A stretch of 64,000 bases of DNA, taken from NCBI GenBank assembly GCA_963790475.1, contig CAWBOS010000012.1, forward strand, positions 32,001 to 96,000, in the 5' to 3' direction. The position numbers and the translations under genes were made by a program. This document shows positions 1-64,000 of this stretch, piece by piece. This DNA comes from an uncultured delta proteobacterium. Lineage in GTDB: Bacteria; Desulfobacterota; RBG-13-43-22. Below the pieces are notes generated by a model. It was given only the letters and a program-made list of their open reading frames with translations. It was not told the origin of the DNA and did not search any database. How positions within the stretch are numbered: position 1 is the first letter of the stretch; the number at the start of each line of letters is the position of its first letter.

Positions 1-137
1 GGATTGAGTTGGCTGAGAAATGTGGCTATCGGGAGATTGAAACTGCAGAGAATTTAACCAACACTTATGAGATGATTTTAGGCCAAATCGTAAAGATGAT
101 CGAGGAATCGGACAAATGGTTAATCAAGTCAAAGTGA
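1..137 (+). CDS. Four-helix-bundle protein (23S rRNA IVP-like family), C-terminal part, truncated by window edge
   Basis: Frame 3 reads IELAEKCGYREIETAENLTNTYEMILGQIVKMIEESDKWLIKSK*. This resembles the family C-terminus and is followed by short pyrimidine-rich repeats (about 162-196). Not in the ORF track. Confidence 0.65.
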   Translation, partial: IELAEKCGYREIETAENLTNTYEMILGQIVKMIEESDKWLIKSK

Positions 138-216
138 TCACCACCCAATATATTTTCTTTTCGCTCATTCACCGATTCTCCCTTTCTCCGTTTCAAGAAA
201 TAAAGAAGGCGGCCTA

Positions 217-1299
217 ATGATCAAGGTACTTATCGTCGAAGACTCTCCCACCGCCCGGGACTACCTGGTCCATATTTTCAGTTCCGACCCGGGGACGGAG
301 GTAATCGGAACGGCCAATGATGGGGCCGAGGCGGTGAAGTTGGCTGAAAGGCTGAAACCGGATGTTATCACCATGGATATCCATATGCCGGTCATGGACG
401 GCCTCGCAGCCACCCGAAGGATCATGGAAACCCACCCGGTGCCTATAGTCATCGTCAGCGGTATCTGGGACCCGAGGGAGTTGGAGACCACCTTCCGGGC
501 CATCGAAGCCGGTGCCCTGGCCGTGGTGCAGAGACCGGCAGGTGTAGGCCACCCGGAGAGTGAGCGGCTGAAAGAAGAGCTTATCTCCAAGGTCAAGCTC
601 ATGTCGGAAGTAAAGGTTGTCAGGAGATGGGACCGTTCACCCAAGATAAAAGAAGAGAAAAAAATCGAAAAGCCCCCTTTTTCTATTAAAGCCAGGCAGG
701 ATATAGAAATAGTAGCCATAGGGGCCTCGACCGGCGGTCCCCTGGTCCTTCAAACGATCCTTTCCAAGCTTCCGCCGGATTTCCCCGTGCCGGTCCTGAT
801 TGTCCAGCATATTGCCTCTGGCTTTATTCAGGGGATGCTGGAATGGCTCTATGGGACCAGCGGCCTTCGATTGCACATTGCCAAAGACGGGGAAGAAATA
901 TTGGGAGGCCGGGCCTACTTTGCCCCCGACGGGTTTTATATGGGGGCAGGGAAAAGCGGATTTTTACGGCTTCAAAAAAAAGAAACCGAGGGCCAAAACA
1001 ACTTAGCGGTGTCTCACCTTTTCCGGTCCGTTACCGAGGTGTATGGCGCAAAATCAGCCGGCATCTTGCTGACCGGCATGGGCAGCGACGGGGCTGCAGA
1101 ATTGAAATTATTGAGGGAAAAAGGGGCCTTGACTATTATACAGGATAAGGAAAGTTCTGTTGTCTTCGGGATGCCGGGAGAAGCCCGGAAACTCGGGGCG
1201 GCCATGTACGAACTCCCCCCTGAAAAGATAGCATCGGCCCTTATTTATTTGGTTGGTCATGGCCCAAAAAAGAATATTGATGATATAATTGACGCTTGA
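217..1299 (+). CDS. cheB: Chemotaxis response regulator protein-glutamate methylesterase
   Basis: N-terminal REC domain; IGASTGGP, VQHI and LTGMGSDGA methylesterase motifs. Confidence 0.95.
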   Translation: MIKVLIVEDSPTARDYLVHIFSSDPGTEVIGTANDGAEAVKLAERLKPDVITMDIHMPVMDGLAATRRIMETHPVPIVIVSGIWDPRELETTFRAIEAGALAVVQRPAGVGHPESERLKEELISKVKLMSEVKVVRRWDRSPKIKEEKKIEKPPFSIKARQDIEIVAIGASTGGPLVLQTILSKLPPDFPVPVLIVQHIASGFIQGMLEWLYGTSGLRLHIAKDGEEILGGRAYFAPDGFYMGAGKSGFLRLQKKETEGQNNLAVSHLFRSVTEVYGAKSAGILLTGMGSDGAAELKLLREKGALTIIQDKESSVVFGMPGEARKLGAAMYELPPEKIASALIYLVGHGPKKNIDDIIDA

Positions 1300-1357
1300 T
1301 GATTGTAAAAAAAGGCAACGGGCCTTTAAATCATCGATGGTCAATAGGGAGATCTGA

Positions 1358-2701
1358 ATGGAATCTATTATCAATGAGCATACCAGACTATTGATCGTCG
1401 AAGATAGTCCGACTCAAGCCGAAAATCTGAGCTATAGGCTTGAACAGCAGGGCTATAAGGTCTATGTCGCCCCAAATGGGGAAGAGGCCTTAAAGATGAT
1501 CCACCGGATCAGGCCGGTCATGATCATCAGCGATATCCTCATGCCGAAGATGGACGGCTTTTTGCTCTGTAAGAAGATCAAGTCGGATGAATACCTGAAC
1601 AACATCCCCGTTATCCTGCTCACGGCCTTATCCGACCCCCAAGACGTGCTCAAAGGCCTTGAAAGCGGGGCCGACGATTTCATTACCAAACCCTATGATG
1701 AGGAATATCTCCTGGCAAAGATCCGGCACACCCTGATCAAAGCCGGAATACCCCGGGAATCGGAAGTCCCAAAGGGGGTGGAGGTCTTATTTAAGGGTGA
1801 GAAATATTGGATCACTGCCGAACGGCAACAGATCCTCGATCTTCTGCTTTCGACTTACGAAACAGCCGTCATCAAGAACCATGAGCTGAAGAAGGCTCAA
1901 GAAGAACTGCGCAGGTCCCGGGACGAGTTGGATGTCCGGGTTCGTGAACGAACAGCCGAACTTTTCCTTGCCAATGAAGGACTAAGAAAAGAAATTGCCG
2001 AACACCAAAAGGCGGAAGAGGCCCTCCAGGAATCAAAGAAACAACTGCGAATCCTGGCCTCCAAGATCCTAACCGCTCAGGAAGATGAAAGAAAACGGGT
2101 CGCCCTTGAAGTTCATGATATCCTGGGATCGTCTTTGAGTGCCATCAAATTCAAGGTAGAAGAGGTTTTAAGTAATATCCCCCAAGACCAGATGCCGGCT
2201 AAATCCAATCTCATAGAGGTCCTCATCCCCTTTATCAAGGAAACCATGGAAGAAGCCCGACGGATTCAGGCCGACCTGCGCCCCCCTCTTCTGGATGATC
2301 TGGGAATTATAGCCACCATTTCCTGGTTTTGTCGAAGATTTGAAACGATTTATTCGGCTATCCGCGTTGAAAAAATGATTACCATCCGGGAGGAGGAGGT
2401 GCCGGATCATCTTAAGATCGTCCTTTTTAGAATTATACAGGAAGCCATGGCTAATATCGGCAAACATGCCAGAGCCGACTATATGTGTCTGGGATTGCGA
2501 AAAGTAGACTCCACCATAGAGCTGAGTATCAGGGATAATGGAAAAGGTTTTGACCAGGCCACATTTTCTTCTGAGGAAAGTTTGAAAAAAGGTCTGGGGC
2601 TTTCCAGCATGAGAGAGCGAACCGAATTTTCAGAGGGCACATTTTCCATCGAGTCGGCCAAGGGATCTGGGACGCTGATCAAAGCCATTTGGCCGATCTG
2701 A
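1358..2701 (+). CDS. Hybrid response regulator / HisKA_3-type sensor histidine kinase
   Basis: REC (VEDS, SDILMP, KP); H-box QEDERKRVALEVHD; QEAMANIGKHA; DNGKGF; GLGLSSMRER. Confidence 0.9.
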   Translation: MESIINEHTRLLIVEDSPTQAENLSYRLEQQGYKVYVAPNGEEALKMIHRIRPVMIISDILMPKMDGFLLCKKIKSDEYLNNIPVILLTALSDPQDVLKGLESGADDFITKPYDEEYLLAKIRHTLIKAGIPRESEVPKGVEVLFKGEKYWITAERQQILDLLLSTYETAVIKNHELKKAQEELRRSRDELDVRVRERTAELFLANEGLRKEIAEHQKAEEALQESKKQLRILASKILTAQEDERKRVALEVHDILGSSLSAIKFKVEEVLSNIPQDQMPAKSNLIEVLIPFIKETMEEARRIQADLRPPLLDDLGIIATISWFCRRFETIYSAIRVEKMITIREEEVPDHLKIVLFRIIQEAMANIGKHARADYMCLGLRKVDSTIELSIRDNGKGFDQATFSSEESLKKGLGLSSMRERTEFSEGTFSIESAKGSGTLIKAIWPI

Positions 2702-2729
2702 TTGGGTCTTCTTTGACCTTGAACACTTT

Positions 2730-3723
2730 TCATCCCTTACTCAAGATACCCACGACTCGATCTCTGTAATCCTTGCTTTTTTCATCGGCAGCGATCAGAT
2801 CAATGGCCGCCGGCGACGAAGCCCCCAGTCCCATCTCTACAGCTCTGGCGATCTGTTCCTGATCGAATATCTTGGTTCCCATAATGGCCGTGTTGCTCCC
2901 CAGGTTTTTCAAAACAGCCACGCCGACGGCATCAATGGCCACCCGGTCGGTGGAGGCCAGAAAAACATCTCCCTTAGCAGTCTTTCCGGTGGCCGGCCCG
3001 CCGTCCACAAAGGCATCCACTCCATCGAGAACAATAAGGTGAGGCGTGAAGGGTTGATTCAGTTCGGCAATCAGCTTCCGTTGATGCGGAGAGGTATGAA
3101 GTTCCCTCATGTAATTGAACCCGTGCCGGGTGGTTGGGACCACCCCGACATGGAGTTTCAGGGACATGGTGAAAATCCCGCCGAATTGATGGGTTTTCAA
3201 ACAGCAGGTGGAGACCAGGCATTCGGCCTCCAGAATAGGCCGGGCAATCCTAAAACCATTTTTCCAATGACTGTCCTTGGGAATTACTTCAACCCAATCT
3301 TTTTTATCGAGATCATCAAAATCAATAATTTTTACATTTAATTTTTGCATGAGGGGGAGGACCCCTTTTTGCTCCATTACCTCCCGGGTGAGAGGATAAC
3401 TCCTTTCCCCCAGACTGATCGATTTGGCCCCCATGGCCCAAAACTCCTCAACCAGTGCGGTCAGCGTGTCGTTGTGAGTGGAGCCGGGAGTGATATCGGC
3501 GGTGTTGAAATTCGGTTTGATCAGGACATTTTTCCCCTTAACCGGATTGATCCCCAGGGCCTTTAGGGAACCCTGCACCCCTTCTTTACGATTACTTGGT
3601 CTTTTTTAAAGCCACTGCGGTTTTTTTGGCGGCCATAATTTCCTCCCCTTTGAGACCCAACAATACCGCCCCTCCGGCTATCCCGGTAAGTTTCAGAAAA
3701 TTTCTGCGGTTTAATCGAATCAC
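2730..3723 (-). CDS. DUF362 domain protein with Tat-like signal peptide; 5' end frameshifted
   Basis: Main ORF 2730-3578 has VLIKPN, LKTH, TMSLK and DRVAIDA. Upstream GTG at 3723 reads MIRLNRRNFLKLTGIAG and joins the main ORF through two apparent 1-nt indels. Confidence 0.75.
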
Positions 3724-3846
3724 TGAATGACAACCTTAAAATTAGAATATCCCGGACTTATAATTAACGCTCATATTACTATATTTATGGCGGAAGGAAC
3801 ACTTTTCTTTTTGCTCCGCTCTAATCAAAAGGGAGTGTACTAGTGT

Positions 3847-4431
3847 TTAACCTCCCAGTATCGGCCAATAGTGGTTTGAAATGGTCCCATAAAGACCCAT
3901 AACTCCAAAAAGAATAAATATCACTGCCGCCACCCACTTGACCAAACGCTCAGGTATGGTTTTCCCAAGGACTATACCAAAAATAATACCGACAGCATCG
4001 GCGATGATCATGCCCGATGTAGTCCCGAACCATATTGGAATAATTCTTGAATATTTGGTCGCCAGGACGATCGTTGCCAGTTGTGTTTTGTCTCCCATTT
4101 CCGCGAAAAAAAAAGCTATGGCCACGGTCCAAAAGGGGCTGTAATTAAAGCGTTTGTCCTCATTGTTGAGTTTATCCCCTCGCAAGGTCCAGAGTCCGAA
4201 GAGGATAAAAGAAGCGGAAGCGATGAGTTGAATGGTCTTGAGGGGAATAAGGCTTGTCAGGTAATTTCCCAGAAGGACGGCCAGCAAATGGTTGGCCAAT
4301 GTGGCTAGGAAAACCCCCCAGAGAACCGTCTGCCAGCGGTACCGTGAGGCAAAGGCCATGGCTAATAATTGGGTCTTATCTCCCATTTCAGCCAGAACTA
4401 CGAAGACAAGAGACGTGAGGTAGGCGGTCAT
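3847..4431 (-). CDS. TMEM165/GDT1 (UPF0016) family Mn2+/Ca2+ exporter
   Basis: Two AEMGDKTQLA-type motifs, hydrophobic; start placed at ATG 4431, downstream of the riboswitch terminator. Confidence 0.92.
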   Translation of the reverse strand: MTAYLTSLVFVVLAEMGDKTQLLAMAFASRYRWQTVLWGVFLATLANHLLAVLLGNYLTSLIPLKTIQLIASASFILFGLWTLRGDKLNNEDKRFNYSPFWTVAIAFFFAEMGDKTQLATIVLATKYSRIIPIWFGTTSGMIIADAVGIIFGIVLGKTIPERLVKWVAAVIFILFGVMGLYGTISNHYWPILGG

Positions 4432-4446
4432 GCTAGGCTTTTCCTT

Positions 4447-4501
4447 AAAAAAAAAACGAGACACTTTAGCTTGGACTCTATCAGTCACGCTAAAGGTCTC
4501 G
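4447..4501 (-). terminator. Intrinsic terminator forming the riboswitch expression platform
   Basis: Minus strand CGAGACCTTTAGC...GCTAAAGTGTCTCG followed by T10; the 5' arm overlaps the aptamer 3' end. Confidence 0.85.
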
Positions 4502-4580
4502 CTAATTGGTTTCCACCAACGACAGGGCCAGGAGTTAATTCCGGTATGTTGACCTTATCTGGTTAGCTACTCCCCTTCAG
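4490..4580 (-). promoter_or_regulatory. yybP-ykoY (Mn2+) riboswitch
   Basis: Minus strand AAGGGGAGTAGC...GGTCAACATAC...CTGGCC...GCGAGACCTTT matches the family hallmarks; directly upstream of a UPF0016 gene. Confidence 0.88.
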
Positions 4581-4817
4581 GGATTCGGATTAGCATAAAT
4601 TTTATAACAGCCTCATAAAAAATTCAACACAAATTGCCAATCCTACAATTCTCTCGGTAAATATGATTCGATTGGATCGCCAGGAGAAATCATCGGGTCT
4701 TCAGAGGGGCCTCCTTAGATTAATTTCAAAAAACCCCTGAAACCACCTTCCATCTTTTTGAAGAATGTTGTAAGATTTTTACAGTTTTCATTTTTTATGG
4801 AAAGGAAGGACCGGCCT

Positions 4818-5405
4818 ATGTCGGAAATTGAAATTCCAAGCCCTGAAGAATTGGAAGAAGAGAGAGGAAAGACCTTTACCCGGAGATTGGCTTTGGTTAC
4901 AGCCATCTATGCCGTGTTTCTGGCTATTACCTCCCTGGGGGGAAGCAATGCCATGAAAGAAATGCTGCTGGCCCAACAGCAATCCTCGGATCAATGGAGT
5001 TTTTATCAGGCCAAGGTGATTCGGGAGCATCTCAATCGAAATGAAAAAAACCGAATAGAGGTAGAATTGTCCGAAAGAGGCGCCTCCATGAAACCGGAAG
5101 TTAGAAAACGTTTTGAAAACCTGTTAACAAAAATGGGGGAAGAAGAGAGCCGTTATAACACGGAAAAGAAAGAAATCGAAAAAGAGGCCAAATCACTGGA
5201 AAAGGAAAGGGATTTAAATCGGAGGAAAGACCCCTATTTTGATTTTGCCGAGGTCTTATTACAAATCTCGATTATCCTGGCCTCCATAGCTATACTTTCC
5301 ACCTCAAAGCCGGTTTTCATTTTCTCCCTGGTAACGGCCTGTTTGGGTTGTTTTCTTTCTTTCAACGGTTTTTGTTTTATTTTTCGAATACCATTTTTTA
5401 ACTGA
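4818..5405 (+). CDS. DUF4337 family membrane protein
   Basis: SDQWSFYQAK, a coiled coil, then FDFAEVLLQISIILASI; RBS-like GGAAGGA before ATG 4818. Confidence 0.8.
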   Translation: MSEIEIPSPEELEEERGKTFTRRLALVTAIYAVFLAITSLGGSNAMKEMLLAQQQSSDQWSFYQAKVIREHLNRNEKNRIEVELSERGASMKPEVRKRFENLLTKMGEEESRYNTEKKEIEKEAKSLEKERDLNRRKDPYFDFAEVLLQISIILASIAILSTSKPVFIFSLVTACLGCFLSFNGFCFIFRIPFFN

Positions 5406-5690
5406 TCTGGACTTTAGGTGAAATACGCTTCCTAGCTCGGAGATTTCAGCCCCTGCGTGTAAAGGTTTTAGCAGGACATAGCAATTTATTATTCCGCATA
5501 AAAACCTTCGACTACATCCTTATATCGGGCATTATAGCCTTTCTTTTAACTTTTTAGTAACAGCCAAAAACATATGGAGATGGTCAAAATTCGCGCATAT
5601 TAGTGCCTAGTTATAGTTACGGCTTGCAACAAGTCCCATTGATGATTATCTTTAAATACAATTTTAATCTTTAACTTTCAGGGAGAAAGA

Positions 5691-6743
5691 ATGAAACCGT
5701 TTTTAAGATTAGCATCAAACCAAAGGTTCGGAAGTCAACGAATTAATGAAGGACAGGCCATACCTTCTGACGATGATATCCTGGATGCCTACTCCAACGC
5801 AGTGATAAACGCCGTGGATGTTGTAAGTCCATCCGTAGTTTACATAGATGTTTGCCGTAACATAAAGATAAAGCAACGTAACGGCACCCTACTTCCCCGG
5901 GAAATTAAGGCCAATGGCTCAGGTTTTGTCTTTACGCCGGATGGATTCATCCTGACTAATAGCCATGTTGTTCATGAAGCAAGCCAAATTGAGGTAATCC
6001 TGTCCGATGGCCGCACCTTTCACGGAGATATGATTGGGGACGATCCGGACACGGATCTGGCGGTCATCAGGATACATGCGCCAAAACTGATTTTTGCTTC
6101 TTTGGGAGATTCAGATAGAATCCGGGTCGGGCAACTGGCCATTGCCATCGGAAATCCTTACGGGTTCCAATGCACCGTAACATCGGGAGTCATAAGTGCC
6201 TTAGGCAGATCCTTAAGGTCCATGTCCGGCAGACTTATAGATAATATTATTCAGACCGATGCGGCGCTTAATCCCGGCAATTCGGGAGGACCTTTGGTTA
6301 CCTCCAGGGGCGAGGTTATCGGGGTAAATACTGCGGTCATTCAGTCCGCTCAGGGAATCTGTTTTGCCATCGGGATAAATACGGCCAAGTTCGTTGCCTC
6401 CCGGCTCATCAGGGAAGGAAGGGTCAGGCGAAGCTACATAGGTCTCGGAGGGCAAAACATACCTCTTCATCGCCGGGTAGTCCGTTTTTATAACCTTCCG
6501 GTCGAAACGGGGGTTTTGGTATTATCCGTTGATAATAACAGCCCGGCTAAACAGGCTGGTTTATGTAAGGGAGATATTATAATATTTTTCGACGATCATC
6601 CTATCAAGGGTATTGATGATCTGCATCGATTATTGACGGACGAAAAGGTGGGAGTTAATTTGAAGCTGACTGTTATAAGAAACTCGGAACGCCTGGACCT
6701 GAATATTGTTCCCGGGGAGTCTCGGAGCAGGACTATCCACTAA
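5691..6743 (+). CDS. HtrA/DegP-like trypsin serine protease with PDZ domain
   Basis: GSGF, LTNSHVV, DLAV and TDAALNPGNSGGPL catalytic motifs; C-terminal PDZ. Confidence 0.93.
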   Translation: MKPFLRLASNQRFGSQRINEGQAIPSDDDILDAYSNAVINAVDVVSPSVVYIDVCRNIKIKQRNGTLLPREIKANGSGFVFTPDGFILTNSHVVHEASQIEVILSDGRTFHGDMIGDDPDTDLAVIRIHAPKLIFASLGDSDRIRVGQLAIAIGNPYGFQCTVTSGVISALGRSLRSMSGRLIDNIIQTDAALNPGNSGGPLVTSRGEVIGVNTAVIQSAQGICFAIGINTAKFVASRLIREGRVRRSYIGLGGQNIPLHRRVVRFYNLPVETGVLVLSVDNNSPAKQAGLCKGDIIIFFDDHPIKGIDDLHRLLTDEKVGVNLKLTVIRNSERLDLNIVPGESRSRTIH

Positions 6744-6823
6744 AATAAAACCAAAGAAAATTCGGTCGGGAATATTTTTCTTCTTAACCGGGGGTTTGAG
6801 ACCTTTGAAATCGGTCTCCAGGA

Positions 6824-7216
6824 TTATCCTTGTTTTCTATTGGAATTGTTTTGGGAAAATTTCTCTATAACCTTTTCGCAATAAACCTGATTCTCTTCTA
6901 ACAGGGGGGAAGCCCGGCGCATCATGTTCAGTTTCATGATCTGGAAGTTGAGCCGTTTCATCAGGCGGTATTGCTTTTCCACGTCCTCCATACCCTTCAA
7001 TAAATCCCGCAATTGGACGATTTCTTTTTTCAGTTCCAGTTCGGGAGGCAGGCAATCGGCATTTTTCAATATCTTGTAGGCCAGACGCAACTCTTCGGGG
7101 ATACCGCTGTCATCATCCAATTGTAGGGGTTTTCCTTTGCCGGGCAGGTTATCCAGTTCTCCCTTCAGGATGGCTTCCTGGATTTTTCTTTCGGCGATGA
7201 TATGGGAGAAAAACAT
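6824..7216 (-). CDS. DUF1992 domain protein
   Basis: IAERKIQEA..GELDNLPGKGKPL..RLAYKILKNA..LPPE. Confidence 0.85.
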   Translation of the reverse strand: MFFSHIIAERKIQEAILKGELDNLPGKGKPLQLDDDSGIPEELRLAYKILKNADCLPPELELKKEIVQLRDLLKGMEDVEKQYRLMKRLNFQIMKLNMMRRASPLLEENQVYCEKVIEKFSQNNSNRKQG

Positions 7217-7407
7217 TGGTAACGTAATAACTACAAATTATCCGATTACGGTTAAATATACAGGAATCCTTGGTCGGATTCATAACCTAAATTATAATAT
7301 TATTATAACATAATGAATTTCAAGGAAGTCAAAAAAAAATCCCCTCTCGTCAGGTGACGATCTTAAGGACTTTTTACGGAAACATCATAGCACGGCTGAT
7401 TAAAAGA

Positions 7408-8394
7408 TCAACCCCCAATTTTAGACATTTGCCGCTGACATTTTCGGGGAAGAGGATTCATTTGAATAGGATGTTCCTTGGGTTTCCGGGAGATGGTTTC
7501 TCGAATGATAGATTCCAATTCCGTATCCGAAGCGCCGTTCCTCAGAGGGGTTCGCAAATCGGTTTCGTCGTCGGAAAAGAGGCAGACCCTCAACCGGCCT
7601 TCGGCTGTAAGGCGAAGACGATTGCAGGAGGGACAAAAATGTTCGCTGATAGGGCTGATTAATCCGATTTCCCCCCTCGCCCCGGCATAGGACATCCGTT
7701 TGGCCGGACCATCCAAGCCTTGGCCGTTAATCGGGAAAAGGGGTCCCAGAACCTGTAATTTTTTTAAAATATCTTCCGAGGAGAGAAACCTCTCGGCACT
7801 CCAGCCGTTTTCCGCTCCCACCGGCATGAACTCGATAAAACGGATATGATACGGTTTTTCGTAAGACAATCGGCCGAAGGCCAGGATTTCATCATCGTTG
7901 ATCCCCTTTAGGGCTACGACATTGATCTTGATTGGGGAAAACCCGATTCGCTCGGCCCCTTGAATCCCTTCCCAAACTTGGTCAAAAAAACCGAATCGAG
8001 TAATCCTGGCAAAATTTTGTGGGTCAAGAGTGTCCAGGCTGATATTGATTCTTTTTACCCCGGCTTCCCATAAGGCTTGGGCCTGTTCTGCTAAAAGGAC
8101 ACCATTTGTGGTCAGGCTGATATCCCTGATGCCCGGGATTTCCCCTAATGCTTTAATAAGATCGACAATGTTTTTTCGGACCAGGGGCTCTCCTCCGGTA
8201 AGCCGGATCTTTTCAATACCCAGACCAACACTCAGCCGGGCCAGTCTCAATAATTCCTCATAGGTCAGGATATCCTCATGAATAAGCTTGGGAACCCCCT
8301 GTTCCGGCATACAATATACGCATCGCAGGTTGCAGCGATCGGTTAAAGACATCCGGAGATAATTGATAGGACGATTATAAGAATCAAGAAGCAT
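7408..8394 (-). CDS. moaA: GTP 3',8-cyclase
   Basis: CNLRCVYC radical SAM motif; FCPSCNRLR; C-terminal IGG. Confidence 0.97.
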   Translation of the reverse strand: MLLDSYNRPINYLRMSLTDRCNLRCVYCMPEQGVPKLIHEDILTYEELLRLARLSVGLGIEKIRLTGGEPLVRKNIVDLIKALGEIPGIRDISLTTNGVLLAEQAQALWEAGVKRINISLDTLDPQNFARITRFGFFDQVWEGIQGAERIGFSPIKINVVALKGINDDEILAFGRLSYEKPYHIRFIEFMPVGAENGWSAERFLSSEDILKKLQVLGPLFPINGQGLDGPAKRMSYAGARGEIGLISPISEHFCPSCNRLRLTAEGRLRVCLFSDDETDLRTPLRNGASDTELESIIRETISRKPKEHPIQMNPLPRKCQRQMSKIGG

Positions 8395-8621
8395 AAAAGA
8401 TTCCCCGATGGTTTTTTACAGTTGCAATAATATGTCTTTTTAAACATAATAATTACAAAAGGGATTTTGTCAACCTTTTACCCTCGGGGTATCATTGTGG
8501 GTCCCATAATAGCCTTGATATGAAAATGAAGATCTCGCCTTCGATGGGACCATAGCAGCAATTTTTTCGTCTATATTATCTTGAGACCTTAAAATAAGGT
8601 CGGGCAAAAAAAGAAATTTTC

Positions 8622-9848
8622 ATGAAGCCATTTTTTCAGGTAAAGACATCAGAAGAAATTTACAAAATCATTAAAACCCTGCCTCGTTTGACGAAGGAAA
8701 ACATCTGCTTAAATGATGGGTTAAACCGGGTTTTGGGCGATGATATTTTTTCCACCGAGGACCTCCCCCATTTCCCCAGGGCTACCATGGATGGATTTGC
8801 AGTGCGGGCCAGAGACACTTTCGGGGCCTCGGAGGCCGTTCCGGCCCTGCTGACTCTATCCGGTGAGATCAGTATGGGTCAGGAGGCAAAAACACCAATA
8901 CAGCCAGGACATTGTTATCGTATTGCCACCGGCGGAATGGTTCCGCCAGGGGCCGACTCGGTGGTCATGATCGAGCATTCCCAGCAACTCGACGCTAATA
9001 CTATAGAGATATTCAGACCCGTTTCTCCTTTGGATCATGTTATTCAAGTGGGAGAAGACATAAAAAAAGCCCAGCCTGTTTTAATGGCCGGACAGAGGCT
9101 TCGCCCCCAGGACCTGGGAATCCTAGCCGGCTTGGGGATTGTTGATTTGCCCGTATATCTTCAAGCCAAAGTGGCGATCATTTCCACCGGTGATGAGGTA
9201 GTCCCGGTAGAGGAGCAACCTCCCCCTGGTTTTATCCGGGATATCAATTCCTCGACTTTGCAGGCCTTGACCGCCAAGGCCGGGGCCATTCCGGAATTAT
9301 TAGGACGGACAGGGGATAATTTTGAGAAATTGAAAACCCTGTGTGAAAAAGGCCGGGATCAGGCGGATATGATATTGATTTCCGGCGGGAGTTCCGTGGG
9401 TGCCAGGGATTATACCCTTGAGGTCATTCACAGTTTTCCAAGGTCGGAGATTTTGGCTCACGGTATTTCCATCAGTCCCGGAAAACCCACCATTCTGGCT
9501 CGAATTGGGAATAAGATCCTCTGGGGTTTGCCGGGTCATGTGGTTTCGGCCATGATTGTTTTTACCCTTTTCGTCAAACCTTGTCTGCATCATTTGGAAG
9601 GAGAAACGATCGAAAGACAACCTCCGGGATTCAAGGCACAATTGTCCCGGAATATTGCTTCAGCTCAAGGCCGGGAGGACTATATTCGGGTCTCCCTTCA
9701 AAAGGGCAAGCAAGGGTGGGAAGCAATGCCCATCCTGGGCAAATCCGGGCTTATCTCGACCATGGTCCGAGCCGACGGGTTGGTTCGGATCGATCAGAAC
9801 TGTGAAGGGTTGGAGAAGGGGGAGTGGGTGGAGGTCTTGTTGTTTTAA
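8622..9848 (+). CDS. moeA: Molybdopterin molybdotransferase
   Basis: ATMDGFAV, STGDE, SGGSSVG, PGKPT, GLPG. Confidence 0.93.
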   Translation: MKPFFQVKTSEEIYKIIKTLPRLTKENICLNDGLNRVLGDDIFSTEDLPHFPRATMDGFAVRARDTFGASEAVPALLTLSGEISMGQEAKTPIQPGHCYRIATGGMVPPGADSVVMIEHSQQLDANTIEIFRPVSPLDHVIQVGEDIKKAQPVLMAGQRLRPQDLGILAGLGIVDLPVYLQAKVAIISTGDEVVPVEEQPPPGFIRDINSSTLQALTAKAGAIPELLGRTGDNFEKLKTLCEKGRDQADMILISGGSSVGARDYTLEVIHSFPRSEILAHGISISPGKPTILARIGNKILWGLPGHVVSAMIVFTLFVKPCLHHLEGETIERQPPGFKAQLSRNIASAQGREDYIRVSLQKGKQGWEAMPILGKSGLISTMVRADGLVRIDQNCEGLEKGEWVEVLLF

Positions 9849-9859
9849 TATTTGTTTTC

Positions 9860-10012
9860 TTCAGACCGGACAAACAGGATTTATAGCTATATCCCTTCCA
9901 CCCTTTCCGGAAGAAAGGCTGAAAAAATCTTTTCGCCAAGGCGCAGCATTGGGTTTCCCCTTTCACGGGAAGGAGAAAATTAATCTTGTCTATCCTGTAA
10001 ATCGTGTCAGAA
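9860..10012. repeat. Imperfect inverted element with ~9-bp periodic arms
   Basis: Left arm GACCGGACAAACAGGATTTATAG; right arm AATCTTGTCTATCCTGTAAATCGTGTC; lies between the two moeA genes. Confidence 0.6.
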
Positions 10013-10052
10013 CAATTTTCCAACTTAGTAGAGAGTCACGAGAAAAAAAACC

Positions 10053-11975
10053 ATGAAACGAAAAATATATCTTCACCTGAAATCACTGGAAGAAGCCCGG
10101 GAAATATTTTTGAATTGTCTGGACTACAGCCGAATGTTGGCCGGAGAACGGATCTCCACCTCCGAGGGTCTGGGACGGATTCTGGCTGAACCGGTCTTTG
10201 CCCGCTTTTCTTCGCCGAACTTTCATGCGGCGGCCATGGACGGCATCGCCCTTTTGGCTGATGACACCTTCGGGACAACGGTCGATCACCCCAAACAATT
10301 CCGGATCGGAAAACAGGCTTTTTGGATCAATACCGGTCAGCCCATCCCTGAGGAAACCAACGCGATCATTATGGTCGAACAGGTAAATATGGTCGAAGAG
10401 GATCTGGCTGAAATTGAAGCGGCCGCCTTTCCCTGGCAGTATGTGCGAAAAATGGGAGAAGACCTGGTGGCCACCGAACTCCTGCTGCCCCAGGGACACC
10501 GCGTCACCGCCTATGATTTGGGGGCCTTGATCGCCGGAGGCATTTTTGAGATTCCGGTGATCCAAAAACCCAAGGTGGTCCTGATCCCCACCGGATCGGA
10601 ACTGATAGAATGGGAAGGGACGGACCTGTCAGCCCTGCCCCCCGGCAAGGTCCCTGAATATAATACCCTGATCCTTTCCGCGTTGGTACGTGAATGCGGG
10701 GGAGAGCCGGCTCGTTGGCCCATCGTCCGGGACAAGAAAGAATTGATCCAGGAAGCTTTGGCCAAGGCGGCAGCCTCCGATTGTCAAATGGTTATCATCA
10801 ACGCCGGTTCTTCTTCCGGCAGCGAGGATTACAGCGTTACGGCCATTGAAAGCCTGGGGAAAGTCCTGGTCCATGGTGTGACCATCATGCCCGGAAAACC
10901 CACCATATTGGGGACCATTCAAGACAAACCGGTTATCGGAAATCCCGGTTATCCGGTTTCAGCCACCATCTCTTTTGAACAATTCGCCCGACCGGCGCTT
11001 TACAAAATGCAAGGCATTCTACCGCCGGAGCGAAAAACCATGTCGGTCTATCCGGCCCGTTCTTTCCCTTCCAAACTGGGCCAGGAGGAATTCCTACGGG
11101 TTAACCTGGGCCGGGTGGGGGATAAAATCATTGCCAACCCTCTGCCCCGCGGTGCCGGGACCATCACTTCTTTGACCCGGGCCGATGGGATGATTCGCAT
11201 CCCCACGAATTCGGAAGGGATCAACCTGGAGGAGCCGGTTCAGGCCGAACTCCTGCGAGAAGAATCGGTCCTGTCCCGCACGGTGGTCATTGTCGGCAGT
11301 CATGACAATACGCTGGACCTCCTGGGAAATTTTTTGACCCAGCATTATCCGGAGTTTCGTTTGACTTCCAGCAATGTGGGCAGTACCGGAGGCTTAATGG
11401 CCCTCAAGCGGGGAATCGCCCATCTGGCCGGCTCTCATCTCCTCGATCCGGAAACCGGGGGATATAATGTCAGCTATATTCGGCGGCTGATTCCTGAAGT
11501 ACCGGTCAAAGGGGTCAATTTAGTGCTGCGTCAGCAGGGGTTGATCCTGGCCAAAGGAAATCCTAAAAAGATTAACGGCCTGCGAGATCTGGCCCGAAAA
11601 GATCTGGCCTTTATCAACCGCCAGGCCGGATCCGGGACCCGTATACTCTTGGATTTCCGTTTAAAGAAATTGGGCATTGATCCGGCACTTATTAACGGTT
11701 ATGATGAGGAAGAGTTCACTCACATGGCCGTGGCTGTGGCCGTATTAAGCGGCCGGGCCGATGTGGGCTTAGGGATTTATGCCGCGGCCCGGGCTCTGGA
11801 TCTGGATTTCATCCCAGTGGTTCAGGAGGAATACGACCTGGTCATTCCAGATAAATTCTTTGAAGAAGAAAAGATCCAGGCCTTGTTATCCGTCATCCGT
11901 TCGAATGATTTTAAGGAGGCCGTAAAGTCCCTGGGGGGCTATGACCTTTCCCTGACCGGACAAACCGTTTTTTGA
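10053..11975 (+). CDS. moeA: MoeA fused to a periplasmic-binding-protein-like domain (molybdopterin biosynthesis protein)
   Basis: MoeA motifs (AAMDGIA, PTGSE, PGKPT, PGYP) plus a C-terminal domain with GSHD, INRQAGSGTR and EEYDL. Confidence 0.9.
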   Translation: MKRKIYLHLKSLEEAREIFLNCLDYSRMLAGERISTSEGLGRILAEPVFARFSSPNFHAAAMDGIALLADDTFGTTVDHPKQFRIGKQAFWINTGQPIPEETNAIIMVEQVNMVEEDLAEIEAAAFPWQYVRKMGEDLVATELLLPQGHRVTAYDLGALIAGGIFEIPVIQKPKVVLIPTGSELIEWEGTDLSALPPGKVPEYNTLILSALVRECGGEPARWPIVRDKKELIQEALAKAAASDCQMVIINAGSSSGSEDYSVTAIESLGKVLVHGVTIMPGKPTILGTIQDKPVIGNPGYPVSATISFEQFARPALYKMQGILPPERKTMSVYPARSFPSKLGQEEFLRVNLGRVGDKIIANPLPRGAGTITSLTRADGMIRIPTNSEGINLEEPVQAELLREESVLSRTVVIVGSHDNTLDLLGNFLTQHYPEFRLTSSNVGSTGGLMALKRGIAHLAGSHLLDPETGGYNVSYIRRLIPEVPVKGVNLVLRQQGLILAKGNPKKINGLRDLARKDLAFINRQAGSGTRILLDFRLKKLGIDPALINGYDEEEFTHMAVAVAVLSGRADVGLGIYAAARALDLDFIPVVQEEYDLVIPDKFFEEEKIQALLSVIRSNDFKEAVKSLGGYDLSLTGQTVF

Positions 11976-12033
11976 TTCCCAGACCTCCATCGAGGCCATC
12001 CCCATATAAGAAATGGGCAGAAAGGATATGTAA

Positions 12034-12882
12034 ATGGAAGCAAAGGAAGTAATCCAGATTATTGATGACTTCATACGAACCTCTCCGGAAAATTCGTTGA
12101 AAAACGAGGCCAATGAACCGGCCTGGGATGAGGCCTTGATCGGCTTCTCTTCCGGCGCCGATCCTGTTTACCAAAGTTACAAGGAACATGTTGGCCCTTT
12201 TCACTTCCTCCCTGAGGAAATTTTCAATTTGATCTTTCCGGATTCACCGGCAAAGCCCCAGGAGTTGACTATAATCAGTTGGATCCTGCCCCAGCGGGAG
12301 GTCACCAAGGCCGACAACCGCGCAGAGGACTTCTATCCCTCAGAACGATGGGTAAGGGCCCGTTTTCCGGGAGAGGATTTCAACATCCTGCTGCGGAAGC
12401 ATGTCGTTGAGGAACTGGGTAAAAAAGGGATTCAAGCCGTGGCCCCGGTCCTGTCCCCGGAATGGAAGATGGTGGTGTCGCCTAAGTTCGGCCTGGCATC
12501 GCGCTGGTCCGAACGCCATGCGGCCCATGCCTCGGGCCTGGGGACCTTCGGGCTTTGCGACGGCCTGATCACACCCAAAGGCAAGGCCCACCGGGTGGGG
12601 ACCGTCGTCGCCCGTCTTGAGATTCCTCCTACCCCCCGGCCTTATAAAGACCATCAGGAATATTGTCTTTTCTTCTCCAAGGGGGGTTGTATGGTCTGCG
12701 CCGAACGCTGTCCGGTCGGGGCCATCACCGAAGCCGGACACGATAAGAAATTGTGTTGGGATCATGCCGGCGGCACATGCGGAAAATACGTCAAGGAAAA
12801 ATTCGGATTTGCCGGTTACGGCTGTGGCTTGTGCCAGACCGATGTGCCCTGCGAGAGCGGCATACCGGAGAATCAGAGTTGA
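12034..12882 (+). CDS. Epoxyqueuosine reductase (QueG)-like 4Fe-4S protein
   Basis: WSERHAAHASGLGTFG, CMVCAERCPVGAI, GCGLCQTDVPC. Confidence 0.75.
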   Translation: MEAKEVIQIIDDFIRTSPENSLKNEANEPAWDEALIGFSSGADPVYQSYKEHVGPFHFLPEEIFNLIFPDSPAKPQELTIISWILPQREVTKADNRAEDFYPSERWVRARFPGEDFNILLRKHVVEELGKKGIQAVAPVLSPEWKMVVSPKFGLASRWSERHAAHASGLGTFGLCDGLITPKGKAHRVGTVVARLEIPPTPRPYKDHQEYCLFFSKGGCMVCAERCPVGAITEAGHDKKLCWDHAGGTCGKYVKEKFGFAGYGCGLCQTDVPCESGIPENQS

Positions 12883-13167
12883 AGGGATAACCTCGCTGAG
12901 TATAAACATATGGAGTGACGGCTCGTATATCCGGAACTCTATTTTTCCCTTCCTAAAATAAAGGTCTTTACCAAGCCAGCACAGTGGCCATCGAATGGTT
13001 TAAGACCTATCTGGCCGGGAATTGAGAGCAGGAGAGAGGATCGTGAGGAGGACCTAAGCCTATCCGCTATCCCCCGTCACCCTAAAGCGGATCAACGACT
13101 AACCCTTTTTTACCTTGACCCTTTTTCTTCCCTAATTTATACTTCTTCCATCATAAAGGAATATATC

Positions 13168-13752
13168 ATGTCTCATAAAATCCTTCTTGTAGATGATGAA
13201 CCTCACGTCACCGAAGCGTTGAAGCGGACTCTTCATAAGGAGCCTTACGAGATCTTGAGTGCCAATTCCGCCAATGAGGCCCTTCAGATTCTGGCCCGCG
13301 AGCCCGTGTCCGTGGTCATCAGCGATGAAAGGATGCCGGGCATGCCGGGGGCCGAGTTTCTGGCTCTTGTCTACCGGGATTATCCGGAAACCATTCGGAT
13401 CATGCTGACCGGGCATGCCAACCTCGACTTGGCCCTGCGGGCCATCAACGAGGGACAAATTTATCGTTTTTTATTGAAGCCCTGCAACGAACAGGAAATC
13501 CGCATTACCCTTCGCCAGGCGATTCAACAAAAAGAGCTGGCAGAAAAGAGCCGGCAGCTTTTACAAAAGGTCAAACAGCAGGACTTGGTCCTGAATCATC
13601 TGGAAAAGGACCATCCCGGAATTACTAAAGTGGAGAGAGATTCCACCGGGACCATCGTTATTGACGACTTTGGGTTTGATTTGGATAGGCTTATCCAGGA
13701 AATTAAAGAAGAATTGTCTGAGCCGATGCCGGTGTCTAATACTCGGCAGTAG
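13168..13752 (+). CDS. Response regulator (REC + coiled coil)
   Basis: LVDDE, SDERMPGMPG, MLTG, LKP. Confidence 0.9.
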   Translation: MSHKILLVDDEPHVTEALKRTLHKEPYEILSANSANEALQILAREPVSVVISDERMPGMPGAEFLALVYRDYPETIRIMLTGHANLDLALRAINEGQIYRFLLKPCNEQEIRITLRQAIQQKELAEKSRQLLQKVKQQDLVLNHLEKDHPGITKVERDSTGTIVIDDFGFDLDRLIQEIKEELSEPMPVSNTRQ

Positions 13753-13987
13753 TCCTGTATCCCTTTAAGCACAACGCCTCTGGTAAACTTTTGGCGGGCG
13801 TTGTTGCAGCAAAGGTCTTGCCTATAACCTCTTTAAATACCTAAAGTTTTTATTTCGCATCATGGACCTAAGACTGATTCCACCCTTTAAAAAATTCCTG
13901 ACAATTCAATGAAGCTCTTTTTTTTCTTGACAAAGAAAGGCTTATCGACTTAAATATAAGCCATTAACGGGAACTCAAAACAAAAAA

Positions 13988-14083
13988 ATGGGTAGCAAAT
14001 TGTTCAATTTCAGTTCCAAATTTTGGTTTTATTTTTATTATTACTACTTCCTACCGGTCTGCCCATCGCTTAGGAGTTCATAG
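13988..14083 (+). CDS. Aromatic-amino-acid attenuator leader peptide (31 aa)
   Basis: MGSKLFNFSSKFWFYFYYYYFLPVCPSLRSS*, with 10 consecutive aromatic codons; TTGACA at 13927-13932 upstream; not in the ORF track. Confidence 0.88.
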   Translation: MGSKLFNFSSKFWFYFYYYYFLPVCPSLRSS

Positions 14084-14109
14084 AGAAACTTAAAAAAAGA
14101 AAGAAATCA

Positions 14110-14161
14110 AAAAAAGCCATGGGGAGACAGAAAGAGTGCTCCCCATGGCTTTTTTATTTTT
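14110..14161 (+). terminator. Attenuator terminator of the aro operon
   Basis: AAAAAAGCCATGGGGAG / CTCCCCATGGCTTTTTT stem plus T-tract; the 5' arm can alternatively pair with 14057-14071. Confidence 0.9.
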
Positions 14162-14220
14162 GAGAGTTGGCCAAGCCGTGAGCACCGACATCGGCCCTGT
14201 GTCTAAGGAAGGAGTTACCA

Positions 14221-15250
14221 ATGGTGATCGTAATGAAAAAACAGGCTACAGACGAAGAGATAAACAATGTCATCCAATGGATAGAATCCGTGGGCTACCA
14301 GACCCACCCCTCAAGGGGAGTTGCCCAAACCATCATCGGTGTGGTAGGCGACGACCGAGGGAAGGAGCAATTGAAGTCGGTAGAGTATCTGCCCGGGGTG
14401 GAAAAAGCCGTTAGAATTCTGAAGCCCTATAAGCTGGCCAGCAGAGAGGCTAAAACAGGAGACACCATCGTCCGGGTCGGGGATATACAAATCGGCGGTC
14501 CGGAATTTATCGTCATGGCCGGCCCCTGCTCTATCGAGAGTGATGAACAACTCATGGAGAGCGCCTATATTATAAAAAAAGGAGGCGCTCATATCCTGAG
14601 AGGCGGGGCCTACAAACCCCGGACTTCACCCTATAGTTTTCAAGGTCTGGAAGAAGAGGGGCTGAGGATGTTGAAAAAGGTCAGGGATAAAATGGGGACT
14701 CCCGGTGGTCACCGAGGTCATGAATACCACAGAGGTGGAGCTGGTCGAAGAAAACTGCGATATCTTGCAGATCGGGACTCGGAATGTCCAAAATTTTCCT
14801 CTCTTAAAAAAAGTAGGCCAGACCCGAAAGCCGGTCCTTTTAAAGAGGGGCATGATGACTACCATCGAAGAGCTCCTGATGTCCGCCGAATACATTCTTT
14901 CCGAGGGAAACAATCAAGTCATCCTCTGCGAACGGGGGATCCGAACCTTTGAAACCGCCACCCGCAATACCCTGGATTTGAGCGCCGTCCCGGTATTAAA
15001 GGAATTGACACACCTTCCGGTGATTGTCGACCCCAGCCATGCCACCGGCCATTGGAAGTATGTCCTGCCCTTATCCAAAGCCGCCATGGCCGTGGGTGCC
15101 GACGGGTTAATTATTGAAGTCCATCCCCAGCCGGAAAAGGCCCTCTGTGACGGGGCACAATCTTTAAAACCGGAAAAGTTTTACCAATTGATGGAGGAAT
15201 TAAGGATGCTCCAGGGAGTTTTAAGAAAAGAAACAGGAGTCCGGCAATGA
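14221..15250 (+). CDS. aroF: DAHP synthase class I-beta with N-terminal regulatory domain; frameshift near 14695
   Basis: AGPCSIE and [15 protein letters not shown] in one frame; [10 protein letters not shown] and DPSHATG in the next. One extra G in ATGGGGACT explains the shift. Confidence 0.9.
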
Positions 15251-16341
15251 ATCAGATCAAAGTCCAATTGGATTCTCAAATTTCTCATTCTTATAAAATT
15301 CATATCGGCCGGGATATTATCGATCGCGTCGGGGTCCTTTTAAATAAAGGGAATTGGATTAATCGCTATGTCATTATCACCGATTCCCGAGTTAATACTC
15401 TGCACGGGAAAAGGGTATTGGATAGCTTAAGACAGATGGATTTAAAAATTGATTTGATCAGTTTTCCTGCCGGGGAGCCCTCTAAAAATATTCAGACCTG
15501 CCTCCAGTTGGTGGAAAAGCTTATTGCCCTGGGTGTTGACCGGCATACGGCCCTGATTGCCCTGGGAGGAGGGGTGACCGGGGATATGACGGGGTTTATT
15601 GCCTCCATTTATATGAGAGGCCTGCCTTTTTTTCAGCTACCCACGACCCTGATGGCCCAGGTGGACAGCAGCATTGGCGGCAAAACCGGGATTGATATAC
15701 CGGCCGGGAAAAATCTCTTGGGGACCTTCTATCAGCCCCAGGCCGTTTTTATCGACCTGACTTTTCTCCAGACCTTGCCGGACTCTGAATTCAACAACGG
15801 CCTTTCTGAAATCCTGAAACACGGGATCATCGAAGACCCCCAGCTCTTAACCTCCCTTGAGGAAGAGACCCAGGCTGTGCGGAAAAGGGATTTTAAGCTG
15901 CTGGAAAAGATCATCACCAAATCCTGCCGGATCAAAAAAAGAATCGTGGAAATGGACGAGAAGGAAGGGGGCCTGCGCCGCATTCTCAACTTTGGCCATA
16001 CCCTCGGGCATGCCCTGGAATCCGAATCGGGTTATGCCCTCTCTCATGGCCAGGCGGTGGCCATCGGTATGGTCTATGCCGCTACCCTGTCTGAAAAACT
16101 AAATTATTTGCCATCGACGGACCGGGAGCGGATAGAATCCCTAATCAAGGCCTTCGAACTGCCTCATCGCATCCCCAAGGACCTGGAAACGAAAGCCCTG
16201 ATGTCACGACTGACGAAAGACAAGAAAAAAGAAGGGTCACATATTCCCTTCATCCTGTTGAAAAAGATCGGACTCCCTTTCATTAACGGAGACATATCCA
16301 AAACCGTTATCTGGGAAACCGTTGAGGCCCTGAAAGCATGA
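15247..16341 (+). CDS. aroB: 3-dehydroquinate synthase
   Basis: [36 protein letters not shown]. Confidence 0.96.
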
Positions 16342-17417
16342 TAAAGAATTCCATAAAAAAATTAAGAGAAGCCTTAAGAACAAAAGACCAGGAAATTGTT
16401 TCTCTTCTCAATGAACGGGCCGCATTGGCCCTTGAGGTGGGGCGGATTAAGAATGAGAACGGCCGGGAGGTCTATGATCCTTCTCGGGAAAGCCTGGTTT
16501 ATCAGTATCTATCCCAGATCAGCCAGGGACCTCTGCCCGATAAGGCGTTGCGGGATATCTACCGTGAGATTATCTCCGCCTCGCGAGCGCTTCAGGGACC
16601 TATTACCGTGGCCTATTTTGGTCCGGAGGCCTCTTTTACCCACTTGGCCGCCCTGGCCCATTTCGGCCAATCGGCGAGACTTTCACCGCAAACGACTATC
16701 GCCCTGGTCTTTGAACAAGCCGAAAGAGAGAGAAGTGCCTATGGCGTGGTGCCCATTGAAAATTCCGGTGAGGGATCGGTTAAACCAACTTTGGACCGTT
16801 TGATTTCCACCCCTCTTTCTATCCGGGCCGAGGTTTTTTTGAGGATTTCTCATTATCTTCTGGCTTCCCCTGAAAAGATGAAGAAGATCAAAAGGGTCTA
16901 CTCCCATCCCCAGGCCCTCGCTCAATGTCAGGGTTGGCTGGAGAAAAACTATCCTAAGTCCACCTTGCTGAAAGTAGAAAATACGGCCGAAGCTGCCAAA
17001 AAAGTTTTAGAGGACCGAGAGGGAGCGGCCATAGGCAGCTTGCAGGCCGCCCAATTGTATGGACTTAAAATCCTGGCCGACCGGATTGAGGATCACCCTT
17101 TAAACACCACCCGATTCCTCATCCTGGGCAAAGATCAAAGTGAACCTACCGGAAAGGACAAGACCTCCATCCTCTTTGGGACCACCCATGTGCCCGGGGC
17201 CTTGCTTCAGGCCCTGGAACCCTTTGCCCAGGAGGGGCTTAATCTCCTCAAGATTGAGTCCTATCCCTGGCCGGATCGGATGTGGGAATATCTCTTCTTC
17301 GTTGATTTCGCCGGACATAAAGAGGATGAGAAAGTCCAAAGCTGTTTAAAAAAAATCGGCCAGGTTACCCATTATGTCAAAGTCATGGGGTCTTATCCCC
17401 GGGGAGAAACACCTTGA
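16338..17417 (+). CDS. pheA: Chorismate mutase / prephenate dehydratase
   Basis: N-terminal AroQ domain; VPIENS, SHPQALAQC, NTTRF; C-terminal ACT domain. Confidence 0.95.
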   Translation: MIKNSIKKLREALRTKDQEIVSLLNERAALALEVGRIKNENGREVYDPSRESLVYQYLSQISQGPLPDKALRDIYREIISASRALQGPITVAYFGPEASFTHLAALAHFGQSARLSPQTTIALVFEQAERERSAYGVVPIENSGEGSVKPTLDRLISTPLSIRAEVFLRISHYLLASPEKMKKIKRVYSHPQALAQCQGWLEKNYPKSTLLKVENTAEAAKKVLEDREGAAIGSLQAAQLYGLKILADRIEDHPLNTTRFLILGKDQSEPTGKDKTSILFGTTHVPGALLQALEPFAQEGLNLLKIESYPWPDRMWEYLFFVDFAGHKEDEKVQSCLKKIGQVTHYVKVMGSYPRGETP

Positions 17418-18109
17418 GGATCTGTGTTCCCATTACCTCCACCACGACAGCCGAGGCCTTACACAAGATGGAGGAAGGCTTTGGTCTGGCAGATATTTTA
17501 GAACTGAGGATCGATGGAATCCGAAAAGTTGATTTAGAAAAATTACTGGCTGGCCGCAAAGGGGAACTCATAGTCACCAACCGGGTCAAAGAAGAGGGTG
17601 GGGCTTTTATTGGTGGAGAAAATGAACGGGTGGCCCTTCTAACCAAGGCCGTGGCCCTGGGGAGCGAATACGTGGATCTGGAAATCAGGACCGAAGAAGC
17701 CCTGGTTTTAAAATTGAAGAAAAAAATCGAAGCTTATCAGAGGAAATCCCGATTGATCCTTTCCTATCATAATCTGGAAAGGACACCAAGCCTTAAAGAT
17801 TTAAGAAAGAAAATAGAAGAAGGACACAGGGCCGGAGCGGATATCATCAAGATTGTCCCCCAGGCCCGACAGATGGAAGACAATCTCAAGGTCCTATCCC
17901 TCATCCCCTATGCCCAAAGAAAAGGTCTGCAAATTATAGCCTTTTGCATGGGGGGCCCGGGAAAGATCAGTCGGATCATGGCCCCGCTCCTGGGTTCTTA
18001 TCTGAGTTACGCTTCGTTAACGAAGGGGGAGGAGTCGGCCCCGGGGCAAATGACGATTGGGGAGATCAAAAAGGTTTTCAAAATACTGAATGTTCCGGTG
18101 AGAAAATAA
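17414..18109 (+). CDS. aroD: Type I 3-dehydroquinate dehydratase
   Basis: ELRID, EGG, SYHN, KI, MG..GKISR, SAPGQ. Confidence 0.93.
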   Translation: MRICVPITSTTTAEALHKMEEGFGLADILELRIDGIRKVDLEKLLAGRKGELIVTNRVKEEGGAFIGGENERVALLTKAVALGSEYVDLEIRTEEALVLKLKKKIEAYQRKSRLILSYHNLERTPSLKDLRKKIEEGHRAGADIIKIVPQARQMEDNLKVLSLIPYAQRKGLQIIAFCMGGPGKISRIMAPLLGSYLSYASLTKGEESAPGQMTIGEIKKVFKILNVPVRK

Positions 18110-18113
18110 AAAA

Positions 18114-18196
18114 ACGGTTACGGGTTACGCGTTTCGAGTTAGAAGAAAGAGTCTTTTGAGTTATCAATCCACAACCCGTAACTGGCAACCCGCAAC
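18114..18196. repeat. Inverted heptamer-repeat hairpin
   Basis: ACGGGTT/ACGCGTT/TCGAGTT units opposite AACCCGT/AACTGGC/AACCCGC units. Confidence 0.65.
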
Positions 18197-18216
18197 AAGA
18201 AAAGAGAAACAAAGGA

Positions 18217-19044
18217 ATGATGTCTTCATCGGATATAAAAATATTCGCCGTTTTCGGAAACCCAATCGCCCACAGTCTTTCACCGCTGATGCATCAGGCC
18301 GCGTTAGACCGATTGGGTCTCAAGGCCCGCTATGTTCCCTTTTGCGTGAAAGACATCGGAAAGGCCGTGGACGGAATCCGGGGCCTGGACATTCAGGGGG
18401 TAAGTGTGACCCTGCCTTTCAAAACGGAGGTCATGAAATATCTGGACGAAGTTGAGGAAAATGCCATTCGGATCGGGGCCGTCAATACCATCCGGAATCA
18501 TCAGGGAAGGTTATGGGATACAATACCGACTGGCTTGGTTTTGTCCTTTCCTTGAAAGAGGGCCTGGAAATCAGAGGGAAAAGATTTGCCGTCCTCGGGG
18601 CCGGGGGTGCGGCCAGAGGCGTTGTTTACGGCCTGATTCAGGAAGGGGCGCTGCCGATTATCCTTAACCGGACCCTTTCCAAAGCAGAGGCCCTGGGAGA
18701 GGAATTCGGCTGCCCATTTTTTCCTTTATCCGAAAAGAAAAAAATTGAAGCGGACTGCCTGATCAATACTACCTCTCTCGGTATGGCCCCGGAGCAAGGG
18801 ATGTCCCCTTTCCCAAAGGGACTTCTTAACCGGTTCCCTTGGGTAGTGGATATCATTTATAATCCCTTACAAACAAAACTACTGAAAGAGGCCGCGGAAG
18901 CAGGATGTAAAACCCTTTCCGGGCTGGGGATGTTTGTTCAGTCAGGGGGCCGAGCAATTGAAGATCTGGACCGGTCTGGAACCCCCCCGGGACTACATGA
19001 AAGAGGTGGTTGCCTCGAAGCTCAAAGAATATGATCGAGATTAA
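18217..19044 (+). CDS. aroE: Shikimate dehydrogenase; two apparent frameshifts (~18513, ~18940)
   Basis: GNPIAHSLSPLMH, SVTLPFK, GAVNT | GYNTD, GAGGAAR, DIIYNP | QGAEQLKIWTG found in three successive frames. Confidence 0.88.
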
Positions 19045-20293
19045 ACCCCTAGGTCAGATCAAGGCCCGGGTCACCATGCCCGGCTCTAAAAGTTACACTC
19101 AGAGGGCCATGATCATGGCCTCCCTGGCCAAAGGAGACTCCCGTCTGCAAGGCCCCCTTATTTCCGAAGATACCGGTTATCTGGCCGAGGCCCTTCGTCT
19201 GCTTGGGGCAAATATGGAGGTCCAAAACGGAGACCTGCTGGTCCAGGGAACTGCAGGGCGAATCAACAATCCACAAAAAGCAATCTATCTGGGGAACAAT
19301 GGCACAGCCCTGCGTTTACTGACCACCGTGGTCTGTCTGGGAAAAGGAGAATTTCTCCTTACCGGTGCCCCCCGTCTTTTGGAAAGACCGGTTCAGCCTT
19401 TGCTGGAGGCCCTGAAGACTCTGGGAGTGAAAGCCATTAGCAAAGGTCAACCTGGATTTCCTCCGGTCCTTATCGAGGCCGATGGTCTTCAAGGCGGCAA
19501 GGTCATTTTGAAAAACATTGAAAGCAGTCAGTATATCTCCTCTCTTTTAATTTCCGCCCCTATGGCCAGGGACGATTTTGCCTTGGAGCTTGAAGGAGCT
19601 ATCCCTTCCCTGCCCTATGTGGAGATGACAATCGCTTTGATGAAACAATTTGGAGTGAAGGTTTCCAGAGAAAATACAACCCGTTTTTTTATAAAAAGCC
19701 GTCAAAAATACCAGGGTATTGATTGCCGGATCGAAGGCGATGTCTCCAGTGCCTCTTACTTTTTTTTAGCCGCCGCCTTGTGCCGGGGGACGATAAAGGT
19801 TCAGCCCATACCCTCCGAAACCCTTCAGGGAGACATCCGCTTTCTCAAGGTCCTGGAAGCGCTCGGATGTACTGTTGTCCGAGGAGATCATTGGGTGGAG
19901 GTTACAGGGAAAAAACTGATTTCAGGAGAATTCGTCTTTGACCTTGGCGATATGCCCGATATGGTCCCTACCCTGGCTATCTTGGCGGCCTGCCGTCCCG
20001 GACGTACGATCATTAAAAATGTCGCCCATCTCAGAATAAAGGAAAGCAACCGTCTGGAGGCCCTGATTCGGGAATTGACCAAAACCGGGATCAAGGCCGA
20101 AGAAACCGAAGACGGTCTAAAAATTGAAGGGGGTAAACCTCAAGGGGCGGAAATCGATACCTATAATGATCACCGGATAGCTATGAGTTTTGCAGTTCTG
20201 GGATTGGTTGTTCCGGGTATTAAAATCAAGGACCCGGATTGTGTAAAGAAATCCTTCCCCGGATTTTGGGAAGAATTGAAGAAACTCTATTAG
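19031..20293 (+). CDS. aroA: EPSP synthase
   Basis: PGSKS, GNNGTALR, SSQYIS, KESNR, DHRIAM, KSFP. Confidence 0.96.
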   Translation: MIEIKPLGQIKARVTMPGSKSYTQRAMIMASLAKGDSRLQGPLISEDTGYLAEALRLLGANMEVQNGDLLVQGTAGRINNPQKAIYLGNNGTALRLLTTVVCLGKGEFLLTGAPRLLERPVQPLLEALKTLGVKAISKGQPGFPPVLIEADGLQGGKVILKNIESSQYISSLLISAPMARDDFALELEGAIPSLPYVEMTIALMKQFGVKVSRENTTRFFIKSRQKYQGIDCRIEGDVSSASYFFLAAALCRGTIKVQPIPSETLQGDIRFLKVLEALGCTVVRGDHWVEVTGKKLISGEFVFDLGDMPDMVPTLAILAACRPGRTIIKNVAHLRIKESNRLEALIRELTKTGIKAEETEDGLKIEGGKPQGAEIDTYNDHRIAMSFAVLGLVVPGIKIKDPDCVKKSFPGFWEELKKLY

Positions 20294-20325
20294 CTTCTAG
20301 CCAAAGATATTTGAAATTTTGAAAG

Positions 20326-20540
20326 GTCCAAGGGGGTCTTATTTTTGGGGGTTGTCCTAAGGGTAACTTATCGCCCTATCCCGGCCCGTCCGGCAAAGTT
20401 TGATTCGAGGCAGGGCCTAAACCTTAGCTTGTTGCGGACATAGGTGAAGGCCTGCTACTGATTTAGTTAAAATATTTGGCCTGGCCCTGAAGCTCATGGC
20501 TTCAGGGTGGACAACCCCCAAAAATAAGACCCCCTTGGAC
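20326..20540. mobile_element. 215-bp element bounded by perfect 32-bp inverted repeats (MITE or invertible segment)
   Basis: GTCCAAGGGGGTCTTATTTTTGGGGGTTGTCC at 20326-20357 and its exact reverse complement at 20509-20540. Confidence 0.7.
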
Positions 20541-20615
20541 AGGAGACGCCACGAATCATGAAAATAGGTTTCGACGAACGATGAACGACGAACAACGAAG
20601 GTTATTTTCGTATTA

Positions 20616-21242
20616 ATGACAATGAACAACATTATCCTGATAGGTTACCGCTGTACGGGAAAAACCTCTGTCGGGAAACGGCTGGCTGAGAAACTGGAGC
20701 TCCCTTTTTACGACACGGATCCAATGATCACCGACCGTATTGGGAAATCGATCAAGGCCTGGGTGGAGGAAAAGGGATGGGATTCCTTTCGTCAGGAAGA
20801 AAAAGCGGTCATTAAAGAAATTGCCTCCCGGGAACCTGGTGTTATTTCCCTGGGAGGGGGCGCGGTGATGGATCCTGAAAACAGGGAAACATTAAGACCA
20901 ATGGGCTTGATCGTCTGGCTGACCGCCGATGTCGGCACCCTCTTGACCAGAATGAAAACCGATCCCCATACTATCGACAACCGCCCTCACCTGTCAGACA
21001 AGGATTGGGAAAATGAAACCCGGGAAATCCTGACCCGGCGATCGCCGATCTACCGGCAATCATCTGATTTTTCCATAGACACGGAAGGGAAAACGGTCGA
21101 ATCCATTGCCGAAGAACTGGTTGCTCTTGTCAAGAGACAAGGCATCGGGGGCAAAAAACTTGAGGCCACAAACCCAACAAACTCGATGAACACAATGAAC
21201 CGAACAGACCAAACTGACTGGAAAGACGAAACGACTAAATAA
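20616..21242 (+). CDS. aroK: Shikimate kinase
   Basis: GYRCTGKTS P-loop, FRQEE, LGGG, RP; C-terminal tail derived from 9-bp repeats. Confidence 0.93.
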   Translation: MTMNNIILIGYRCTGKTSVGKRLAEKLELPFYDTDPMITDRIGKSIKAWVEEKGWDSFRQEEKAVIKEIASREPGVISLGGGAVMDPENRETLRPMGLIVWLTADVGTLLTRMKTDPHTIDNRPHLSDKDWENETREILTRRSPIYRQSSDFSIDTEGKTVESIAEELVALVKRQGIGGKKLEATNPTNSMNTMNRTDQTDWKDETTK

Positions 21243-21283
21243 CCAAATAGACCAAACAGACATGAAAGGCCAGAGGAGCGATT

Positions 21284-22339
21284 ATGTCCGGCAATTCAAC
21301 AGGGGTTTTATTTAAGGTTACGACTTGGGGGGAATCTCACGGGCCGGGTTTGGGTGCGGTAGTGGAGGGGTGCCCGCCTTTGATCCCGTTGACCGAGGAA
21401 GACATTCAGAAAGATTTGAAAAGGAGAAAGCCCGGACAAATTCAAAGCGCTTCTTCCCGAAAGGAAGATGATCAGGTGGAGATCCTTTCCGGGGTCTTTG
21501 AAGGCCGGACCACCGGAACCCCCATTGCCCTGCTCATCCGCAATAAAGATGCCGATAGCTCCGCCTATGATGAACTGAAAGATATTTTCCGCCCCGGTCA
21601 TGGGGATCTGACCTATTATAAAAAATACGGGGTCAGGGATCACCGGGGAGGCGGCCGGGCTTCGGGAAGGGAAACGGCGGCCCGCGTAGCGGCCGGGGCC
21701 ATTGCCAAAAAAATCCTGGCCCGGGAAAATATTGAAGTCCTGGCTTATACCCTGGAATTAGGCGGCATCAATGCCGAAATAATTTCCCTTGAGGCCACTT
21801 CCCAAAACACCCTTAGCTGTCCCGATCCTCAGGCGGCCTTAAAAATGGAAGCAAAGTTACGAGAGACCGCCGAGAAAGGGGATTCGCTGGGAGGGATTGT
21901 GGAAATCCTGGTCCGTGGATGCCCTCCGGGTCTGGGGGAACCGGTCTTTGATAAAATGGACGCCGATCTGGCCAAGGCCTTGATGAGCATCGGATCGATC
22001 AAAGGGGTGGAAATCGGTGCCGGATTTAAGGCCGCCCGGATGACCGGGTCCGAGTGTAACGATCCCATCACCCCTGACTGCTTTTTAACCAACCATGCCG
22101 GCGGGATACTGGCCGGTATAACCAATGGGGATGATCTGGTTATCCGGGTGGCTTGCAAACCCATAGCTTCCATCAGGAAAGAGCAGAAAACCATCGATCT
22201 TTCAGGGAAGCCGGTCTCCTTAGCGATCAAAGGCCGACATGATGTTTCAGTCATACCCCGCATCATCCCCGTATGCGAAGCCATGGTCAGCCTGGTGTTG
22301 GTCGATCACCTGTTAAGACAAAAGGCGATAGTCCAATGA
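21284..22339 (+). CDS. aroC: Chorismate synthase
   Basis: GESHG, RPGHGD, RGGGRASGRETA, GRHD. Confidence 0.97.
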   Translation: MSGNSTGVLFKVTTWGESHGPGLGAVVEGCPPLIPLTEEDIQKDLKRRKPGQIQSASSRKEDDQVEILSGVFEGRTTGTPIALLIRNKDADSSAYDELKDIFRPGHGDLTYYKKYGVRDHRGGGRASGRETAARVAAGAIAKKILARENIEVLAYTLELGGINAEIISLEATSQNTLSCPDPQAALKMEAKLRETAEKGDSLGGIVEILVRGCPPGLGEPVFDKMDADLAKALMSIGSIKGVEIGAGFKAARMTGSECNDPITPDCFLTNHAGGILAGITNGDDLVIRVACKPIASIRKEQKTIDLSGKPVSLAIKGRHDVSVIPRIIPVCEAMVSLVLVDHLLRQKAIVQ

Positions 22340-23109
22340 AAAAACATCAGATCGGTATTATCGGCGGGACCGGCGGTATAGGAAAATGGTTTGCCCGTTT
22401 TTTTCAGAATGAAGGTTTCAAGGTCCAGATCTCCGGAAGAAAAACCGGACTGGACATTCCCACCTTGGCCCGGGAATGTCCCATCGTGATCGTCAGTGTT
22501 CCCATCAAGGTGACCTGCCAGGTAATTGAACAGGTAGGGCCTTTGATGCCGGCCGAATCCCTGTTGATGGACCTGACCTCTCTCAAGGAAGAACCGGTTA
22601 AAACCATGCTCAAATACTCTCGGTCCGAGGTCATCGGTCTGCACCCCCTGTTCGGCCCTGAAATTAAGGCCCTGACCGGACATAATATTGTCATCTGCCC
22701 GGCCAGGGGGCAGAAATGGCTCCCCCGGATAAAGGCTGTTTTTATAAAAAACCAAGCCCGGATTATCGAGACCACCCCTGAGCGACACGATGAATGGATG
22801 GCCCTGGTCCAGGTTTTGAATCATCTGAATTCCATCACCATGGGGCTGGCCCTGAAGCGGTCCGGTTTTGATCTAAAGGAACTCAATCCGGTGTCCACAC
22901 CGGCCTTCGATGCCAAGATGGATATTCTTAAAAAAATCTTTGGACCTAATTCAGGACTTTACGCCCAAATCATCACCCAGAACCCCCATATCGACCGGGT
23001 CTTCAAGGATTATCAGCAAAGTCTTTCTGAACTGAAAAAATGGATTGACCGGAAGGATAGCGAAGGGCTCCAAAAACGGATTGAGGGCACAAAACTTTTT
23101 TCACAGTAA
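22336..23109 (+). CDS. tyrA: Prephenate/arogenate dehydrogenase
   Basis: IGIIGGTGGIG, DLTSLK, HPLFGP, HDEWMALVQ; ATG overlaps the aroC stop. Confidence 0.9.
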   Translation: MKKHQIGIIGGTGGIGKWFARFFQNEGFKVQISGRKTGLDIPTLARECPIVIVSVPIKVTCQVIEQVGPLMPAESLLMDLTSLKEEPVKTMLKYSRSEVIGLHPLFGPEIKALTGHNIVICPARGQKWLPRIKAVFIKNQARIIETTPERHDEWMALVQVLNHLNSITMGLALKRSGFDLKELNPVSTPAFDAKMDILKKIFGPNSGLYAQIITQNPHIDRVFKDYQQSLSELKKWIDRKDSEGLQKRIEGTKLFSQ

Positions 23110-23170
23110 ACGATCATGCTTCTGGAAGCGACACGAAGCATGAAAATTTTGTATAACCGGTGAGTTAAGT

Positions 23171-23262
23171 CGTCATTCCGGTCCCGCATTAGGTGCGGGA
23201 TAGACTCCAGCCGGAATCTAGGCTGAAAAACCTCTGGATGCCGGATCGAATCCGGCATGACG
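23171..23262. repeat. REP-like nested palindromic element
   Basis: CGTCATTCCGG..TCCCGCA/TGCGGGA..CCGGAAT..ATGCCGGAT-CGA-ATCCGGCAT-GACG. Confidence 0.75.
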
Positions 23263-23321
23263 GATAAACAACAAGCCTGGAGATTAATCCAGGAGATTTT
23301 CGTATAAAAAGGTAATAACTT

Positions 23322-24350
23322 ATGAGCTTCAATTATATTCGAGAAGTATCGACTCCTCAGGAGATCCTGGCGGCCATCCCGCTCTCTCAGGACCTGTCTT
23401 TGATCAAGAAAGCGCGGGATCAGGAGATCATGGCCGTCTTTACCAGGGAAAGCAAAAAGTTTCTGCTCATCATCGGCCCCTGTTCGGCCCACGATGAAGA
23501 TGCGGTTTGCGATTACATAACCAGGTTGGCCCGGGTGCAGGCTGAGGTCCAGGACAGGATCATCATTATCCCGCGAATCTATACCAATAAGCCCCGCACC
23601 AATGGTATGGGATACAAAGGGATGGTTCATCAGCCGGATCCGCTAAAAGCGCCTAATATTGTCGAGGGGATTCAGGCCATCAGGAGAATGCACATCCGCG
23701 CCCTCCGGGAATCAAACCTTCCCGCGGCCGACGAAATGCTCTATCCCGGAAACTACCCTTATCTCGAAGACGTCTTAAGTTATGTGGCCGTGGGGGCCCG
23801 TTCGGTGGAGAATCAGGCCCATCGTTTGACCTGCAGCGGTCTTGAAGTACCAGTGGGCATGAAAAATCCGACTTCCGGAGAACTCGAAGTGACTCTTAAT
23901 TCCATTCAGGCCTCTCAAGCCTCCCATGTATTCAACTATAATGGTTGGGAAGTCAAGACCACCGGCAATCCCCTGACCCATGCCGTACTCCGTGGTGCGG
24001 TGGATCACTCTAAACTGGCAGTCCCCAATTACCATTTCGAGGATCTGAACCTTTTTGCCAAGGCCTACCAGAAGAGGGAACTGCTCAACCCGACGATTAT
24101 CGTGGACACCAACCATGCCAATTCCAACAAAAAATTCGCCGAACAACCCCGCATCGCCAAAGAGGTCTTGCACAGTCGCCGTCACTCCACCCTGCTCAAG
24201 GACCTGGTTCGGGGCTTGATGATTGAGAGTTTTATTGAGGAAGGGTCGCAGCCGGCAACTGGCACCGTGTATGGAAAATCCATCACCGACCCCTGCCTGG
24301 GGTGGAAGGACAGCGAAAAGCTGATTCGTGATCTGGCCGGGATGTTGTAG
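23322..24350 (+). CDS. aroG: DAHP synthase class I-alpha
   Basis: IGPCSAH, KPRT, VGARS, GMKNPTSG, DTNHANS, GKSITDPCLGW. Confidence 0.9.
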   Translation: MSFNYIREVSTPQEILAAIPLSQDLSLIKKARDQEIMAVFTRESKKFLLIIGPCSAHDEDAVCDYITRLARVQAEVQDRIIIIPRIYTNKPRTNGMGYKGMVHQPDPLKAPNIVEGIQAIRRMHIRALRESNLPAADEMLYPGNYPYLEDVLSYVAVGARSVENQAHRLTCSGLEVPVGMKNPTSGELEVTLNSIQASQASHVFNYNGWEVKTTGNPLTHAVLRGAVDHSKLAVPNYHFEDLNLFAKAYQKRELLNPTIIVDTNHANSNKKFAEQPRIAKEVLHSRRHSTLLKDLVRGLMIESFIEEGSQPATGTVYGKSITDPCLGWKDSEKLIRDLAGML

Positions 24351-24400
24351 GCCGAGTTTCAGGAAAGAAATTGCAGATATTGGAAGGTGCTGAATTAATC

Positions 24401-25107
24401 ATGGAAACATACGCCATGACCCACCCAGGGTTGAGAAGAAAAGAAAACCAGGATCGATATTTTATCCGGGAATTTGAAGACCAAACCGTTCTATCGGCCG
24501 TGGCTGACGGCATGGGTGGCGAGGCGGGTGGCGGATTGGCCGCCCAGACAGCCATTGAGGCCTTCAAAGATTTTAATACCAACTTGGCCAATGTTGAAGA
24601 CTCATTTGCTGCTGTCTTCCAGGTCGCGGACCGAGGATCAGGGAAGAAATCAGAAAGGGTCCCCAATTGGAAGGAATGGGTACGACCCTGACCTCGGCCT
24701 ATTTAAAAAAAGGGGAAATCCATTGGGCCCATGTAGGCGACAGCCGGCTTTATCTCTTCCGGGCCGGGGGGCTGACTCAAGTTACGGAAGACCATACCTT
24801 CGTAACTCGGCTGGTCAAAGAAGGAGCGATAACCAAAGATCAGGCCAGGGTCCATCCCCTGCAAAATATTTTAATTAACTGTCTCGGATGCAAGCCGATG
24901 ATAATGAGCTCCGGCAGATTCAAGATTCAAAATAAAGATTTGGTGCTCCTTTGCACGGATGGGCTTTATCACCAAGTAAGAGACGAGGAATTAGTATCCA
25001 TACTGATCAAAAAAATCAGCATCAAGGAGAAGCTTGAGGGCCTCCTTCAGACCGCCCTGGAGGCTGGGGGGTGGGACAACATCACCCTGGTGGGAGTAAC
25101 GATTTAA
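24401..25107 (+). CDS. Stp1/PrpC-type PP2C Ser/Thr phosphatase; frameshift near 24630-24665
   Basis: RKENQD, VADGMGG | GMGTTLT, HVGDSRLY, LCTDGL, GGWDNIT. Confidence 0.85.
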
Positions 25108-25192
25108 TCCTAAGCCCGTATTGTTCTATAAAGGCATCTTCCGTAGGAAACTCCTGCAGAAAAAGCAAATTGGAACAGGTTCCAGTCTCCGT

Positions 25193-25320
25193 TTGAGAGT
25201 TTCATTGAGGAAGGATCCCAGCTGGCAAAAGGCACCGTGTATGGAAAATCCATCTCTGACCCCTGTTTGGGTTGGAAAGACAGCGGAAAACTCATCCGGG
25301 ATCTGGCCGGTCTGCTGTAG
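25193..25320 (+). repeat. Diverged direct copy of the aroG 3' end (24223-24350)
   Basis: 128 bp ungapped alignment with 20 mismatches by hand count; encodes ESFIEEGSQLAKGTVYGKSISDPCLGWKDSGKLIRDLAGLL*. Confidence 0.92.
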
Positions 25321-25455
25321 CTTGGGGCGGTTTACTGTGTAAATATTGGGTAGAGCAGAGAGCTGGCGCCGGAAATTTAGGAACCCCAACCATTTCTCAA
25401 AATAAATAGGCATAGTGTCCCCGGATTGAGCGGCCCAACTCGTTATGCGTAAACC

Positions 25456-26844
25456 CTAATCTTTCTTGGGAACTTCTTTAAGTGCAGAATTAAATAATTT
25501 TAAAAAATCATCATCATTTAACTGCGTCATGTCTACGCCAACAAAGGATTCCGTACCGTTTAGGATGAAATTAGCAATATTGCCTTCTTTATTTGTAGGT
25601 GTATACCAAATTTGGTCACCTTCTTTTTGGATCAAAAGGTCGTGAAATTTTTTCCATTGATGTTTTGGTAAATGATTATTCCTAAATATTGCTGTAATCT
25701 GACGAGCTGGATCATGTACAATTACAATAGCTTTTTTTCTTTCGTCATTCATGCGAGCGAGTATCCCACGTTGTGGAAATTTATCTAAAGGTTCTTTCTG
25801 ATAATAAATAAGAGCATAGTTCCCAGGAAGCTCACGGAGAGGGAGTTGTTTCTTCTGCATCTCGAAAAACGATTGTTGCGCTTGTATCATTGCCTCGAAG
25901 AGAAAACCCATTATAAAAGATACAACTAGTGGATGCCAAACCTGTTGGAGGGCAAACAGTATCCTTCTATGAGTGAAATTACTTTGTTTGCCATTTATTT
26001 CAAGAATATTAGGTCTGAGGATCATTTCCCTAACATAAACTGCTGCTTCTGGTTCGGTAGGATCAATAAAACCATTCTGTGTTAACTTTTCAGATTTTTT
26101 GAGGTACCGATTCCATTCCTGCTCCAAGGCATCAATAGCCTTTTGATTGCTAAAATTGTCGAATGAACTTATCGAGACACATACTGACATTAACACAGCT
26201 TCAATAATAGCCCTCTTCCATTGGGCATCCAAAGATTCTGAAATAAACCCTGGTTGGCGGAATTGCGCAACATGAAGATTTCTTACAATAGTGAAAATAT
26301 GGTCAAATGCTGCGCCTCCAATAGCATCAATTTCGTCAATTTCGCGACGTATCGGTTCTATCGCCTGAATACCAGGATTATCTATATGACATTCTAAATG
26401 TTCTTGAAAGACGATATCGCTTGCAGAGTTGGCGGTACGGGTCCCATGTCCCTTGTGCTCGTCATATACTTTTTTAAAATCTGGGTTGCTACTCATCCCG
26501 CCGATACCAATGAGAACCGCGCTAACAAGTCTAGGGTTTAAGTCGGAGGGTAATTCTTCTTGAGAACCTCTGATTACATGTTCTTCGTAGGCTGGTAAGT
26601 AATCTACTGGTAAATAACAAGCTCGCAGTATTAAATCCGCAAAATAATTATCAAGGCTAGGATTTTTTCGAGTGACGAACTTGGGGATAGGTCCGGGGGA
26701 CGTGTCATTGTCCCGCAATCCTAAGAATTCACGAAGGAGATTAGACGAAGCCAAGACTATATTCTCTACTATTGAAAATCCTTCATACACATCAGGCGTG
26801 AGGTCAGCTGGTTGAATTTGTTTCCCATCCAAGCGTCTATTCAT
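25456..26844 (-). CDS. Hypothetical protein, possibly a divergent MYG1/DHH-like phosphoesterase
   Basis: 462-aa ORF overlapping the upstream gene; PSLDNY and IGIGG...YDEH...SASDIV resemble MYG1/DHH motifs (weak). Confidence 0.5.
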   Translation of the reverse strand: MNRRLDGKQIQPADLTPDVYEGFSIVENIVLASSNLLREFLGLRDNDTSPGPIPKFVTRKNPSLDNYFADLILRACYLPVDYLPAYEEHVIRGSQEELPSDLNPRLVSAVLIGIGGMSSNPDFKKVYDEHKGHGTRTANSASDIVFQEHLECHIDNPGIQAIEPIRREIDEIDAIGGAAFDHIFTIVRNLHVAQFRQPGFISESLDAQWKRAIIEAVLMSVCVSISSFDNFSNQKAIDALEQEWNRYLKKSEKLTQNGFIDPTEPEAAVYVREMILRPNILEINGKQSNFTHRRILFALQQVWHPLVVSFIMGFLFEAMIQAQQSFFEMQKKQLPLRELPGNYALIYYQKEPLDKFPQRGILARMNDERKKAIVIVHDPARQITAIFRNNHLPKHQWKKFHDLLIQKEGDQIWYTPTNKEGNIANFILNGTESFVGVDMTQLNDDDFLKLFNSALKEVPKKD

Positions 26845-27706
26845 CTTTTTCTCCTTCTATATGTCCCGAGATAAGTCCCTTGGTTGTAGCCGCTTTAACG
26901 ACGGCTAGTGCAATGTCGTCCGAAAAATGGCGTAAATGCCGCTTAAAAACTGATCGACGAAATGCTTGTATCGTGGTATCTTCCCCCTTTTTATTGTGTC
27001 CGCAGGTGAATTCGTCCCGGAGGAAATCTTGAAAATCCTGTTTGCCCACCGGAGATGACAAGACGTCATTGATTCCATCACTCGCAATCCATAGGAATTT
27101 CAACGTTTCAATCTCCCCGCTAACATGGATGTCAACTTTTAGTTTCGGCGATCCATATTTCTCAAGTAATGATTGGTTAAAATATAGAGTGGGTGAGTTA
27201 TCAATGGGTGTTATACCATCGTCAATTCCGAAGCAGCCATCACCGAGGCCAAATACCCAGTACCGATTACGTACGACTGCAAGTCCCAGGATAGTAAATA
27301 GAAGTTTGTTAAGAATGAAATCACACCATTCTTTTGAAAGAAATGCCAGTCCTAAGCCTTTGCAGAACCTCTTAAAAAAAGTTATTGTCCTGCTGCCAGT
27401 AATTCGTAGGGCTTTTTCAAATTGAAGATCGTTAATATTGTCGCCATCACGCAATTCTTTTTCAAGAAAGTTCGCCCAACAATATGCCCCCAAAACAGCT
27501 CCAACTTGATTTTGTGTAAAACCAAAATCTGTAGTGCTGCATCCATCGCAGACTACTGCTACTTTCAAATTCGATGATTGGACTATGTGGCATGCGTCTT
27601 GACATCCAAGAGAAACCTCCTTGTGAAGCTTACCTTCCATAACAAAGGATCCAACAAGCAAGTTCGGACTCTCAGGAGCATATACGGAGTAGCTTGGTAT
27701 AGTCAT
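26837..27706 (-). CDS. PP2C-like phosphatase (TerY-P type)
   Basis: H....LGCQDA, VVCDGCS, GLGDG, IASDGI, SDDIALAV. Confidence 0.85.
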   Translation of the reverse strand: MTIPSYSVYAPESPNLLVGSFVMEGKLHKEVSLGCQDACHIVQSSNLKVAVVCDGCSTTDFGFTQNQVGAVLGAYCWANFLEKELRDGDNINDLQFEKALRITGSRTITFFKRFCKGLGLAFLSKEWCDFILNKLLFTILGLAVVRNRYWVFGLGDGCFGIDDGITPIDNSPTLYFNQSLLEKYGSPKLKVDIHVSGEIETLKFLWIASDGINDVLSSPVGKQDFQDFLRDEFTCGHNKKGEDTTIQAFRRSVFKRHLRHFSDDIALAVVKAATTKGLISGHIEGEKDE

Positions 27707-27732
27707 TTAAACCTCTTTTGCTGCCTTAATTC

Positions 27733-28824
27733 TCATGCAGAATACATCATGTCTAAGAGACGAATGCGTGCTTTATCGCGTTCTAATGTTTTCTTCCTTG
27801 CTCTCTCAATCATATCGTTCCAGAGTTCCTCCCAAAATCGTCTTTGACGATCATCTTGAATCAACCTAGCCATCAGGTTATCGGCTCTTTGGGTCCGCTG
27901 GAGAGCTTCTTCCCTTGGGAAATATGAATCCAACATGTCGACCAAAGGGACACGACCTGTTGGGTCTGATGAAAATATTTTTTTAAAATAAGCTTTAAGC
28001 TTAGGTTTACTCTCAAGCCATTTAGGGTTCCTTATATCAAACTTTGGGGGCTGGACCATAGGATCAAGCAATACTGCAGAATAATTATATGATCTAAATA
28101 CGTAAGGATCTTTGCGATATTTCGGGTGAATTCCTGCCCAAGGTGATACACCCATAAAGAGCTCAAAGGCGATGACAGCTAAAGCCCACCAATCGGTCAG
28201 AGCTGAAAACTCTTCATTAGGGCCAACTGCGTCTGGAACGCGATCCCTGATGCGCGGATCGAGATATTGAATCGTGAAACTTTCACCTGGATAATTAGGA
28301 ATTGAACAGGAGTCAAAATCGATTAAATATGGTCTAAGGTTTGAAACAAGGATATTTTGAGGTTTAAGATCGCACATGAAGACACGATTAACGTGCAGGC
28401 TTCCCAAAGCGTCGTTTATCTCATATATGAAATTGGCAATCATCTGATCAAATAGGGGTTCTTCGTTAGGAGCAATTGAAGGCTTCCAACTCATGGAATT
28501 AATCGGTTTCGCATCAGGTAGGTACTTCATAATAAAGCCAACAGCTTGGTTAGTTGGTAACCCTTCAAGGAACACCATCTGCAGCGGAGCCACGACCAGT
28601 TCGTGGAAATTCCTCTTCTGTCCGCAAAGAGTACTCAGTTTCTCACTCATTGAGGAATTAATGGGATAGTCGGGGTACATCTTGACGGCAAACTGATTAT
28701 TCAACTTAAAAACTTCGCCATCCTTACCTCCATCTATGTAATTTGAATTGGTGAGCGTGTAACGCTGTCCGTCAGCGTCAAAAATGGTGATGCCATCGAA
28801 TTTGGATTGGTAAGTAATGCTCAT
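27733..28824 (-). CDS. Ser/Thr protein kinase-like protein (TerY-P type)
   Basis: GGKDGEVF, AVKMY, H...VFMCDLKPQNILV, IDFDS, TDWWALAVIAFELFMGVSPW. Confidence 0.88.
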   Translation of the reverse strand: MSITYQSKFDGITIFDADGQRYTLTNSNYIDGGKDGEVFKLNNQFAVKMYPDYPINSSMSEKLSTLCGQKRNFHELVVAPLQMVFLEGLPTNQAVGFIMKYLPDAKPINSMSWKPSIAPNEEPLFDQMIANFIYEINDALGSLHVNRVFMCDLKPQNILVSNLRPYLIDFDSCSIPNYPGESFTIQYLDPRIRDRVPDAVGPNEEFSALTDWWALAVIAFELFMGVSPWAGIHPKYRKDPYVFRSYNYSAVLLDPMVQPPKFDIRNPKWLESKPKLKAYFKKIFSSDPTGRVPLVDMLDSYFPREEALQRTQRADNLMARLIQDDRQRRFWEELWNDMIERARKKTLERDKARIRLLDMMYSA

Positions 28825-29564
28825 TGTCTATCCTTAATTACATGACTAGAGATCAAATCCATTGCCTTGCGAATTTCTTTAGGGTCGGCGTTTCCTTCGA
28901 TGACGTCCTCAATACCGATTGATTTACCTATCGCTTTAAAATCAAAATCGCCAAGCCCAACAAGAGAGATTCGATGAATAATGCCAGTTTCCAATACGAA
29001 CTCAATGACATTTCTCAATGTTTCTGCTCTTGTCTTGCTATGTTCGTCTTTTCCATCTGTAATTACCGCGACATGAGCCATTACTTGTTGACCCAATTCC
29101 TCCGCTCCGAGTAGTATTGGTGATAACATCGCCAGTGCATGCACAATGGTATCGTATAATGCGGTTCCCCCGTCAGGAACATAGTTCTGGTCATCAAGAA
29201 GTCTAACCTTGGGATGAGCCTGGCGGATGTTGGAAGGATCTCGAAATGGGGTCACATCTTGAAAGTACGGATCCTGGACTTCATGGTTGAAAAGAATTTG
29301 ACCAAAATAAATATTAAGGGCAGAGCTTGCGCCCAACAATGAATTAATGAGGTGGTGTTGCCCATCGATCATTCCAGCCTTAAGAGGTACCATTGACCCA
29401 GATCTATCCAACAGTAACACTAAGGGACGTACGGACACGCCTTCAAGGGGTTGAATATCTTGGGCCTTATCCCGGGCCAGTGTTTGGATAATTTCCGCTA
29501 TCTCTGGCTTCATCACCCCTAAAGATACTAATTGATCGAGCGCTTGTTTTTCTGAAACCGACAT
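28821..29564 (-). CDS. vWA domain protein (TerY-like)
   Basis: MIDAS motif LLLDRSGSM, GGTALYD, VITDG. Confidence 0.88.
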   Translation of the reverse strand: MSVSEKQALDQLVSLGVMKPEIAEIIQTLARDKAQDIQPLEGVSVRPLVLLLDRSGSMVPLKAGMIDGQHHLINSLLGASSALNIYFGQILFNHEVQDPYFQDVTPFRDPSNIRQAHPKVRLLDDQNYVPDGGTALYDTIVHALAMLSPILLGAEELGQQVMAHVAVITDGKDEHSKTRAETLRNVIEFVLETGIIHRISLVGLGDFDFKAIGKSIGIEDVIEGNADPKEIRKAMDLISSHVIKDRQ

Positions 29565-29574
29565 ATCTTCCTCC

Positions 29575-31473
29575 TTACAGCGTAAATCTTTCGTATCCTT
29601 TGCCTATAATATATCCATTCGCCGATTCTATCAGCCAATCCTCAGAGCCAAATCCATAAAATGTGGATAGGATCTTATTAGTTTCGGTATTACGGATTTC
29701 TATTTTTCTGTCAAAATCTGCAATTGCTAAAAAGTTATCTCCAATGAGTGTCAGGGATAGAGGCTCGTTTGATAGAGATTCTTGATAACAAATTATTGGA
29801 AAAATAATGTCTCGGACGATAAGTGTATTATCCTCTAGACACAACCAAATTTTTCTGGTAGCTTCGTGGTAAATGGCGCAAACAATACCTTTTGCAAATG
29901 AAATGTTGTTCAGTAATCGACCTTCTGTGCATCGGCTAATGACCAATAAACCATCTTCACCGGAAGATATATAGGCAGGCCGCGTTGGCAATCCAATCAG
30001 GGTGGAAACCGGACCACGGTGATCATTTCTTGAATTAATAAGTTTTTTGGATGCTATTTCCCAAACAAATGTCTTACCCAATTTGCTACCAGCGATGACA
30101 TAACGATTGCTATCACAAAATGATCCTGTTGTAAGATTTTCATTGCAGTTGAATCTTCGTACCAGTTCCCCATTATCTGTCCGTCTAATCTGTAAAAATC
30201 CTTCCAATGTCACTATAAGCAGAAGATTCCCATTTGTCGAAAACTGAACCTGTATCAGATTTGGATATGAATTGAATTCTATTAGGTTATATGTTCCAAC
30301 TGAATCTATATGCCAGCATTCGATTCCCTGAGATAGACCAAGGAGAAGTTCCCATCCTTTTGATGTTTTCCGCATCGCACTCGAAATGAAGTATCCATCG
30401 GTGGTGCGCGGTGTGATAGCAATATGCTGTGACAATTCATTTATTGCCCAGAGATGTACCGTTTGGTTTGCATGAAGTGTTGCCAGCCAATATCCGTCAG
30501 GCGAAGCGCAGATAGTGGGTGCGTAAGATGCCTCTTTTAGTAGACCAGTTAGGTCAAGCCGTATTGGTGTTGATTTTTGTTTTTGAACCTGATCGATTTG
30601 TTCATTTTGTTTTAATGAAATGCTTTCGGAGGTTTTATAACTAGCATACTTTTTGCGAATCCTTTCTGCCTGCTCTGATGTGATAGTGTTGAACCCGGTA
30701 CTTACCCGTATCCCTTCATTAGTCGCACCTTTAATGGTTTGTTTGATTTCGATATTTAATTCCTCTGCTAACTCATAAATTCTTATCTTTTCCCGATGTT
30801 TAATCGACTGAGGTGATTTAGGTCCTGTTAATAAAGGTTTTGATTTTGACCCTTGATCGCTAGTTAAGGGTGGAGTTCTTCTTGAATGATGTATCTTTTT
30901 AATATAATTTTGTTGATCTTGCTGTATCTTGAGATCCCTTCGAAATTTATTTTTAAGATTGATACCTACAGGAAGTTTTCTTGGTTTACCAATTTTGGGC
31001 TTTTTTATTAGAGGTTGTTCCGTTAGTTTCCGATAAAGATCTTTATAGCCTGTATTGCTGTTTAAATCGTAGTACTGAAAAGGTTTAAGAGGTCTGGGAA
31101 CAAATTTCGTATTATTTGGATCAAAAATAATTGGAATAAACTTTTCATTTATTGAATCATTATCGTAGATTTCTTGGTAGGTTAGTAATGATTCAAAACG
31201 ACCACCTTTCCCCTTTCCAGGAGTTTCATCACCTCCGGCACGTTTATCGTATGTTTCTGTGCAAATCACCAAAACATAGTCAGAATTACGGATTTGTTGC
31301 TCCATCCACCGTGGCCACCCCTGTCGAGGAGATTCCTCATATTGATCCAGATTACAATCAAGACCGTCTCGACAGAGACGATCAGCAAGTGCAAGGACGC
31401 TTCTATCGTGCTCTTTGGACTCATGACAGTAACTTATAAAGACCTTCAAATGTTTCTCCAAATTAGTCACCAT
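29575..31473 (-). CDS. SEFIR/TIR + IF2_N-like + WD40 beta-propeller protein
   Basis: KVFISYCHES..LADRL..DQYE..GWPRWMEQQI..DYVLVICTETY; KIRIYELAEELNI..; repeated WD-like units in the C-terminal half. Confidence 0.8.
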   Translation of the reverse strand: MVTNLEKHLKVFISYCHESKEHDRSVLALADRLCRDGLDCNLDQYEESPRQGWPRWMEQQIRNSDYVLVICTETYDKRAGGDETPGKGKGGRFESLLTYQEIYDNDSINEKFIPIIFDPNNTKFVPRPLKPFQYYDLNSNTGYKDLYRKLTEQPLIKKPKIGKPRKLPVGINLKNKFRRDLKIQQDQQNYIKKIHHSRRTPPLTSDQGSKSKPLLTGPKSPQSIKHREKIRIYELAEELNIEIKQTIKGATNEGIRVSTGFNTITSEQAERIRKKYASYKTSESISLKQNEQIDQVQKQKSTPIRLDLTGLLKEASYAPTICASPDGYWLATLHANQTVHLWAINELSQHIAITPRTTDGYFISSAMRKTSKGWELLLGLSQGIECWHIDSVGTYNLIEFNSYPNLIQVQFSTNGNLLLIVTLEGFLQIRRTDNGELVRRFNCNENLTTGSFCDSNRYVIAGSKLGKTFVWEIASKKLINSRNDHRGPVSTLIGLPTRPAYISSGEDGLLVISRCTEGRLLNNISFAKGIVCAIYHEATRKIWLCLEDNTLIVRDIIFPIICYQESLSNEPLSLTLIGDNFLAIADFDRKIEIRNTETNKILSTFYGFGSEDWLIESANGYIIGKGYERFTL

Positions 31474-31586
31474 CGAAACCCCGCATTTATAAATATTTTA
31501 TAGAGATCGAATTCAGGGAATTCAGGGGACATATTACTTATTTTTCAATGCCTTCGGCATGAACGTCCTGCTTTACATTTTTGCTA

Positions 31587-33188
31587 TCATTCTTTCATGG
31601 AATGGACCGCATCAAGATATGCCCGTCCAGCAGGTAGTATTTCATATCGAACTTTGTCGCCCTTGGCGTTTATCCGCCTAGCCAACTCCGGGAAATCCTT
31701 TAGAACCCAATTCACATGTCTGGCACTAATCCGTTCTACATGTTCCGCGTCATTGACGGGAACATCCCGTTCAGTCAGTTTGGCGATGTCAGGACACGCT
31801 GCTGGTCCAGAGATTTGATCCAATGCTCGCAGACATCTGAACATACGCGCCTCTTGGAGAACTTTTCGCTTAAGTTTTATGTTTGATACTCCGGGGAGCT
31901 TACTAAACGCATCCCCCAATAATGCATTTATCTGAGTATGGTAGTCTTCAATCGTTCCCTCATTCTCTATCTTGATATCTGCCAAATCTTGTGCAACCGG
32001 TAACAGTCCAAAACGCCATTGTTGCCTATCGTGCTCTTGGAAATCAAGTAGTGTCTTAATATCCTCGATGCGGCCTCGCTGCAAGTGTCTTTCAAACCTT
32101 GTCCTTTCACTTACATCAATGAAAACAACCTTAGTAGAGTTTGGAAATTGGCTCCTAATATATTGTAACTCTTCAATAAGTCTAAAGCCAGTTATAATTG
32201 TATTGTTACACAAATCCTTGCCATACAAACCGACAATGTACCTAGCTATTATGTCTGGCCCCTTCGCATGGAAAATCTCTTTTGCCAGGTAAAGCGGAGT
32301 AGGCGCTTTTATCCCGTTTTCCTCAGCTATCAGTCGCATGATGTTACTAGCTTCGATGAATCGATATGGGTAGTGAGATGAGACATACTCTCCAAATGTG
32401 GTTTTGCCTGCACATAGCTTCCCGACAATCAGGTACAAGGAAACATCCTCTTTAAACAGGCTGAGATTTGTTGTCAGTTTGGGCTGCTTCATAAAGTACG
32501 ATCCGCTTAAATTGAGTACTGCCGCAAATTCCTCAAGTCTATCAGTAAGAGAGATTAAAGATTTCACGCGAAAGTCATATTCCAGTGATTCCTCAAAAGA
32601 CATTTCACCAAGGCGTTTTTTTGCTCCATTTGGTACGAACCAGCCATTGAAGGAATCAGGCCTAAGCCAAGGATACTGGTCCGACTTATTAAAATTGGGG
32701 GGCGTTTCTGCAACATGACCGCTGGTTTCGCCATGGATGAATACAGGTCTTTTCAAATTGGGCACATGTAAGGCAATATCCGAGTACACAGTAGCGGTTC
32801 GATCGTTCCCATGCTGCCGTAACACGGCATCGATTTCCTTGAAGCTGGTCCTTGCAAACCACTCCTTAATTTTTAGGCCAGGTACAATCTCGTCGGCCGA
32901 ACATAATGCATCAATCTTGACAGAAGTATCCTCAACAAAGAACATCGAGTTAACCCCTAACCGATATTTGATCTCGTCGATGGCGCGGGATAAGAGTTGT
33001 TCTTGGCCCAGGTTATAGTCCTCATGATAAGGATCTTGTGAGCTCTTAAAATGCCGCAATATAAGGCCAACCTTTTGGAAGATCAACCGCGCTTGAATGA
33101 ATTTATCGATACTTGATGTATAGAATCCTATCCCAAGTCGCTTAGGGGAGTTGATGAATAATTCTCTAATCTTAGGTTTAGACATCAT
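31587..33188 (-). CDS. HAM1/ITPase-like pyrophosphatase + P-loop NMP-kinase-like + winged-helix fusion
   Basis: FYTSSIDK, VEDTSVKIDAL, PGLKIKEW, RLGEMS; GKLCAGKTT, GFR..EE, ADIKIENEGT; C-terminal ..VRYEILPAGRAYL. Confidence 0.8.
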   Translation of the reverse strand: MMSKPKIRELFINSPKRLGIGFYTSSIDKFIQARLIFQKVGLILRHFKSSQDPYHEDYNLGQEQLLSRAIDEIKYRLGVNSMFFVEDTSVKIDALCSADEIVPGLKIKEWFARTSFKEIDAVLRQHGNDRTATVYSDIALHVPNLKRPVFIHGETSGHVAETPPNFNKSDQYPWLRPDSFNGWFVPNGAKKRLGEMSFEESLEYDFRVKSLISLTDRLEEFAAVLNLSGSYFMKQPKLTTNLSLFKEDVSLYLIVGKLCAGKTTFGEYVSSHYPYRFIEASNIMRLIAEENGIKAPTPLYLAKEIFHAKGPDIIARYIVGLYGKDLCNNTIITGFRLIEELQYIRSQFPNSTKVVFIDVSERTRFERHLQRGRIEDIKTLLDFQEHDRQQWRFGLLPVAQDLADIKIENEGTIEDYHTQINALLGDAFSKLPGVSNIKLKRKVLQEARMFRCLRALDQISGPAACPDIAKLTERDVPVNDAEHVERISARHVNWVLKDFPELARRINAKGDKVRYEILPAGRAYLDAVHSMKE

Positions 33189-34174
33189 AGGTTCTCTTCG
33201 GTTTCATGGCCGGTATTTCGACCCTTGCAGACCCCGAGGTATTTGGCTTGAGTGGTCTCTTGTAGCGTCTTGTTAATCTTCTCCATCATAGCTGATGCGT
33301 CGGCTGGAGCTATGGCATAGATGAGAGGGCCCATACTACTCATGCCGGCTGCGACATGATCATGTTTGTTGAGGAGTTCCAGAAGAGATCTCACCTCTTT
33401 GCCTTGACCTTGGAGTTCTCGTTGCTTGAAGCCGGTTGTATGAACATCTACCATCGATTGTTTGAGTAGGCGAAGATCGCCATCCATAAAAGCCGGGATT
33501 ATCCCATGATAAACTGCTGCTAATACTCGAAATACCTCTTCTCCGGGAATAGGTGTATTTTGTTGAAAGAACATGATCTCATCATCACCCGTGTATATGC
33601 GGTTGTCCGATAAATAAAGATGGATCTGCCATTGTTCGGGGAATGGCAATCTAATGCTCACGGGTGGGGTCACGGAAGCTTGCCTGGCAGATGATGGTAC
33701 AAAGCCAATCTCTGTAGACTGGGGGTGCCCTAGGTCAACGATAATCCCCCCTTGAAAGAAGACGTTCACTCCTACACCGGAAGCTCCACCTCTGCGGCAA
33801 AGCTGCTTGATATCGTCTGGCAGCAGGGGGTTCCCAAGTAAAGCATTGCAGGCTGATCCGATGGCTAACAATAAGGCAGTTTTGCTGCCAAAGCCGACGT
33901 GTTGCGGTGGAAGGGCAAGGATGTGAACCGTGAACTTTGTGTGCAAAACAGTCGCGATTCTCTCGATGAGTGCATGCACGTCTGCCTCATCACGCTGATC
34001 GATCTTATCTTGGAGTGTCAGTTCATTAACGATTCCAAGACTAGACTCTACCTCTATCGGTAGTGCATCGAGGGAGAACCCGGCTCCGCCATATCGTCGA
34101 TGTGTGATGCCAGCGACATCGATGAGCGTGAGGTGAATTCTAGGAAAGGCTCTAACTATTACCTTTTGTTTCAT
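33185..34174 (-). CDS. Beta-ribofuranosylaminobenzene 5'-phosphate (beta-RFAP) synthase family, GHMP fold
   Basis: PRIHLTLID..RRYGGAG, PQHVGFGSKT, RGGASGVG..F.QGGIIVDLGH, GFKQRE, GMSSMGP. Confidence 0.85.
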   Translation of the reverse strand: MKQKVIVRAFPRIHLTLIDVAGITHRRYGGAGFSLDALPIEVESSLGIVNELTLQDKIDQRDEADVHALIERIATVLHTKFTVHILALPPQHVGFGSKTALLLAIGSACNALLGNPLLPDDIKQLCRRGGASGVGVNVFFQGGIIVDLGHPQSTEIGFVPSSARQASVTPPVSIRLPFPEQWQIHLYLSDNRIYTGDDEIMFFQQNTPIPGEEVFRVLAAVYHGIIPAFMDGDLRLLKQSMVDVHTTGFKQRELQGQGKEVRSLLELLNKHDHVAAGMSSMGPLIYAIAPADASAMMEKINKTLQETTQAKYLGVCKGRNTGHETEENL

Positions 34175-35000
34175 TGGATTCAAACCACTCAATAGGAACC
34201 GGCCGTGAAAATTCCGGATTGTTCCATATCCCATCGAAGTGATCTAATAGTCGTTTATAAAGGGTCCCTTGTTGATTCAACACAAACGTAGGAAAATTCC
34301 TGCTTACATCCCCGATAAGATACGGTCCCCAAAAGAGATTGTCATCGATACGAAAAATGTTGATCGACGGTAGACAGCGATATAGCTTGATTTCAAAACG
34401 GAAATCTCTATTCCTTAATAATTCGGCGCACCCTCGTATGAAAGAGTGCACATCCCGTCTTATATCACCAAGATCATTGTTCTCTTCCTTGTCGCGTTGA
34501 TCGGCAAAGGAGCATTTTGGACTGGGGAACTCCGGATCGAGGAGTAATATTCGAACATTGGCTCGAGCCGCCCACTTTGCGAAGTCATGATGGTAATCTT
34601 CATTAAAAGCTCGAAGCCCAAACCCCATTATATCGATAGCTTCTGACACATGGTCCAGTCGCGTATCATATTCTGCCTTGATTCGAACGGCCCTGCTCTC
34701 GAACGCTTCGATCAAACCAAACTTACGAATGATTTCCATCCGACGAGACTCATCTTGTGATAGCCAGACGTAGAGGAAAAGGACCCAGCCCGCGATTGCA
34801 GTGGCAATGATGGATCCACCGAGCGAGATAATTATCGTATTGCGGGTCGGGTCCCTTAAAGTACTTCCGGAAATCACCAACAATAGTCCAATTACCAAAA
34901 GCACAAAGTGAAGCGCAAGATATATCCAATGTGTTGCTTTGATTTTCCAGATGGCTCGTCTTATGAATCGTATTATATACATGGCGCTATTTTCTCTCAA
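34152..35000 (-). CDS. Two-TM protein with C-terminal PLD-like (DUF5919-like) domain
   Basis: Two hydrophobic helices, then IDIMG..VRILLLDP..IKLY..PSINIFRIDD.LFWGPY..HFDGIW; no HKD motif. Confidence 0.65.
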   Translation of the reverse strand: MRENSAMYIIRFIRRAIWKIKATHWIYLALHFVLLVIGLLLVISGSTLRDPTRNTIIISLGGSIIATAIAGWVLFLYVWLSQDESRRMEIIRKFGLIEAFESRAVRIKAEYDTRLDHVSEAIDIMGFGLRAFNEDYHHDFAKWAARANVRILLLDPEFPSPKCSFADQRDKEENNDLGDIRRDVHSFIRGCAELLRNRDFRFEIKLYRCLPSINIFRIDDNLFWGPYLIGDVSRNFPTFVLNQQGTLYKRLLDHFDGIWNNPEFSRPVPIEWFESNETKGNS

Positions 35001-36226
35001 ACCTTCTTGAAAACGACAATAGTCTCCCGCGAAGGTCTCCTGCCATAGATCCCCATCTGTTGAGCGCTATTGCCTCTGTAACGGACAGCGATCATGTTTT
35101 CGCAGGATAAAAATGTTTGTTCACCTATCGTAGCTGTTAGTTCATCGGTGAGGATTGCTTGGCCGCCATACTGAACATTCCCGACGACAAATCCTATTTT
35201 AGCGCCACCTCTGCAGACACGGGAGATTTCTTTCAAGACTAAGAATATATCTTGAAAATATCCCTCAAGCATTGTGGGAACCCTTGGGTCGTGGTCACTT
35301 TTCCGCATTTTCGACAGGGCTCTGGTCAACGGCAATGGTTGAATATAACCCTCAAGCGCAGGCCGTTGGGGATGCGACTCCGGGTGTGAATGAAAACTCT
35401 GATAGCGAAGTTCACGAGTTTGCTCCCAATCAAGAAAGCTGAACATCAACTCAACGCCGAAAACGCGAGTATAGTCATGACGGTTAGGATATGGCGGAGA
35501 GGTTATAACCGCCGAATAAGTGTAGTCATCATCAGGAAGATAACGTGCATCTGATTGTTTGACTTGCCAGAGAGAACGCCGAGGAAAATGAACATCTTTC
35601 AGATCTTCAAACATTCCCTCTATTTTGGCCTTGAGTGTCAGAGGAATTTCCCTGTAGCCTTTTCGATTTTCAACCCAACTCAACCAGCCGCCAGTGGCAA
35701 TAGCGTGGCTGAATTCAGGTAGAATAGACAGAAGCGCAAGACGGAAAAAATCCTTCTCCTTTTCCAAAGCCTTTATCTCGCTTATTTCGTGTGAGATAGT
35801 ATCAAAAGCCCCCAATAAACGACCGGGCAGGGCCTTTTTTACTAATACCGGGTAATCTTTGATTGGGCCGTTCCATGAAGATGGATCGAGTTTCTTTTCC
35901 AATGCACGCCATGAACGCCTTAAGAGTGTTTCGTCATAATTAGCTACCTTTACCTGGGATGTTAGGACAGACAATGGTGAAATGTCATGTCCCGTAGCAG
36001 GAATTCCCTTTTCCTTCGCGGAAAGGATTGTCGTCCCTGCCCCGGCAAATGGATCGAGAATTCGATCCTGTGAGGTCAAGTTCCATTCCTCAATAAGCCC
36101 ATGAACTAAATCACCGGTGAAACTATGAGGAAAAACATACCAGCGGTGTATAGGCTTCGCCTCAAGTGGTTTGGGCGTCACCCATTGCCTCCATTCCAAT
36201 CTCTCTTCTACAGCGTATCTACTCAT
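34997..36226 (-). CDS. Amino-DNA methyltransferase (probably N4-cytosine, motif I before motif IV)
   Basis: IHRW, ILDPFAGAGTT, VITSPPY, VVGN. Confidence 0.88.
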   Translation of the reverse strand: MSRYAVEERLEWRQWVTPKPLEAKPIHRWYVFPHSFTGDLVHGLIEEWNLTSQDRILDPFAGAGTTILSAKEKGIPATGHDISPLSVLTSQVKVANYDETLLRRSWRALEKKLDPSSWNGPIKDYPVLVKKALPGRLLGAFDTISHEISEIKALEKEKDFFRLALLSILPEFSHAIATGGWLSWVENRKGYREIPLTLKAKIEGMFEDLKDVHFPRRSLWQVKQSDARYLPDDDYTYSAVITSPPYPNRHDYTRVFGVELMFSFLDWEQTRELRYQSFHSHPESHPQRPALEGYIQPLPLTRALSKMRKSDHDPRVPTMLEGYFQDIFLVLKEISRVCRGGAKIGFVVGNVQYGGQAILTDELTATIGEQTFLSCENMIAVRYRGNSAQQMGIYGRRPSRETIVVFKKV

Positions 36227-36719
36227 TTATTTATCATTAAAAGGGTCTAAGTCTGGCGAGTTTCGAATAAAGTAAGAGCACGCCGTAAATCGCCAGAGTT
36301 TGCCGAACGAATTTATGAACCACCTTGTAACGGGGTTTAAAGGGGCCTGCTCTTGACTCTTTCTCCAATTTATTTGAAACAAAGTTGTTATCATAATAAA
36401 AAAGGATGAATACTTACTTATTCGAAAAAGGAATTGTCTGTTCGGCTATCACTTCAACCGGCCATTTGGCCGGACAACTTACTACAACAAGCAAGGAAAT
36501 GTTAACTTCACAAAATACAAAGAAATGAAATAACTTGAAAGGAATCCATCATAACACAAGGTAATAGTAAGAAAATAAAGGGGAAGGGGGGGGAAGTCAA
36601 GATAAAAACAGGTCCGCGGCGTAAAGGACAAGGTTAAAAAGGGGGGGGGAGACATTCGTCGTTTTTCGTTTGGTGTTCGGTGACAAAGCGTTAACACAGG
36701 GACAGAACTTCTAATTATC

Positions 36720-37922
36720 TCACCGCTTCTTGGAAGAACTGTTGAATTTCAACAGAAAAAAAAGAAAAAAAAGGGCCGCCAGCCAGGCCGTAATCGAACC
36801 GTAATAAAAAGTGGCCTGGGGACCCAACCGGTCCCACAGAATCCCGCCGATGAGGCTGGCCGGGAGCAGGGATAGACCCACCAGGGTATTATACAAGCCG
36901 AACCCGGTGGCTTTAAACTCTGCCGGAACCAGGGTGGCCAAAAAGGCCTTCTGCACCCCTTCGGTCATGGCCATAAAGAGGCCATAAGCAATGAACAACA
37001 ACCAGATGTGAAGGGGGTGTCTAGCCCCGGCAAAACCCAGATAGATAAAGCCAAAAAAGATAAAGGCCATGAGGATGATCGGCTTGGGTCCGATGCGGTC
37101 GGAAACGATCCCGGCCGGAAATGAACCCAGGGCATAAACCCCATTAAAAACCAGATAAACCAGAGGAATGATCGCCAGGGGGATGCCCACATTCTGGGCC
37201 CGCAGGATCAGAAAGGCGTCACTCGAATTGCCTATTGAAAATAAGATAACGACCACAATAAAATATTTATAGGACCGGTCAAAACTGGACCAGCCCGGGT
37301 TGGGTTTCAGGGCCTGGTCGAGAGCACAGGCCCGGGTTTCCCGGATAAAGAAAATAATAGTCAGGACGGCGAGAATTCCGGGAATCATGGAAAGCCAAAA
37401 GACCAAACGATACTGTCCCTGGAAATAAGCCAACAGACCGAAGGCCACGGCCGGTCCGGCAACGGCCCCCAAGGTATCCATCCCTCGATGGAAACCGAAA
37501 GAACGCCCCAAGCGTTCCTCCTCACAGGACTCGGCGATCAAGGCATCTCTAGGGGCATTTCGAATTCCCTTTCCGAATCGATCCACAAAGCGCGAGGCCA
37601 GTACCTGACCCCAATTAGGGGCCGTGGCTATTAAAGGACGGCTCAAGGTTGAAATCCCATATCCGATAGCCATAAGCCATTTGCGATGACCCAGGCGATC
37701 CGAAAGCCAGCCGGAAAAAACCTTCAACAGGCTGGCCGTGCTCTCGGCAATGCCTTCAATTAAACCGATGACTGATTTCGGGACCCCAAGTACGGAAGAC
37801 AGGAACAAGGGTACCAGGGGATACACCATCTCCGAGCTGAAATCCATGAAAAAACTGACTACCCCGGAAAAAAAGATGTTGCGGTTCAGTCCGCAGATTT
37901 TGTCAGAAGAATTTTCTTCCAT
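36720..37922 (-). CDS. MFS transporter
   Basis: DFSSEM, GWLSDRLGHRK, DRFGKGIRNAPRDALIA; about 12 TM segments. Confidence 0.9.
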   Translation of the reverse strand: MEENSSDKICGLNRNIFFSGVVSFFMDFSSEMVYPLVPLFLSSVLGVPKSVIGLIEGIAESTASLLKVFSGWLSDRLGHRKWLMAIGYGISTLSRPLIATAPNWGQVLASRFVDRFGKGIRNAPRDALIAESCEEERLGRSFGFHRGMDTLGAVAGPAVAFGLLAYFQGQYRLVFWLSMIPGILAVLTIIFFIRETRACALDQALKPNPGWSSFDRSYKYFIVVVILFSIGNSSDAFLILRAQNVGIPLAIIPLVYLVFNGVYALGSFPAGIVSDRIGPKPIILMAFIFFGFIYLGFAGARHPLHIWLLFIAYGLFMAMTEGVQKAFLATLVPAEFKATGFGLYNTLVGLSLLPASLIGGILWDRLGPQATFYYGSITAWLAALFFLFFLLKFNSSSKKR

Positions 37923-39221
37923 TATTTTATTTTCACCCAAAGCAAGCGGGCCGTTTCAGAACTGATGTTTTTCCATTCCCAGGGCATTTCCGAAGTCAGA
38001 AAGATCACCTCGCCGGAATGAAGGGTATAAATCTCTTTGGCCAGTTTGACTCGAAGCTCTCCAGACAGCAGATATCCCATCTCTTCACCTTTATGGACAA
38101 AGAAATGGGAAGAAAGGGTTTGAAAAGGAGGAATTTCAATCAAGTAAGGTTCGGCTTTGGTCTCTATATCAACCGGCGTCAGTAATTTGCCCGAAATACT
38201 CCCCTCCGGAAGCTCCGGGAATTTTACAGCTACTGCTTCCTGGGGGGTGAATACAATCCGGCTTTTGTTACCGCTTTTTTCTTGAAAGAAGGAGCTTACT
38301 TCAACTGAGAGGATCTCAGCCATCTTTAATAATCCGGGCAAGGAGGGATAAATCATATTGCTTTCCACCTGGGAGATGGTGCTGGGAGTCACCCCCACCA
38401 GCTGAGCCAGCTCTGTTTGGGACAGGCCTTTTTTCAGACGAAGTTCTTTGACCCGCTGTCCCAGGTCTATCCCCATGCCGATGCGTTTTTCCGCATCAAA
38501 AGAAACGGTCTTGTCTTTTGACCCAATAAGGGTGCGGCTTGTGTAAATTTTCCAGATCCCGCTTTTCGGCTTTAAGAATGGTCAGGGAGGTGGTTCCCCT
38601 TTTAACGGATAGATCAATAGCCACCTGGGCAATCTGGTTGATTTGGGCCCTAAAACGAGTGGTGTGGGCCTTTTTTTCCATGATCCAGTAGGCCACGGTA
38701 TTCAACTCATAAAGACGGGGGCAGGAATGGGAATAAAATTGGAGGGCCTGTTCCTCTCCCCCCCAAAGCTCAGCCATTCCGGTCAGGCTTTCAAAAACCA
38801 GACGAACGTCGCCTTTCATAGGGGCATGAAGACCGTAAAGCTTCTCCACGACGCGGTCCGTTTGCCGTGGATCTTCCACCCGGACAATCGAACAGGACGT
38901 TTCTGATCCCGATGATTCATAAAATTTCAAAAAAACCGGAGAACCGGCCCCTTTCCCAAAGGTGAAGCAGTCCAGGATGGTCAGGAGAGGATTTTCCGAA
39001 AGGGGACCCAACTTTTCCAGGAGATTACGGGGTGAGCGGTCAAAGGTCACATAAATAACCGGCTTGTCTTGGTTCTGGGAGATTTGGATAAAATTCAAAC
39101 AAAACACCGAGGCCAGGCTCCCGGCATCATCATGCCAGACAACATTATCTCCGATATAGAGCCCATCTAATAAAGAGTCCAGTTGGCCGACGCCCGAAGA
39201 AATCCGGATTTTTTCTACCAT
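37922..39221 (-). CDS. RecA/KaiC-like + XRE HTH + cupin transcriptional regulator, split by a frameshift near 38516-38519
   Basis: Removing one A from the AAAA run fuses ORFs 38496-39221 and 37922-38476 (..WVKDKTVSFDAEKRIGMGIDLG..); HTH SQTELA..STISQVE; cupin HKGEE. Confidence 0.8.
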
Positions 39222-39275
39222 GGGGATTCCCCTACTCTTTGGCCAAATGGCCGGGAGGAAAATTCGTTGTTATAA

Positions 39276-39941
39276 TTAACTAGTCCTCTTTCGATTATTT
39301 TTTGAAGATTGCATCCGCTGACGAAAAAATTCATAAATCGCCGGCATGATGGAAATAAGAATAATAGCCATGATTACCAGGGTAAAGTTTTTTTTGACCA
39401 TTGGCAGGTTCCCGAAAAAATATCCTCCAAAGATAAAAATAGCGATCCAGGCTATTCCCCCTATGACATTAAAAGAGATGAAGTGCAGGTAAGTCATTTC
39501 CCCTATTCCGGCTACAAAAGGGGCGAAGGTGCGGATAATGGGGATGAAACGGGCGAAGATAATCGTCTTGCCCCCATATTTTTCATAAAATTCATGGGTC
39601 CGCATCAGATATTCCTTTTTAAAAAAGCGGACCTTCTCCTGGTGAAATATTTTTGGCCCTACCAGGTTTCCAACCCAGTAATTGACCGTGTCACCGGCCA
39701 CGGCGGCCAGGCTGAGCAGACCGACCAACCATATCGGATCCAGGGCACCCATTGCGGCAAAGGTCCCGGCGGCAAACAGAAGGGAATCTCCGGGAAGAAT
39801 AGGAGTCACTACCAATCCGGTTTCACAAAAAATGATTACAAATAATATCAGATAAGTCCAAAGGCCGTAATCCCGGATGATGACATTCAAATGCTGATCC
39901 AGATGTAAAAAAAGGTTGATCAGGGAGGTTATCCATTCCAT
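39276..39941 (-). CDS. dedA: DedA family protein
   Basis: [33 protein letters not shown]. Confidence 0.92.
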
Positions 39942-40178
39942 GGGTCCGCGAGGGATTCCTTTCCGCATTAAAATGTTTGGAACATACCATAACCGATCCG
40001 GGTATTGCAAGGTAAGTTCGCCGGTATCATATTGGAACAATATTTTTTGATTCCGATCGACCAGAGTGGTTCAAAAAAATCAAGAAGAACAATTTTGAAA
40101 GAAAGGGATCGACTACACAAAAGCGGCCTGGCCTGGTCCCGTCGACATCGGGAATAGATAGGCCGGAACCTTGATCCA

Positions 40179-41072
40179 TCAAAAAACAATACCCGCCAAA
40201 ACGGCCAACCCGGTCAGAAAATAGATCATACGGACATAAGACCCAAATTGGTCCAGTAGCTGCCAGTCCTCCGTTTTTATGACAATCCGGATGACTTTTA
40301 TCGTAATAGGGGCCGTGACTAAAAAGGTAAGGCCCCAGGTAGAAAGAACTCCATGGATGATAAGCAGGGACAGATTAAGATAAAGAATAAAGAAAAAGAG
40401 AATTAATCCCACCAAAGCGCCCTTTTTCCCAAGCCTGACAGCCAGGGTGTATTTTCCCGCCATCTCATCCGTCTTCATATCGGGCAGGCTCTGGTAAAAT
40501 AAAATCAGGGCGACCATGATCCCTACCGGGATGGAGATCAGAAGCGGCACCCAGTCCGGGTGGCCGGCAATAACCCAGTAGGTGCCTACAACCATTATAG
40601 GGCCCATGTTGATCCCGACGAAGAGTTCCCCAAGGCCGTGATAGCCGTAACGAATGGGCGGAGCTACATAAAAGTAGCTGCTGAATCCGGCGAAGAGGAT
40701 CGGTATTGCCAAAAGGTATAATTTAAATCCAAAGACAATGATCAGGGCGACCACGAGGGCCAGGGCATAGAGGCCGACGATGACCCGATACATGATCCGG
40801 GGGGCGATCTTTCCTTCTTGAATGACCCGTGAACCTCCAATGGCCTCCCCGGAATCCGCTCCCACCAGATGATCGAAATAATCATTGGCCAGGTTGGTTA
40901 TTAAATGAACCATAAAGGAACCGAGTAGCACCAGTAGAAACCGACCGGCCCGTATCTGACCTTGATGCCGGATGGCCAGGACCCATCCGATGAAAAGGGG
41001 AATGAAAGTGGCCACGTAAAAGGGTAAACGGCTGGCCTGGATCCAAGCCCTGACAAGACCTTTATTTTTCAT
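40179..41072 (-). CDS. menA: UbiA/MenA-family prenyltransferase
   Basis: NLANDYFD...D, GGSR, YGYHGLGE, PDMKTD..AGKYTLAVRLG. Confidence 0.75.
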   Translation of the reverse strand: MKNKGLVRAWIQASRLPFYVATFIPLFIGWVLAIRHQGQIRAGRFLLVLLGSFMVHLITNLANDYFDHLVGADSGEAIGGSRVIQEGKIAPRIMYRVIVGLYALALVVALIIVFGFKLYLLAIPILFAGFSSYFYVAPPIRYGYHGLGELFVGINMGPIMVVGTYWVIAGHPDWVPLLISIPVGIMVALILFYQSLPDMKTDEMAGKYTLAVRLGKKGALVGLILFFFILYLNLSLLIIHGVLSTWGLTFLVTAPITIKVIRIVIKTEDWQLLDQFGSYVRMIYFLTGLAVLAGIVF

Positions 41073-41160
41073 GGGGAAATATTTCCGAGACCCTGCCGGC
41101 CCGTTCATTTTCAGTGATGATCCTTCCCAATGGATTGGTGAGCCCTATTGGTTTTTCCAT

Positions 41161-41817
41161 TTACAACATGGTAATGTAATCCGCCCGGCACCAGGCATCG
41201 ATGATGTAATAACCCAGCCCCTGGTTGGTGGCTATGGATTCCACGAAAAAAAGCACAGCAACAGCCGTGCCCGTCCCAATACGCAGGGAGGTGAAAATCC
41301 CCGTAAGGCTTATGGGCCAGACGACATGAACATAGAAATCAAACCGACCGGCCCCGAGGGACTTAAGGGAATAGATGATCTCTTTACTGATTTTTCTGGC
41401 ACTGTCCCGGGTGGTGATCAGAAGCTGGGAAAAAACGATCATGGTCAGAAGAACAATCTTCCCCGTGTCCCCGATGCCGAAGAGTACGAAGATAATGGGC
41501 ATGAAAACAATTTTGGGAACAGGATAACCGAGATAGATAAGTGGCGCAAAAAGATTATCTAGTTTTGGATTGCTGCCCAGAATCAGACCAGCCGGAACGG
41601 CCAGGATGAAGGCCAGGGAAAGGCCGATGAGCATTCGCGATACACTGGCTTCTATATGGAGCCAAAAAAACGACTTTCCGATTTCCTTGATTCCCTGCTG
41701 AACCACCAGGAATGGGTCAGGAAGGATATTGCTGCCCCAAACCAGGGACAGGATGTACCAGAAGACGAATAGGAGGACCACTGTGACTGCATAAGTGATA
41801 ATTTTCCGACTTCTCAC
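41161..41817 (-). pseudogene. TauC/SsuC-type ABC permease, 3'-truncated
   Basis: PVPKIVFMP, SLGA, SLRIG..AVLFFVE..GLGYYI; ends before the last TM helix. Confidence 0.7.
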
Positions 41818-41851
41818 GCCCTCTCCTCCAGGATATCCCTTATTTTTGTGG

Positions 41852-42082
41852 TCAGTTCAAAGAAGGCCGGCTGGTTGCGGTATCCGACCTTGCCTGTACA
41901 TTAAGGCCCTGTTCCCTGAAAAATCCTTTTTCAGCGGCAACGAAAAGAGGAAGGGATTGAAGAACCGGAATTGTGCCGAACTGAATGGACGGCAATTTCT
42001 CGGAGGTCGAAGCATAGCCGAAGATTGAAATGAAAAACGAACAGAAGAGAGCAGTAACGGTAAAGGGTTTTAGAAATCTCAT
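41852..42082 (-). pseudogene. N-terminal fragment of an ABC substrate-binding protein joined to an unrelated tail
   Basis: Signal peptide plus LPLFVAAEKGFFREQGLNV, then an abrupt break near 41895. Confidence 0.7.
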
Positions 42083-42238
42083 GAAGATCATTCCTACCAG
42101 GGTTTGATGATAACATCTTATAAATATCATTACAATTTTCAAGCTTTGAAAATAAATTTAATAACTTTTCCTTAATAAAAAAGGCCATTTCCAATCATGG
42201 GAAATGGCCCTGAAGAATTTTATCGGTCTATCGGTTGG

Positions 42239-43117
42239 TTAGATTTCCAGCCAGGAATCGGAAAAGAGGGTTTGGCCCAGGATAACCTTGGCCGTCTTCA
42301 CATAGTCTTGCATCTCCTTGGACAAACAGCCCATTTCAAAGTTTTCCCCGTCCATGACCTTGTGAACGATATCGACGATATCCTGACGATTGCCCCGGGC
42401 GATATCCAGTATTTTTTCATCAAACGCATCCACGATACAGGAATACATACCATTACGTTCCAGCATGATCATATAGGTTTGATTCAAGATGGGCCGCAGA
42501 TGGTCCGGGGGCCCGTTGGAAACGTTGGACAATCCGCAGGTGGACTTGGCCCCCGGAGCGATGTCCTGAAGCATGCTCATAAAGGTCAGAGTGCTCATCA
42601 ATTGCTGCTGCTGGATGTTGACCGGGGTGATAATAGGATCGACAAAGATGTCTTCATTGGGAATCCCGCCTTCATTCGCGGCATACAAGAGCTCGGCGGC
42701 GAGGGCCCCGCGTTCATTTTCATCCCGGGGTAATCCTTCGGGTCCCCACAACAGGGCGATCATACAGGCCTCGTATTGTTTACAAATGGGGATCATGGCC
42801 GTATAGCGTTCCGGCCGGGCCATAATGGAATTGATAATAGCCTTGCCCTTGTGGACCTTAAGGCCGGCCTCGATGGCGTCGATGTTGGAAGTATCCAGGG
42901 CCAGGGGGATATCGGTGACCTCCTGAACGATCTTAACCACCCAGGGCATCAGTTCTGCGCCGTCTTTTCTGGCCGGTCCCAGGTTGATATCGATAAAATC
43001 CACCTTGGCGGCGGCCAGTTTCTCAGCCATCTCTCGAATGGGCTTGGGGTCTCTTTCTTTGAAGGCGCGGCCGATTCCCTTGTTGATGACATTAAGATTT
43101 TCTCCAATGGTAAGCAT
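42239..43117 (-). CDS. acsE: Methyltetrahydrofolate:corrinoid Fe-S protein methyltransferase
   Basis: IGENLN, IDINLG, LDTSN, INSI, GLSNVSNG; located in the acs cluster. Confidence 0.9.
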   Translation of the reverse strand: MLTIGENLNVINKGIGRAFKERDPKPIREMAEKLAAAKVDFIDINLGPARKDGAELMPWVVKIVQEVTDIPLALDTSNIDAIEAGLKVHKGKAIINSIMARPERYTAMIPICKQYEACMIALLWGPEGLPRDENERGALAAELLYAANEGGIPNEDIFVDPIITPVNIQQQQLMSTLTFMSMLQDIAPGAKSTCGLSNVSNGPPDHLRPILNQTYMIMLERNGMYSCIVDAFDEKILDIARGNRQDIVDIVHKVMDGENFEMGCLSKEMQDYVKTAKVILGQTLFSDSWLEI

Positions 43118-43196
43118 AGTATTCTCCTTTTAAAAGATTGTGACGAGTGACGGGTATCGAGAAAAAAACTTTTCTTCCGCTCCTTGTTCCTCGCTA

Positions 43197-44540
43197 CTAC
43201 TTAAGCTCTCTAAGAAACTTGGGAATATGGGCTGCTTCTCTGGGACCGACCTTGATCGTCCAGCCCGGCAATTCCTCTTCCAGATCCCCGGCAATAGACG
43301 CCGCATACCCGGGAATAATCAGGTTGCGATGTTTGACTTTATCAGCGATCCCGCTTTTTTTAATAAAAATCCCAACGGCGTCTCCGACGAATTTACCGGC
43401 CGCCCAGGCGGTCATGACCGACAGGCCTTCGGTATCCATGATGCACAACCAGGTGGGAATCCGGCTGCTCTCAATTTCACCGGAAACGATAAAGTAAGTG
43501 AGGGAGAAATTGGAGGTGACACAGACCGGGGAGTTTTCGTCCGGTCCATTAATCTCATAGATCCCCTGGGTCACAGTCATGGGCCGCTGCGGATCGGTAT
43601 AAATATTTAACCGTTCCAACAGAAGGGGAAAGATGGACTCGCCTTCAAAATCGGAAAAGACCACCAACCCGCCGTACTTGGCTACCATCACCGCCCCCAT
43701 CAGGGTCTCCATTTCCAGGTCCTTGGCCATTTCAAAAGGCAGGCAGATGGTGGGAAAGCCGAGGCCTTTTTCTTTTCCCGAAAGGGCCGCCCGTCGGATG
43801 GCGATTTGATCTTCAAAAACCTGTTTGATGCCCCTGGACCCGGAATCCAGGACCAGGTCCTTTAAACCGGCCTTGGTCAGATTATCGGTCAGGGCAATCA
43901 ATCCGGCCAATCCGTCCCCTTTGACGGCCAGAGGGCAACTGGCCTCTTTGGCCAAATCGGCCATGGCCTGCCAGTTATCCTTGGTTGCGGCATAGAGCAG
44001 GGGCTTCCCTCCGGGACAGGCCGCAAGACCCTCTTTCAGGACTTCAGGCTTTTCACTCATTAATATTAAACTAAAATTGCTGGTATCAAAAACCTGTTGG
44101 ACGGTCTTTTTGAATTTTCCGGCATCCCCGGTCATATCCTTAATAGCCACCATTTCAGGCCGTAAGTTCAAGCCGACCCGTTCATACTGGTAGGTGTCCC
44201 ACTTCCTGAGCTTGCCCGAGACGACATCCTGCGCCATATCAGTAGTCAGCAATGCTGCAAAACCGGTAGGATTAAAAAAGGTCTTTTCATGCCGGAACAG
44301 GACCGTCTCTCCTCCGGTCTTGACCGAATGGTCGCCGGCCCCGATAGTCAATGGGCGGATGGGCGGGGCCGAGGCCTCGGCCAGTTGTGCTTTAGCTTCC
44401 TCGGAAACATAGGGGCAGGAGGCCAGTTCGGCCTTGCCGGAAGCCAGATTCATGGCAAAGGCCAAGCAGGTCGGCACTCCGCAATCCCCGCAGTTGGTCT
44501 TGGGCAGCAGCTTGAAGATTTGAATTCCTGTTAATGCCAT
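43197..44540 (-). CDS. acsC: Corrinoid Fe-S protein large subunit
   Basis: LPKTNCGDCGVPTCLAFAM, GGETVLFRHEK, IYTDPQRP, GPREA. Confidence 0.96.
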   Translation of the reverse strand: MALTGIQIFKLLPKTNCGDCGVPTCLAFAMNLASGKAELASCPYVSEEAKAQLAEASAPPIRPLTIGAGDHSVKTGGETVLFRHEKTFFNPTGFAALLTTDMAQDVVSGKLRKWDTYQYERVGLNLRPEMVAIKDMTGDAGKFKKTVQQVFDTSNFSLILMSEKPEVLKEGLAACPGGKPLLYAATKDNWQAMADLAKEASCPLAVKGDGLAGLIALTDNLTKAGLKDLVLDSGSRGIKQVFEDQIAIRRAALSGKEKGLGFPTICLPFEMAKDLEMETLMGAVMVAKYGGLVVFSDFEGESIFPLLLERLNIYTDPQRPMTVTQGIYEINGPDENSPVCVTSNFSLTYFIVSGEIESSRIPTWLCIMDTEGLSVMTAWAAGKFVGDAVGIFIKKSGIADKVKHRNLIIPGYAASIAGDLEEELPGWTIKVGPREAAHIPKFLRELK

Positions 44541-44624
44541 GCTTATCTCCTTAATCGCATATAATATTTTTTAACGCTCTTTTTTGTTAGTGATAAGAGC
44601 GCTGTAACAATCGATTAAAAATCA

Positions 44625-44678
44625 GGTACAAGGTCCAAGGTAAACCTTAAACCTTGAACCTTGTACCTTATACCTTAT
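44625..44678. repeat. Inverted heptamer-repeat hairpin
   Basis: AGGTACA AGGTCCA AGGTAA opposite ACCTTAA ACCTTGA ACCTTGT ACCTTAT ACCTTAT. Confidence 0.7.
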
Positions 44679-44692
44679 ATCGGTTTTCGGGT

Positions 44693-46906
44693 TTATCCTA
44701 CAATCGATTCCATGGACAAGGCCGGGTGGCCTTTTTCCTGAAGCCAGGGCATGATCTCATCTTCAGTCATGCCGACAGTTTCGTCAGCGATCATGTCGAC
44801 CAGGTTGGGATAGCCCATCTCTTCACCCCGTTTAATCAATCGATCACGAAGCTCTTCTTTGAGCTGCTTGGGCATCCAGACCATACGGAGCAGACCGCCG
44901 TCCCCGACGATAAATTTCCTTTGGGTGATGTTATACTTGCTGTGGCCAACAAAACCGGGCGAAGAGGCCCCGCCGCCCATGACGCCGGCCAGGGTGGTGA
45001 ACTTCATCCCCGAGGGGGTCATGCCCGTATAATCCCTGTTGACAGTCATAACTCCGTTACAGGTCGGTAGAACGGCCGCAATACATTCGCAGCAGCCGCA
45101 GGTAGTCATGGGATCATAGACCAGGCTGTAGAAGTTATAACCTTCCACCTTTTGGCGGGAGGCTTTATAGACGAAATCATTGACCCCTTTCCATTGGCCC
45201 AGCTTGGGATCCAGACACTCCCCTTTTTGGACCGGCTGGTTTGGCCCGGTGGGATTGATCTCAAAAGAGGCCTTGCAGTCCATCCAGTTATAGGCCCCGC
45301 AAAGGCCGGTCCGCTCCGGGCTGACCATACAGACATGGTTGGGGGCGAAGGACTGGCACAGAGTGCAGGAATAATAGGTTTCCACACTCTCGTCGGTCAT
45401 CTTCTCCACCCGCTCATCACGGGTCCGGTAAATCGCCCGTGCCTTCTTGGTCAATTTATCCACATCTTCCTTTTTGGTATATAAGGTCACCTGGACCTTA
45501 TCGAGAATGGCCCCGAAATCCTGATGAAATTTGGCATGGAGGATGACCCCGATATCTTTCAGGGTGAATCCTTTCTGGATTGCCGGTTCACCTACGCGGA
45601 CCCAGGCGATATCTCTCTGCCCGATGTGCATGACACCCTGGGCATAGTTGATCAGGTGATGGATCTGTCGCTCCAGGATCGGTTCAAAATCTTCCTGGAA
45701 CTGACGGCCGGCTACCTGGACCAGGATACCCAAAGGCAGGCGATCCCCTTTTTTGATATCGCCCACATCCGGACCGACGACCTCCACCTTACCGTCTTCG
45801 ATGGCGTTCATATCGGCCATTTGGACCAGCTCGGTAGCTTGGGTCTTCCCACCGCCCATCTCCAGGTACAGGTCCTCTTTGCGGACCCGTTCCCCTTCAA
45901 AAGCCGGACCATAGGCCAGGGGGATGTCAATACTGCTTACTGTGACCTTGAGGCCCCGGATCTCGATGGATCTTTGGGGCATTTCTCTATGACCAACATT
46001 GGCCACCACGTGTTCGTAGGTGCAGACCCCGGTCGGCAGAATTTCAGGGATGTCCGTATCGGCGATGGTCGGGAAGCCCCAGTTCACGCAACCGGCGGCA
46101 TTGGCCGCCCATTCGGCTCCGACATCGCCCAAGGCGTTGACAAAGGCAAAGATACGATCCTTGTTGTATAACAACATTTTTTTATAATCGCCTGGTTTGA
46201 TCCCACCGAAGGCCATGGCCGCCCGGTTGGCAAATCCCAGGGCGAAGACGGCGGCCGAAATGTCCGGCCCAAAGGGGACCAGACGGGTATTCCAGCCGAT
46301 CTGAACCCCGGCTTCCAAAAGCTGTTCGGAAAAAGTGGTGCCGTTCTGGTTGGCACACATGAAGACATAGAGGTTCTTTTTCTGATATTCCTCGGCGATC
46401 CACTTGGCCGTTTCCGGATCCGGGGCCGCTCCGACGATGGCGGCAAACCCGGGGGCCGTACCATCGACGAATTCTACCCCCCGTTTTCGGAAGACAGTAT
46501 CCTCGGCTGCACCCAGCCAGATCTTGCCGGAGGCCTCATCGATATCCTCACTGACCAAATAGAAATTGGGATCTTCGAGATAGCGGATGACTTCCGAGAT
46601 CTCCTCGGCAAAAAGGGTGGCCATCCCGGCATCAAGTAAGGGCCCCAAGTAGGGTAAGTGATACATATTCTTGACGTGGGCCGGAAGGAGTTTTCTGGCT
46701 ACCTCCATGGGTTTCTTGGCATCTCCCAGGGTTTTTACCGGAATCCCCAAAATGGAATAGATGATCGGCAGATAATAAGCGGTATTGGGAAACTCGATCT
46801 TCTGATCCGGCCCGTATTTGTCCAGGGCCTTTTTCAAAGTGCCCTCCCCTTTAGAAACGATATTGTATGCGCCCTGAATGGCGGCAAAAGCAACTAACTT
46901 AGACAT
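44693..46906 (-). CDS. acsB: Acetyl-CoA synthase
   Basis: FPNTAYYLP, YSCTLCQSFAPNHVC, GLCGA, PMTTCGCCEC. Confidence 0.97.
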   Translation of the reverse strand: MSKLVAFAAIQGAYNIVSKGEGTLKKALDKYGPDQKIEFPNTAYYLPIIYSILGIPVKTLGDAKKPMEVARKLLPAHVKNMYHLPYLGPLLDAGMATLFAEEISEVIRYLEDPNFYLVSEDIDEASGKIWLGAAEDTVFRKRGVEFVDGTAPGFAAIVGAAPDPETAKWIAEEYQKKNLYVFMCANQNGTTFSEQLLEAGVQIGWNTRLVPFGPDISAAVFALGFANRAAMAFGGIKPGDYKKMLLYNKDRIFAFVNALGDVGAEWAANAAGCVNWGFPTIADTDIPEILPTGVCTYEHVVANVGHREMPQRSIEIRGLKVTVSSIDIPLAYGPAFEGERVRKEDLYLEMGGGKTQATELVQMADMNAIEDGKVEVVGPDVGDIKKGDRLPLGILVQVAGRQFQEDFEPILERQIHHLINYAQGVMHIGQRDIAWVRVGEPAIQKGFTLKDIGVILHAKFHQDFGAILDKVQVTLYTKKEDVDKLTKKARAIYRTRDERVEKMTDESVETYYSCTLCQSFAPNHVCMVSPERTGLCGAYNWMDCKASFEINPTGPNQPVQKGECLDPKLGQWKGVNDFVYKASRQKVEGYNFYSLVYDPMTTCGCCECIAAVLPTCNGVMTVNRDYTGMTPSGMKFTTLAGVMGGGASSPGFVGHSKYNITQRKFIVGDGGLLRMVWMPKQLKEELRDRLIKRGEEMGYPNLVDMIADETVGMTEDEIMPWLQEKGHPALSMESIVG

Positions 46907-46948
46907 GGAACAAGTTCCTCCTTTCTTAAGAGGTCATTTAAATATAAA

Positions 46949-48991
46949 TTAAACCGCTTCCAGCTTCTGCCGGTCGGCCATATCCATAAGCACACGCTCC
47001 CGGGCCTTATCAATCCCCAGGGCCTTGCGTTTGGCGTCAATGTGGGCAATCATCCTGTGGGCCATTTCATAGGGGTCTTCAACCAGATCCCATTTGCCGC
47101 CCAAGACATTTTCCATCCCGCTGAATAAATAATCTTTGAAGACCGGAGATCCTTCCACCGGCAAAGTAACCCCAAAGACCGTATAGACTCCGGAAGCCAC
47201 AAAATATTGACCAATGGAAATGGCCTTTTCACTCATCCATTCCGGGGCGCACCCGGCGGCCGGCAGATCGCTGATGTCATTCCCCAAGCCCCCGGCCTTG
47301 ACCACTTCGGTGGCGGCCATCAGTATCCGGCTGTTATCCACGCAGGAGCCCATGTGCAATACCGGTGGGATACCCACAGTCTCGCAGACTTCGGCCAGTC
47401 CAGGGCCACAAAAGACCTTGGCCGATTCAGGAGAGAGTAATCCGGCCTTGCCGCAGGCCATGGCGTTACAACCTGTGGTCAGGACGATGACATCGTTTTT
47501 CAAAAGTTCCTTGACGACAATTAAATGAGCGCTATCGTGCATGGTCCGGGCATTATTGCAGCCCACCACACCACCGATGCCGCGGATACGGCCATTAATG
47601 ATGTTATCATTTAACGGCGTATACGACCCCCGGAATGTTCCTCCCAAATGGTAGTTGATGGCCTCATAACTGAATCCGACCACCATCTTTTCTTTTTCCT
47701 TGGGGATCAGCACCTCGGCTCTTCGATTGGGGAAGTTATCCACAGCGGTCTTGACGATCCGTTTGGCATCTTCCAGGGCATGATGCTCGTCAAACTGGAT
47801 ATGAACCGTATCCCCGGACTTCATCTTGGCCCGGGTGTTGGTGGTGATCATCTTGGTATGGTAGCAGGTAGCGACATTGGCCAGATTTTCCATGATGCAT
47901 TGGACATCGACCACCATGGCATCCACGGCCCCGGTGATGATAGCCAGTTCCTGCTGTAAATAATTACCGGCGATGGGCATACCATGACGGACCAGAATCT
48001 CGTTGGCCGTACAGCACATCCCGGCCAGGACAATGCCTTTGGCCCCTTTGGAGGCGGCATACTGAAGCATCTCCGGGTCCTGAGAGGCTACCACGATCAT
48101 CTCGGAAAGGAGGGGCTCATGACCATGGACAATGATATTGACGTGGTCTTTCTTCAAAACCCCCAGATTGATTTCCCCCTGGATCGGATAGGGGGTCCCA
48201 AAGAGGACATCCTGCATATCCGTGGCGATCATGGAACCGCCCCAACCATCGGCCAAAGCCGCCCGGGAGCCTTGTTTCATCAGGTTTTCATAGTCCTGAT
48301 CCACCCCCATGTGGGTGCGGTGCATGATCTCGACGATCTCCCGGTCAATGCCCCTGGGAACGATATCTAATTTTTTCCAAAGGTCATAGCGTGCCTTGGG
48401 GGCCCGTTTGGCATAATAAATCTCGCCTTCCTGCTTGCCCCATTCTGCCAAAGCCTTTTCGCCGACTTCAGCAGCGATATCATAAATATCGCGGTCTTTT
48501 TCTTCGCCATCGACGGTAACGGTTGTGGCGACATTAAAATCCACTGCAATTTCTTTTAATTTATTCTCATCCTTAATGGCATAATCATGAGTTTGTTTGC
48601 GGGCTGCAGCCAGAAAAACCTCGGCCACGCCCCGGCCGTGATCGGAGTGGGCGGCAGCGCCGGCGGCGATCATGCGGACAAAATTTCGGGCGGCAATGGT
48701 TTCCGGGGTGGCCCCACAAAGGCCCATGCGGTTATCCTTCCCCTCCAAATCTTTCTTGGTCAGGGGCAGGCGGCAAGGGCCCTGGGAACAATTTTTACAA
48801 CAGGTCCCCTGAATCCCTATGTTACAGGGTTTCATGGTTTCGGCCCGGTCAAAGATCGTTTCCACCCCATCCTTCTGGGCTTTATAAAGCATCTGTATGG
48901 TGGCCGAATCAACGCTCTTGTCTTCGGGTTTGATTTTTTTCTTTTCTTTTTCCACAACCTTCAAAGTCTCTTTGGCTTCTTCTGATGCCAT
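46949..48991 (-). CDS. cooS: Anaerobic CO dehydrogenase catalytic subunit
   Basis: CCKNCSQGPC, AHSDH, HGHEP, GMCCT, VDVQC, GCNN, GSCVDN, EKA. Confidence 0.97.
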   Translation of the reverse strand: MASEEAKETLKVVEKEKKKIKPEDKSVDSATIQMLYKAQKDGVETIFDRAETMKPCNIGIQGTCCKNCSQGPCRLPLTKKDLEGKDNRMGLCGATPETIAARNFVRMIAAGAAAHSDHGRGVAEVFLAAARKQTHDYAIKDENKLKEIAVDFNVATTVTVDGEEKDRDIYDIAAEVGEKALAEWGKQEGEIYYAKRAPKARYDLWKKLDIVPRGIDREIVEIMHRTHMGVDQDYENLMKQGSRAALADGWGGSMIATDMQDVLFGTPYPIQGEINLGVLKKDHVNIIVHGHEPLLSEMIVVASQDPEMLQYAASKGAKGIVLAGMCCTANEILVRHGMPIAGNYLQQELAIITGAVDAMVVDVQCIMENLANVATCYHTKMITTNTRAKMKSGDTVHIQFDEHHALEDAKRIVKTAVDNFPNRRAEVLIPKEKEKMVVGFSYEAINYHLGGTFRGSYTPLNDNIINGRIRGIGGVVGCNNARTMHDSAHLIVVKELLKNDVIVLTTGCNAMACGKAGLLSPESAKVFCGPGLAEVCETVGIPPVLHMGSCVDNSRILMAATEVVKAGGLGNDISDLPAAGCAPEWMSEKAISIGQYFVASGVYTVFGVTLPVEGSPVFKDYLFSGMENVLGGKWDLVEDPYEMAHRMIAHIDAKRKALGIDKARERVLMDMADRQKLEAV

Positions 48992-49122
48992 GGTTATTCC
49001 TCCTTGTTCTACCAGCCTTTTCAGGCTGCATTAAGGTCTCTGGTTAAATGCCCCGTGGGGCTTATAGGCTATAAGGTTATTAGTTAAATGATTTCCTTTG
49101 GCTATTGCCTGTTGCTTATTTT

Positions 49123-50679
49123 CTAGCTTCGTTTATTGACCCTATTTACCTGGGCCAGCAGTTTATCCACTGGTGAAAGTTGAACTTCAGCAACCTTCAT
49201 TTCTTTTGGTCCTTCGGCGCAAACGGTCTCTGGTCCGCTTTCCCTCTTGACCCTTTCAGCAGCGCGGGCGGCTTGCAGGGCTTCCTCTTCGGCTTTAGCC
49301 TTGGCTTTGGCTTCATCCTTGGCCTTTTGTTCAGCCTCGACCTTAGTTTTGGCCTCGGCCTCGACCCTCGCCCTGGCCTCGGCTTCTGCCTTGGCCTTTG
49401 CCTCAGCCTCAACCTTCGCTTTGGCTTCGGCATCGGCTTTGGTTTTCGCTTCAGCTTCAGCCTTTATCCTGGCCTCTTCTTCGGCCGAAATCCTGGCTGG
49501 TTCTTCTACCTTCGGGGCTGCGGCCTTCGGGGCAGCCGGTTCGGCCTTCGGGGCCGGTTTGGCCGGAGCCGCTTTCGGAGCTGCTTCCTTGGCTTTGGCC
49601 GGAGCGGCCTTCTTTTCATCTTTGGCCGGTTCGGCGGCTGCAACGGCAGTCTTAACGATTTCCGGATATTCTCCTTGGGGTTTGACATTCAGAGCAGCCA
49701 GTTTGCCTGCCAGATCGGCCGGACTCAAATCCAGGTCCCCGGTAATCATCTGGTCTTTTAACCTGTTAACCAGTTTGACGGTCTCGGGATGTCTCAAAAT
49801 TAAAATGTCCGACCCGGCCAAAAGGTAAGATACTGCTCCAACTGATTCCATAAGGAACCCCCGTTTGGCCGCATCTCCTAAGGTAGGGGCTTCCTCGGCA
49901 GTCAGTTTGGCCTCCTTGGCCTTCCAGACCTCATTCCCGACATTGTTGATCATAGGATATTGGAGTTTTTCGTCTTCTTGAGCCAGGGCGGCCATGCGGA
50001 TCCGCTCCATCACCGAATAGGAGTACTCCAAACCGTATCCAAGCCCACCGGTGGTCGGATCGATAATGATTTTTTCTTTGGGGACCCCCAGGTTCTCCAA
50101 TAAGATGTTGAGCTGTTTTGCCAGGTTAACATCTATAGGGGTGGAGGCGATAATGGTATGATTATAACCAAGAGCTGAGGCCCCGATTTGCTTATGGTTC
50201 CCTTCTGCCACCGGCCCCAGGGTCAAATTCTCCCCTTGGCAGTCTTCGCTGATCTTTCTAAGGACTTCCGTGTCTTTCTTTTCATTTCCGGAGCCCCAGA
50301 CAATAACAGGGACTTTGACCGCTTTCAATACCTTCTTGACTACGGCCGAGGCCTCGTCCGGGCCTTTATCCAGCCCATTGGGATCGGTACTTTTAAGCTG
50401 AACGACAATGGCTTCAGCCCCAAATTCCTTTACACATTTTTTTGCCCAGGCCGCGGGATCAGTCAGGACATCGGCAAAAGGGCCTGTGGCGGCTTCCGGC
50501 CAGTCGTCCGGTTCCATATCCCAGACTTCCATAGCGATTTTGGGAGGATGAGGCATCTGTCCTTCAAACAAATGAAAGGGATAGGAAGTCTCCCCCCCGA
50601 CAGTGATGGGAGAAGCTTTTCCGATGGCAACCTCGTTTATTTTTCCTGAATAGGTGATTTTAGGTATTTCAAAGGCCAA
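49123..50679 (-). CDS. acsD: Corrinoid Fe-S protein small subunit with Ala/Lys/Glu/Pro-rich C-terminal extension
   Basis: [39 protein letters not shown]; GGAGG RBS before the TTG start. Confidence 0.93.
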
Positions 50680-51466
50680 TGGTTTTTCCTCCTTTTAAGA
50701 TTTTTAACAATATATTCATCGTTGATTAATTTGAAAAGCGGACTCTATCCTGTCCTCGTAAGAAGGTATGATAATGAGACGATCATGTAATAACCAGCAG
50801 GTTGATAATGTGGATTTTACTTCGCTTTACTCACATTCCTCAAAATAGGGACGGGGAATTTTTCGAATCCAACATGGTTGGTTAGATACCCCAAAGCAGG
50901 CAACAGGAGTTCTCTAAGGCAAAGTTTCGCTTTCTTAATCCTAAAGGAGAGAAGACCTGCGCTTGGCAGGGAATAAAAAAGCCAATCCTAATAATGTGAA
51001 AATTATTACTTACTGGAATATAATGTTGTTGTCAAGAAAAAATAACCAAATAATTTGCATTCCATTTCCTTTTTGCAAGTACCCCCCCCGGGGGGAGTAT
51101 CTTCTTGCCCAAAAAACACCCCTGATTCTCAAATTATTTCCGGTAAATTCTTTTAATTATCTATAGGATAAATTACGTAGAATAAATGCCGGGGCAGGCT
51201 CAATGCGACCGCAACACGACCAAAGGAAGCTTTCATCCCTCTGGAATTTTTTTCCTTGTCGAAAGACTGTTTACGGTAGAACAAGGCATTATATTTGCAT
51301 TGACTTAGTATTAATTTTTCAAAATACAAGTCAAGAAAAAGGCCTGTTTTTTGAAACATATTAAAATCTCTATTAAAATATAAAAACAAACCTTGGTAGA
51401 CCTTAAAGCATATTCGGGCCGGGGGTCAAATTTTTGACCCACATCTGAAAAAGGAGACAATGAATT

Positions 51467-52093
51467 ATGGAAATACAACCCGCACGTAACAACATTGAAA
51501 TCCTGGATCTCAAAATCGAACGTTCCATCCAAGAAGCATCCAACAAGAGGACATCCAAAGACAGTTTTTCAGAACTACTGAAGGCCGACGTGGGAAAAAA
51601 AATGTCTCCGCCCGAGTCCATCGATAACAATCCCGTTGAATATATCGTTAAGCCAGGAGATTCCCTATGGAAAATAGGAAGGAAGTTTTCTAATAAAGAC
51701 CCCTATCAGATCGCCAAAGAAAACGGGATATCTAAGCCAAACCTAATTCAACCAGGGCAAAAATTAATGATTTATGCCGCTCCTCCCAATACTGTTCCGA
51801 CCCTGGAAAATAGGGAAGTGACCGCCAGTTGGTATGGCAAAGAGCATCATCATAAGATTACGGCCAGTGGCCAGCGCTATGATATGAACAAAAAAACCTT
51901 GGCCCATAAGAGCTTGCCTTTCGGTACCAAAGTCAGATTGGTCAATCCTGAAAACGGGAAGGCTGCCGAAGGGGTGGTCATTGATCGCGGACCGTATATC
52001 AAAGGACGGGATGTGGATATCTCGTATGCCCTGGCCAAACAACTCGGCTTCGTTAAAAAAGGGGTAACAAAGTTGAATATAGAAATTATGTAA
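51467..52093 (+). CDS. LysM + RlpA-like lytic transglycosylase
   Basis: YIVKPGDSLWKI..NLIQPGQKL; ASWYG, TASG, AHKSLPFGT, DRGPY, DIS. Confidence 0.9.
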   Translation: MEIQPARNNIEILDLKIERSIQEASNKRTSKDSFSELLKADVGKKMSPPESIDNNPVEYIVKPGDSLWKIGRKFSNKDPYQIAKENGISKPNLIQPGQKLMIYAAPPNTVPTLENREVTASWYGKEHHHKITASGQRYDMNKKTLAHKSLPFGTKVRLVNPENGKAAEGVVIDRGPYIKGRDVDISYALAKQLGFVKKGVTKLNIEIM

Positions 52094-52178
52094 TGCCCAA
52101 TCGATAGCTGCTTACTTTTCAATCGTAAGATTAGAAGTTCTTTCCTTAATAGTTCCAGTTCGGATAACGAGGTGTCCC

Positions 52179-53150
52179 GTGGCAAAAGATAAATCCATTG
52201 TAAAAATTTTAGGGATCGGGATCATTCTATTATTTTCTTTAGCCCTTATTTCCAGCGAAGTCTGGGCCGGGGCCGGCGCAGGACGTTCCGGGGATTCCGG
52301 GGCAGCCGTACTTATTCAGCACCCCAGCCGCCAGGGGCCTCCCAATATCAAGGAAGTACCCGCCCTCTTCAGGATACATGTCCAACCCCAATAACCCCCC
52401 GCCTCAATCAACCGGGAGCCCTTTTCTGCGCGGCCTGGCCGGAGGTCTTGCCGGTGGTTTCCTCGGAAATCTGTTGTTTGGCGGCATGGGTCGGGCCGCG
52501 GGGTCCGGATGGGGTTCCGGTGGATCCGGTATTGGTTTTTTAGAAATTATTTTGATTATAGTGGTGATCTTTTTTGCTTCTCGTTTTATTCGGAACAGAA
52601 AAAAAAACTTAGTAGCCAAAACCGGTTCGCTGATTATTCTCCTTCCTCCTACCAACAACCCGAGACCTATTCCGCAGCGGCCCAGGGGCCGGATCAGGAT
52701 GTAGCTGTTGGAATTTCCAAGATTCAGTCCTTGGATCAGACCCTTGATCCTTTGGCTTTTAAAGACCGGGTCCAGGACCTGTTTTTTAAGATTCAGGCCA
52801 CTTGGGGAAAATCAGGATTTGGGTCCGGTCAGCCCTTTTCTTACCGATCAAATGAAAGGGATTTTTAACCAGGACCTGGAAGAACAGAAATCCAGTTGTA
52901 GCATCAACCGGTTGGAAAATATCGCCGTTCGTTCGGTGGATATCACCGAGGCCTGGCAGGAGGAAGGTAATGACTTTCTCACCCTGCTCTTTTATGCCAA
53001 TATCCTGGATTATACGGCGGACAAAACCACCGGCACTGTGATTTCCGGCAGCAAAACCGAACCGGTCGAATTTCGGGAATTCTGGACTTTTATGCGACCC
53101 ATGGGGGCAGAGACTCCTGGCAATTAAGCGCCATCCAGCAGGAAAATTAG
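52179..53150 (+). CDS. Tim44-domain protein, multiply frameshifted
   Basis: Pieces in successive frames: signal peptide, GLAGGLAGGFLGNLLF, FFKIQATW, NRLENIAVRSV..PVEFREFWTF, WQLSAIQQ. Confidence 0.75.
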
Positions 53151-53176
53151 TCCGGTAACACTGTAGGGTATGAGTG

Positions 53177-53226
53177 GGCCCGCATTTTCGACCATTTGAA
53201 GGCCAAGGGAAATGCGGGCTTTTTTC
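53177..53226 (+). terminator. Probable intrinsic terminator
   Basis: GCCCGCATTT...AAATGCGGGC followed by a T-run. Confidence 0.7.
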
Positions 53227-53741
53227 ATGATGTACCAGCCTGGATTTGCCTTATTTTGCCGGTTGAGTAGGCAGGCTCCCCATTTTTATACAACATAAGA
53301 GCAACATCCCTGTTGTATTCTCCTCTCCAAGAGACCTGTAACTATGCGATTATATCTCTTTCTTTTCTCTCGACCCCTCTTCTCCAACATGATAATCATA
53401 AAACCAAATAGGAACTTATTGTTTTTCTGAGTTTTTTGACCAGAAACTTTGAAAGGAATGCAAATGTCTACAGAAAATTTTCGTCATACCCTGTATGTCT
53501 TGTCTCTTCTGGTTATAATCTTCTTTCCCTCCACAGTTTTTTCGTCGAGCGATTATTGCAGTAAGGACTTTTCAATCCGCCTGCCGCCCGCCTTCGTCCG
53601 ATTCACCGAGATCTCGGTCTTGAGTGGTGAGGTGGAAAAAGTGGGCCAGTGGCCCAAGAGGAATTTTGATTCGATCTTTACGACAAAAGCCGAGGATGCA
53701 AAGAACTGATCCATGAAAAGAAGTATTATTGGGCGCTCAAC

Positions 53742-54152
53742 ATGGGTCTGGTGATTCGCAGACATTATGTATTGGCCTTGAAAAATCTAAAACCTTTGGC
53801 CGAAAAGTTGGAATCGGCCCAACAAAAAGTACCCGCCGAAGATTCAGGTGGACCGGGCAGAGTTTTGGGCATGTTGTATCTGAAGGCCCCACCCTGGCCG
53901 CAAAATATCGGGGACTACGACAAAGCTTTGGCGCTGTTAAAACAAACGGTCGAACAGTTCCCGCAGCATCCGCTCAATCATTTGTTTTATGCCCAAGCCC
54001 TTTGGGCCATCAACGAATCCGATTCCAGGGAAGAGATTCGAAGGGAACTTGAAAAAACCCGCGAATTACTTAAAGAAGAACGATGGGGATTTGCCACGAA
54101 GTTTTGGGTCAAAGAATTGGAAGAGTTTGAAAAAGAAATGCCCCCTCAATAA
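53742..54152 (+). CDS. TPR-like protein, probably a 5'-truncated fragment
   Basis: RVLGMLYLKAPPWP..GDYDKALALLKQTVEQFP.HPLNHLFYAQAL. Confidence 0.6.
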   Translation: MGLVIRRHYVLALKNLKPLAEKLESAQQKVPAEDSGGPGRVLGMLYLKAPPWPQNIGDYDKALALLKQTVEQFPQHPLNHLFYAQALWAINESDSREEIRRELEKTRELLKEERWGFATKFWVKELEEFEKEMPPQ

Positions 54153-54365
54153 TACACACCCATCCTCGATGCTTTATTATTTACCGGTCAATCAAAATCT
54201 GTACGAGACGGGTCCTAACCAAGCAAAGCGCTTGCCCCAATACAGTAAATCAATAACCTTTTCCCCTCAATAGGGCACTCCCAGCAATCCTTAAGGGTTC
54301 CCTTAAGGGGAGAGCTTTGTTGCGCCCCGGAGGGTCTTCAACCGCGGCCAAATCACTTCTCGAGG

Positions 54366-55028
54366 TTACTCTTCGGGGGGTCTGGTGTGGCGGATCATTT
54401 TGCCTTCATTCATATAGACCACCATCTCGGCCAGATTCGTGGCATGATCGGCAATACGCTCCAGGTATTTGGAAATGTAGGAAATCTTGACGGCCCGGGT
54501 TATGGTCGAGCTGTCCTTTATCATAAATAATAATAGTTCATTAAAAGTTTGCACCGTGAGCTGATCAACTTCATCATCCCTTTTAATCACGTCATAAGCC
54601 AGGGAGGTGTTTTTTTCCAGGAAGGCCTGGAGGGCATCCCGCACCATACCCTCGGCGATCTCAGCCATGCGGGGGATATCAATATAAGGTTTCAACTGAG
54701 GTTCTTCATTAAGTTCCAAGGCCCTTTCGCAGATATCCACGGCGTAATCCCCCATCCGTTCCAGATCCGTAGTGATCTTCATGGCCGTGGTAATGAATCG
54801 CAAGTCCCCGGCCGTGGGTTGGCGCAGGGCAATAAGCCTGATACATTCTTCGTCAACCGACACATCGAAGGCATTGATCCGGGCATCGTTTTCAATCACC
54901 TGCCGGGCCAGGTCACTGTTTCGTTCCACCAGAGATTTGATGGAACGGTCGATGGCTTCTTCCACCAGGGACCCCATTTTAAGGATCTGCACCTTGAGAT
55001 CGCTTAATTCATCTTCAAAGATAGTCAT
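54366..55028 (-). CDS. phoU: Phosphate signalling protein PhoU
   Basis: QPTAGDLR, DLERMGD, DDEVD, LERIADHATN. Confidence 0.96.
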   Translation of the reverse strand: MTIFEDELSDLKVQILKMGSLVEEAIDRSIKSLVERNSDLARQVIENDARINAFDVSVDEECIRLIALRQPTAGDLRFITTAMKITTDLERMGDYAVDICERALELNEEPQLKPYIDIPRMAEIAEGMVRDALQAFLEKNTSLAYDVIKRDDEVDQLTVQTFNELLLFMIKDSSTITRAVKISYISKYLERIADHATNLAEMVVYMNEGKMIRHTRPPEE

Positions 55029-55089
55029 GGCTTTTTCCTGCTTAAATTTTTCGGAGGATTATCATTTCAGATCATGTTAATATTCTATC

Positions 55090-56925
55090 ATGAAAGACAA
55101 TCCATTCCAATATCAAAATATTCGGTTTCTGCCCATCCTCCACAACCGCCTGGAGTTCGCCCTGGAGGTCCACCGGCAAATTCTTGAATTCCAGCCCCAG
55201 GTCATAGCGGTTGAGCTCCCCCCAACTATTCAAGAGCCGGTCTTGACTGCGGTCAAAAGACTGCCCGACCTCTCCGTGATCCTCTATCCTGAAAAATCAG
55301 GGCGTTATATTTATCTTCCCATAGAGCCGGTAGATGGAATTATTGAGGCCATACGCCTGGGCATCGAGAAAACCCTCCCGGTTTTTTTTATCGACCGGGA
55401 TACCGAGGCCTATCCCCAGAGGTCCGATCCCATGCCCGATCCTTATGCCGTCACCCAAATCGGTTATCGGTCCTATTGCCTGGCCTACCTTAAAGAACGG
55501 GGACAGGAGACCCCTTCGCCTGACGATGCCTTAAGAGAACGCACCATGGCCAGTCAGGCCCTCAGATTAAACCATCAATATCAGAGAATCCTGCTGATTT
55601 GTGGGCTGATCCATTGGTCGGGCATTGTTCACCAACTCGATAAGAACCCGGAATTGCCCTTGGGAAGACAGAAACGCTCCGGGGTCATCGTCGGATATTT
55701 GAAAGAATCCTCCAGCCGGGAAATCCTCTCTGAAATGCCTTTTCTGCAAAGGAGATATGAAGAAGAAAGGGCCTGTGCCGGTTCCCATGATTCCCATTTT
55801 CTAAAGCTGAATCGTCTGTCCGTTCAGGAAGAATTGTTAAACGGGGCCAAGGAAGCGCATCGGAAAAACAGCCGGGAAAAGATCGAGACCTATCAGTTGG
55901 GCCAGATAAGAAAATTTGCCCGTAACCTGGCCTTGATTCAAGGTAGTTTATCACCTGATTTTTATCAGTTGTTAATGGCCTCCAGGGGAATGGTCAACGA
56001 CAATTTTGCCTATGAGGTTTGGGACCTTGCCTCCCGTTATCCTTTTCAGGAAGCCTCCCCTCCATTGCCGGAAATCGAGGTAACGGCAGAAGATCTGCGG
56101 ATTAACCAAAAACAGATTCGTTTTTACCGACGTTTTCGGACTTTTCGACCTCGGCTGGTGCCTGTCCCTTTAAAAAAGAGGCCTTCTCCGGCAGAAAAAG
56201 AGGGATACAAAAAGCATTGGGACGGCCGGTATATCTGCTCCTATCCCCCGGAAGATATCCGGGTGGAAGGGCTGGGTGATTATGTCAAAAAAAAGGTCCG
56301 GGGTGTTTTGTCTCAGGAACAAGTCCGGGTGATTCCTTTTTCTTCCTCCATGATGGACGGTTTGGATATCCGGGAGACCTTGCGTCAGGTTGTGGAACAA
56401 AAGATCTATGTCCGGGAAGAGATCCAGGTCCGCGGACGGGTGGGATCAGTGGTATTTATTTTCCATGAGGATGAACCGCCGGAGGAGAAGACGGAACAGT
56501 TCCCATGGAAATTAACCTGGCTGGGGGAACACAATCAGGAATCGGATATGGCCTTTTATGCCACTCCGGCCGGAGATGAGGTGATCGGTCCGGGCATTTC
56601 CCGCTGTGAGTACGGCGGCTTTGTTTTGAGTTATCCCCCCTTCCGGATGGCTGACATCTGGAAAGACCGTTTTTTCAATATGGCCCGCTCCAAGGCCGAG
56701 AGATTGCTTCTATCCGGGATCGATTACAGTGAAGAACGGCTGGTGGCCTATATCGCCGCGAAACCTCCCCGTTCCTATTGCCATACTTTTGCCCATAACC
56801 AAGGTCGGAAGATCATCTACCTGCCCCTGGGCCAATTCTCTCCCGTGCTTCTGACCAAAATCCGCTTTTTTCATGTCCTGGAAAATCCGGATTTGCGCCG
56901 AGTCGCTCATTTCTATGTTCGGTGA
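55090..56925 (+). CDS. Conserved hypothetical protein (TraB/DUF5682-like N-terminus)
   Basis: 611-aa ORF with VIAVELP, FIDRD, RERTMA, ICGLIHW, ICSYPPED, GEHNQESDMAFY. Confidence 0.6.
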   Translation: MKDNPFQYQNIRFLPILHNRLEFALEVHRQILEFQPQVIAVELPPTIQEPVLTAVKRLPDLSVILYPEKSGRYIYLPIEPVDGIIEAIRLGIEKTLPVFFIDRDTEAYPQRSDPMPDPYAVTQIGYRSYCLAYLKERGQETPSPDDALRERTMASQALRLNHQYQRILLICGLIHWSGIVHQLDKNPELPLGRQKRSGVIVGYLKESSSREILSEMPFLQRRYEEERACAGSHDSHFLKLNRLSVQEELLNGAKEAHRKNSREKIETYQLGQIRKFARNLALIQGSLSPDFYQLLMASRGMVNDNFAYEVWDLASRYPFQEASPPLPEIEVTAEDLRINQKQIRFYRRFRTFRPRLVPVPLKKRPSPAEKEGYKKHWDGRYICSYPPEDIRVEGLGDYVKKKVRGVLSQEQVRVIPFSSSMMDGLDIRETLRQVVEQKIYVREEIQVRGRVGSVVFIFHEDEPPEEKTEQFPWKLTWLGEHNQESDMAFYATPAGDEVIGPGISRCEYGGFVLSYPPFRMADIWKDRFFNMARSKAERLLLSGIDYSEERLVAYIAAKPPRSYCHTFAHNQGRKIIYLPLGQFSPVLLTKIRFFHVLENPDLRRVAHFYVR

Positions 56926-56999
56926 AAGAAAAGGGGCTGGTGGATTATCCATCAAAAGGAGGGGACTATTAACCAAAAAGAGAAGAGGTTTGAATCGAA

Positions 57000-57245
57000 T
57001 CATTCATTAAAATATCGGCCGGGTTTAAAAATAAATCCGTCGTGTTCGGCCCAAAGCTTGAGACACCAATCAATGAGCCCTCTAAGCTCCTGCAGTTCTT
57101 CCGCCGCCGGCAAGACCTTTGGTAAATTGATCGTTTCGGTCCTCTGAAATTCCGCAAGTCTTTCTTTCAGGTTCTTGTTAAGTACTTTTAACTGGCTACT
57201 TATCTTTTCCTTCATATCCGCTTCCGACGGTTTGCTTCTGGGCAT
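57000..57245 (-). CDS. Small hypothetical protein
   Basis: 81-aa helical ORF with AAGGT before the ATG. Confidence 0.5.
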   Translation of the reverse strand: MPRSKPSEADMKEKISSQLKVLNKNLKERLAEFQRTETINLPKVLPAAEELQELRGLIDWCLKLWAEHDGFIFKPGRYFNE

Positions 57246-57322
57246 TGTTTACCTTCTTTATTTAAAAATAATCAAGAATAGGTTATCATATTTTTCCCTT
57301 TTATCCAAAAAATATTGAATTA

Positions 57323-57793
57323 TTGACCATGGAAGAAATATTCTCCAAGCTCATCTCCGGAGGACAAACCGGCGTGGACCGGGCGGCCCTCGATGCGGCC
57401 CTGGAATTGGGCTTACCGACAGGCGGGTGGTGCCCCAAGGGCCGGCGAGCCGAGGACGGCTCGATTCCCATGCATTATACTTTGCTGGAGACCAGCTCCT
57501 CAGCCTATCCGACCCGGACCGAAAAAAATATCCTGGGCTCGGACGGCACCCTTATCCTGACCTGGGGACGACCTACGGGCGGAACGGCCCTGACCATTAA
57601 ATTGGCCAGGGTTCACCAAAAACCGTTTTTGATTATTGACCTGTCCGCCGTAAAGGACTTTCATGCGGTTCGGGAATGGGGCAAGACTTACCAAATCAAA
57701 ATCCTGAACGTGGCCGGTCCCAGGGAGAGTGAGGCCCCTGGAATACATAATAAGGCCTTTTCTTTTTTAATAAAAATCCTTCGGTCCTTCTAA
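57323..57793 (+). CDS. Putative molybdenum carrier (SLOG-like) protein
   Basis: ISGGQTGVDRAALD, GGWCPKGRRAEDG, RTEKN, LNVAGPRES. Confidence 0.88.
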   Translation: MTMEEIFSKLISGGQTGVDRAALDAALELGLPTGGWCPKGRRAEDGSIPMHYTLLETSSSAYPTRTEKNILGSDGTLILTWGRPTGGTALTIKLARVHQKPFLIIDLSAVKDFHAVREWGKTYQIKILNVAGPRESEAPGIHNKAFSFLIKILRSF

Positions 57794-57803
57794 CGCCCCC
57801 TAT

Positions 57804-58616
57804 TTACCCCGGCGTTTCCATATTGGTCAAAACCAGCAGGCGGAGGGAATTTCCTTTGTAGTTCTTCCCCGACAAACAATAAAGGCTGGGAGGTTCCAGG
57901 CCGGATTCGATCACCATCGTCTTCCAGGTCTCGGCCTTGGAGTGCAAACGGTCCCGGGGATTCAACGGAAAAACAAAAAAATACCTGCCTGATGGCCGTT
58001 CCGATAAAATCCTTTTGATTTCTTTCAGCACTCGGGGCACATCGGGAATTAGGTCCAATAAATTAATACTGATGATTAAATCTCCGGTATGCTCCGCCAA
58101 GGGCAGGTGTTCTACCTTGCCGACCGTAAAATGAATGTTATTAATTTCTCTTTGCCGGGCCAGATGGGTTCCATGTTTGATCATGTGATGAGAAAAATCC
58201 AGGCCGAAAATTCTACTTCCTGGGCAACAGTACTGGGCCAGGAAAACCTCCTGCCAGCATGAACCGGCCCCCAGGCTGATGATGTTATGATAGGTTTCCA
58301 ACCGATCCAGGCGGTTTAACAATAAAAGTCCGCGGTTCAAATTCCTTCTCGAATATTCGGCCCAGGTGGGCGCCCAGCTTTCCCAGAAAAACGGGTTTTC
58401 TAATTTTTGTTCGGAGATCCCTTTGAATTTTTTTAAGGCCCTCTCCAGAGCTTCGAGTTCTTCGGTTCGCAATTCAGGTCCCAGGGTACTTTCCAGAAAT
58501 TCTTCCCAGGTTTTTTCAACCAATACCTGTTGAGGGGTCAAGGGGATAAATTGCCTTCCGAAATATGTGCCCTTCGGTGTTAATTTTATGGATTGGACCA
58601 GATTATTATTCATCAT
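57804..58616 (-). CDS. Class I SAM-dependent methyltransferase
   Basis: ISLGAGS, FGLDFS..MI, VEHLPL, DLIISINLLDLIPDVPRVLKEIKRIL. Confidence 0.75.
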   Translation of the reverse strand: MMNNNLVQSIKLTPKGTYFGRQFIPLTPQQVLVEKTWEEFLESTLGPELRTEELEALERALKKFKGISEQKLENPFFWESWAPTWAEYSRRNLNRGLLLLNRLDRLETYHNIISLGAGSCWQEVFLAQYCCPGSRIFGLDFSHHMIKHGTHLARQREINNIHFTVGKVEHLPLAEHTGDLIISINLLDLIPDVPRVLKEIKRILSERPSGRYFFVFPLNPRDRLHSKAETWKTMVIESGLEPPSLYCLSGKNYKGNSLRLLVLTNMETPG

Positions 58617-58625
58617 AGTTTTCCT

Positions 58626-58768
58626 GAGAGCCTTGAAAAAGGTTCAATTTTGGTCAAGATCAAGGAAGACGAAAATTTTAACCACAGGAATACATATAGT
58701 ATTTCGAGGATTAAAATTTGAGTCTGACACAGAGATTGGGCAAAAGGGGACATTTTTGAAAAACTCTC
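58626..58768. repeat. ~143-bp structured MITE-like intergenic element
   Basis: Imperfect terminal IRs (GAGAGCCTTGAAAAA / TTTTTGAAAAACTCTC) and an internal hairpin AAATTTTAA..GGAATAC..GTATTTC..TTAAAATTT. Confidence 0.55.
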
Positions 58769-60215
58769 ATCCTTTGATGACTCCTAATGGTCTCAACCTG
58801 GCCACCTTTTTGGCAATACCGGCCTGATGGATCACCTCGACCACTTGGGCCACATCCTTATAGGCCTCCGAGATTTCTTCGACGATGGTCCCCAAGCCGG
58901 CCCCTTGCACATATATTCCCCGGTCCTCCATCTCCCGGACTACAGACCGGCCTCTGGCAGCCTTCTTAGCAGCCTGGCGGCTCATGACCCGGCCGGCGCC
59001 ATGACAGGCACTGCCGAAAGTCTCTTGCATAGCCCGATCGGTTCCCAACAAAACATAAGAGTAACGGCCCATGTCACCTGGTATCAGGACCGGCTGCCCT
59101 ATCTCCCGAAAGGCTGGTGGGATCTGAGGATGATTGGGAGGGAAAGCCCGGGTCGCCCCCTTGCGGTGCACGCATAAAGATTTCATTAGACCATCCACCT
59201 GGTGATCCTCAAATTTCGCAATATTATGGCACAGGTCATAGATCAGTTCCAGTTGCAGAATCTTGGGACTGATCCGCAAAACCCGTTCCAGGGTTTCCTG
59301 AACCCAATGGGTAATAATCTGCCGGTTGGCAAAAGCGAAGTTGGCGGCCGCAGCCATAACCGCCAGATATTCCCTCCCTTCGGAAGAGGCGATTGGGGCG
59401 CAGCACAATTGTCGATCCGGTAATTCGATGCCATATTTGGCCGTGGCCGGGATGAGTTTTTTTATGGCGTCGTCACAAACCTGGTGTCCGAGACCCCGAG
59501 ATCCGGTATGGACCATTACCGTGACCTGTTGGTCAAAAAGGCCCAGTTGGCTGGCCGCTTTCGGATCGTAAATCGTTTCCACATAACCTACTTCGACAAA
59601 ATGATTACCCGAACCGAGGGTGCCTAATTGATCTTTTCCTCGTTCCATGGCCCTGGCCGAAACCAGATCCGGCCCGGCCCCCTCGATACAACCGCCTTCT
59701 TCGATATGTTCCAGATCTTCCTGGCCCCCGAACCCTTGGCTCACAGCCCACCGCGCACCCAGAGCCAACACTTTTTCCTGATCCTTGGCTGTAAGTTTAA
59801 AATCCTTGCGGTGTGAACCCAACCCGGAAGGGATATTCCGAAACAGGGCCTGGACGATTTCCTTGACCCGGCCTTCGATCTCTTTGCGGCTCAACCCGGA
59901 GCGCAGCAACCGCACCCCTCAATTGATGTCGTAGCCCACCCCGCCCGGCGAGACGACCCCTTGGTCAGGATCAAAAGCCGCAACGCCTCCAATAGGGAAA
60001 CCGTACCCCCAATGGATATCCGGCATGCCCAACGAGGGGCCGACAATTCCCGGCAGCCAGGCGACATTGGCCACTTGCTGCAGGCTTTGGTCCTGCTTTA
60101 AATCGGAAAGCAGGGCCTCGGACACGAAAACCAGGCCATCGGTCCGCATCTTCCCCTCCCGGGGGATCCGGAAACGGTAATCATCTATTTTTTCAATTTT
60201 TATTTTCTCGCTCAT
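58767..60215 (-). CDS. rtcB: RtcB RNA ligase with in-frame TGA at codon 99 (candidate selenocysteine)
   Basis: [23 protein letters not shown]; [38 protein letters not shown]. Both track ORFs are in the same frame. Confidence 0.92.
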
Positions 60216-60235
60216 AAGATACTCCAGCCGGTAGA

Positions 60236-60385
60236 AGCCAGAATTCATAAGTCAGAATTCAGAATAATAAACCAATTCATTTTTAGATTTATGATTTTTT
60301 ATTTGGTCACTAAAGAGTTTATTGCCTCTCTCGAATTTGTCACCAGGATTTTTCTTCTGGCTTCTGGCTCCTGTATCTGGCTTCT
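60236..60385. repeat. Inverted heptamer-repeat element between archease and rtcB
   Basis: AGCCAGA ATTCATA AGTCAGA ATTCAGA opposite TCTGGCT TCTGGCT CCTGTA TCTGGCT. Confidence 0.65.
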
Positions 60386-60386
60386 T

Positions 60387-60815
60387 TCATAGATCGAAAA
60401 TTACCCGGGCCCGCCAAAACCCCTTTGCTTCCCATATACGCAACTGATGATAGGTGACCGCTTTGACCACTGTCTTGACCTGGTGTTTCTTTGGATCAAG
60501 GGATTCTCCCCAGCCAATGGCGGAAAGGGTCTGAGGAGTCATGGTCTGAATTGATAACCGGCCAAAAACCAGATGTTCTGTTTCAAAGATATATAAAAGC
60601 TCACCAAGCCAAGCCACCAGAAGGGCTTCCAGGTCCGGGGCTTCACTGGTAATCGCTCTTTCCTGTCGTAGCTTAATCCCACGGGCTTCCACCATGACAT
60701 CAAAAAAAGCCCAGCCCGCCTGGGCAAAAAGATCAGGAAGGTCCTTCCCCCAAACCTCCATGCCTAAATCAGCCGGGTGGGATATCAGGCGATATGGTTT
60801 TCGAAATTTGTCCAT
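60387..60815 (-). CDS. Archease (RtcB cofactor)
   Basis: HPADLG, LLVAWLGELLY, VKAVTYH, IFDL C-terminus; adjacent to rtcB. Confidence 0.93.
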   Translation of the reverse strand: MDKFRKPYRLISHPADLGMEVWGKDLPDLFAQAGWAFFDVMVEARGIKLRQERAITSEAPDLEALLVAWLGELLYIFETEHLVFGRLSIQTMTPQTLSAIGWGESLDPKKHQVKTVVKAVTYHQLRIWEAKGFWRARVIFDL

Positions 60816-60867
60816 ACTCTATTATAAAGAGGTCCTCCATTCATTTCAGCAATTTTTTTTTAATTCA

Positions 60868-60899
60868 AAAAAAGCCCATACTCTTTCGGGAATGGGCTT
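60868..60899 (-). terminator. Probable intrinsic terminator after dsrP
   Basis: Minus strand AAGCCCATTCCCGAAAGAGTATGGGCTTTTTT. Confidence 0.75.
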
Positions 60900-60931
60900 A
60901 AGATGGATTTCAAATTTGGAAAAATGACTGA

Positions 60932-62107
60932 TTAATGAATCGAGGCGCTGTTGGGGTCCAGCTTGACTGAGATGGCGATTTTATAAAGAAGGGTCAGCAC
61001 CAGAAAACCGGTGGCCCAAACTCCGAGGGCGATAAAGATTTCCGGCAGAGTAGGGGCATATTGGGTAATGTGCTCCAGGGGAGAAGGCACAAAGCCGGTA
61101 ATGACCAGGGTAATTCCCTTTTCAATCCACAGCGAGCCGAAAACCCCAATGCAGGCCGCCATCAGCCAGGCATTGCTTCTCTTTACCAAAGGTAATAATA
61201 AAATTAAGGCGGACAGGACACCGGCCACCACCGAGACCCAGGTCCAGGGCACGTAACGGTTATAACCGTCCAGTCCCCAGAAGAGATACTGAAGGGGTTG
61301 TTTATGGGAGGGGATATTACTGTAGAAGGCAGTAAAAATCTCCAGAAGAACAAAGAAAATACTAAGCAACATGGCGTAGGCGACAATATTTTTCAGCTTA
61401 TTGATGGCTGTTTGTCCGGGATCAAAACCGGTCAAACGCTTGACCAGCAGGCCCAGGATGATCAACAAGGCCGGACCGGCGGCAAAGGCCGAACCCAAAA
61501 AGCGGACGGCCATGATAGCCGTCAGCCAGTAATGCCGGCTGGGCTGGCCGGCGTACAGAAAGGCCGTGACCGTATGGATACTGATCGCCCAGGGTATGGA
61601 GAGATAAATAAGCGGCTTAACCCACTTGGGCGGGGCAACCGCCTTTCTTTCTGCGGCCAGGATATTCCAGCCTATAAGGATATTAAGCAGCAGATAGACG
61701 TTCAAAACGATAAAATCCCAGAAAAGGATGGAATTCGGTGTCGGGTAGAGGATGAGATTCAAAACCCGGGTCGGATAGCCCATATCGACGAAGACAAAAA
61801 GCATGCACATGATCACCGCGGCAATAGCCAGGAATTCCCCCAGGATAGTGATCCTCCCAAAGTCCTCGATATTATGCAGGTAATAAGGCAAAACCAGCAT
61901 GACCGCCGAAGCCGCCACTCCGACCAGGAAGGTAAACTGGCCGATATACAACCCCCAGGAGACATCCCGTGACATCCCGGTTATGCGCAAGCCTTCATTG
62001 AACTGATAGAGATAACAGATAAAACCGATGCCGATAAAGATCAGTAAAAAGAAGATCCAGCTCCAATACTCTTTTGATCCGGACAGCGCCTTTTCAAACA
62101 TAGTCAC
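60932..62107 (-). CDS. dsrP: DsrP (NrfD/PsrC family membrane subunit)
   Basis: TGMSRDVSWGLYI, SIPWAISIHTVTAF; dsr context. Confidence 0.93.
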   Translation of the reverse strand: MTMFEKALSGSKEYWSWIFFLLIFIGIGFICYLYQFNEGLRITGMSRDVSWGLYIGQFTFLVGVAASAVMLVLPYYLHNIEDFGRITILGEFLAIAAVIMCMLFVFVDMGYPTRVLNLILYPTPNSILFWDFIVLNVYLLLNILIGWNILAAERKAVAPPKWVKPLIYLSIPWAISIHTVTAFLYAGQPSRHYWLTAIMAVRFLGSAFAAGPALLIILGLLVKRLTGFDPGQTAINKLKNIVAYAMLLSIFFVLLEIFTAFYSNIPSHKQPLQYLFWGLDGYNRYVPWTWVSVVAGVLSALILLLPLVKRSNAWLMAACIGVFGSLWIEKGITLVITGFVPSPLEHITQYAPTLPEIFIALGVWATGFLVLTLLYKIAISVKLDPNSASIH

Positions 62108-62108
62108 C

Positions 62109-62888
62109 TCATACTAAAAAATAGACATTGGGTTGGGTTCCCAAACTGGGTTTCCTTCGGATGGAATAATTTTCCCGGAGAAGTTGCCTCACATTAGACT
62201 GGGGATCATTGATGTCACCAAAGACCATCCTCCCGTTGCTGGCCTCGGCACAGGCCGGGTACAGCCCTTTGGCCAGCCGCTCTTCGCAGAAATTACACTT
62301 TTCTACCACCCCTTTAGACCGGGTCGGAAAGTCCGGGTTGTCGTATGGTTCTTTAAGGAACCTCCGGGGATCCCCCCAGTTAAAACTCCGGGCCCCGTAA
62401 GGACAGCCGGCCATGCAGAACCGGCAGCCGATACAGCGGTGAAAATCCATCATGACGATCCCGTCGGAAGCCCGTTTAAAAGTAGCCTGAGTGGGACAGA
62501 CCCGGACGCAAGGCGGGTTAGTGCAATGATTGCAAAGAACCAAATAGGAATTGCGCTCCATCCCTTCAGGCAAATATTGGTTTTGGTCATCGGGAAAGGC
62601 GTTTTCATATTTTTCCTTCCAGATCCATTTAATCTCCTGGCGCACCTGGTCCACCTTGGGGATATTGTGCGCCTTGTCACAGGCCTCGATGCATCTTTGA
62701 AAGTCTTCTGGACTTTGGAATTGTTTTGTTTTGATGACCATGGCCCATTGTTTTTTTCTTGGCGAGGGCACCGGACTCTGAGCCTCAACCGCCCCGGGCT
62801 TAAGGATCTCAAAAGCGGCCTTGCCTCCCAGCCCCCAGAGGGTAGCTATCCCGCTAATCCTTAAGAATTCTCTCCTATTGATGCCCAT
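62109..62888 (-). CDS. dsrO: DsrO periplasmic Fe-S protein
   Basis: Tat signal NRREFL; CNHCTNPPCVRVCP, CIGCRFCMAGCP, KCNFC. Confidence 0.93.
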   Translation of the reverse strand: MGINRREFLRISGIATLWGLGGKAAFEILKPGAVEAQSPVPSPRKKQWAMVIKTKQFQSPEDFQRCIEACDKAHNIPKVDQVRQEIKWIWKEKYENAFPDDQNQYLPEGMERNSYLVLCNHCTNPPCVRVCPTQATFKRASDGIVMMDFHRCIGCRFCMAGCPYGARSFNWGDPRRFLKEPYDNPDFPTRSKGVVEKCNFCEERLAKGLYPACAEASNGRMVFGDINDPQSNVRQLLRENYSIRRKPSLGTQPNVYFLV

Positions 62889-63289
62889 CAGTTGTTCTCC
62901 TTCGGTGCAATATGGCAATCCCAGCAGAAGGGTTTGACCACCATATAATTATGACACTGATCGCAAAATTTGGTTTTGTTGGAGTGGCATTTCAAACAGC
63001 CGTTTTGAAGACTCTTTTCAAAAACCCGGCCGTCGGCCGTGGTCAGTTGCCGTCTATTATCCCCACGCACCACATCATATCGCCACTCATCCAGGATTTT
63101 CATATGGGTGGTGATCATTGTCGCCTTGGGTTCGATGCACTTTTTTTCCTTCATTTCCTGAATGACCGGTGTATCTATTTTAGGATCCGGCGGGGGAGCG
63201 GCTTTCCCCAGGTTATACCACAGGGGAAAGGTGACCAGGATCACAAAGACAATAATCATGGGAATGATTTTATTTTCGTCGTACATCAT
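62888..63289 (-). CDS. dsrJ: DsrJ triheme cytochrome c
   Basis: Three CxxCH motifs (CLKCH, CDQCH, CWDCH) and an N-terminal TM helix. Confidence 0.93.
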   Translation of the reverse strand: MMYDENKIIPMIIVFVILVTFPLWYNLGKAAPPPDPKIDTPVIQEMKEKKCIEPKATMITTHMKILDEWRYDVVRGDNRRQLTTADGRVFEKSLQNGCLKCHSNKTKFCDQCHNYMVVKPFCWDCHIAPKENN

Positions 63290-64000
63290 TCTTCTTTATC
63301 CTCCTCGGCTTCTTCTCCCAAAGGTTCACCGCGTAAATTCGTGGTCCGTTCAATCTCCCCATCCATAATCAGGGCATTGGCCACCAATTCATGGAGCCCG
63401 GTGACCCCGACTTCCGGCACCCAGTATTCCATCAAGGTGCTTAAAGCCGCCCGGTCGATAGCGCAGATATTGGCCAGCATATTGACCCCGTGTTTCTCCT
63501 GAACAAATTTTACGGCGTTGGCCCTGGGAAATCCCCCCCGCATACGGAGTTCCATATTTTCACCGGCATTCAAACCCGAGCCGCTGCCGCAGCAGAAGGT
63601 TTGTTCCCGAATGGTACCCTCCGGCATTTCAAAGAAATTATTACAAACGCTTTGGAGCACATAGCGGGGCTCTTCAAAAAAGCCCATACCACGAGCTGGG
63701 TTGCAGGAATCATGAAAGGTAACTTTGAGGTGATCGTTCCGGCTGGGATCCAGTTTTAACTTTCCATTCTTGATCAGGTCGGCGGTAAACTCGACGATAT
63801 GGACCATCTTGGTCGAAGACGAGTTTTCAAACTTGGTTCCGGTAATCGGGGAAACAGGCAGTTCCAGAAAATCGGCCGGTCCGTTCATGGTATCCATATA
63901 CTGATTGACCACCCGCCACATATGCCCGCACTCACCGCCCAGGATCCATTTGACCCCCAGCCGCTTGGCTTCGGCATACATCTTGGTATTGAGTCTCTTC
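63286..64000 (-). CDS. dsrK: DsrK, C-terminal part (truncated by window edge)
   Basis: GECGH, FHDSCN, FCCGSGSG, ICAID (CCG domain). Confidence 0.92.
   Translation of the reverse strand, partial: KRLNTKMYAEAKRLGVKWILGGECGHMWRVVNQYMDTMNGPADFLELPVSPITGTKFENSSSTKMVHIVEFTADLIKNGKLKLDPSRNDHLKVTFHDSCNPARGMGFFEEPRYVLQSVCNNFFEMPEGTIREQTFCCGSGSGLNAGENMELRMRGGFPRANAVKFVQEKHGVNMLANICAIDRAALSTLMEYWVPEVGVTGLHELVANALIMDGEIERTTNLRGEPLGEEAEEDKEE

Follow-up and report, generated by a model that had tools for sequence, protein, structure and literature searches.

Within the window, by which we mean the whole 64,000-nucleotide stretch of DNA analysed here, the minus strand carries a gene (31587..33188) whose 533-residue product, here called HAM1-kinase, joins a HAM1 domain, a P-loop kinase domain, and a C-terminal domain. 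Pfam recognizes both HAM1 and AAA_17/18 in this protein, bearing out a preliminary description of the DNA that had placed a pyrophosphatase-type domain and a kinase in one chain. HAM1-kinase is the last gene of a cassette with the conserved order TM/PLD-fold gene, ForT-like gene, and HAM1-kinase. The first gene (34152..35000, minus strand) encodes two transmembrane (TM) helices, a long helix, and a PLD-fold domain, and the second (33185..34234, minus strand) encodes a relative of ForT and beta-RFAP synthase with the GHMP fold, the stop of which overlaps the start of HAM1-kinase by 4 bases. An accessory Type II DNA methyltransferase gene (34997..36226, minus strand; PADLOC MTase_II, 3.1e-60) overlaps the first cassette gene, also by 4 bases. 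As a gene set, the cassette is conserved and so far undescribed.

The HAM1 domain has the ITPase fold and occupies residues 1 to about 235 (32484..33188, minus strand); the preliminary description had marked 32530-33188, which corresponds to residues 1-219. PF01725 covers residues 22-214, where it scores 39.2 bits and so passes its cut-off of 22.5 (E value 9e-10), and is also found in 32 of 32 relatives. The AlphaFold model of the domain (pLDDT 86.6) has ITPases as its best Foldseek matches at an E value of 1e-12, with TMt of 0.83-0.86 for PH1917 and Mj0226 and 0.74-0.75 for human ITPA, and KomBC chains also appear in the list. Searching solved structures with the single HAM1-kinase sequence matched the kinase domain alone, and PH1917 was reached with the family profile. 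The five strings picked out by the preliminary description (TSSIDK, EDTS, PGLKIKEW, SFNGWF, and SLEYDFR) are each present in the translation of 31587-33188, and their proposed register against canonical ITPases is upheld by the HMMER alignment, by hhalign, and by the fold match. A HMMER profile of 32 family members aligned with PH1917 ITPase pairs FGYDPIF with (e)(t)FNGWF and KNALSHR with S..(y)DFR, and hhalign against 30 canonical RdgBs sets YDPVF over FNGWF and KNHISHR over SLEYDFR (probability 74.5%, E value 2.7e-5, 182 columns). Both alignments show as a gap a family-specific insertion of about 9 residues directly before the base-pocket motif, which bears PWL (residues 173-175; 32664..32672, minus strand). 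Since the two methods put this insertion at different places, the counterpart of the GTP-excluding Phe (human Phe149) has no assignable position, W174, F166, and F180 being candidates.

Mapping conservation over the window protein and 150 family representatives taken from clusters at 50% identity, with counts that differ per column, we found that the central catalytic residues are retained. K29 is conserved in 127/127 sequences, E56 in 133/134, E86 in 146/146, and D87 in 145/146, and by hhalign these are the N-terminal Lys, the Mg-site Glu, and the acidic pair that includes the catalytic Asp. The EDTS string (residues 86-89; 32922..32933, minus strand) aligns with the canonical catalytic DDSG, D87 taking the catalytic Asp position. 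The claim of the preliminary description that the strings are retained holds in part for two others. In TSSIDK (residues 24-29; 33102..33119, minus strand), T24 and K29 are canonical, but Ser stands where canonical enzymes have Asn (of 126 family members, 72 have Asn here and 54 have Ser) and the Glu three residues past the Lys is Gln or His in the family (Gln32 here). In PGLKIKEW (residues 103-110; 32859..32882, minus strand), PG alone is canonical; K108 and W110 are invariants of this family, and I107 and E109 lie opposite the canonical Ser and Arg. These two residues, Ser85 and Arg87 in the numbering of the RdgB of the same genome, which we use for all canonical positions, are each present in 30/30 RdgBs and lost in the HAM1-kinase family. 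The position of canonical Lys53 (R68 here) differs between members (R 26, E 20, K 17, S 16, and others), and, judging by these changes, catalysis may be altered.

In contrast to the catalytic residues, the nucleobase pocket has been replaced. The canonical residues listed here occur in 29-30 of 30 RdgBs. SFNGWF (residues 179-184; 32637..32654, minus strand) takes the place of GYDP[VLI]F, with Tyr154 replaced by F180 (135/138 family members), Asp155 by N181 (109/138), and Val/Leu/Ile157 by W183 (134/138). SLEYDFR (residues 201-207; 32568..32588, minus strand) takes the place of K-N-x-I-S-H-R, with Lys175 replaced by Ser or Ala at position 201 (135/135), Ser179 by D205 (129/134), and His180 by F206. 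Canonical Glu15 is Q or H in the family and E in 0/128 members. Within the insertion, W174 and L175 are each found in 139/139 representatives and P173 in 136/139. Because the pocket substitutions are near-invariant throughout the representatives and the window protein, they go beyond chance. The proposal of a kept catalytic core with replaced specificity residues is therefore borne out by the RdgB alignment and by family conservation of both. The further proposal, that the two pocket motifs were rewired, stands for SFNGWF and SLEYDFR as family-conserved replacements but not for the Arg of SHR, sole survivor of the second motif, which is kept as R207 in 134/134 family members, so that the pocket is not completely rewired. 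The available part of one study names this Arg (Arg178) as the residue that matters most in 6-keto/N7 recognition (PMC5075207). Given this role and its presence in all members, a 6-keto purine-like substrate, ITP included, is possible. The proposal of the preliminary description that the HAM1 ligand is other than ITP or XTP is an inference from the rebuilt pocket.

The kinase domain (residues about 250-428; 31905..32441, minus strand), defined by family-profile structure matches and invariant columns, has an intact Walker A (G256..G261-K262-T) and an Arg-rich lid. Its family profile matches 3lw7/3h0k in the PDB at an E value of 6e-20 and, more weakly, 1uky (UMP kinases) and AK1 (adenylate kinases). 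One relative, P0168, has an extra adenylate kinase domain. The C-terminal domain (residues about 440-533; 31590..31871, minus strand) is possibly a winged helix: it has no Pfam match in the window protein, weak HTH matches occur in 2/32 relatives (HTH_IclR at 0.052 and HTH_20 at 0.056, in one relative each; Pfam E <= 1), and its Atlas score to a WHD family is 0.82, rated by the tool as a lead only.

The two other cassette genes accompany HAM1-kinase wherever the contig is long enough. The ForT-like gene is present in 30/32 loci and the TM/PLD-fold gene in 28/32, each miss coinciding with a contig end; these counts come from a tblastn table, as neighborhood clustering had merged the two genes via one fused open reading frame. 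No further conserved partner was found in the 32 loci beyond these two genes and DNA methyltransferases, which adjoin 13/32 loci as well as the cassette in plasmid L064, with methyltransferase families varying between loci. The ForT-like protein scores above the TIGR00144 cut-off (186.6 bits against 113.5) and matches the ForT structure 6yqq at an E value of 1.5e-27, and the PRPP contacts of ForT (R19, the H99-S104 turn, T106, R135, and S139) correspond to R32, H112-S117, T119, R148, and S152. It falls below the cut-off of the beta-RFAP synthase equivalog NF040726 (197.5 bits against 328) and is predicted to be a PRPP-dependent riboside-5'-phosphate synthase. Such a neighbor with intact PRPP-binding residues agrees with the earlier suggestion that the altered pocket fits a dedicated non-canonical nucleotide. 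The first cassette protein (model pLDDT 86.9) is matched by Foldseek to TrmBL2, F13, PLD3, Nuc, and FAM83 (E values 1e-7 to 1e-3), and an alignment of 20 sequences (A3) contains no invariant His or Lys, so that the catalytic HKD motif is absent.

HAM1-kinase is patchily distributed. It belongs to a separate clade: a family search among 1.84 billion representatives returned 418 matches at E <= 0.001, nearly all of 520-560 residues. A sister group of this clade reads FNKWF and A..DFR at the two pocket motifs. In all, 375 full-length relatives were found. The variant occurs in 1/41 genomes sampled from the phylum and is absent from a genome of the same genus. The genome under study encodes a canonical RdgB elsewhere (221 bits), so that house-cleaning is already provided for, and HAM1-kinase itself reaches just 23.3 bits against the cut-off of 145.35 for the RdgB equivalog TIGR00042. 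A plasmid collection gave 4 matches at 29-32% identity, with the cassette order unchanged in a Rhizobium plasmid at 30% identity, and a phage collection gave no HAM1-kinase match.

Many of these loci lie among defense genes. PADLOC hits, scored at a threshold of 1e-12 in one batch of loci and 1e-25 in the other, occur in the flanks of 18/32 loci and are missing from 14/32; they include restriction, Shedu, AbiE, Uzume, and Iet-type genes, and integrases are found in 6 of the 32 loci. A bSEFIR gene identified by PADLOC adjoins the cassette region of the window, and GC content is low at 24-36 kb; there is no tRNA in the window, hence no tRNA-linked island boundary. None of the three core cassette genes is covered by a PADLOC model, which carries little weight as PADLOC is older than Kongming. 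In the main texts of one library, no paper joins RFAP synthase with Ham1, the Kongming preprint alone combines Ham1 and GHMP kinase in defense islands, and texts on conflict systems and nucleotide kinases do not mention Ham1. In the same library, ribofuranosylaminobenzene together with phage defense led just to methanogen genome and pathway-evolution papers, the available parts of which do not deal with phage defense. The main text of a modularity-network preprint mentions no HAM1, GHMP, ITPase, pyrophosphatase, ribofuranosyl, or PLD.

On this evidence, HAM1-kinase is most likely a working pyrophosphatase whose substrate is a non-canonical nucleotide, probably C-linked, that the neighboring enzyme would supply. 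The ForT-like enzyme would join PRPP to an aromatic acid, giving a C-linked riboside 5'-phosphate; the NMP-kinase-like domain would move that nucleotide on towards a di- or triphosphate, and the HAM1 domain, as a catalytically competent paralogue of NTP pyrophosphatases (NTP to NMP and PPi) whose pocket was presumably rebuilt and afterwards fixed by selection, would turn the triphosphate back into the monophosphate. Rather than clearing ITP and XTP from the pool, the fusion would thus control the phosphorylation of the cassette nucleotide. A kinase and a pyrophosphatase working on one nucleotide would run a futile cycle unless regulated, and their presence in one chain is compatible with the switch proposed in the preliminary description. 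The membrane protein, with its PLD fold and no HKD motif, would probably act as receiver or effector. An anti-phage role is suggested by the defense-island setting and by the methyltransferase that often adjoins the cassette. Taken together, a live HAM1 pyrophosphatase with a rebuilt pocket that, with its kinase, governs how far a nucleotide made by the cassette is phosphorylated, with an anti-phage role suggested, is a reading to which we give about an even chance. Against it weigh the retained SHR Arg, the changes at Lys53, Ser85, and Arg87, the risk of a futile cycle, the lack of PADLOC models for the core genes, the 14/32 loci with no PADLOC hit in their flanks, and the hhalign probability of only 74.5%. 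A fuller version, in which the cassette, often with a DNA methyltransferase, is an undescribed anti-phage system, is rather unlikely. In it, a PRPP-derived C-linked aryl or heteroaryl nucleotide would be toggled between mono- and triphosphate by HAM1-kinase, the C-terminal domain may read DNA and act as the trigger, methylation would mark self, and one state of the nucleotide would activate the membrane effector or poison phage polymerases.

Among the alternatives, the cassette could be a small biosynthetic or self-resistance module for a C-nucleoside type metabolite rather than an immune system, in which HAM1 would render the product's triphosphate harmless to the producer. The strong match of the neighbor to ForT favors this, and ForT and its fellow homologue PyfQ work in C-nucleoside antibiotic biosynthesis according to the available part of PMC8183095. 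However, just three core genes are conserved, none of which is expected to build a special aromatic acid, and DNA methyltransferases of several families, the defense genes in the flanks, and the integrases in 6 loci all argue against it, making this explanation unlikely. Somewhat in the same range, and improbable in our judgment, is that the HAM1 domain has no catalytic activity and senses a nucleotide instead, controlling the fused kinase or the membrane protein when the signal nucleotide binds. KomB, the dITP-sensing HAM1 subunit of Kongming, shows that HAM1 domains can be signal receptors in defense, and in the available part of that preprint it is described as having lost the catalytic Asp (His65) while keeping its purine-binding residues (10.1101/2024.12.20.629578). 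The KomBC chains in the Foldseek list and the unconserved Lys53, Ser85, and Arg87 positions also speak for a sensor. Yet HAM1-kinase is the reverse of the KomB type described there, since it keeps the Asp (D87) and changes the binding residues, and Pfam finds no SIR2 domain among 17 neighboring open reading frames of the window.

It is quite improbable that HAM1-kinase has kept a house-cleaning role as a pyrophosphatase of ITP/XTP or of purine NTPs broadly, with a pocket altered by lineage drift and a fused kinase that only ties it to nucleotide salvage. Its relatives are annotated as "non-canonical purine NTP pyrophosphatase", the HAM1 fold and catalytic residues are retained, and so is the SHR Arg, the main reader of the 6-keto group in the available part of PMC5075207. 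On the other hand, replacements that are near-invariant over such diverse representatives are not drift, a canonical RdgB is already in the genome, the gene is patchy within the phylum, the ForT-like and TM/PLD-fold genes are always alongside, and the TIGR00042 score is far below its cut-off. Finally, a role of the cassette in providing a modified nucleotide for DNA modification, with the methyltransferase in a modification-restriction pair and HAM1 editing the modified dNTP pool, is very unlikely: a methyltransferase does adjoin some cassettes, including those of the window and plasmid L064, and the PLD fold is common to Nuc-type nucleases, but over half of the loci have no methyltransferase, the conserved cassette genes include neither a polymerase nor a transglycosylase or DNA-insertion enzyme, and the PLD-fold protein is membrane-anchored without a conserved His or Lys.

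HAM1/ITPase enzymes are known for house-cleaning, in which they remove deaminated purine nucleotides, and, with the description of Kongming, also as dead dITP sensors. If our preferred reading of HAM1-kinase is true, the family would add a third mode, in which an apparently live pyrophosphatase with a rebuilt pocket and a fused kinase is always found beside a C-glycoside synthase. With RdgB, ITPA, PH1917, and Mj0226 of PF01725, HAM1-kinase shares the fold (TMt 0.74-0.86), the Lys, the Mg-site Glu, the acidic pair, and the SHR Arg. It differs from RdgB/ITPA in that canonical Glu15, Lys53, Ser85, Arg87, Tyr154, Asp155, Lys175, Ser179, and His180 are replaced, leaving only the Arg of the pocket signature (FG[YW]DP, Lys, and SHR) next to (S)FNGW and S...DFR, and in that it has the PWL insertion and the fused kinase and C-terminal domains. 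Moreover, RdgB/ITPA is universal, whereas the HAM1-kinase gene is accessory. The kinase domain resembles the SSO1041/UPF0200 "AdkA-like" and the UMP and adenylate kinases in its profile match and conserved P-loop and lid arginines, but, unlike in SSO1041/UPF0200 kinases, it sits fused between two other domains. The neighboring synthase resembles ForT, PyfQ, and beta-RFAP (RHP) synthase in its TIGR00144 score and PRPP-contact residues, but it stays below the cut-off for true beta-RFAP synthases and lies outside any methanopterin or formycin cluster. To our knowledge, C-nucleotide chemistry of this sort otherwise belongs to the methanopterin and C-nucleoside antibiotic pathways. If the product of this neighbor is the substrate of HAM1-kinase, the cassette would be a short pathway, present in many bacterial phyla, to a non-canonical C-nucleotide and its triphosphate. 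Its link with methyltransferases and defense islands makes the cassette a candidate, and a testable one, for a new nucleotide-based immune system. As far as the available part of the Kongming preprint (10.1101/2024.12.20.629578) describes KomB, the two systems are alike in placing HAM1 outside house-cleaning, in a multi-gene cassette with nucleotide-metabolizing partners and defense-island neighbors; they differ in those partners, an adenosine deaminase and the SIR2 protein KomC for KomB, and a ForT-like synthase and a TM/PLD-fold protein for HAM1-kinase.

The open frame of the HAM1-kinase gene (31587-33188, minus strand) encodes 533 aa, with a HAM1 domain at residues 22-214 (Pfam; E 9e-10, 39.2 bits against a cut-off of 22.5), followed by P-loop kinase families at about residues 250-380 (Pfam) and by some 95 C-terminal residues for which no family assignment was found. 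A profile of 32 relatives matched the AdkA-like kinase SSO1041 (3lw7/3h0k) at E 6e-20 and UMP and adenylate kinases more weakly. The span that the preliminary description had singled out, 32530-33188, encodes residues 1-219, that is, the HAM1 domain, and the five strings on which it relied are all present in the translation of 31587-33188: TSSIDK (residues 24-29), EDTS (86-89), PGLKIKEW (103-110), SFNGWF (179-184), and SLEYDFR (201-207).

With an HMMER profile, FGYDPIF of the archaeal ITPase PH1917 aligned with (e)(t)FNGWF, and its KNALSHR with S..(y)DFR. As canonical reference, we used 30 HAM1 genes of same-phylum genomes, selected with the Pfam profile irrespective of motif; each of these loci (30/30) has an ORF that contains G[YWF]DP as well as [ST]HR, and profile-profile alignment against them (182 columns, probability 74.5%, E 2.7e-5) placed both motifs in the same register. 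Residues 1-240 were modeled with AlphaFold from 24 sequences (pLDDT 86.6, pTM 0.85), and the top Foldseek matches of the model are ITPases (PH1917, Mj0226, human ITPA, and Plasmodium Ham1), with KomB and E. coli RdgB lower in the list and Maf proteins lower still. Since the two alignments and the fold match agree, the motif register first proposed is right. Comparison with canonical RdgBs shows, however, that two strings read at first as retained are just partly canonical: TSSIDK in its T and K, and PGLKIKEW in its PG.

Residue by residue, the domain combines kept and changed positions (canonical numbers from the same genome's own RdgB, canonical counts from 30 RdgBs, family counts, gaps excluded, from the window protein together with 150 representatives at 50% identity). 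Kept are Lys12 (30/30; K29, 127/127 in the family), Glu41 (30/30; E56, 133/134), Asp68-Asp69 (28/30 and 30/30; E86-D87, 146/146 and 145/146), Arg114 (29/30; R130, 137/147), and Arg181 of SHR (30/30; R207, 134/134). Asn9 (30/30) is partly changed at position 26, being N in 72 and S in 54 sequences, with Ser in the window protein. Changed are Glu15 (30/30; position 32, Q 77, H 47, N 4), Lys53 (30/30; position 68, variable in the family), Tyr154 (29/30; F180, 135/138), Asp155 (30/30; N181, 109/138), Pro156 (30/30; position 182, G, K, S or R), Val/Leu/Ile157 (30/30; W183, 134/138), Lys175 (30/30; position 201, S 81, A 54), Ser179 (30/30; D205, 129/134), and His180 (30/30; F206, 129/~134); Ser85 and Arg87 (30/30 each) are I107 and E109 by hhalign, compared for the window protein only. 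An insertion of ~9 residues, in which W174 and L175 are invariant and P173 near-invariant, precedes SFNGWF, and the gap opposite it is set differently in the HMMER and profile-profile alignments, which makes the counterpart of the first Phe of FGYDP ambiguous. From the spacing and the FGW motif, human Phe149 would correspond to the F that opens this motif.

In human ITPase, according to excerpts of PMC5075207, the specificity pocket has SHR at 176-178 as its signature; Arg178, oriented by Glu22, lies at hydrogen-bonding distance to O6 and N7 and is, of all residues, the most crucial for discrimination, Phe149 excludes GTP, and K172A alters selectivity. Excerpts of PMC9016069 give Glu44, Asp72, Arg178, and F149 as crucial. 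When human numbers are carried over to motif positions by means of SHR 176-178, Lys172, and Trp151, as given in the ITPase papers, the positions of SHR, Glu22, and Lys172 are occupied by D205-F206-R207, Q32, and S201, while E56 and D87 are kept. By this correspondence, the pocket is rebuilt around the retained Arg, R207. Judged from these residues, the base likely differs from the canonical one yet still gives an acceptor to that Arg, and ITP may be compatible with the sequence as a ligand. The preliminary observation of a kept catalytic core with rewired base-specificity motifs holds with the above corrections, and its interpretation is borne out in part.

The HAM1 domain of this protein is unlikely to be a drifted housekeeper; it is a new variant within the HAM1 kind. 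A canonical rdgB with all canonical motifs lies on another contig of the same genome (G000 contig C10 1938650-1939213) and scores 221 bits, compared to 42 for the HAM1-kinase domain. Across the phylum, 39 of 41 sampled genomes have a HAM1 match, and the variant is restricted to this genome among the 41, being absent from a same-genus genome. Searched against 1.84 billion representatives, the domain profile retrieved just 418 proteins at E <= 0.001, of which 180 reach E <= 1e-30; most of the 418 are 520-560 aa long, indicating that the HAM1-kinase fusion is the rule. A sister group (representatives P0209-P0268) of the same length and architecture scores ~150-168 bits and has FN(K/R)WF for FNGWF and A..DFR for S..DFR. 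A word-index search gave 375 relatives at E <= 0.001, and those named among the best 120 come from many phyla and are labeled "non-canonical purine NTP pyrophosphatase" or "dephospho-CoA kinase". In one 724-aa relative, P0168, the HAM1 and kinase domains are followed by a complete adenylate kinase domain, lid included, where the C-terminal domain usually stands.

The gene belongs to a conserved cassette. By tblastn with the window's neighbor genes on 32 loci of named genomes, the ForT-like gene is directly upstream of the HAM1-kinase gene in 30 loci, the two misses beginning at a contig end, and the 2-TM gene is upstream of the ForT-like gene in 28, with all four misses truncated at contig ends. 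Four minus-strand genes of the window (36226-34997, 35000-34152, 34234-33185, and 33188-31587) share a few bases at each junction. The product of 34234-33185 is a member of the beta-RFAP synthase family (TIGR00144, 186.6 bits, above cut-off), scores under the equivalog cut-off for true beta-RFAP synthase, and matches ForT at E 1.5e-27. The PRPP contacts of ForT described in excerpts of PMC8183095 (Arg19, the His99-Ser104 turn, Thr106, Arg135, and Ser139) align with its R32, H112-S117, T119, R148, and S152; ForT-type enzymes, in the same excerpts, couple PRPP with an aromatic carboxylic acid, yielding a C-nucleotide, CO2, and PPi. The product of 35000-34152 consists of two hydrophobic helices, one long helix, and one domain, which in a model of pLDDT 86.9 matches the PLD-fold proteins TrmBL2/TrmB, vaccinia F13, PLD3, Nuc, and FAM83 (Foldseek). 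We rejected an HKD enzyme, as no His or Lys is invariant across 20 aligned sequences; the protein may be a membrane-anchored module that binds a ligand.

A DNA methyltransferase adjoins the cassette in the window and in 13/32 loci, mostly Dam-like but also of other families and on either side. The same four-gene order recurs on Rhizobium bangladeshense plasmid p2 (L064, 4244-8641), annotated as DNA adenine methylase, hypothetical protein, beta-RFAP synthase family protein, and non-canonical purine NTP pyrophosphatase, with a HAM1-kinase only 30% identical to the window protein. Flanking ORFs match PADLOC models in 18/32 loci (type I and IIG restriction, Shedu SduA, AbiEii, UzuA, IetS, and PDC candidates) and none in 14/32, in a scan of just the ORFs of at least 150 aa fully inside a locus (209/390 called ORFs) at thresholds of 1e-12 for loci L001-L017 and 1e-25 for L018-L032. 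Integrase-like ORFs are present in six loci. The cassette lies in a stretch (24000-36000) with G+C of 0.40-0.46, compared to about 0.48-0.53 on either side. Flanking this stretch, at 20616-24350, are genes for the biosynthesis of aromatic amino acids (shikimate kinase, chorismate synthase, prephenate dehydrogenase, and DAHP synthase); the 64-kb window has no tRNA. Downstream of the HAM1-kinase gene by 113 bases, on the same strand, 29575-31473 encodes a protein of 632 aa in which a SEFIR/TIR domain at the N terminus is combined with an IF2_N-like segment and WD40 repeats (PADLOC bSEFIR, 1.2e-57). A minus-strand run of four genes at 25456-29564 may be a separate signaling or conflict module within the same low-GC stretch; it encodes a 247-aa protein that matches vWA-like domains weakly, a Ser/Thr protein kinase, a PP2C phosphatase, and 462 aa of no family. 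Beyond an MFS transporter gene, an HTH_3 and cupin regulator (37922-38476, minus strand) matches PADLOC HTH and control-protein models, and its link to the cassette is not evident.

From homology and the conserved PRPP contacts, the ForT-like enzyme would join PRPP to a common aromatic acid to give a riboside 5'-phosphate. The kinase domain, with its NMP-kinase-like profile, intact P-loop, and lid arginines, would phosphorylate this product, and the added true adenylate kinase domain of P0168 suggests a phosphorylation relay. The HAM1 domain, given its kept catalytic residues and rebuilt pocket, would cleave the triphosphate back to the monophosphate. We speculate that the balance is regulated, possibly via the C-terminal domain, with the membrane PLD-fold protein as signal receiver. 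From its context, the cassette may represent a new system; a search of mainly non-subscription literature found neither a description of the cassette nor a report connecting HAM1 proteins with beta-RFAP/ForT-like synthases.

In excerpts of 10.1101/2024.12.20.629578, defensive HAM1s such as KomB of Kongming have the catalytic Asp replaced by His, retain the nucleotide-binding residues, and, bound to a SIR2 effector, serve as sensors of dITP. Compared to what is described there, the HAM1-kinase family is reversed, keeping the catalytic Asp and changing the binding residues, and in contrast to the SIR2 partner of Kongming, a Pfam scan of neighboring window ORFs found no SIR2 gene near the HAM1-kinase.

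Follow-up and report, generated by a model that had tools for sequence, protein, structure and literature searches.

Does a gene of the beta-RFAP-synthase family, placed between genes for a membrane protein and a HAM1-kinase fusion, serve methanopterin (H4MPT) biosynthesis, or does it belong to a signalling system? The preliminary description of the window (the whole stretch of 64,000 nucleotides analysed here) favoured the latter: four genes were proposed to make, modify and sense an unnatural C-nucleotide. This interpretation is partly supported. There is about an even chance that the locus encodes an undescribed small-molecule-signalling conflict system, probably of the anti-phage, abortive-infection type, with a core of three genes that a DNA methyltransferase (MTase) joins in the window's lineage.

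Arrangement and conservation of the genes

The four overlapping minus-strand ORFs are present, according to the ORF lists and to the junctions read from the sequence. They encode the 409-residue MTase (34997..36226), the 282-residue membrane protein TM2 (34152..35000), the 349-residue synthase RFAPS (33185..34234), and the 533-residue fusion protein HAM1K (31587..33188). The stop codon of the MTase is the TGA at 34997-34999, and its 4-nt overlap with TM2 requires that TM2 begin with the TTG at 35000; if TM2 begins instead with its first ATG, at 34982, a 14-nt gap replaces the overlap. TM2 stops at the TAG at 34152-34154. RFAPS might start at the ATG at 34234 (349 residues) or at that at 34174 (329 residues; the start chosen in the preliminary description), and each overlaps TM2. 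The stop codon of RFAPS and the start codon of HAM1K have a common ATGA (33185/33188).

TM2, RFAPS, and HAM1K form the conserved core, and the MTase lies outside it. The three genes showed identical order and strand in 28 of the 28 informative genome loci (28 of 32 overall); in the remaining four, contig ends fall exactly where the absent genes would be. According to record titles, these loci span at least seven phyla: Acidobacteriota, Verrucomicrobiota, Chloroflexota, Pseudomonadota, Myxococcota, Actinomycetota, and Bacillota. In the TM2-side search (46 loci: 45 from metagenomes and one from IMG/VR), RFAPS directly follows TM2 in 38, and seven of the other eight have at most 123 nt downstream or stop inside TM2. 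Among the 38, HAM1K comes next in 28, and nine end at RFAPS or within 120 nt past it; all but two informative loci keep the order and strand. TM2 is always the first gene in both sets, and the order is preserved even in a cassette of about 30% identity on a Rhizobium plasmid and a Cupriavidus replicon. The constancy of order and strand in dozens of unrelated genomes far exceeds chance. Accordingly, the proposed four-gene unit holds for the three core genes, which are syntenic elsewhere, but not for the MTase: orthologues of the window's MTase adjoin the cassette only in its two closest relatives, L031 and L035.

In addition, TM2 and RFAPS are joined as a single ORF in L004, and an AAA_17/18 kinase is carried on the TM2 protein in P0218 and P0223. 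The distribution of the cassette is very patchy and horizontally scattered: a sample of 400 further genomes from the window's phylum, ten of them from its genus, had no HAM1K, and another 400, from the class to which G401 belongs, had no TM2 domain.

Folds and conserved residues of the core proteins

RFAPS is predicted to be a PRPP-dependent C-glycoside synthase of the GHMP fold. Its assignment to the beta-RFAP synthase family was confirmed with the TIGR00144 model (186.6 bits; cut-off 113.5), whereas its score against the equivalog NF040726, 197.5 bits, is under the cut-off of 328. Among solved structures, the C-nucleoside enzyme ForT (6yqq, 1.5e-27) is closest to it. In excerpts of PMC8183095, the PRPP-binding residues of ForT are given as R19, H99, T106, R135, and S139; these align to R32, H112, T119, R148, and S152 of RFAPS, each conserved in 62-63 of the 63 synthases from cassettes. 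Excerpts of the same paper (see also PMC8724604) describe the C-glycosidic bond of C-nucleoside antibiotics as being formed by RFAP-synthase-like enzymes.

TM2, the proposed sensor-effector, consists of an N-terminal hydrophobic hairpin and a C-terminal HKD-less PLD-fold domain. The hairpin (residues 22-94; 34719..34937, minus strand) is composed of two long helices, 22-46 and 51-94 (DSSP on the model), which bear both hydrophobic segments (peaks centred at residues 31-42 and 64-73; Kyte-Doolittle, 19-residue windows above 1.6). Its match to SLATT_fungal is weak (E 0.053) and is taken as a lead only. In the PLD-fold domain (residues 95-270; 34191..34718, minus strand), the proposed ligand-binding sensor, the HxK catalytic motif is absent, and the family consensus is LPxxNIFRIDDxxFWGPYL. 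The AF2 model has a pLDDT of 95. Foldseek matched it to TrmBL2 (1e-7), vaccinia F13, PLD3, and Nuc, and VIA-align to TrmBL2 (Z 13.3), the FAM83B DUF1669 (Z 12.5), NucT (Z 12.3), and the TrmB sugar-binding domain (Z 11.9). The best matches include ligand-binding or pseudo-enzyme PLD domains (TrmBL2/TrmB and FAM83B). The earlier "2TM/PLD-like" call is thus borne out by the model, the fold searches, and the two hydrophobic segments. DUF5919, also named at that time, was not recovered in the window's protein at E up to 1, and was matched weakly by relatives alone (9.1e-4 and 0.021). TM2 falls into no family of Pfam, PADLOC, NCBIfam, or PHROG.

Relatives of TM2 number 522 representatives at E<=1e-3. 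Among 34 extension-bearing relatives picked from the 150 TM2 matches listed, the PLD-like domain is fused to SEFIR/TIR (three), GT4-conflict, patatin, SIR2_2, and metallophosphatase (two each), HTH (two or three), and, once each, to DUF4062, cytidine deaminase, guanylate cyclase, and alpha/beta hydrolase. Such fusion to varied immune effector domains is the pattern expected of a ligand sensor with swappable effectors. The only alternative-effector variant with visible context is L070, in which a cyclase plus PLD-like variant is followed by RFAPS. The proposal that the membrane protein is a ligand-binding effector gains genuine support from these fusions, together with the HxK-less fold and the ligand-binding PLD matches.

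HAM1K homologues number 375 at E<=1e-3, and most of the 120 matches listed are near full length. The HAM1/ITPase fold (residues 20-225; 32514..33131, minus strand; Pfam Ham1p_like, 9e-10) was matched by Foldseek to the PH1917 NTPase (TM 0.84-0.88), human ITPA, and the KomB chains 9v0g (3.8e-9), 8zsg, and 9xvc. In a profile alignment to PH1917, the metal- and phosphate-binding motifs are retained, and the base-pocket motif is altered and extended. The motifs TS(N)xxK, E56, FFVEDTS, and DFR are retained across 65 sequences, with T24, S25, K29, E56, E86, D87, and R207 invariant. The preliminary description had left it open whether HAM1 erases or senses. Because the metal- and phosphate-binding motifs are retained, an active eraser is, judging from the sequence, likelier than a dead sensor of the Kongming type.

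The P-loop kinase domain of HAM1K (residues 250-427; 31908..32441, minus strand; Pfam AAA_17/AAA_18) is of the archaeal UPF0200 or adenylate-kinase-related type. Its profile matches in the PDB are 3lw7 (3.8e-19) and 3h0k (4.8e-19), the former also found by Foldseek (TM 0.87). The residues G256, C259, G261, K262, and T264 of Walker A and R336, R364, R367, and R371 are invariant, the lid arginines included. Residues 430-533 (31590..31901, minus strand) form a small alpha/beta domain that is tentatively a winged helix: predicted helices are accompanied by a beta-hairpin (503-506/514-517), and the atlas neighbours are all winged-helix families, with scores of just 0.75-0.81. No Pfam match to this domain was found in five family members. 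Of the HAM1/NMP-kinase/wHTH fusion called earlier, the first two parts are therefore confirmed with Pfam, and the third is tentative.

Proposed function and its alternatives

In the proposed system, RFAPS would join PRPP with a common acid, either aromatic or heteroaromatic (pABA and 4-hydroxybenzoate are obvious candidates), and the product would be a C-linked ribonucleoside 5'-monophosphate otherwise absent from the cell. The kinase domain of HAM1K would phosphorylate this monophosphate. The HAM1 domain might hydrolyse the polyphosphate form back, so as to set or reset the signal level and to exclude the C-nucleotide from nucleic acids. Once the PLD-fold domain of TM2 has bound the product, membrane damage by the 2TM hairpin would follow. 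Activation or expression might be gated by the C-terminal, winged-helix-like domain of HAM1K and, in the window's clade, also by DNA methylation. As had been stated, no description of this combination was found in the literature; PADLOC had no match in the three core proteins. It should be mentioned that a kinase and a pyrophosphatase acting on the same nucleotide from one polypeptide would make a futile cycle unless regulated. The 1.3 kb downstream in L054 contains neither HAM1K nor any other kinase, and the kinase step may therefore be dispensable. This locus, the absence of an MTase from about half of the two-flank loci, and the many housekeeping neighbours count against the model.

The MTase is an accessory, clade-specific partner of the cassette. 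It was correctly called a DNA MTase (PADLOC MTase_II PDLC03224, 3.1e-60; Pfam N6_N4_Mtase, 28 bits with a cut-off of 26.7; PHROG 18146, 4.7e-32), and its translation shows the AdoMet motif DPFAGAGTT around residue 60 and SPPY around residue 244. An MTase occurs within 1 kb of the cassette in 20 of 66 non-redundant groups. These MTases come from two unrelated families (D12 and N6_N4-like) in seven arrangements, which include upstream same-strand with 4-bp overlaps, upstream divergent, downstream convergent, and downstream same-strand. They are concentrated in the window's clade, where nearly all loci with visible flanks have one (FastTree, 53 HAM1K sequences), and even L035, a relative with 63% identity, does not share the window's arrangement. 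The linkage looks genuine in this clade, because unrelated D12-class MTases replace the window-type MTase in several arrangements. All this favours a system that, in the manner of restriction-modification, tells self from non-self by methylation. Host DNA would be marked by the MTase, and an unmethylated invader would be recognised either by the winged-helix-like domain of HAM1K or elsewhere in the cassette; the restriction-like arm would be the three cassette proteins, acting via metabolites or the membrane and not by DNA cleavage. Such logic is compatible with the signalling model as its trigger; as an explanation in itself it is unlikely. The cassette has no nuclease domain, because the PLD-fold domain lacks HxK, and DNA binding by the C-terminal domain of HAM1K, which has no Pfam match, is putative. 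Furthermore, an adjacent MTase is absent at 10 of 10 loci labelled "none" in the alphaproteobacterial/Bacillota clade and in 14 of the 29 groups that extend 1.2 kb or more to each side, and MTases are frequent passengers of mobile islands.

A compact module for biosynthesis of, and self-protection against, a C-nucleoside or C-nucleotide antimetabolite, serving as an antibiotic or as a chemical defence against phage polymerases (viperin-like logic), seems rather improbable. RFAPS and the kinase would make the toxic nucleotide, HAM1 would shield the producer, and TM2 would regulate or export. The relationship of RFAPS to ForT, an enzyme of formycin biosynthesis, and the bond-forming role of its relatives in C-nucleoside antibiotics (excerpts of PMC8183095) agree with this, as do the family annotation of HAM1 enzymes as house-cleaning NTPases and the NUDIX hydrolase gene adjoining TM2 in L054 and L073, the former having no HAM1K after RFAPS. 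However, the surroundings of the cassette contain no other conserved biosynthetic genes (92 neighbours, among which only MTases recur), the fold of TM2 is not that of a transporter, and the joining of the PLD-like domain to SIR2, TIR/SEFIR, and patatin fits sensing over export.

There is also a small chance of a non-defence stress or physiological signalling module, in which an orthogonal nucleotide-like messenger would tune membrane function or transcription upon a cue such as nucleotide-pool or PRPP status. Many of the 92 neighbours of cassette homologues are housekeeping genes (ferrochelatase, TamB, Omp85, and transglycosylase), and many loci, above all in Alphaproteobacteria, sit amid such genes with no obvious mobile or defence neighbours. 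A mobile, accessory character is indicated by the neighbours of cassettes elsewhere, among them relaxase, resolvase, type I R subunit, AbiEii, and YafQ genes; the suggested enrichment near defence genes was not clear among the 92 neighbours apart from MTases, the sole recurrent family. The HTH-fused PLD-like versions have a transcription-factor architecture, and PLD-like domains of the TrmB type sense metabolites (according to the title of 2f5t). On the other hand, a physiological regulator would not usually be as patchy as the cassette is in both samples of 400 genomes, the sensor is fused to effector domains of the kind typical for conflict systems (e.g. Pfam GT4-conflict), and the window copy lies in a low-GC island beside bSEFIR. 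Both the island (GC 0.38-0.48 across 25-37 kb against about 0.49-0.54 on either side) and the SEFIR gene (bSEFIR 1.2e-57, PADLOC) had been noted before. As for the neighbours called TerY-P-like, the Ser/Thr kinase and PP2C were recovered; the 247-residue "TerY" had no vWA match.

Finally, although RFAPS passes the TIGR00144 subfamily model, it is most improbable that it is an ordinary H4MPT biosynthesis gene with unrelated neighbours: this is contradicted by the sub-cut-off equivalog score, by the absence of the methanopterin marker MCH from the host genome (100% complete, 9.68% contaminated; the control search matched three archaea), where RFAPS is the only gene of its family, and by the constant partners of its homologues, which are TM2 and HAM1K and not H4MPT genes.

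Comparison with known systems

Like type II restriction-modification and BREX/DISARM-like systems, the cassette has a translationally coupled or adjacent MTase that is swappable between unrelated families; unlike them, it has no recognisable nuclease, helicase, or PglZ-type partner, and an adjacent MTase is missing from roughly half of the cassettes. TM2 shares the HKD-less PLD fold with the C-terminal domains of TrmB/TrmBL2 and the FAM83 DUF1669 over 129-140 aligned residues. None of these is known as a phosphodiesterase, and the TrmB domain is titled sugar-binding. However, the identity is just 10-14%, and in TM2 a membrane hairpin replaces the DNA-binding N-terminus. RFAPS resembles ForT/PyfQ and the archaeal and methylotroph beta-RFAP synthase (MptG) in its TIGR00144 membership, its best solved match, and its PRPP-binding residues. 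It differs in its sub-cut-off equivalog score, in a host lacking MCH, and in having no surrounding antibiotic gene cluster.

Kongming (KomABC) also contains a HAM1-fold protein and is a nucleotide-based defence, a role that is proposed for the cassette. According to excerpts of the review PMC13434031, KomB is no longer active as a phosphatase; it works with a deaminase and a SIR2 NADase and detects dITP, which is produced with the help of a phage kinase. In contrast, the HAM1 domain of the cassette keeps the invariant metal- and phosphate-binding motifs, the kinase is host-encoded and fused, and there is no deaminase or SIR2 gene.

CBASS, Pycsar, Thoeris, and type III CRISPR accessory effectors follow the logic of a signal synthase plus a sensor-effector. 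The cassette is likewise a compact operon in which one enzyme plausibly makes a nucleotide-like small molecule. The separate sensor is on a 2TM protein and, in relatives, on SIR2, TIR/SEFIR, patatin, or phosphoesterase proteins; the cassette is also patchy and island-borne. It differs from those systems in its putative signal generator, a GHMP-fold PRPP C-glycoside synthase in place of a CD-NTase, cyclase, TIR, or Cas10, and in its sensor, which has an HKD-less PLD fold. Further integral components are a HAM1-kinase fusion and, in many cases, a DNA MTase. If the proposed model is true, the cassette may represent a conflict system, not previously described, that signals via an unusual C-linked nucleotide.

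Conservation of the three-gene cassette

In the open reading frame listing, the four minus-strand genes on which the preliminary description was built were recovered at identical coordinates: a DNA methyltransferase (MTase; 34997-36226, 409 aa), a two-transmembrane (2TM) protein with an HKD-less PLD-fold domain (TM2; 34152-35000, 282 aa), an enzyme of the beta-RFAP-synthase family (RFAPS; 33185-34234, 349 aa), and a HAM1/P-loop kinase/winged-helix-like fusion (HAM1K; 31587-33188, 533 aa). Each gene had been said to overlap the next. Reading the junctions directly bore this out for two of them: ATGA is common to the end of RFAPS and the start of HAM1K, and the end of TM2 is overlapped by RFAPS from either candidate ATG, 34234 or 34174. 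The 4-nt overlap between MTase and TM2 requires a TTG start at 35000; the earliest ATG of TM2 is at 34982. A sigma-70-like site (TTGAGA-17-TATAAT, 11/12; 34972-35000, minus strand) lies at the latter junction. It may be a chance occurrence, as such sites numbered 12 versus 10.3 in shuffled sequences; the promoter/terminator scan as a whole (12 versus 10.3 and 8 versus 5.7) was not above chance level. The window contains no tRNA genes.

TM2, RFAPS and HAM1K form a cassette that recurs elsewhere. At E<=1e-3 the homologues of HAM1K number 375; among the 120 listed, most are near full length, and the named sources are Acidobacteriota, Chloroflexota, Nitrospirota, Myxococcota and Planctomycetota. 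A single-protein scan of genome contigs with RFAPS found no relative, whereas a HAM1K profile scan, with one genome per species, recovered 32 loci. The order TM2-RFAPS-HAM1K on one strand was observed at 28 of these, and the remaining four (L002, L015, L020, L026) have a contig end where the missing genes would sit. A second set, based on TM2, comprised 45 metagenome loci, to which one IMG/VR locus was added from a scan of viral contigs with the HAM1K profile, for a total of 46. RFAPS comes next after TM2 at 38 of them. Seven of the other eight have no more than 123 nt downstream or end within TM2; the eighth is L073. After RFAPS, 28 of the 38 continue with HAM1K, nine stop at RFAPS or shortly beyond it, and one (L054) has other genes. 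Distant cassettes, about 30% identical and in the same order, are found on a Rhizobium bangladeshense plasmid and a Cupriavidus replicon. The RefSeq annotation of the Rhizobium plasmid reads DNA adenine methylase, hypothetical protein, beta-RFAP synthase family protein, and non-canonical purine NTP pyrophosphatase. The first refuting condition of the preliminary description, that the genes are not syntenic elsewhere, does not hold for the three cassette genes, as the order recurs in genome, metagenome and distant loci. MTase, which had been counted as a fourth member, is not among them.

Several loci depart from this arrangement. L054 (5485-7748) carries NUDIX-TM2-RFAPS, with HAM1K absent within 1.3 kb downstream, and L073 (3-1062) carries TM2-NUDIX followed by the contig end; both NUDIX assignments are Nudix boxes read from translations. 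In L004 (1766-3514, plus strand), from a gammaproteobacterial MAG, TM2 and RFAPS are in one open frame. At several loci one gene of the cassette is broken across two frames (TM2 in L018, L074 and L076/77, RFAPS in L025 and L045, HAM1K in L029), which could be decay or assembly error. The IMG/VR contig L035 (17.6 kb), filed as viral, bears a 63%-identical cassette with a divergent window-type MTase, flanked by an Eco57I-like MTase, a NUDIX-domain protein and a Vut_1 transporter. A viral origin of L035 was not accepted: seven flanking ORFs were scanned without finding a phage hallmark.

Predicted properties of the encoded proteins

TM2 matched no family in Pfam, PADLOC, NCBIfam or PHROGs. In its AlphaFold2 model (mean pLDDT 95; alignment of 69 relatives), two long helices, 22-46 and 51-94, carry both hydrophobic segments, and an alpha/beta domain of about residues 95-270 follows. 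This domain was assigned the PLD fold by both Foldseek and VIA-align, the latter giving Z values of 9.4-13.3 against about 20 PLD-fold chains over residues of about 93-272. The best match is TrmBL2 (Foldseek E 1e-7; Z 13.3, rmsd 2.4, 137 aligned). Further matches are FAM83B DUF1669 (Z 12.5), NucT (Z 12.3), SauUSI (Z 12.0) and the sugar-binding domain of TrmB (Z 11.9). The catalytic motif of the PLD superfamily is HxK(x)4D. No conserved His-x-Lys is present in alignments of 69 and 16 sequences; the corresponding region has the consensus LPxxNIFRIDDxxFWGPYL, and other conserved positions include Arg, Asp, Glu, Ser, His and Trp. Invariant positions of the PLD-like domain include R103, Y111, D123, R150, D170, E173, N214, D219, S233, R234, H254 and W259. 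Since the family has no His-x-Lys, phosphodiesterase activity of this domain is very unlikely, and a PLD nuclease or phospholipase was ruled out by the missing HxK.

The preliminary description had linked TM2 to DUF5919 (PF19319). This identity was not borne out: the window protein gave no match at E up to 1, and the relatives P0247 (19.5 bits) and P0223 (15.1 bits) lie below the gathering score of 23.5 bits. TM2 is probably a distant relative of DUF5919. SLATT_fungal matched residues 14-72 weakly (E 0.053; 14.1 bits, cut-off 26.5).

An exhaustive search at E<=1e-3 gave 522 representative proteins with the PLD-like domain, of which 150 were listed and 34 with N- or C-terminal extensions were picked from these. 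Among these 34, the extra domains were SEFIR/TIR (three), GT4-conflict, patatin, SIR2_2 and calcineurin-like phosphoesterase (two each), HTH (two or three), and DUF4062, cytidine deaminase, guanylate cyclase and alpha/beta hydrolases (one each). The PLD-like part of the extended proteins is 33-50% identical to that of the window TM2. In L070 (342-1484, plus strand), the sole alternative-effector variant whose genomic context was seen, a guanylate/adenylate-cyclase domain (Pfam 9.4e-8) replaces the 2TM hairpin, and RFAPS lies immediately downstream. In P0218 and P0223, the 2TM-PLD core has a C-terminal AAA_17/18 kinase; these fusions and the L004 frame are Rosetta-stone-type links of the effector to the enzymes. 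In conflict systems, one non-catalytic domain joined to many exchangeable effectors is the architecture of a ligand sensor. TM2 looks like such a sensor-effector.

RFAPS passes the cut-off of the TIGR00144 subfamily (186.6 bits versus 113.5; 186.5 bits in the search of its own genome) and fails that of the beta-RFAP-synthase equivalog NF040726 (197.5 bits versus 328). Its closest solved relative is ForT (1.5e-27), described as the PRPP-dependent C-glycoside synthase of formycin biosynthesis (PMC8183095). The ForT residues named there as binding PRPP are Arg-19, the turn from His-99 to Ser-104, Thr-106, Arg-135 and Ser-139. In the alignment, these correspond to R32, H112-S117, T119, R148 and S152 of RFAPS, and they are retained in 62-63 of 63 cassette synthases. 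Judged by these ForT-like residues, RFAPS is predicted to be a PRPP-dependent C-glycoside synthase.

In the HAM1K model (pLDDT 89.6), residues of about 20-225 have the HAM1/ITPase fold (Pfam PF01725, 39.2 bits versus a gathering score of 22.5). Foldseek matched this domain to Pyrococcus PH1917 (TM 0.84-0.88, normalised by target), human ITPA and KomB of the Kongming system. As a lone query against PDB sequences the domain gave no match, and a profile search was needed. HAM1K fails the RdgB/HAM1 XTP/dITP pyrophosphatase equivalog TIGR00042 (23.3 bits, cut-off 145.35), and in the profile alignment the base-pocket segment fgYDPIF of PH1917 is replaced by a longer, invariant QYPWLTPxTFNGWF. Across 65 aligned members, the HAM1 motifs FYTS(N)xxK, E56, FFVEDTS and DFR show little or no variation. 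In our reading, the HAM1 domain would still act as a pyrophosphatase, on another substrate; KomB differs in that its activity is described as lost (PMC13434031).

Residues of about 250-427 form a P-loop kinase nearest to the archaeal adenylate-kinase-related SSO1041 (UPF0200 type), with 3lw7 matched at 3.8e-19 by profile and with a Foldseek TM of 0.87. Walker A residues G256, K262 and T264 and the lid arginines R336, R364, R367 and R371 are invariant or nearly so in the 65 members. From its Walker A motif, lid arginines and fold, this domain is a putative NMP-kinase-like P-loop enzyme. The remaining residues, 430-533, are modelled as a small helix/hairpin domain, which had been called a wHTH. 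Its language-model neighbours are all winged-helix families, which favours the assignment at scores of only 0.75-0.81 (lead-level by the tool's rating); Pfam returned nothing useful on the C-terminal 103-104 residues of five family members.

Methyltransferase linkage and genomic surroundings

The window MTase matches PADLOC MTase_II (3.1e-60) and a PHROG DNA methyltransferase (4.7e-32), and Pfam N6_N4_Mtase barely over the cut-off; its one match in the PDB is weak. An MTase of this type accompanies the cassette in the two nearest relatives only: in L031 it precedes the cassette on the same strand, and in L035 it is upstream and divergent. Clustering of neighbouring ORFs gave one recurrent family, a D12-class (Dam-like) DNA adenine MTase, at 11 of the 32 genome loci. 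Among 92 flanking proteins, the Pfam tally was D12 nine, N6_N4 two and MmeI-type one, and no other family occurred more than twice. When loci were collapsed at 95% TM2 identity into 66 groups, an MTase was within 1 kb in 20. Four more groups have one in L004 at 1,005 nt, in L081 by RefSeq annotation, in L060/61 at 1.9 kb and in L003 at 4.4 kb. For the 29 groups with at least 1.2 kb on both flanks, an MTase was present in 13 by the script's rule and in 15 with L004 and L081 added.

The D12 genes are upstream on the same strand with 4-bp overlaps, upstream divergent, downstream convergent or downstream on the same strand. The N6_N4-like genes are upstream on the same strand, upstream divergent or downstream convergent, making seven arrangements in all. 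This repeated replacement and rearrangement argues for a functional link of MTase and cassette rather than chance. In a midpoint-rooted FastTree of 53 full-length HAM1K sequences, whose topology was read without support values, the MTase-bearing loci are in one large clade; the exception is the outgroup L081, the distant Rhizobium plasmid, where the MTase is a RefSeq annotation. The clade contains the window, Actinomycetota, Acidobacteriota, Gammaproteobacteria and Chloroflexota, and only the Myxococcota pair L010/L063 within it clearly has no MTase. No MTase was found at the 10 loci with visible flanks in the alphaproteobacterial/Bacillota clade. Because presence follows one clade, the MTase is an accessory, lineage-specific component of the cassette.

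The cassette lies within a stretch of GC 0.38-0.48 across 25-37 kb, the flanks being about 0.49-0.54. Directly downstream of HAM1K is a minus-strand gene (29575-31473) for a protein with a SEFIR/TIR-like N-terminal domain and a WD40 beta-propeller. Its PADLOC bSEFIR match (1.2e-57) agrees with the earlier naming of a SEFIR neighbour. This catalogued defence gene supports a defence-island setting of the window copy; it was not conserved beside the cassette at the other loci inspected. A minus-strand run of four genes (25456-29564), encoding a 462-aa protein, a 247-aa protein, a Ser/Thr kinase and a PP2C phosphatase, follows downstream. The kinase (Pkinase 1.3e-16) has weak PADLOC matches to mad6/MkoA, neither the 462-aa nor the 247-aa protein has a Pfam family, and the 247-aa protein matches nothing except PHROG 7371 (4.3e-9) and, weakly, an NCBIfam entry. 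The kinase and phosphatase fit the TerY-P label proposed earlier; a vWA/TerY domain in the 247-aa protein was not confirmed. At the edge of the low-GC island, a 146-aa ORF (24667-25107, plus strand) matches only positions 100-141 of the 255-position PP2C profile and is possibly a gene fragment. On the upstream side, genes for an MFS transporter and an HTH-cupin regulator come first, and genes of Wood-Ljungdahl type lie farther out. These last, on the minus strand at 42239-44540 and outside the island, encode CdhD (6.5e-95), which carries an FeS domain, and a methyltransferase-like protein of the pterin-binding kind, consistent with the earlier remark on a THF-type C1 pathway.

Sampling 400 other genomes of the window's phylum, 10 of them from the same genus, gave no HAM1K, and sampling 400 others of the class to which an actinobacterial carrier belongs gave no TM2 domain. 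In each of five carriers the cassette is present once. In the phage collection there was no HAM1K relative at E<=1e-10, and tblastn of the PLD-like domain against plasmids gave no match. Neighbours at other loci include TrwC relaxases, resolvases, a type I restriction R subunit, AbiEii and YafQ, together with many housekeeping genes. From the two absences in 400 genomes, the single copies and the mobile-element genes among the neighbours, the cassette is a rare, horizontally moving accessory element. With regard to the expected enrichment near defence islands, MTases are recurrent, and other defence genes are not demonstrably enriched among the neighbours.

Proposed signalling function and comparison with known systems

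Small-molecule signalling is the simplest reading, given enzymes that appear functional, substrates and products that link up in sequence, and a TM2 that resembles a sensor-effector. RFAPS would convert PRPP to a C-nucleoside monophosphate, the kinase would phosphorylate it, and HAM1 would remove pyrophosphate, serving as an off-switch or safeguard. The PLD-like domain of TM2 would bind the synthase product or its phosphorylated form. NUDIX genes beside TM2 in L054 and L073, in the former with no HAM1K after RFAPS, fit a nucleoside-polyphosphate-type molecule; the phosphorylation step may be dispensable, as L054 has no kinase either. For a trigger there are no candidates besides the winged-helix-like domain and the MTase, and methylation as a self-mark is speculation. 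We give about even chances that the cassette is a small-molecule signalling conflict system.

Four alternatives were weighed. A restriction-modification-like system gated by methylation would account for the recurrent MTases and could be combined with the signalling model. Family searches recognised no nuclease domain in the window operon, although restriction enzymes often go unrecognised in sequence. The MTase is confined largely to one clade. We consider this alternative improbable. A module for biosynthesis of an antimetabolite and immunity to it would suit the kinship of RFAPS with ForT. The varied effectors joined to the PLD-like domain fit sensing better than export, and such a module seems quite unlikely. 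Signalling outside defence would agree with the housekeeping neighbours and less well with the patchy distribution and the bSEFIR gene beside the window copy; its probability is likewise low. Methanopterin biosynthesis, suggested by the family of RFAPS, has next to no probability: the methanopterin-enzyme reading of RFAPS was ruled out by the sub-cut-off equivalog score, by the lack of any match to MCH (PF02289) in the window's genome (completeness 100, contamination 9.68) in a search that matches three control archaea, and by this gene being the only one of the RFAP-synthase family in that genome (6.34 Mb, 20 contigs).

Extended to all its parts, the signalling reading would describe a new class of immune signalling. 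Its messenger would be an RFA-P-like, PRPP-derived aryl or heteroaryl C-ribonucleotide, which in bacteria without methanopterin would stand apart from normal metabolism as an orthogonal compound. A GHMP-fold synthase would make it, a dedicated kinase would charge it and the fused HAM1 would clear it. A sensor module not recognised before, the HKD-less PLD-fold domain, would read it on 2TM, SIR2, TIR/SEFIR, patatin, phosphoesterase, deaminase, cyclase or glycosyltransferase effectors, and in one large clade a methylation self-mark would gate the system via the winged-helix-like domain. This joint proposal is tentative: possible, and rather doubtful as a whole.

If confirmed, C-glycosidic nucleotides from PRPP would join the known chemistries of immune second messengers, a dead PLD would be a new fold among effector-coupled sensors, and HAM1 and NMP-kinase domains would gain a role as a built-in signal eraser and writer. 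A function would also be provided for beta-RFAP-synthase-family genes in bacterial genomes without methanopterin and for several hundred fusions annotated as "non-canonical purine NTP pyrophosphatase". The way in which DNA methyltransferases recur and replace one another suggests that epigenetic self-marking and small-molecule abortive infection are connected, a relation that is so far unexplored. Even if not defence, a strictly conserved three-gene module with no described function in at least seven phyla merits testing.

Among known systems, CBASS, Pycsar and Thoeris have a similar logic, and their defining enzymes are absent from the cassette. Against PADLOC-DB v2.0.0, which dates from 2023 and precedes systems described later, the core proteins TM2, RFAPS and HAM1K matched no family at E<=0.01. 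Full-text searches, covering the main text of openly accessible articles, gave no description of this gene combination, in keeping with its presentation as new in the preliminary description. RFAPS belongs to the RFAP-synthase/ForT family, and the equivalog cut-off sets it apart from orthologues of the methanopterin enzyme. Kongming is defined, as described in a review, by a KomA deaminase and KomC SIR2 partners with a catalytically dead KomB (PMC13434031). No deaminase or SIR2 domain was found in the four window genes or their neighbours; the HAM1 fold is all that the cassette shares with Kongming, which has other partners and an active site in a different state. Based on the PADLOC result, the differences from Kongming and the RFAP enzyme, and the literature, the cassette is rated as lying outside the known kinds of system, with a function that we infer.
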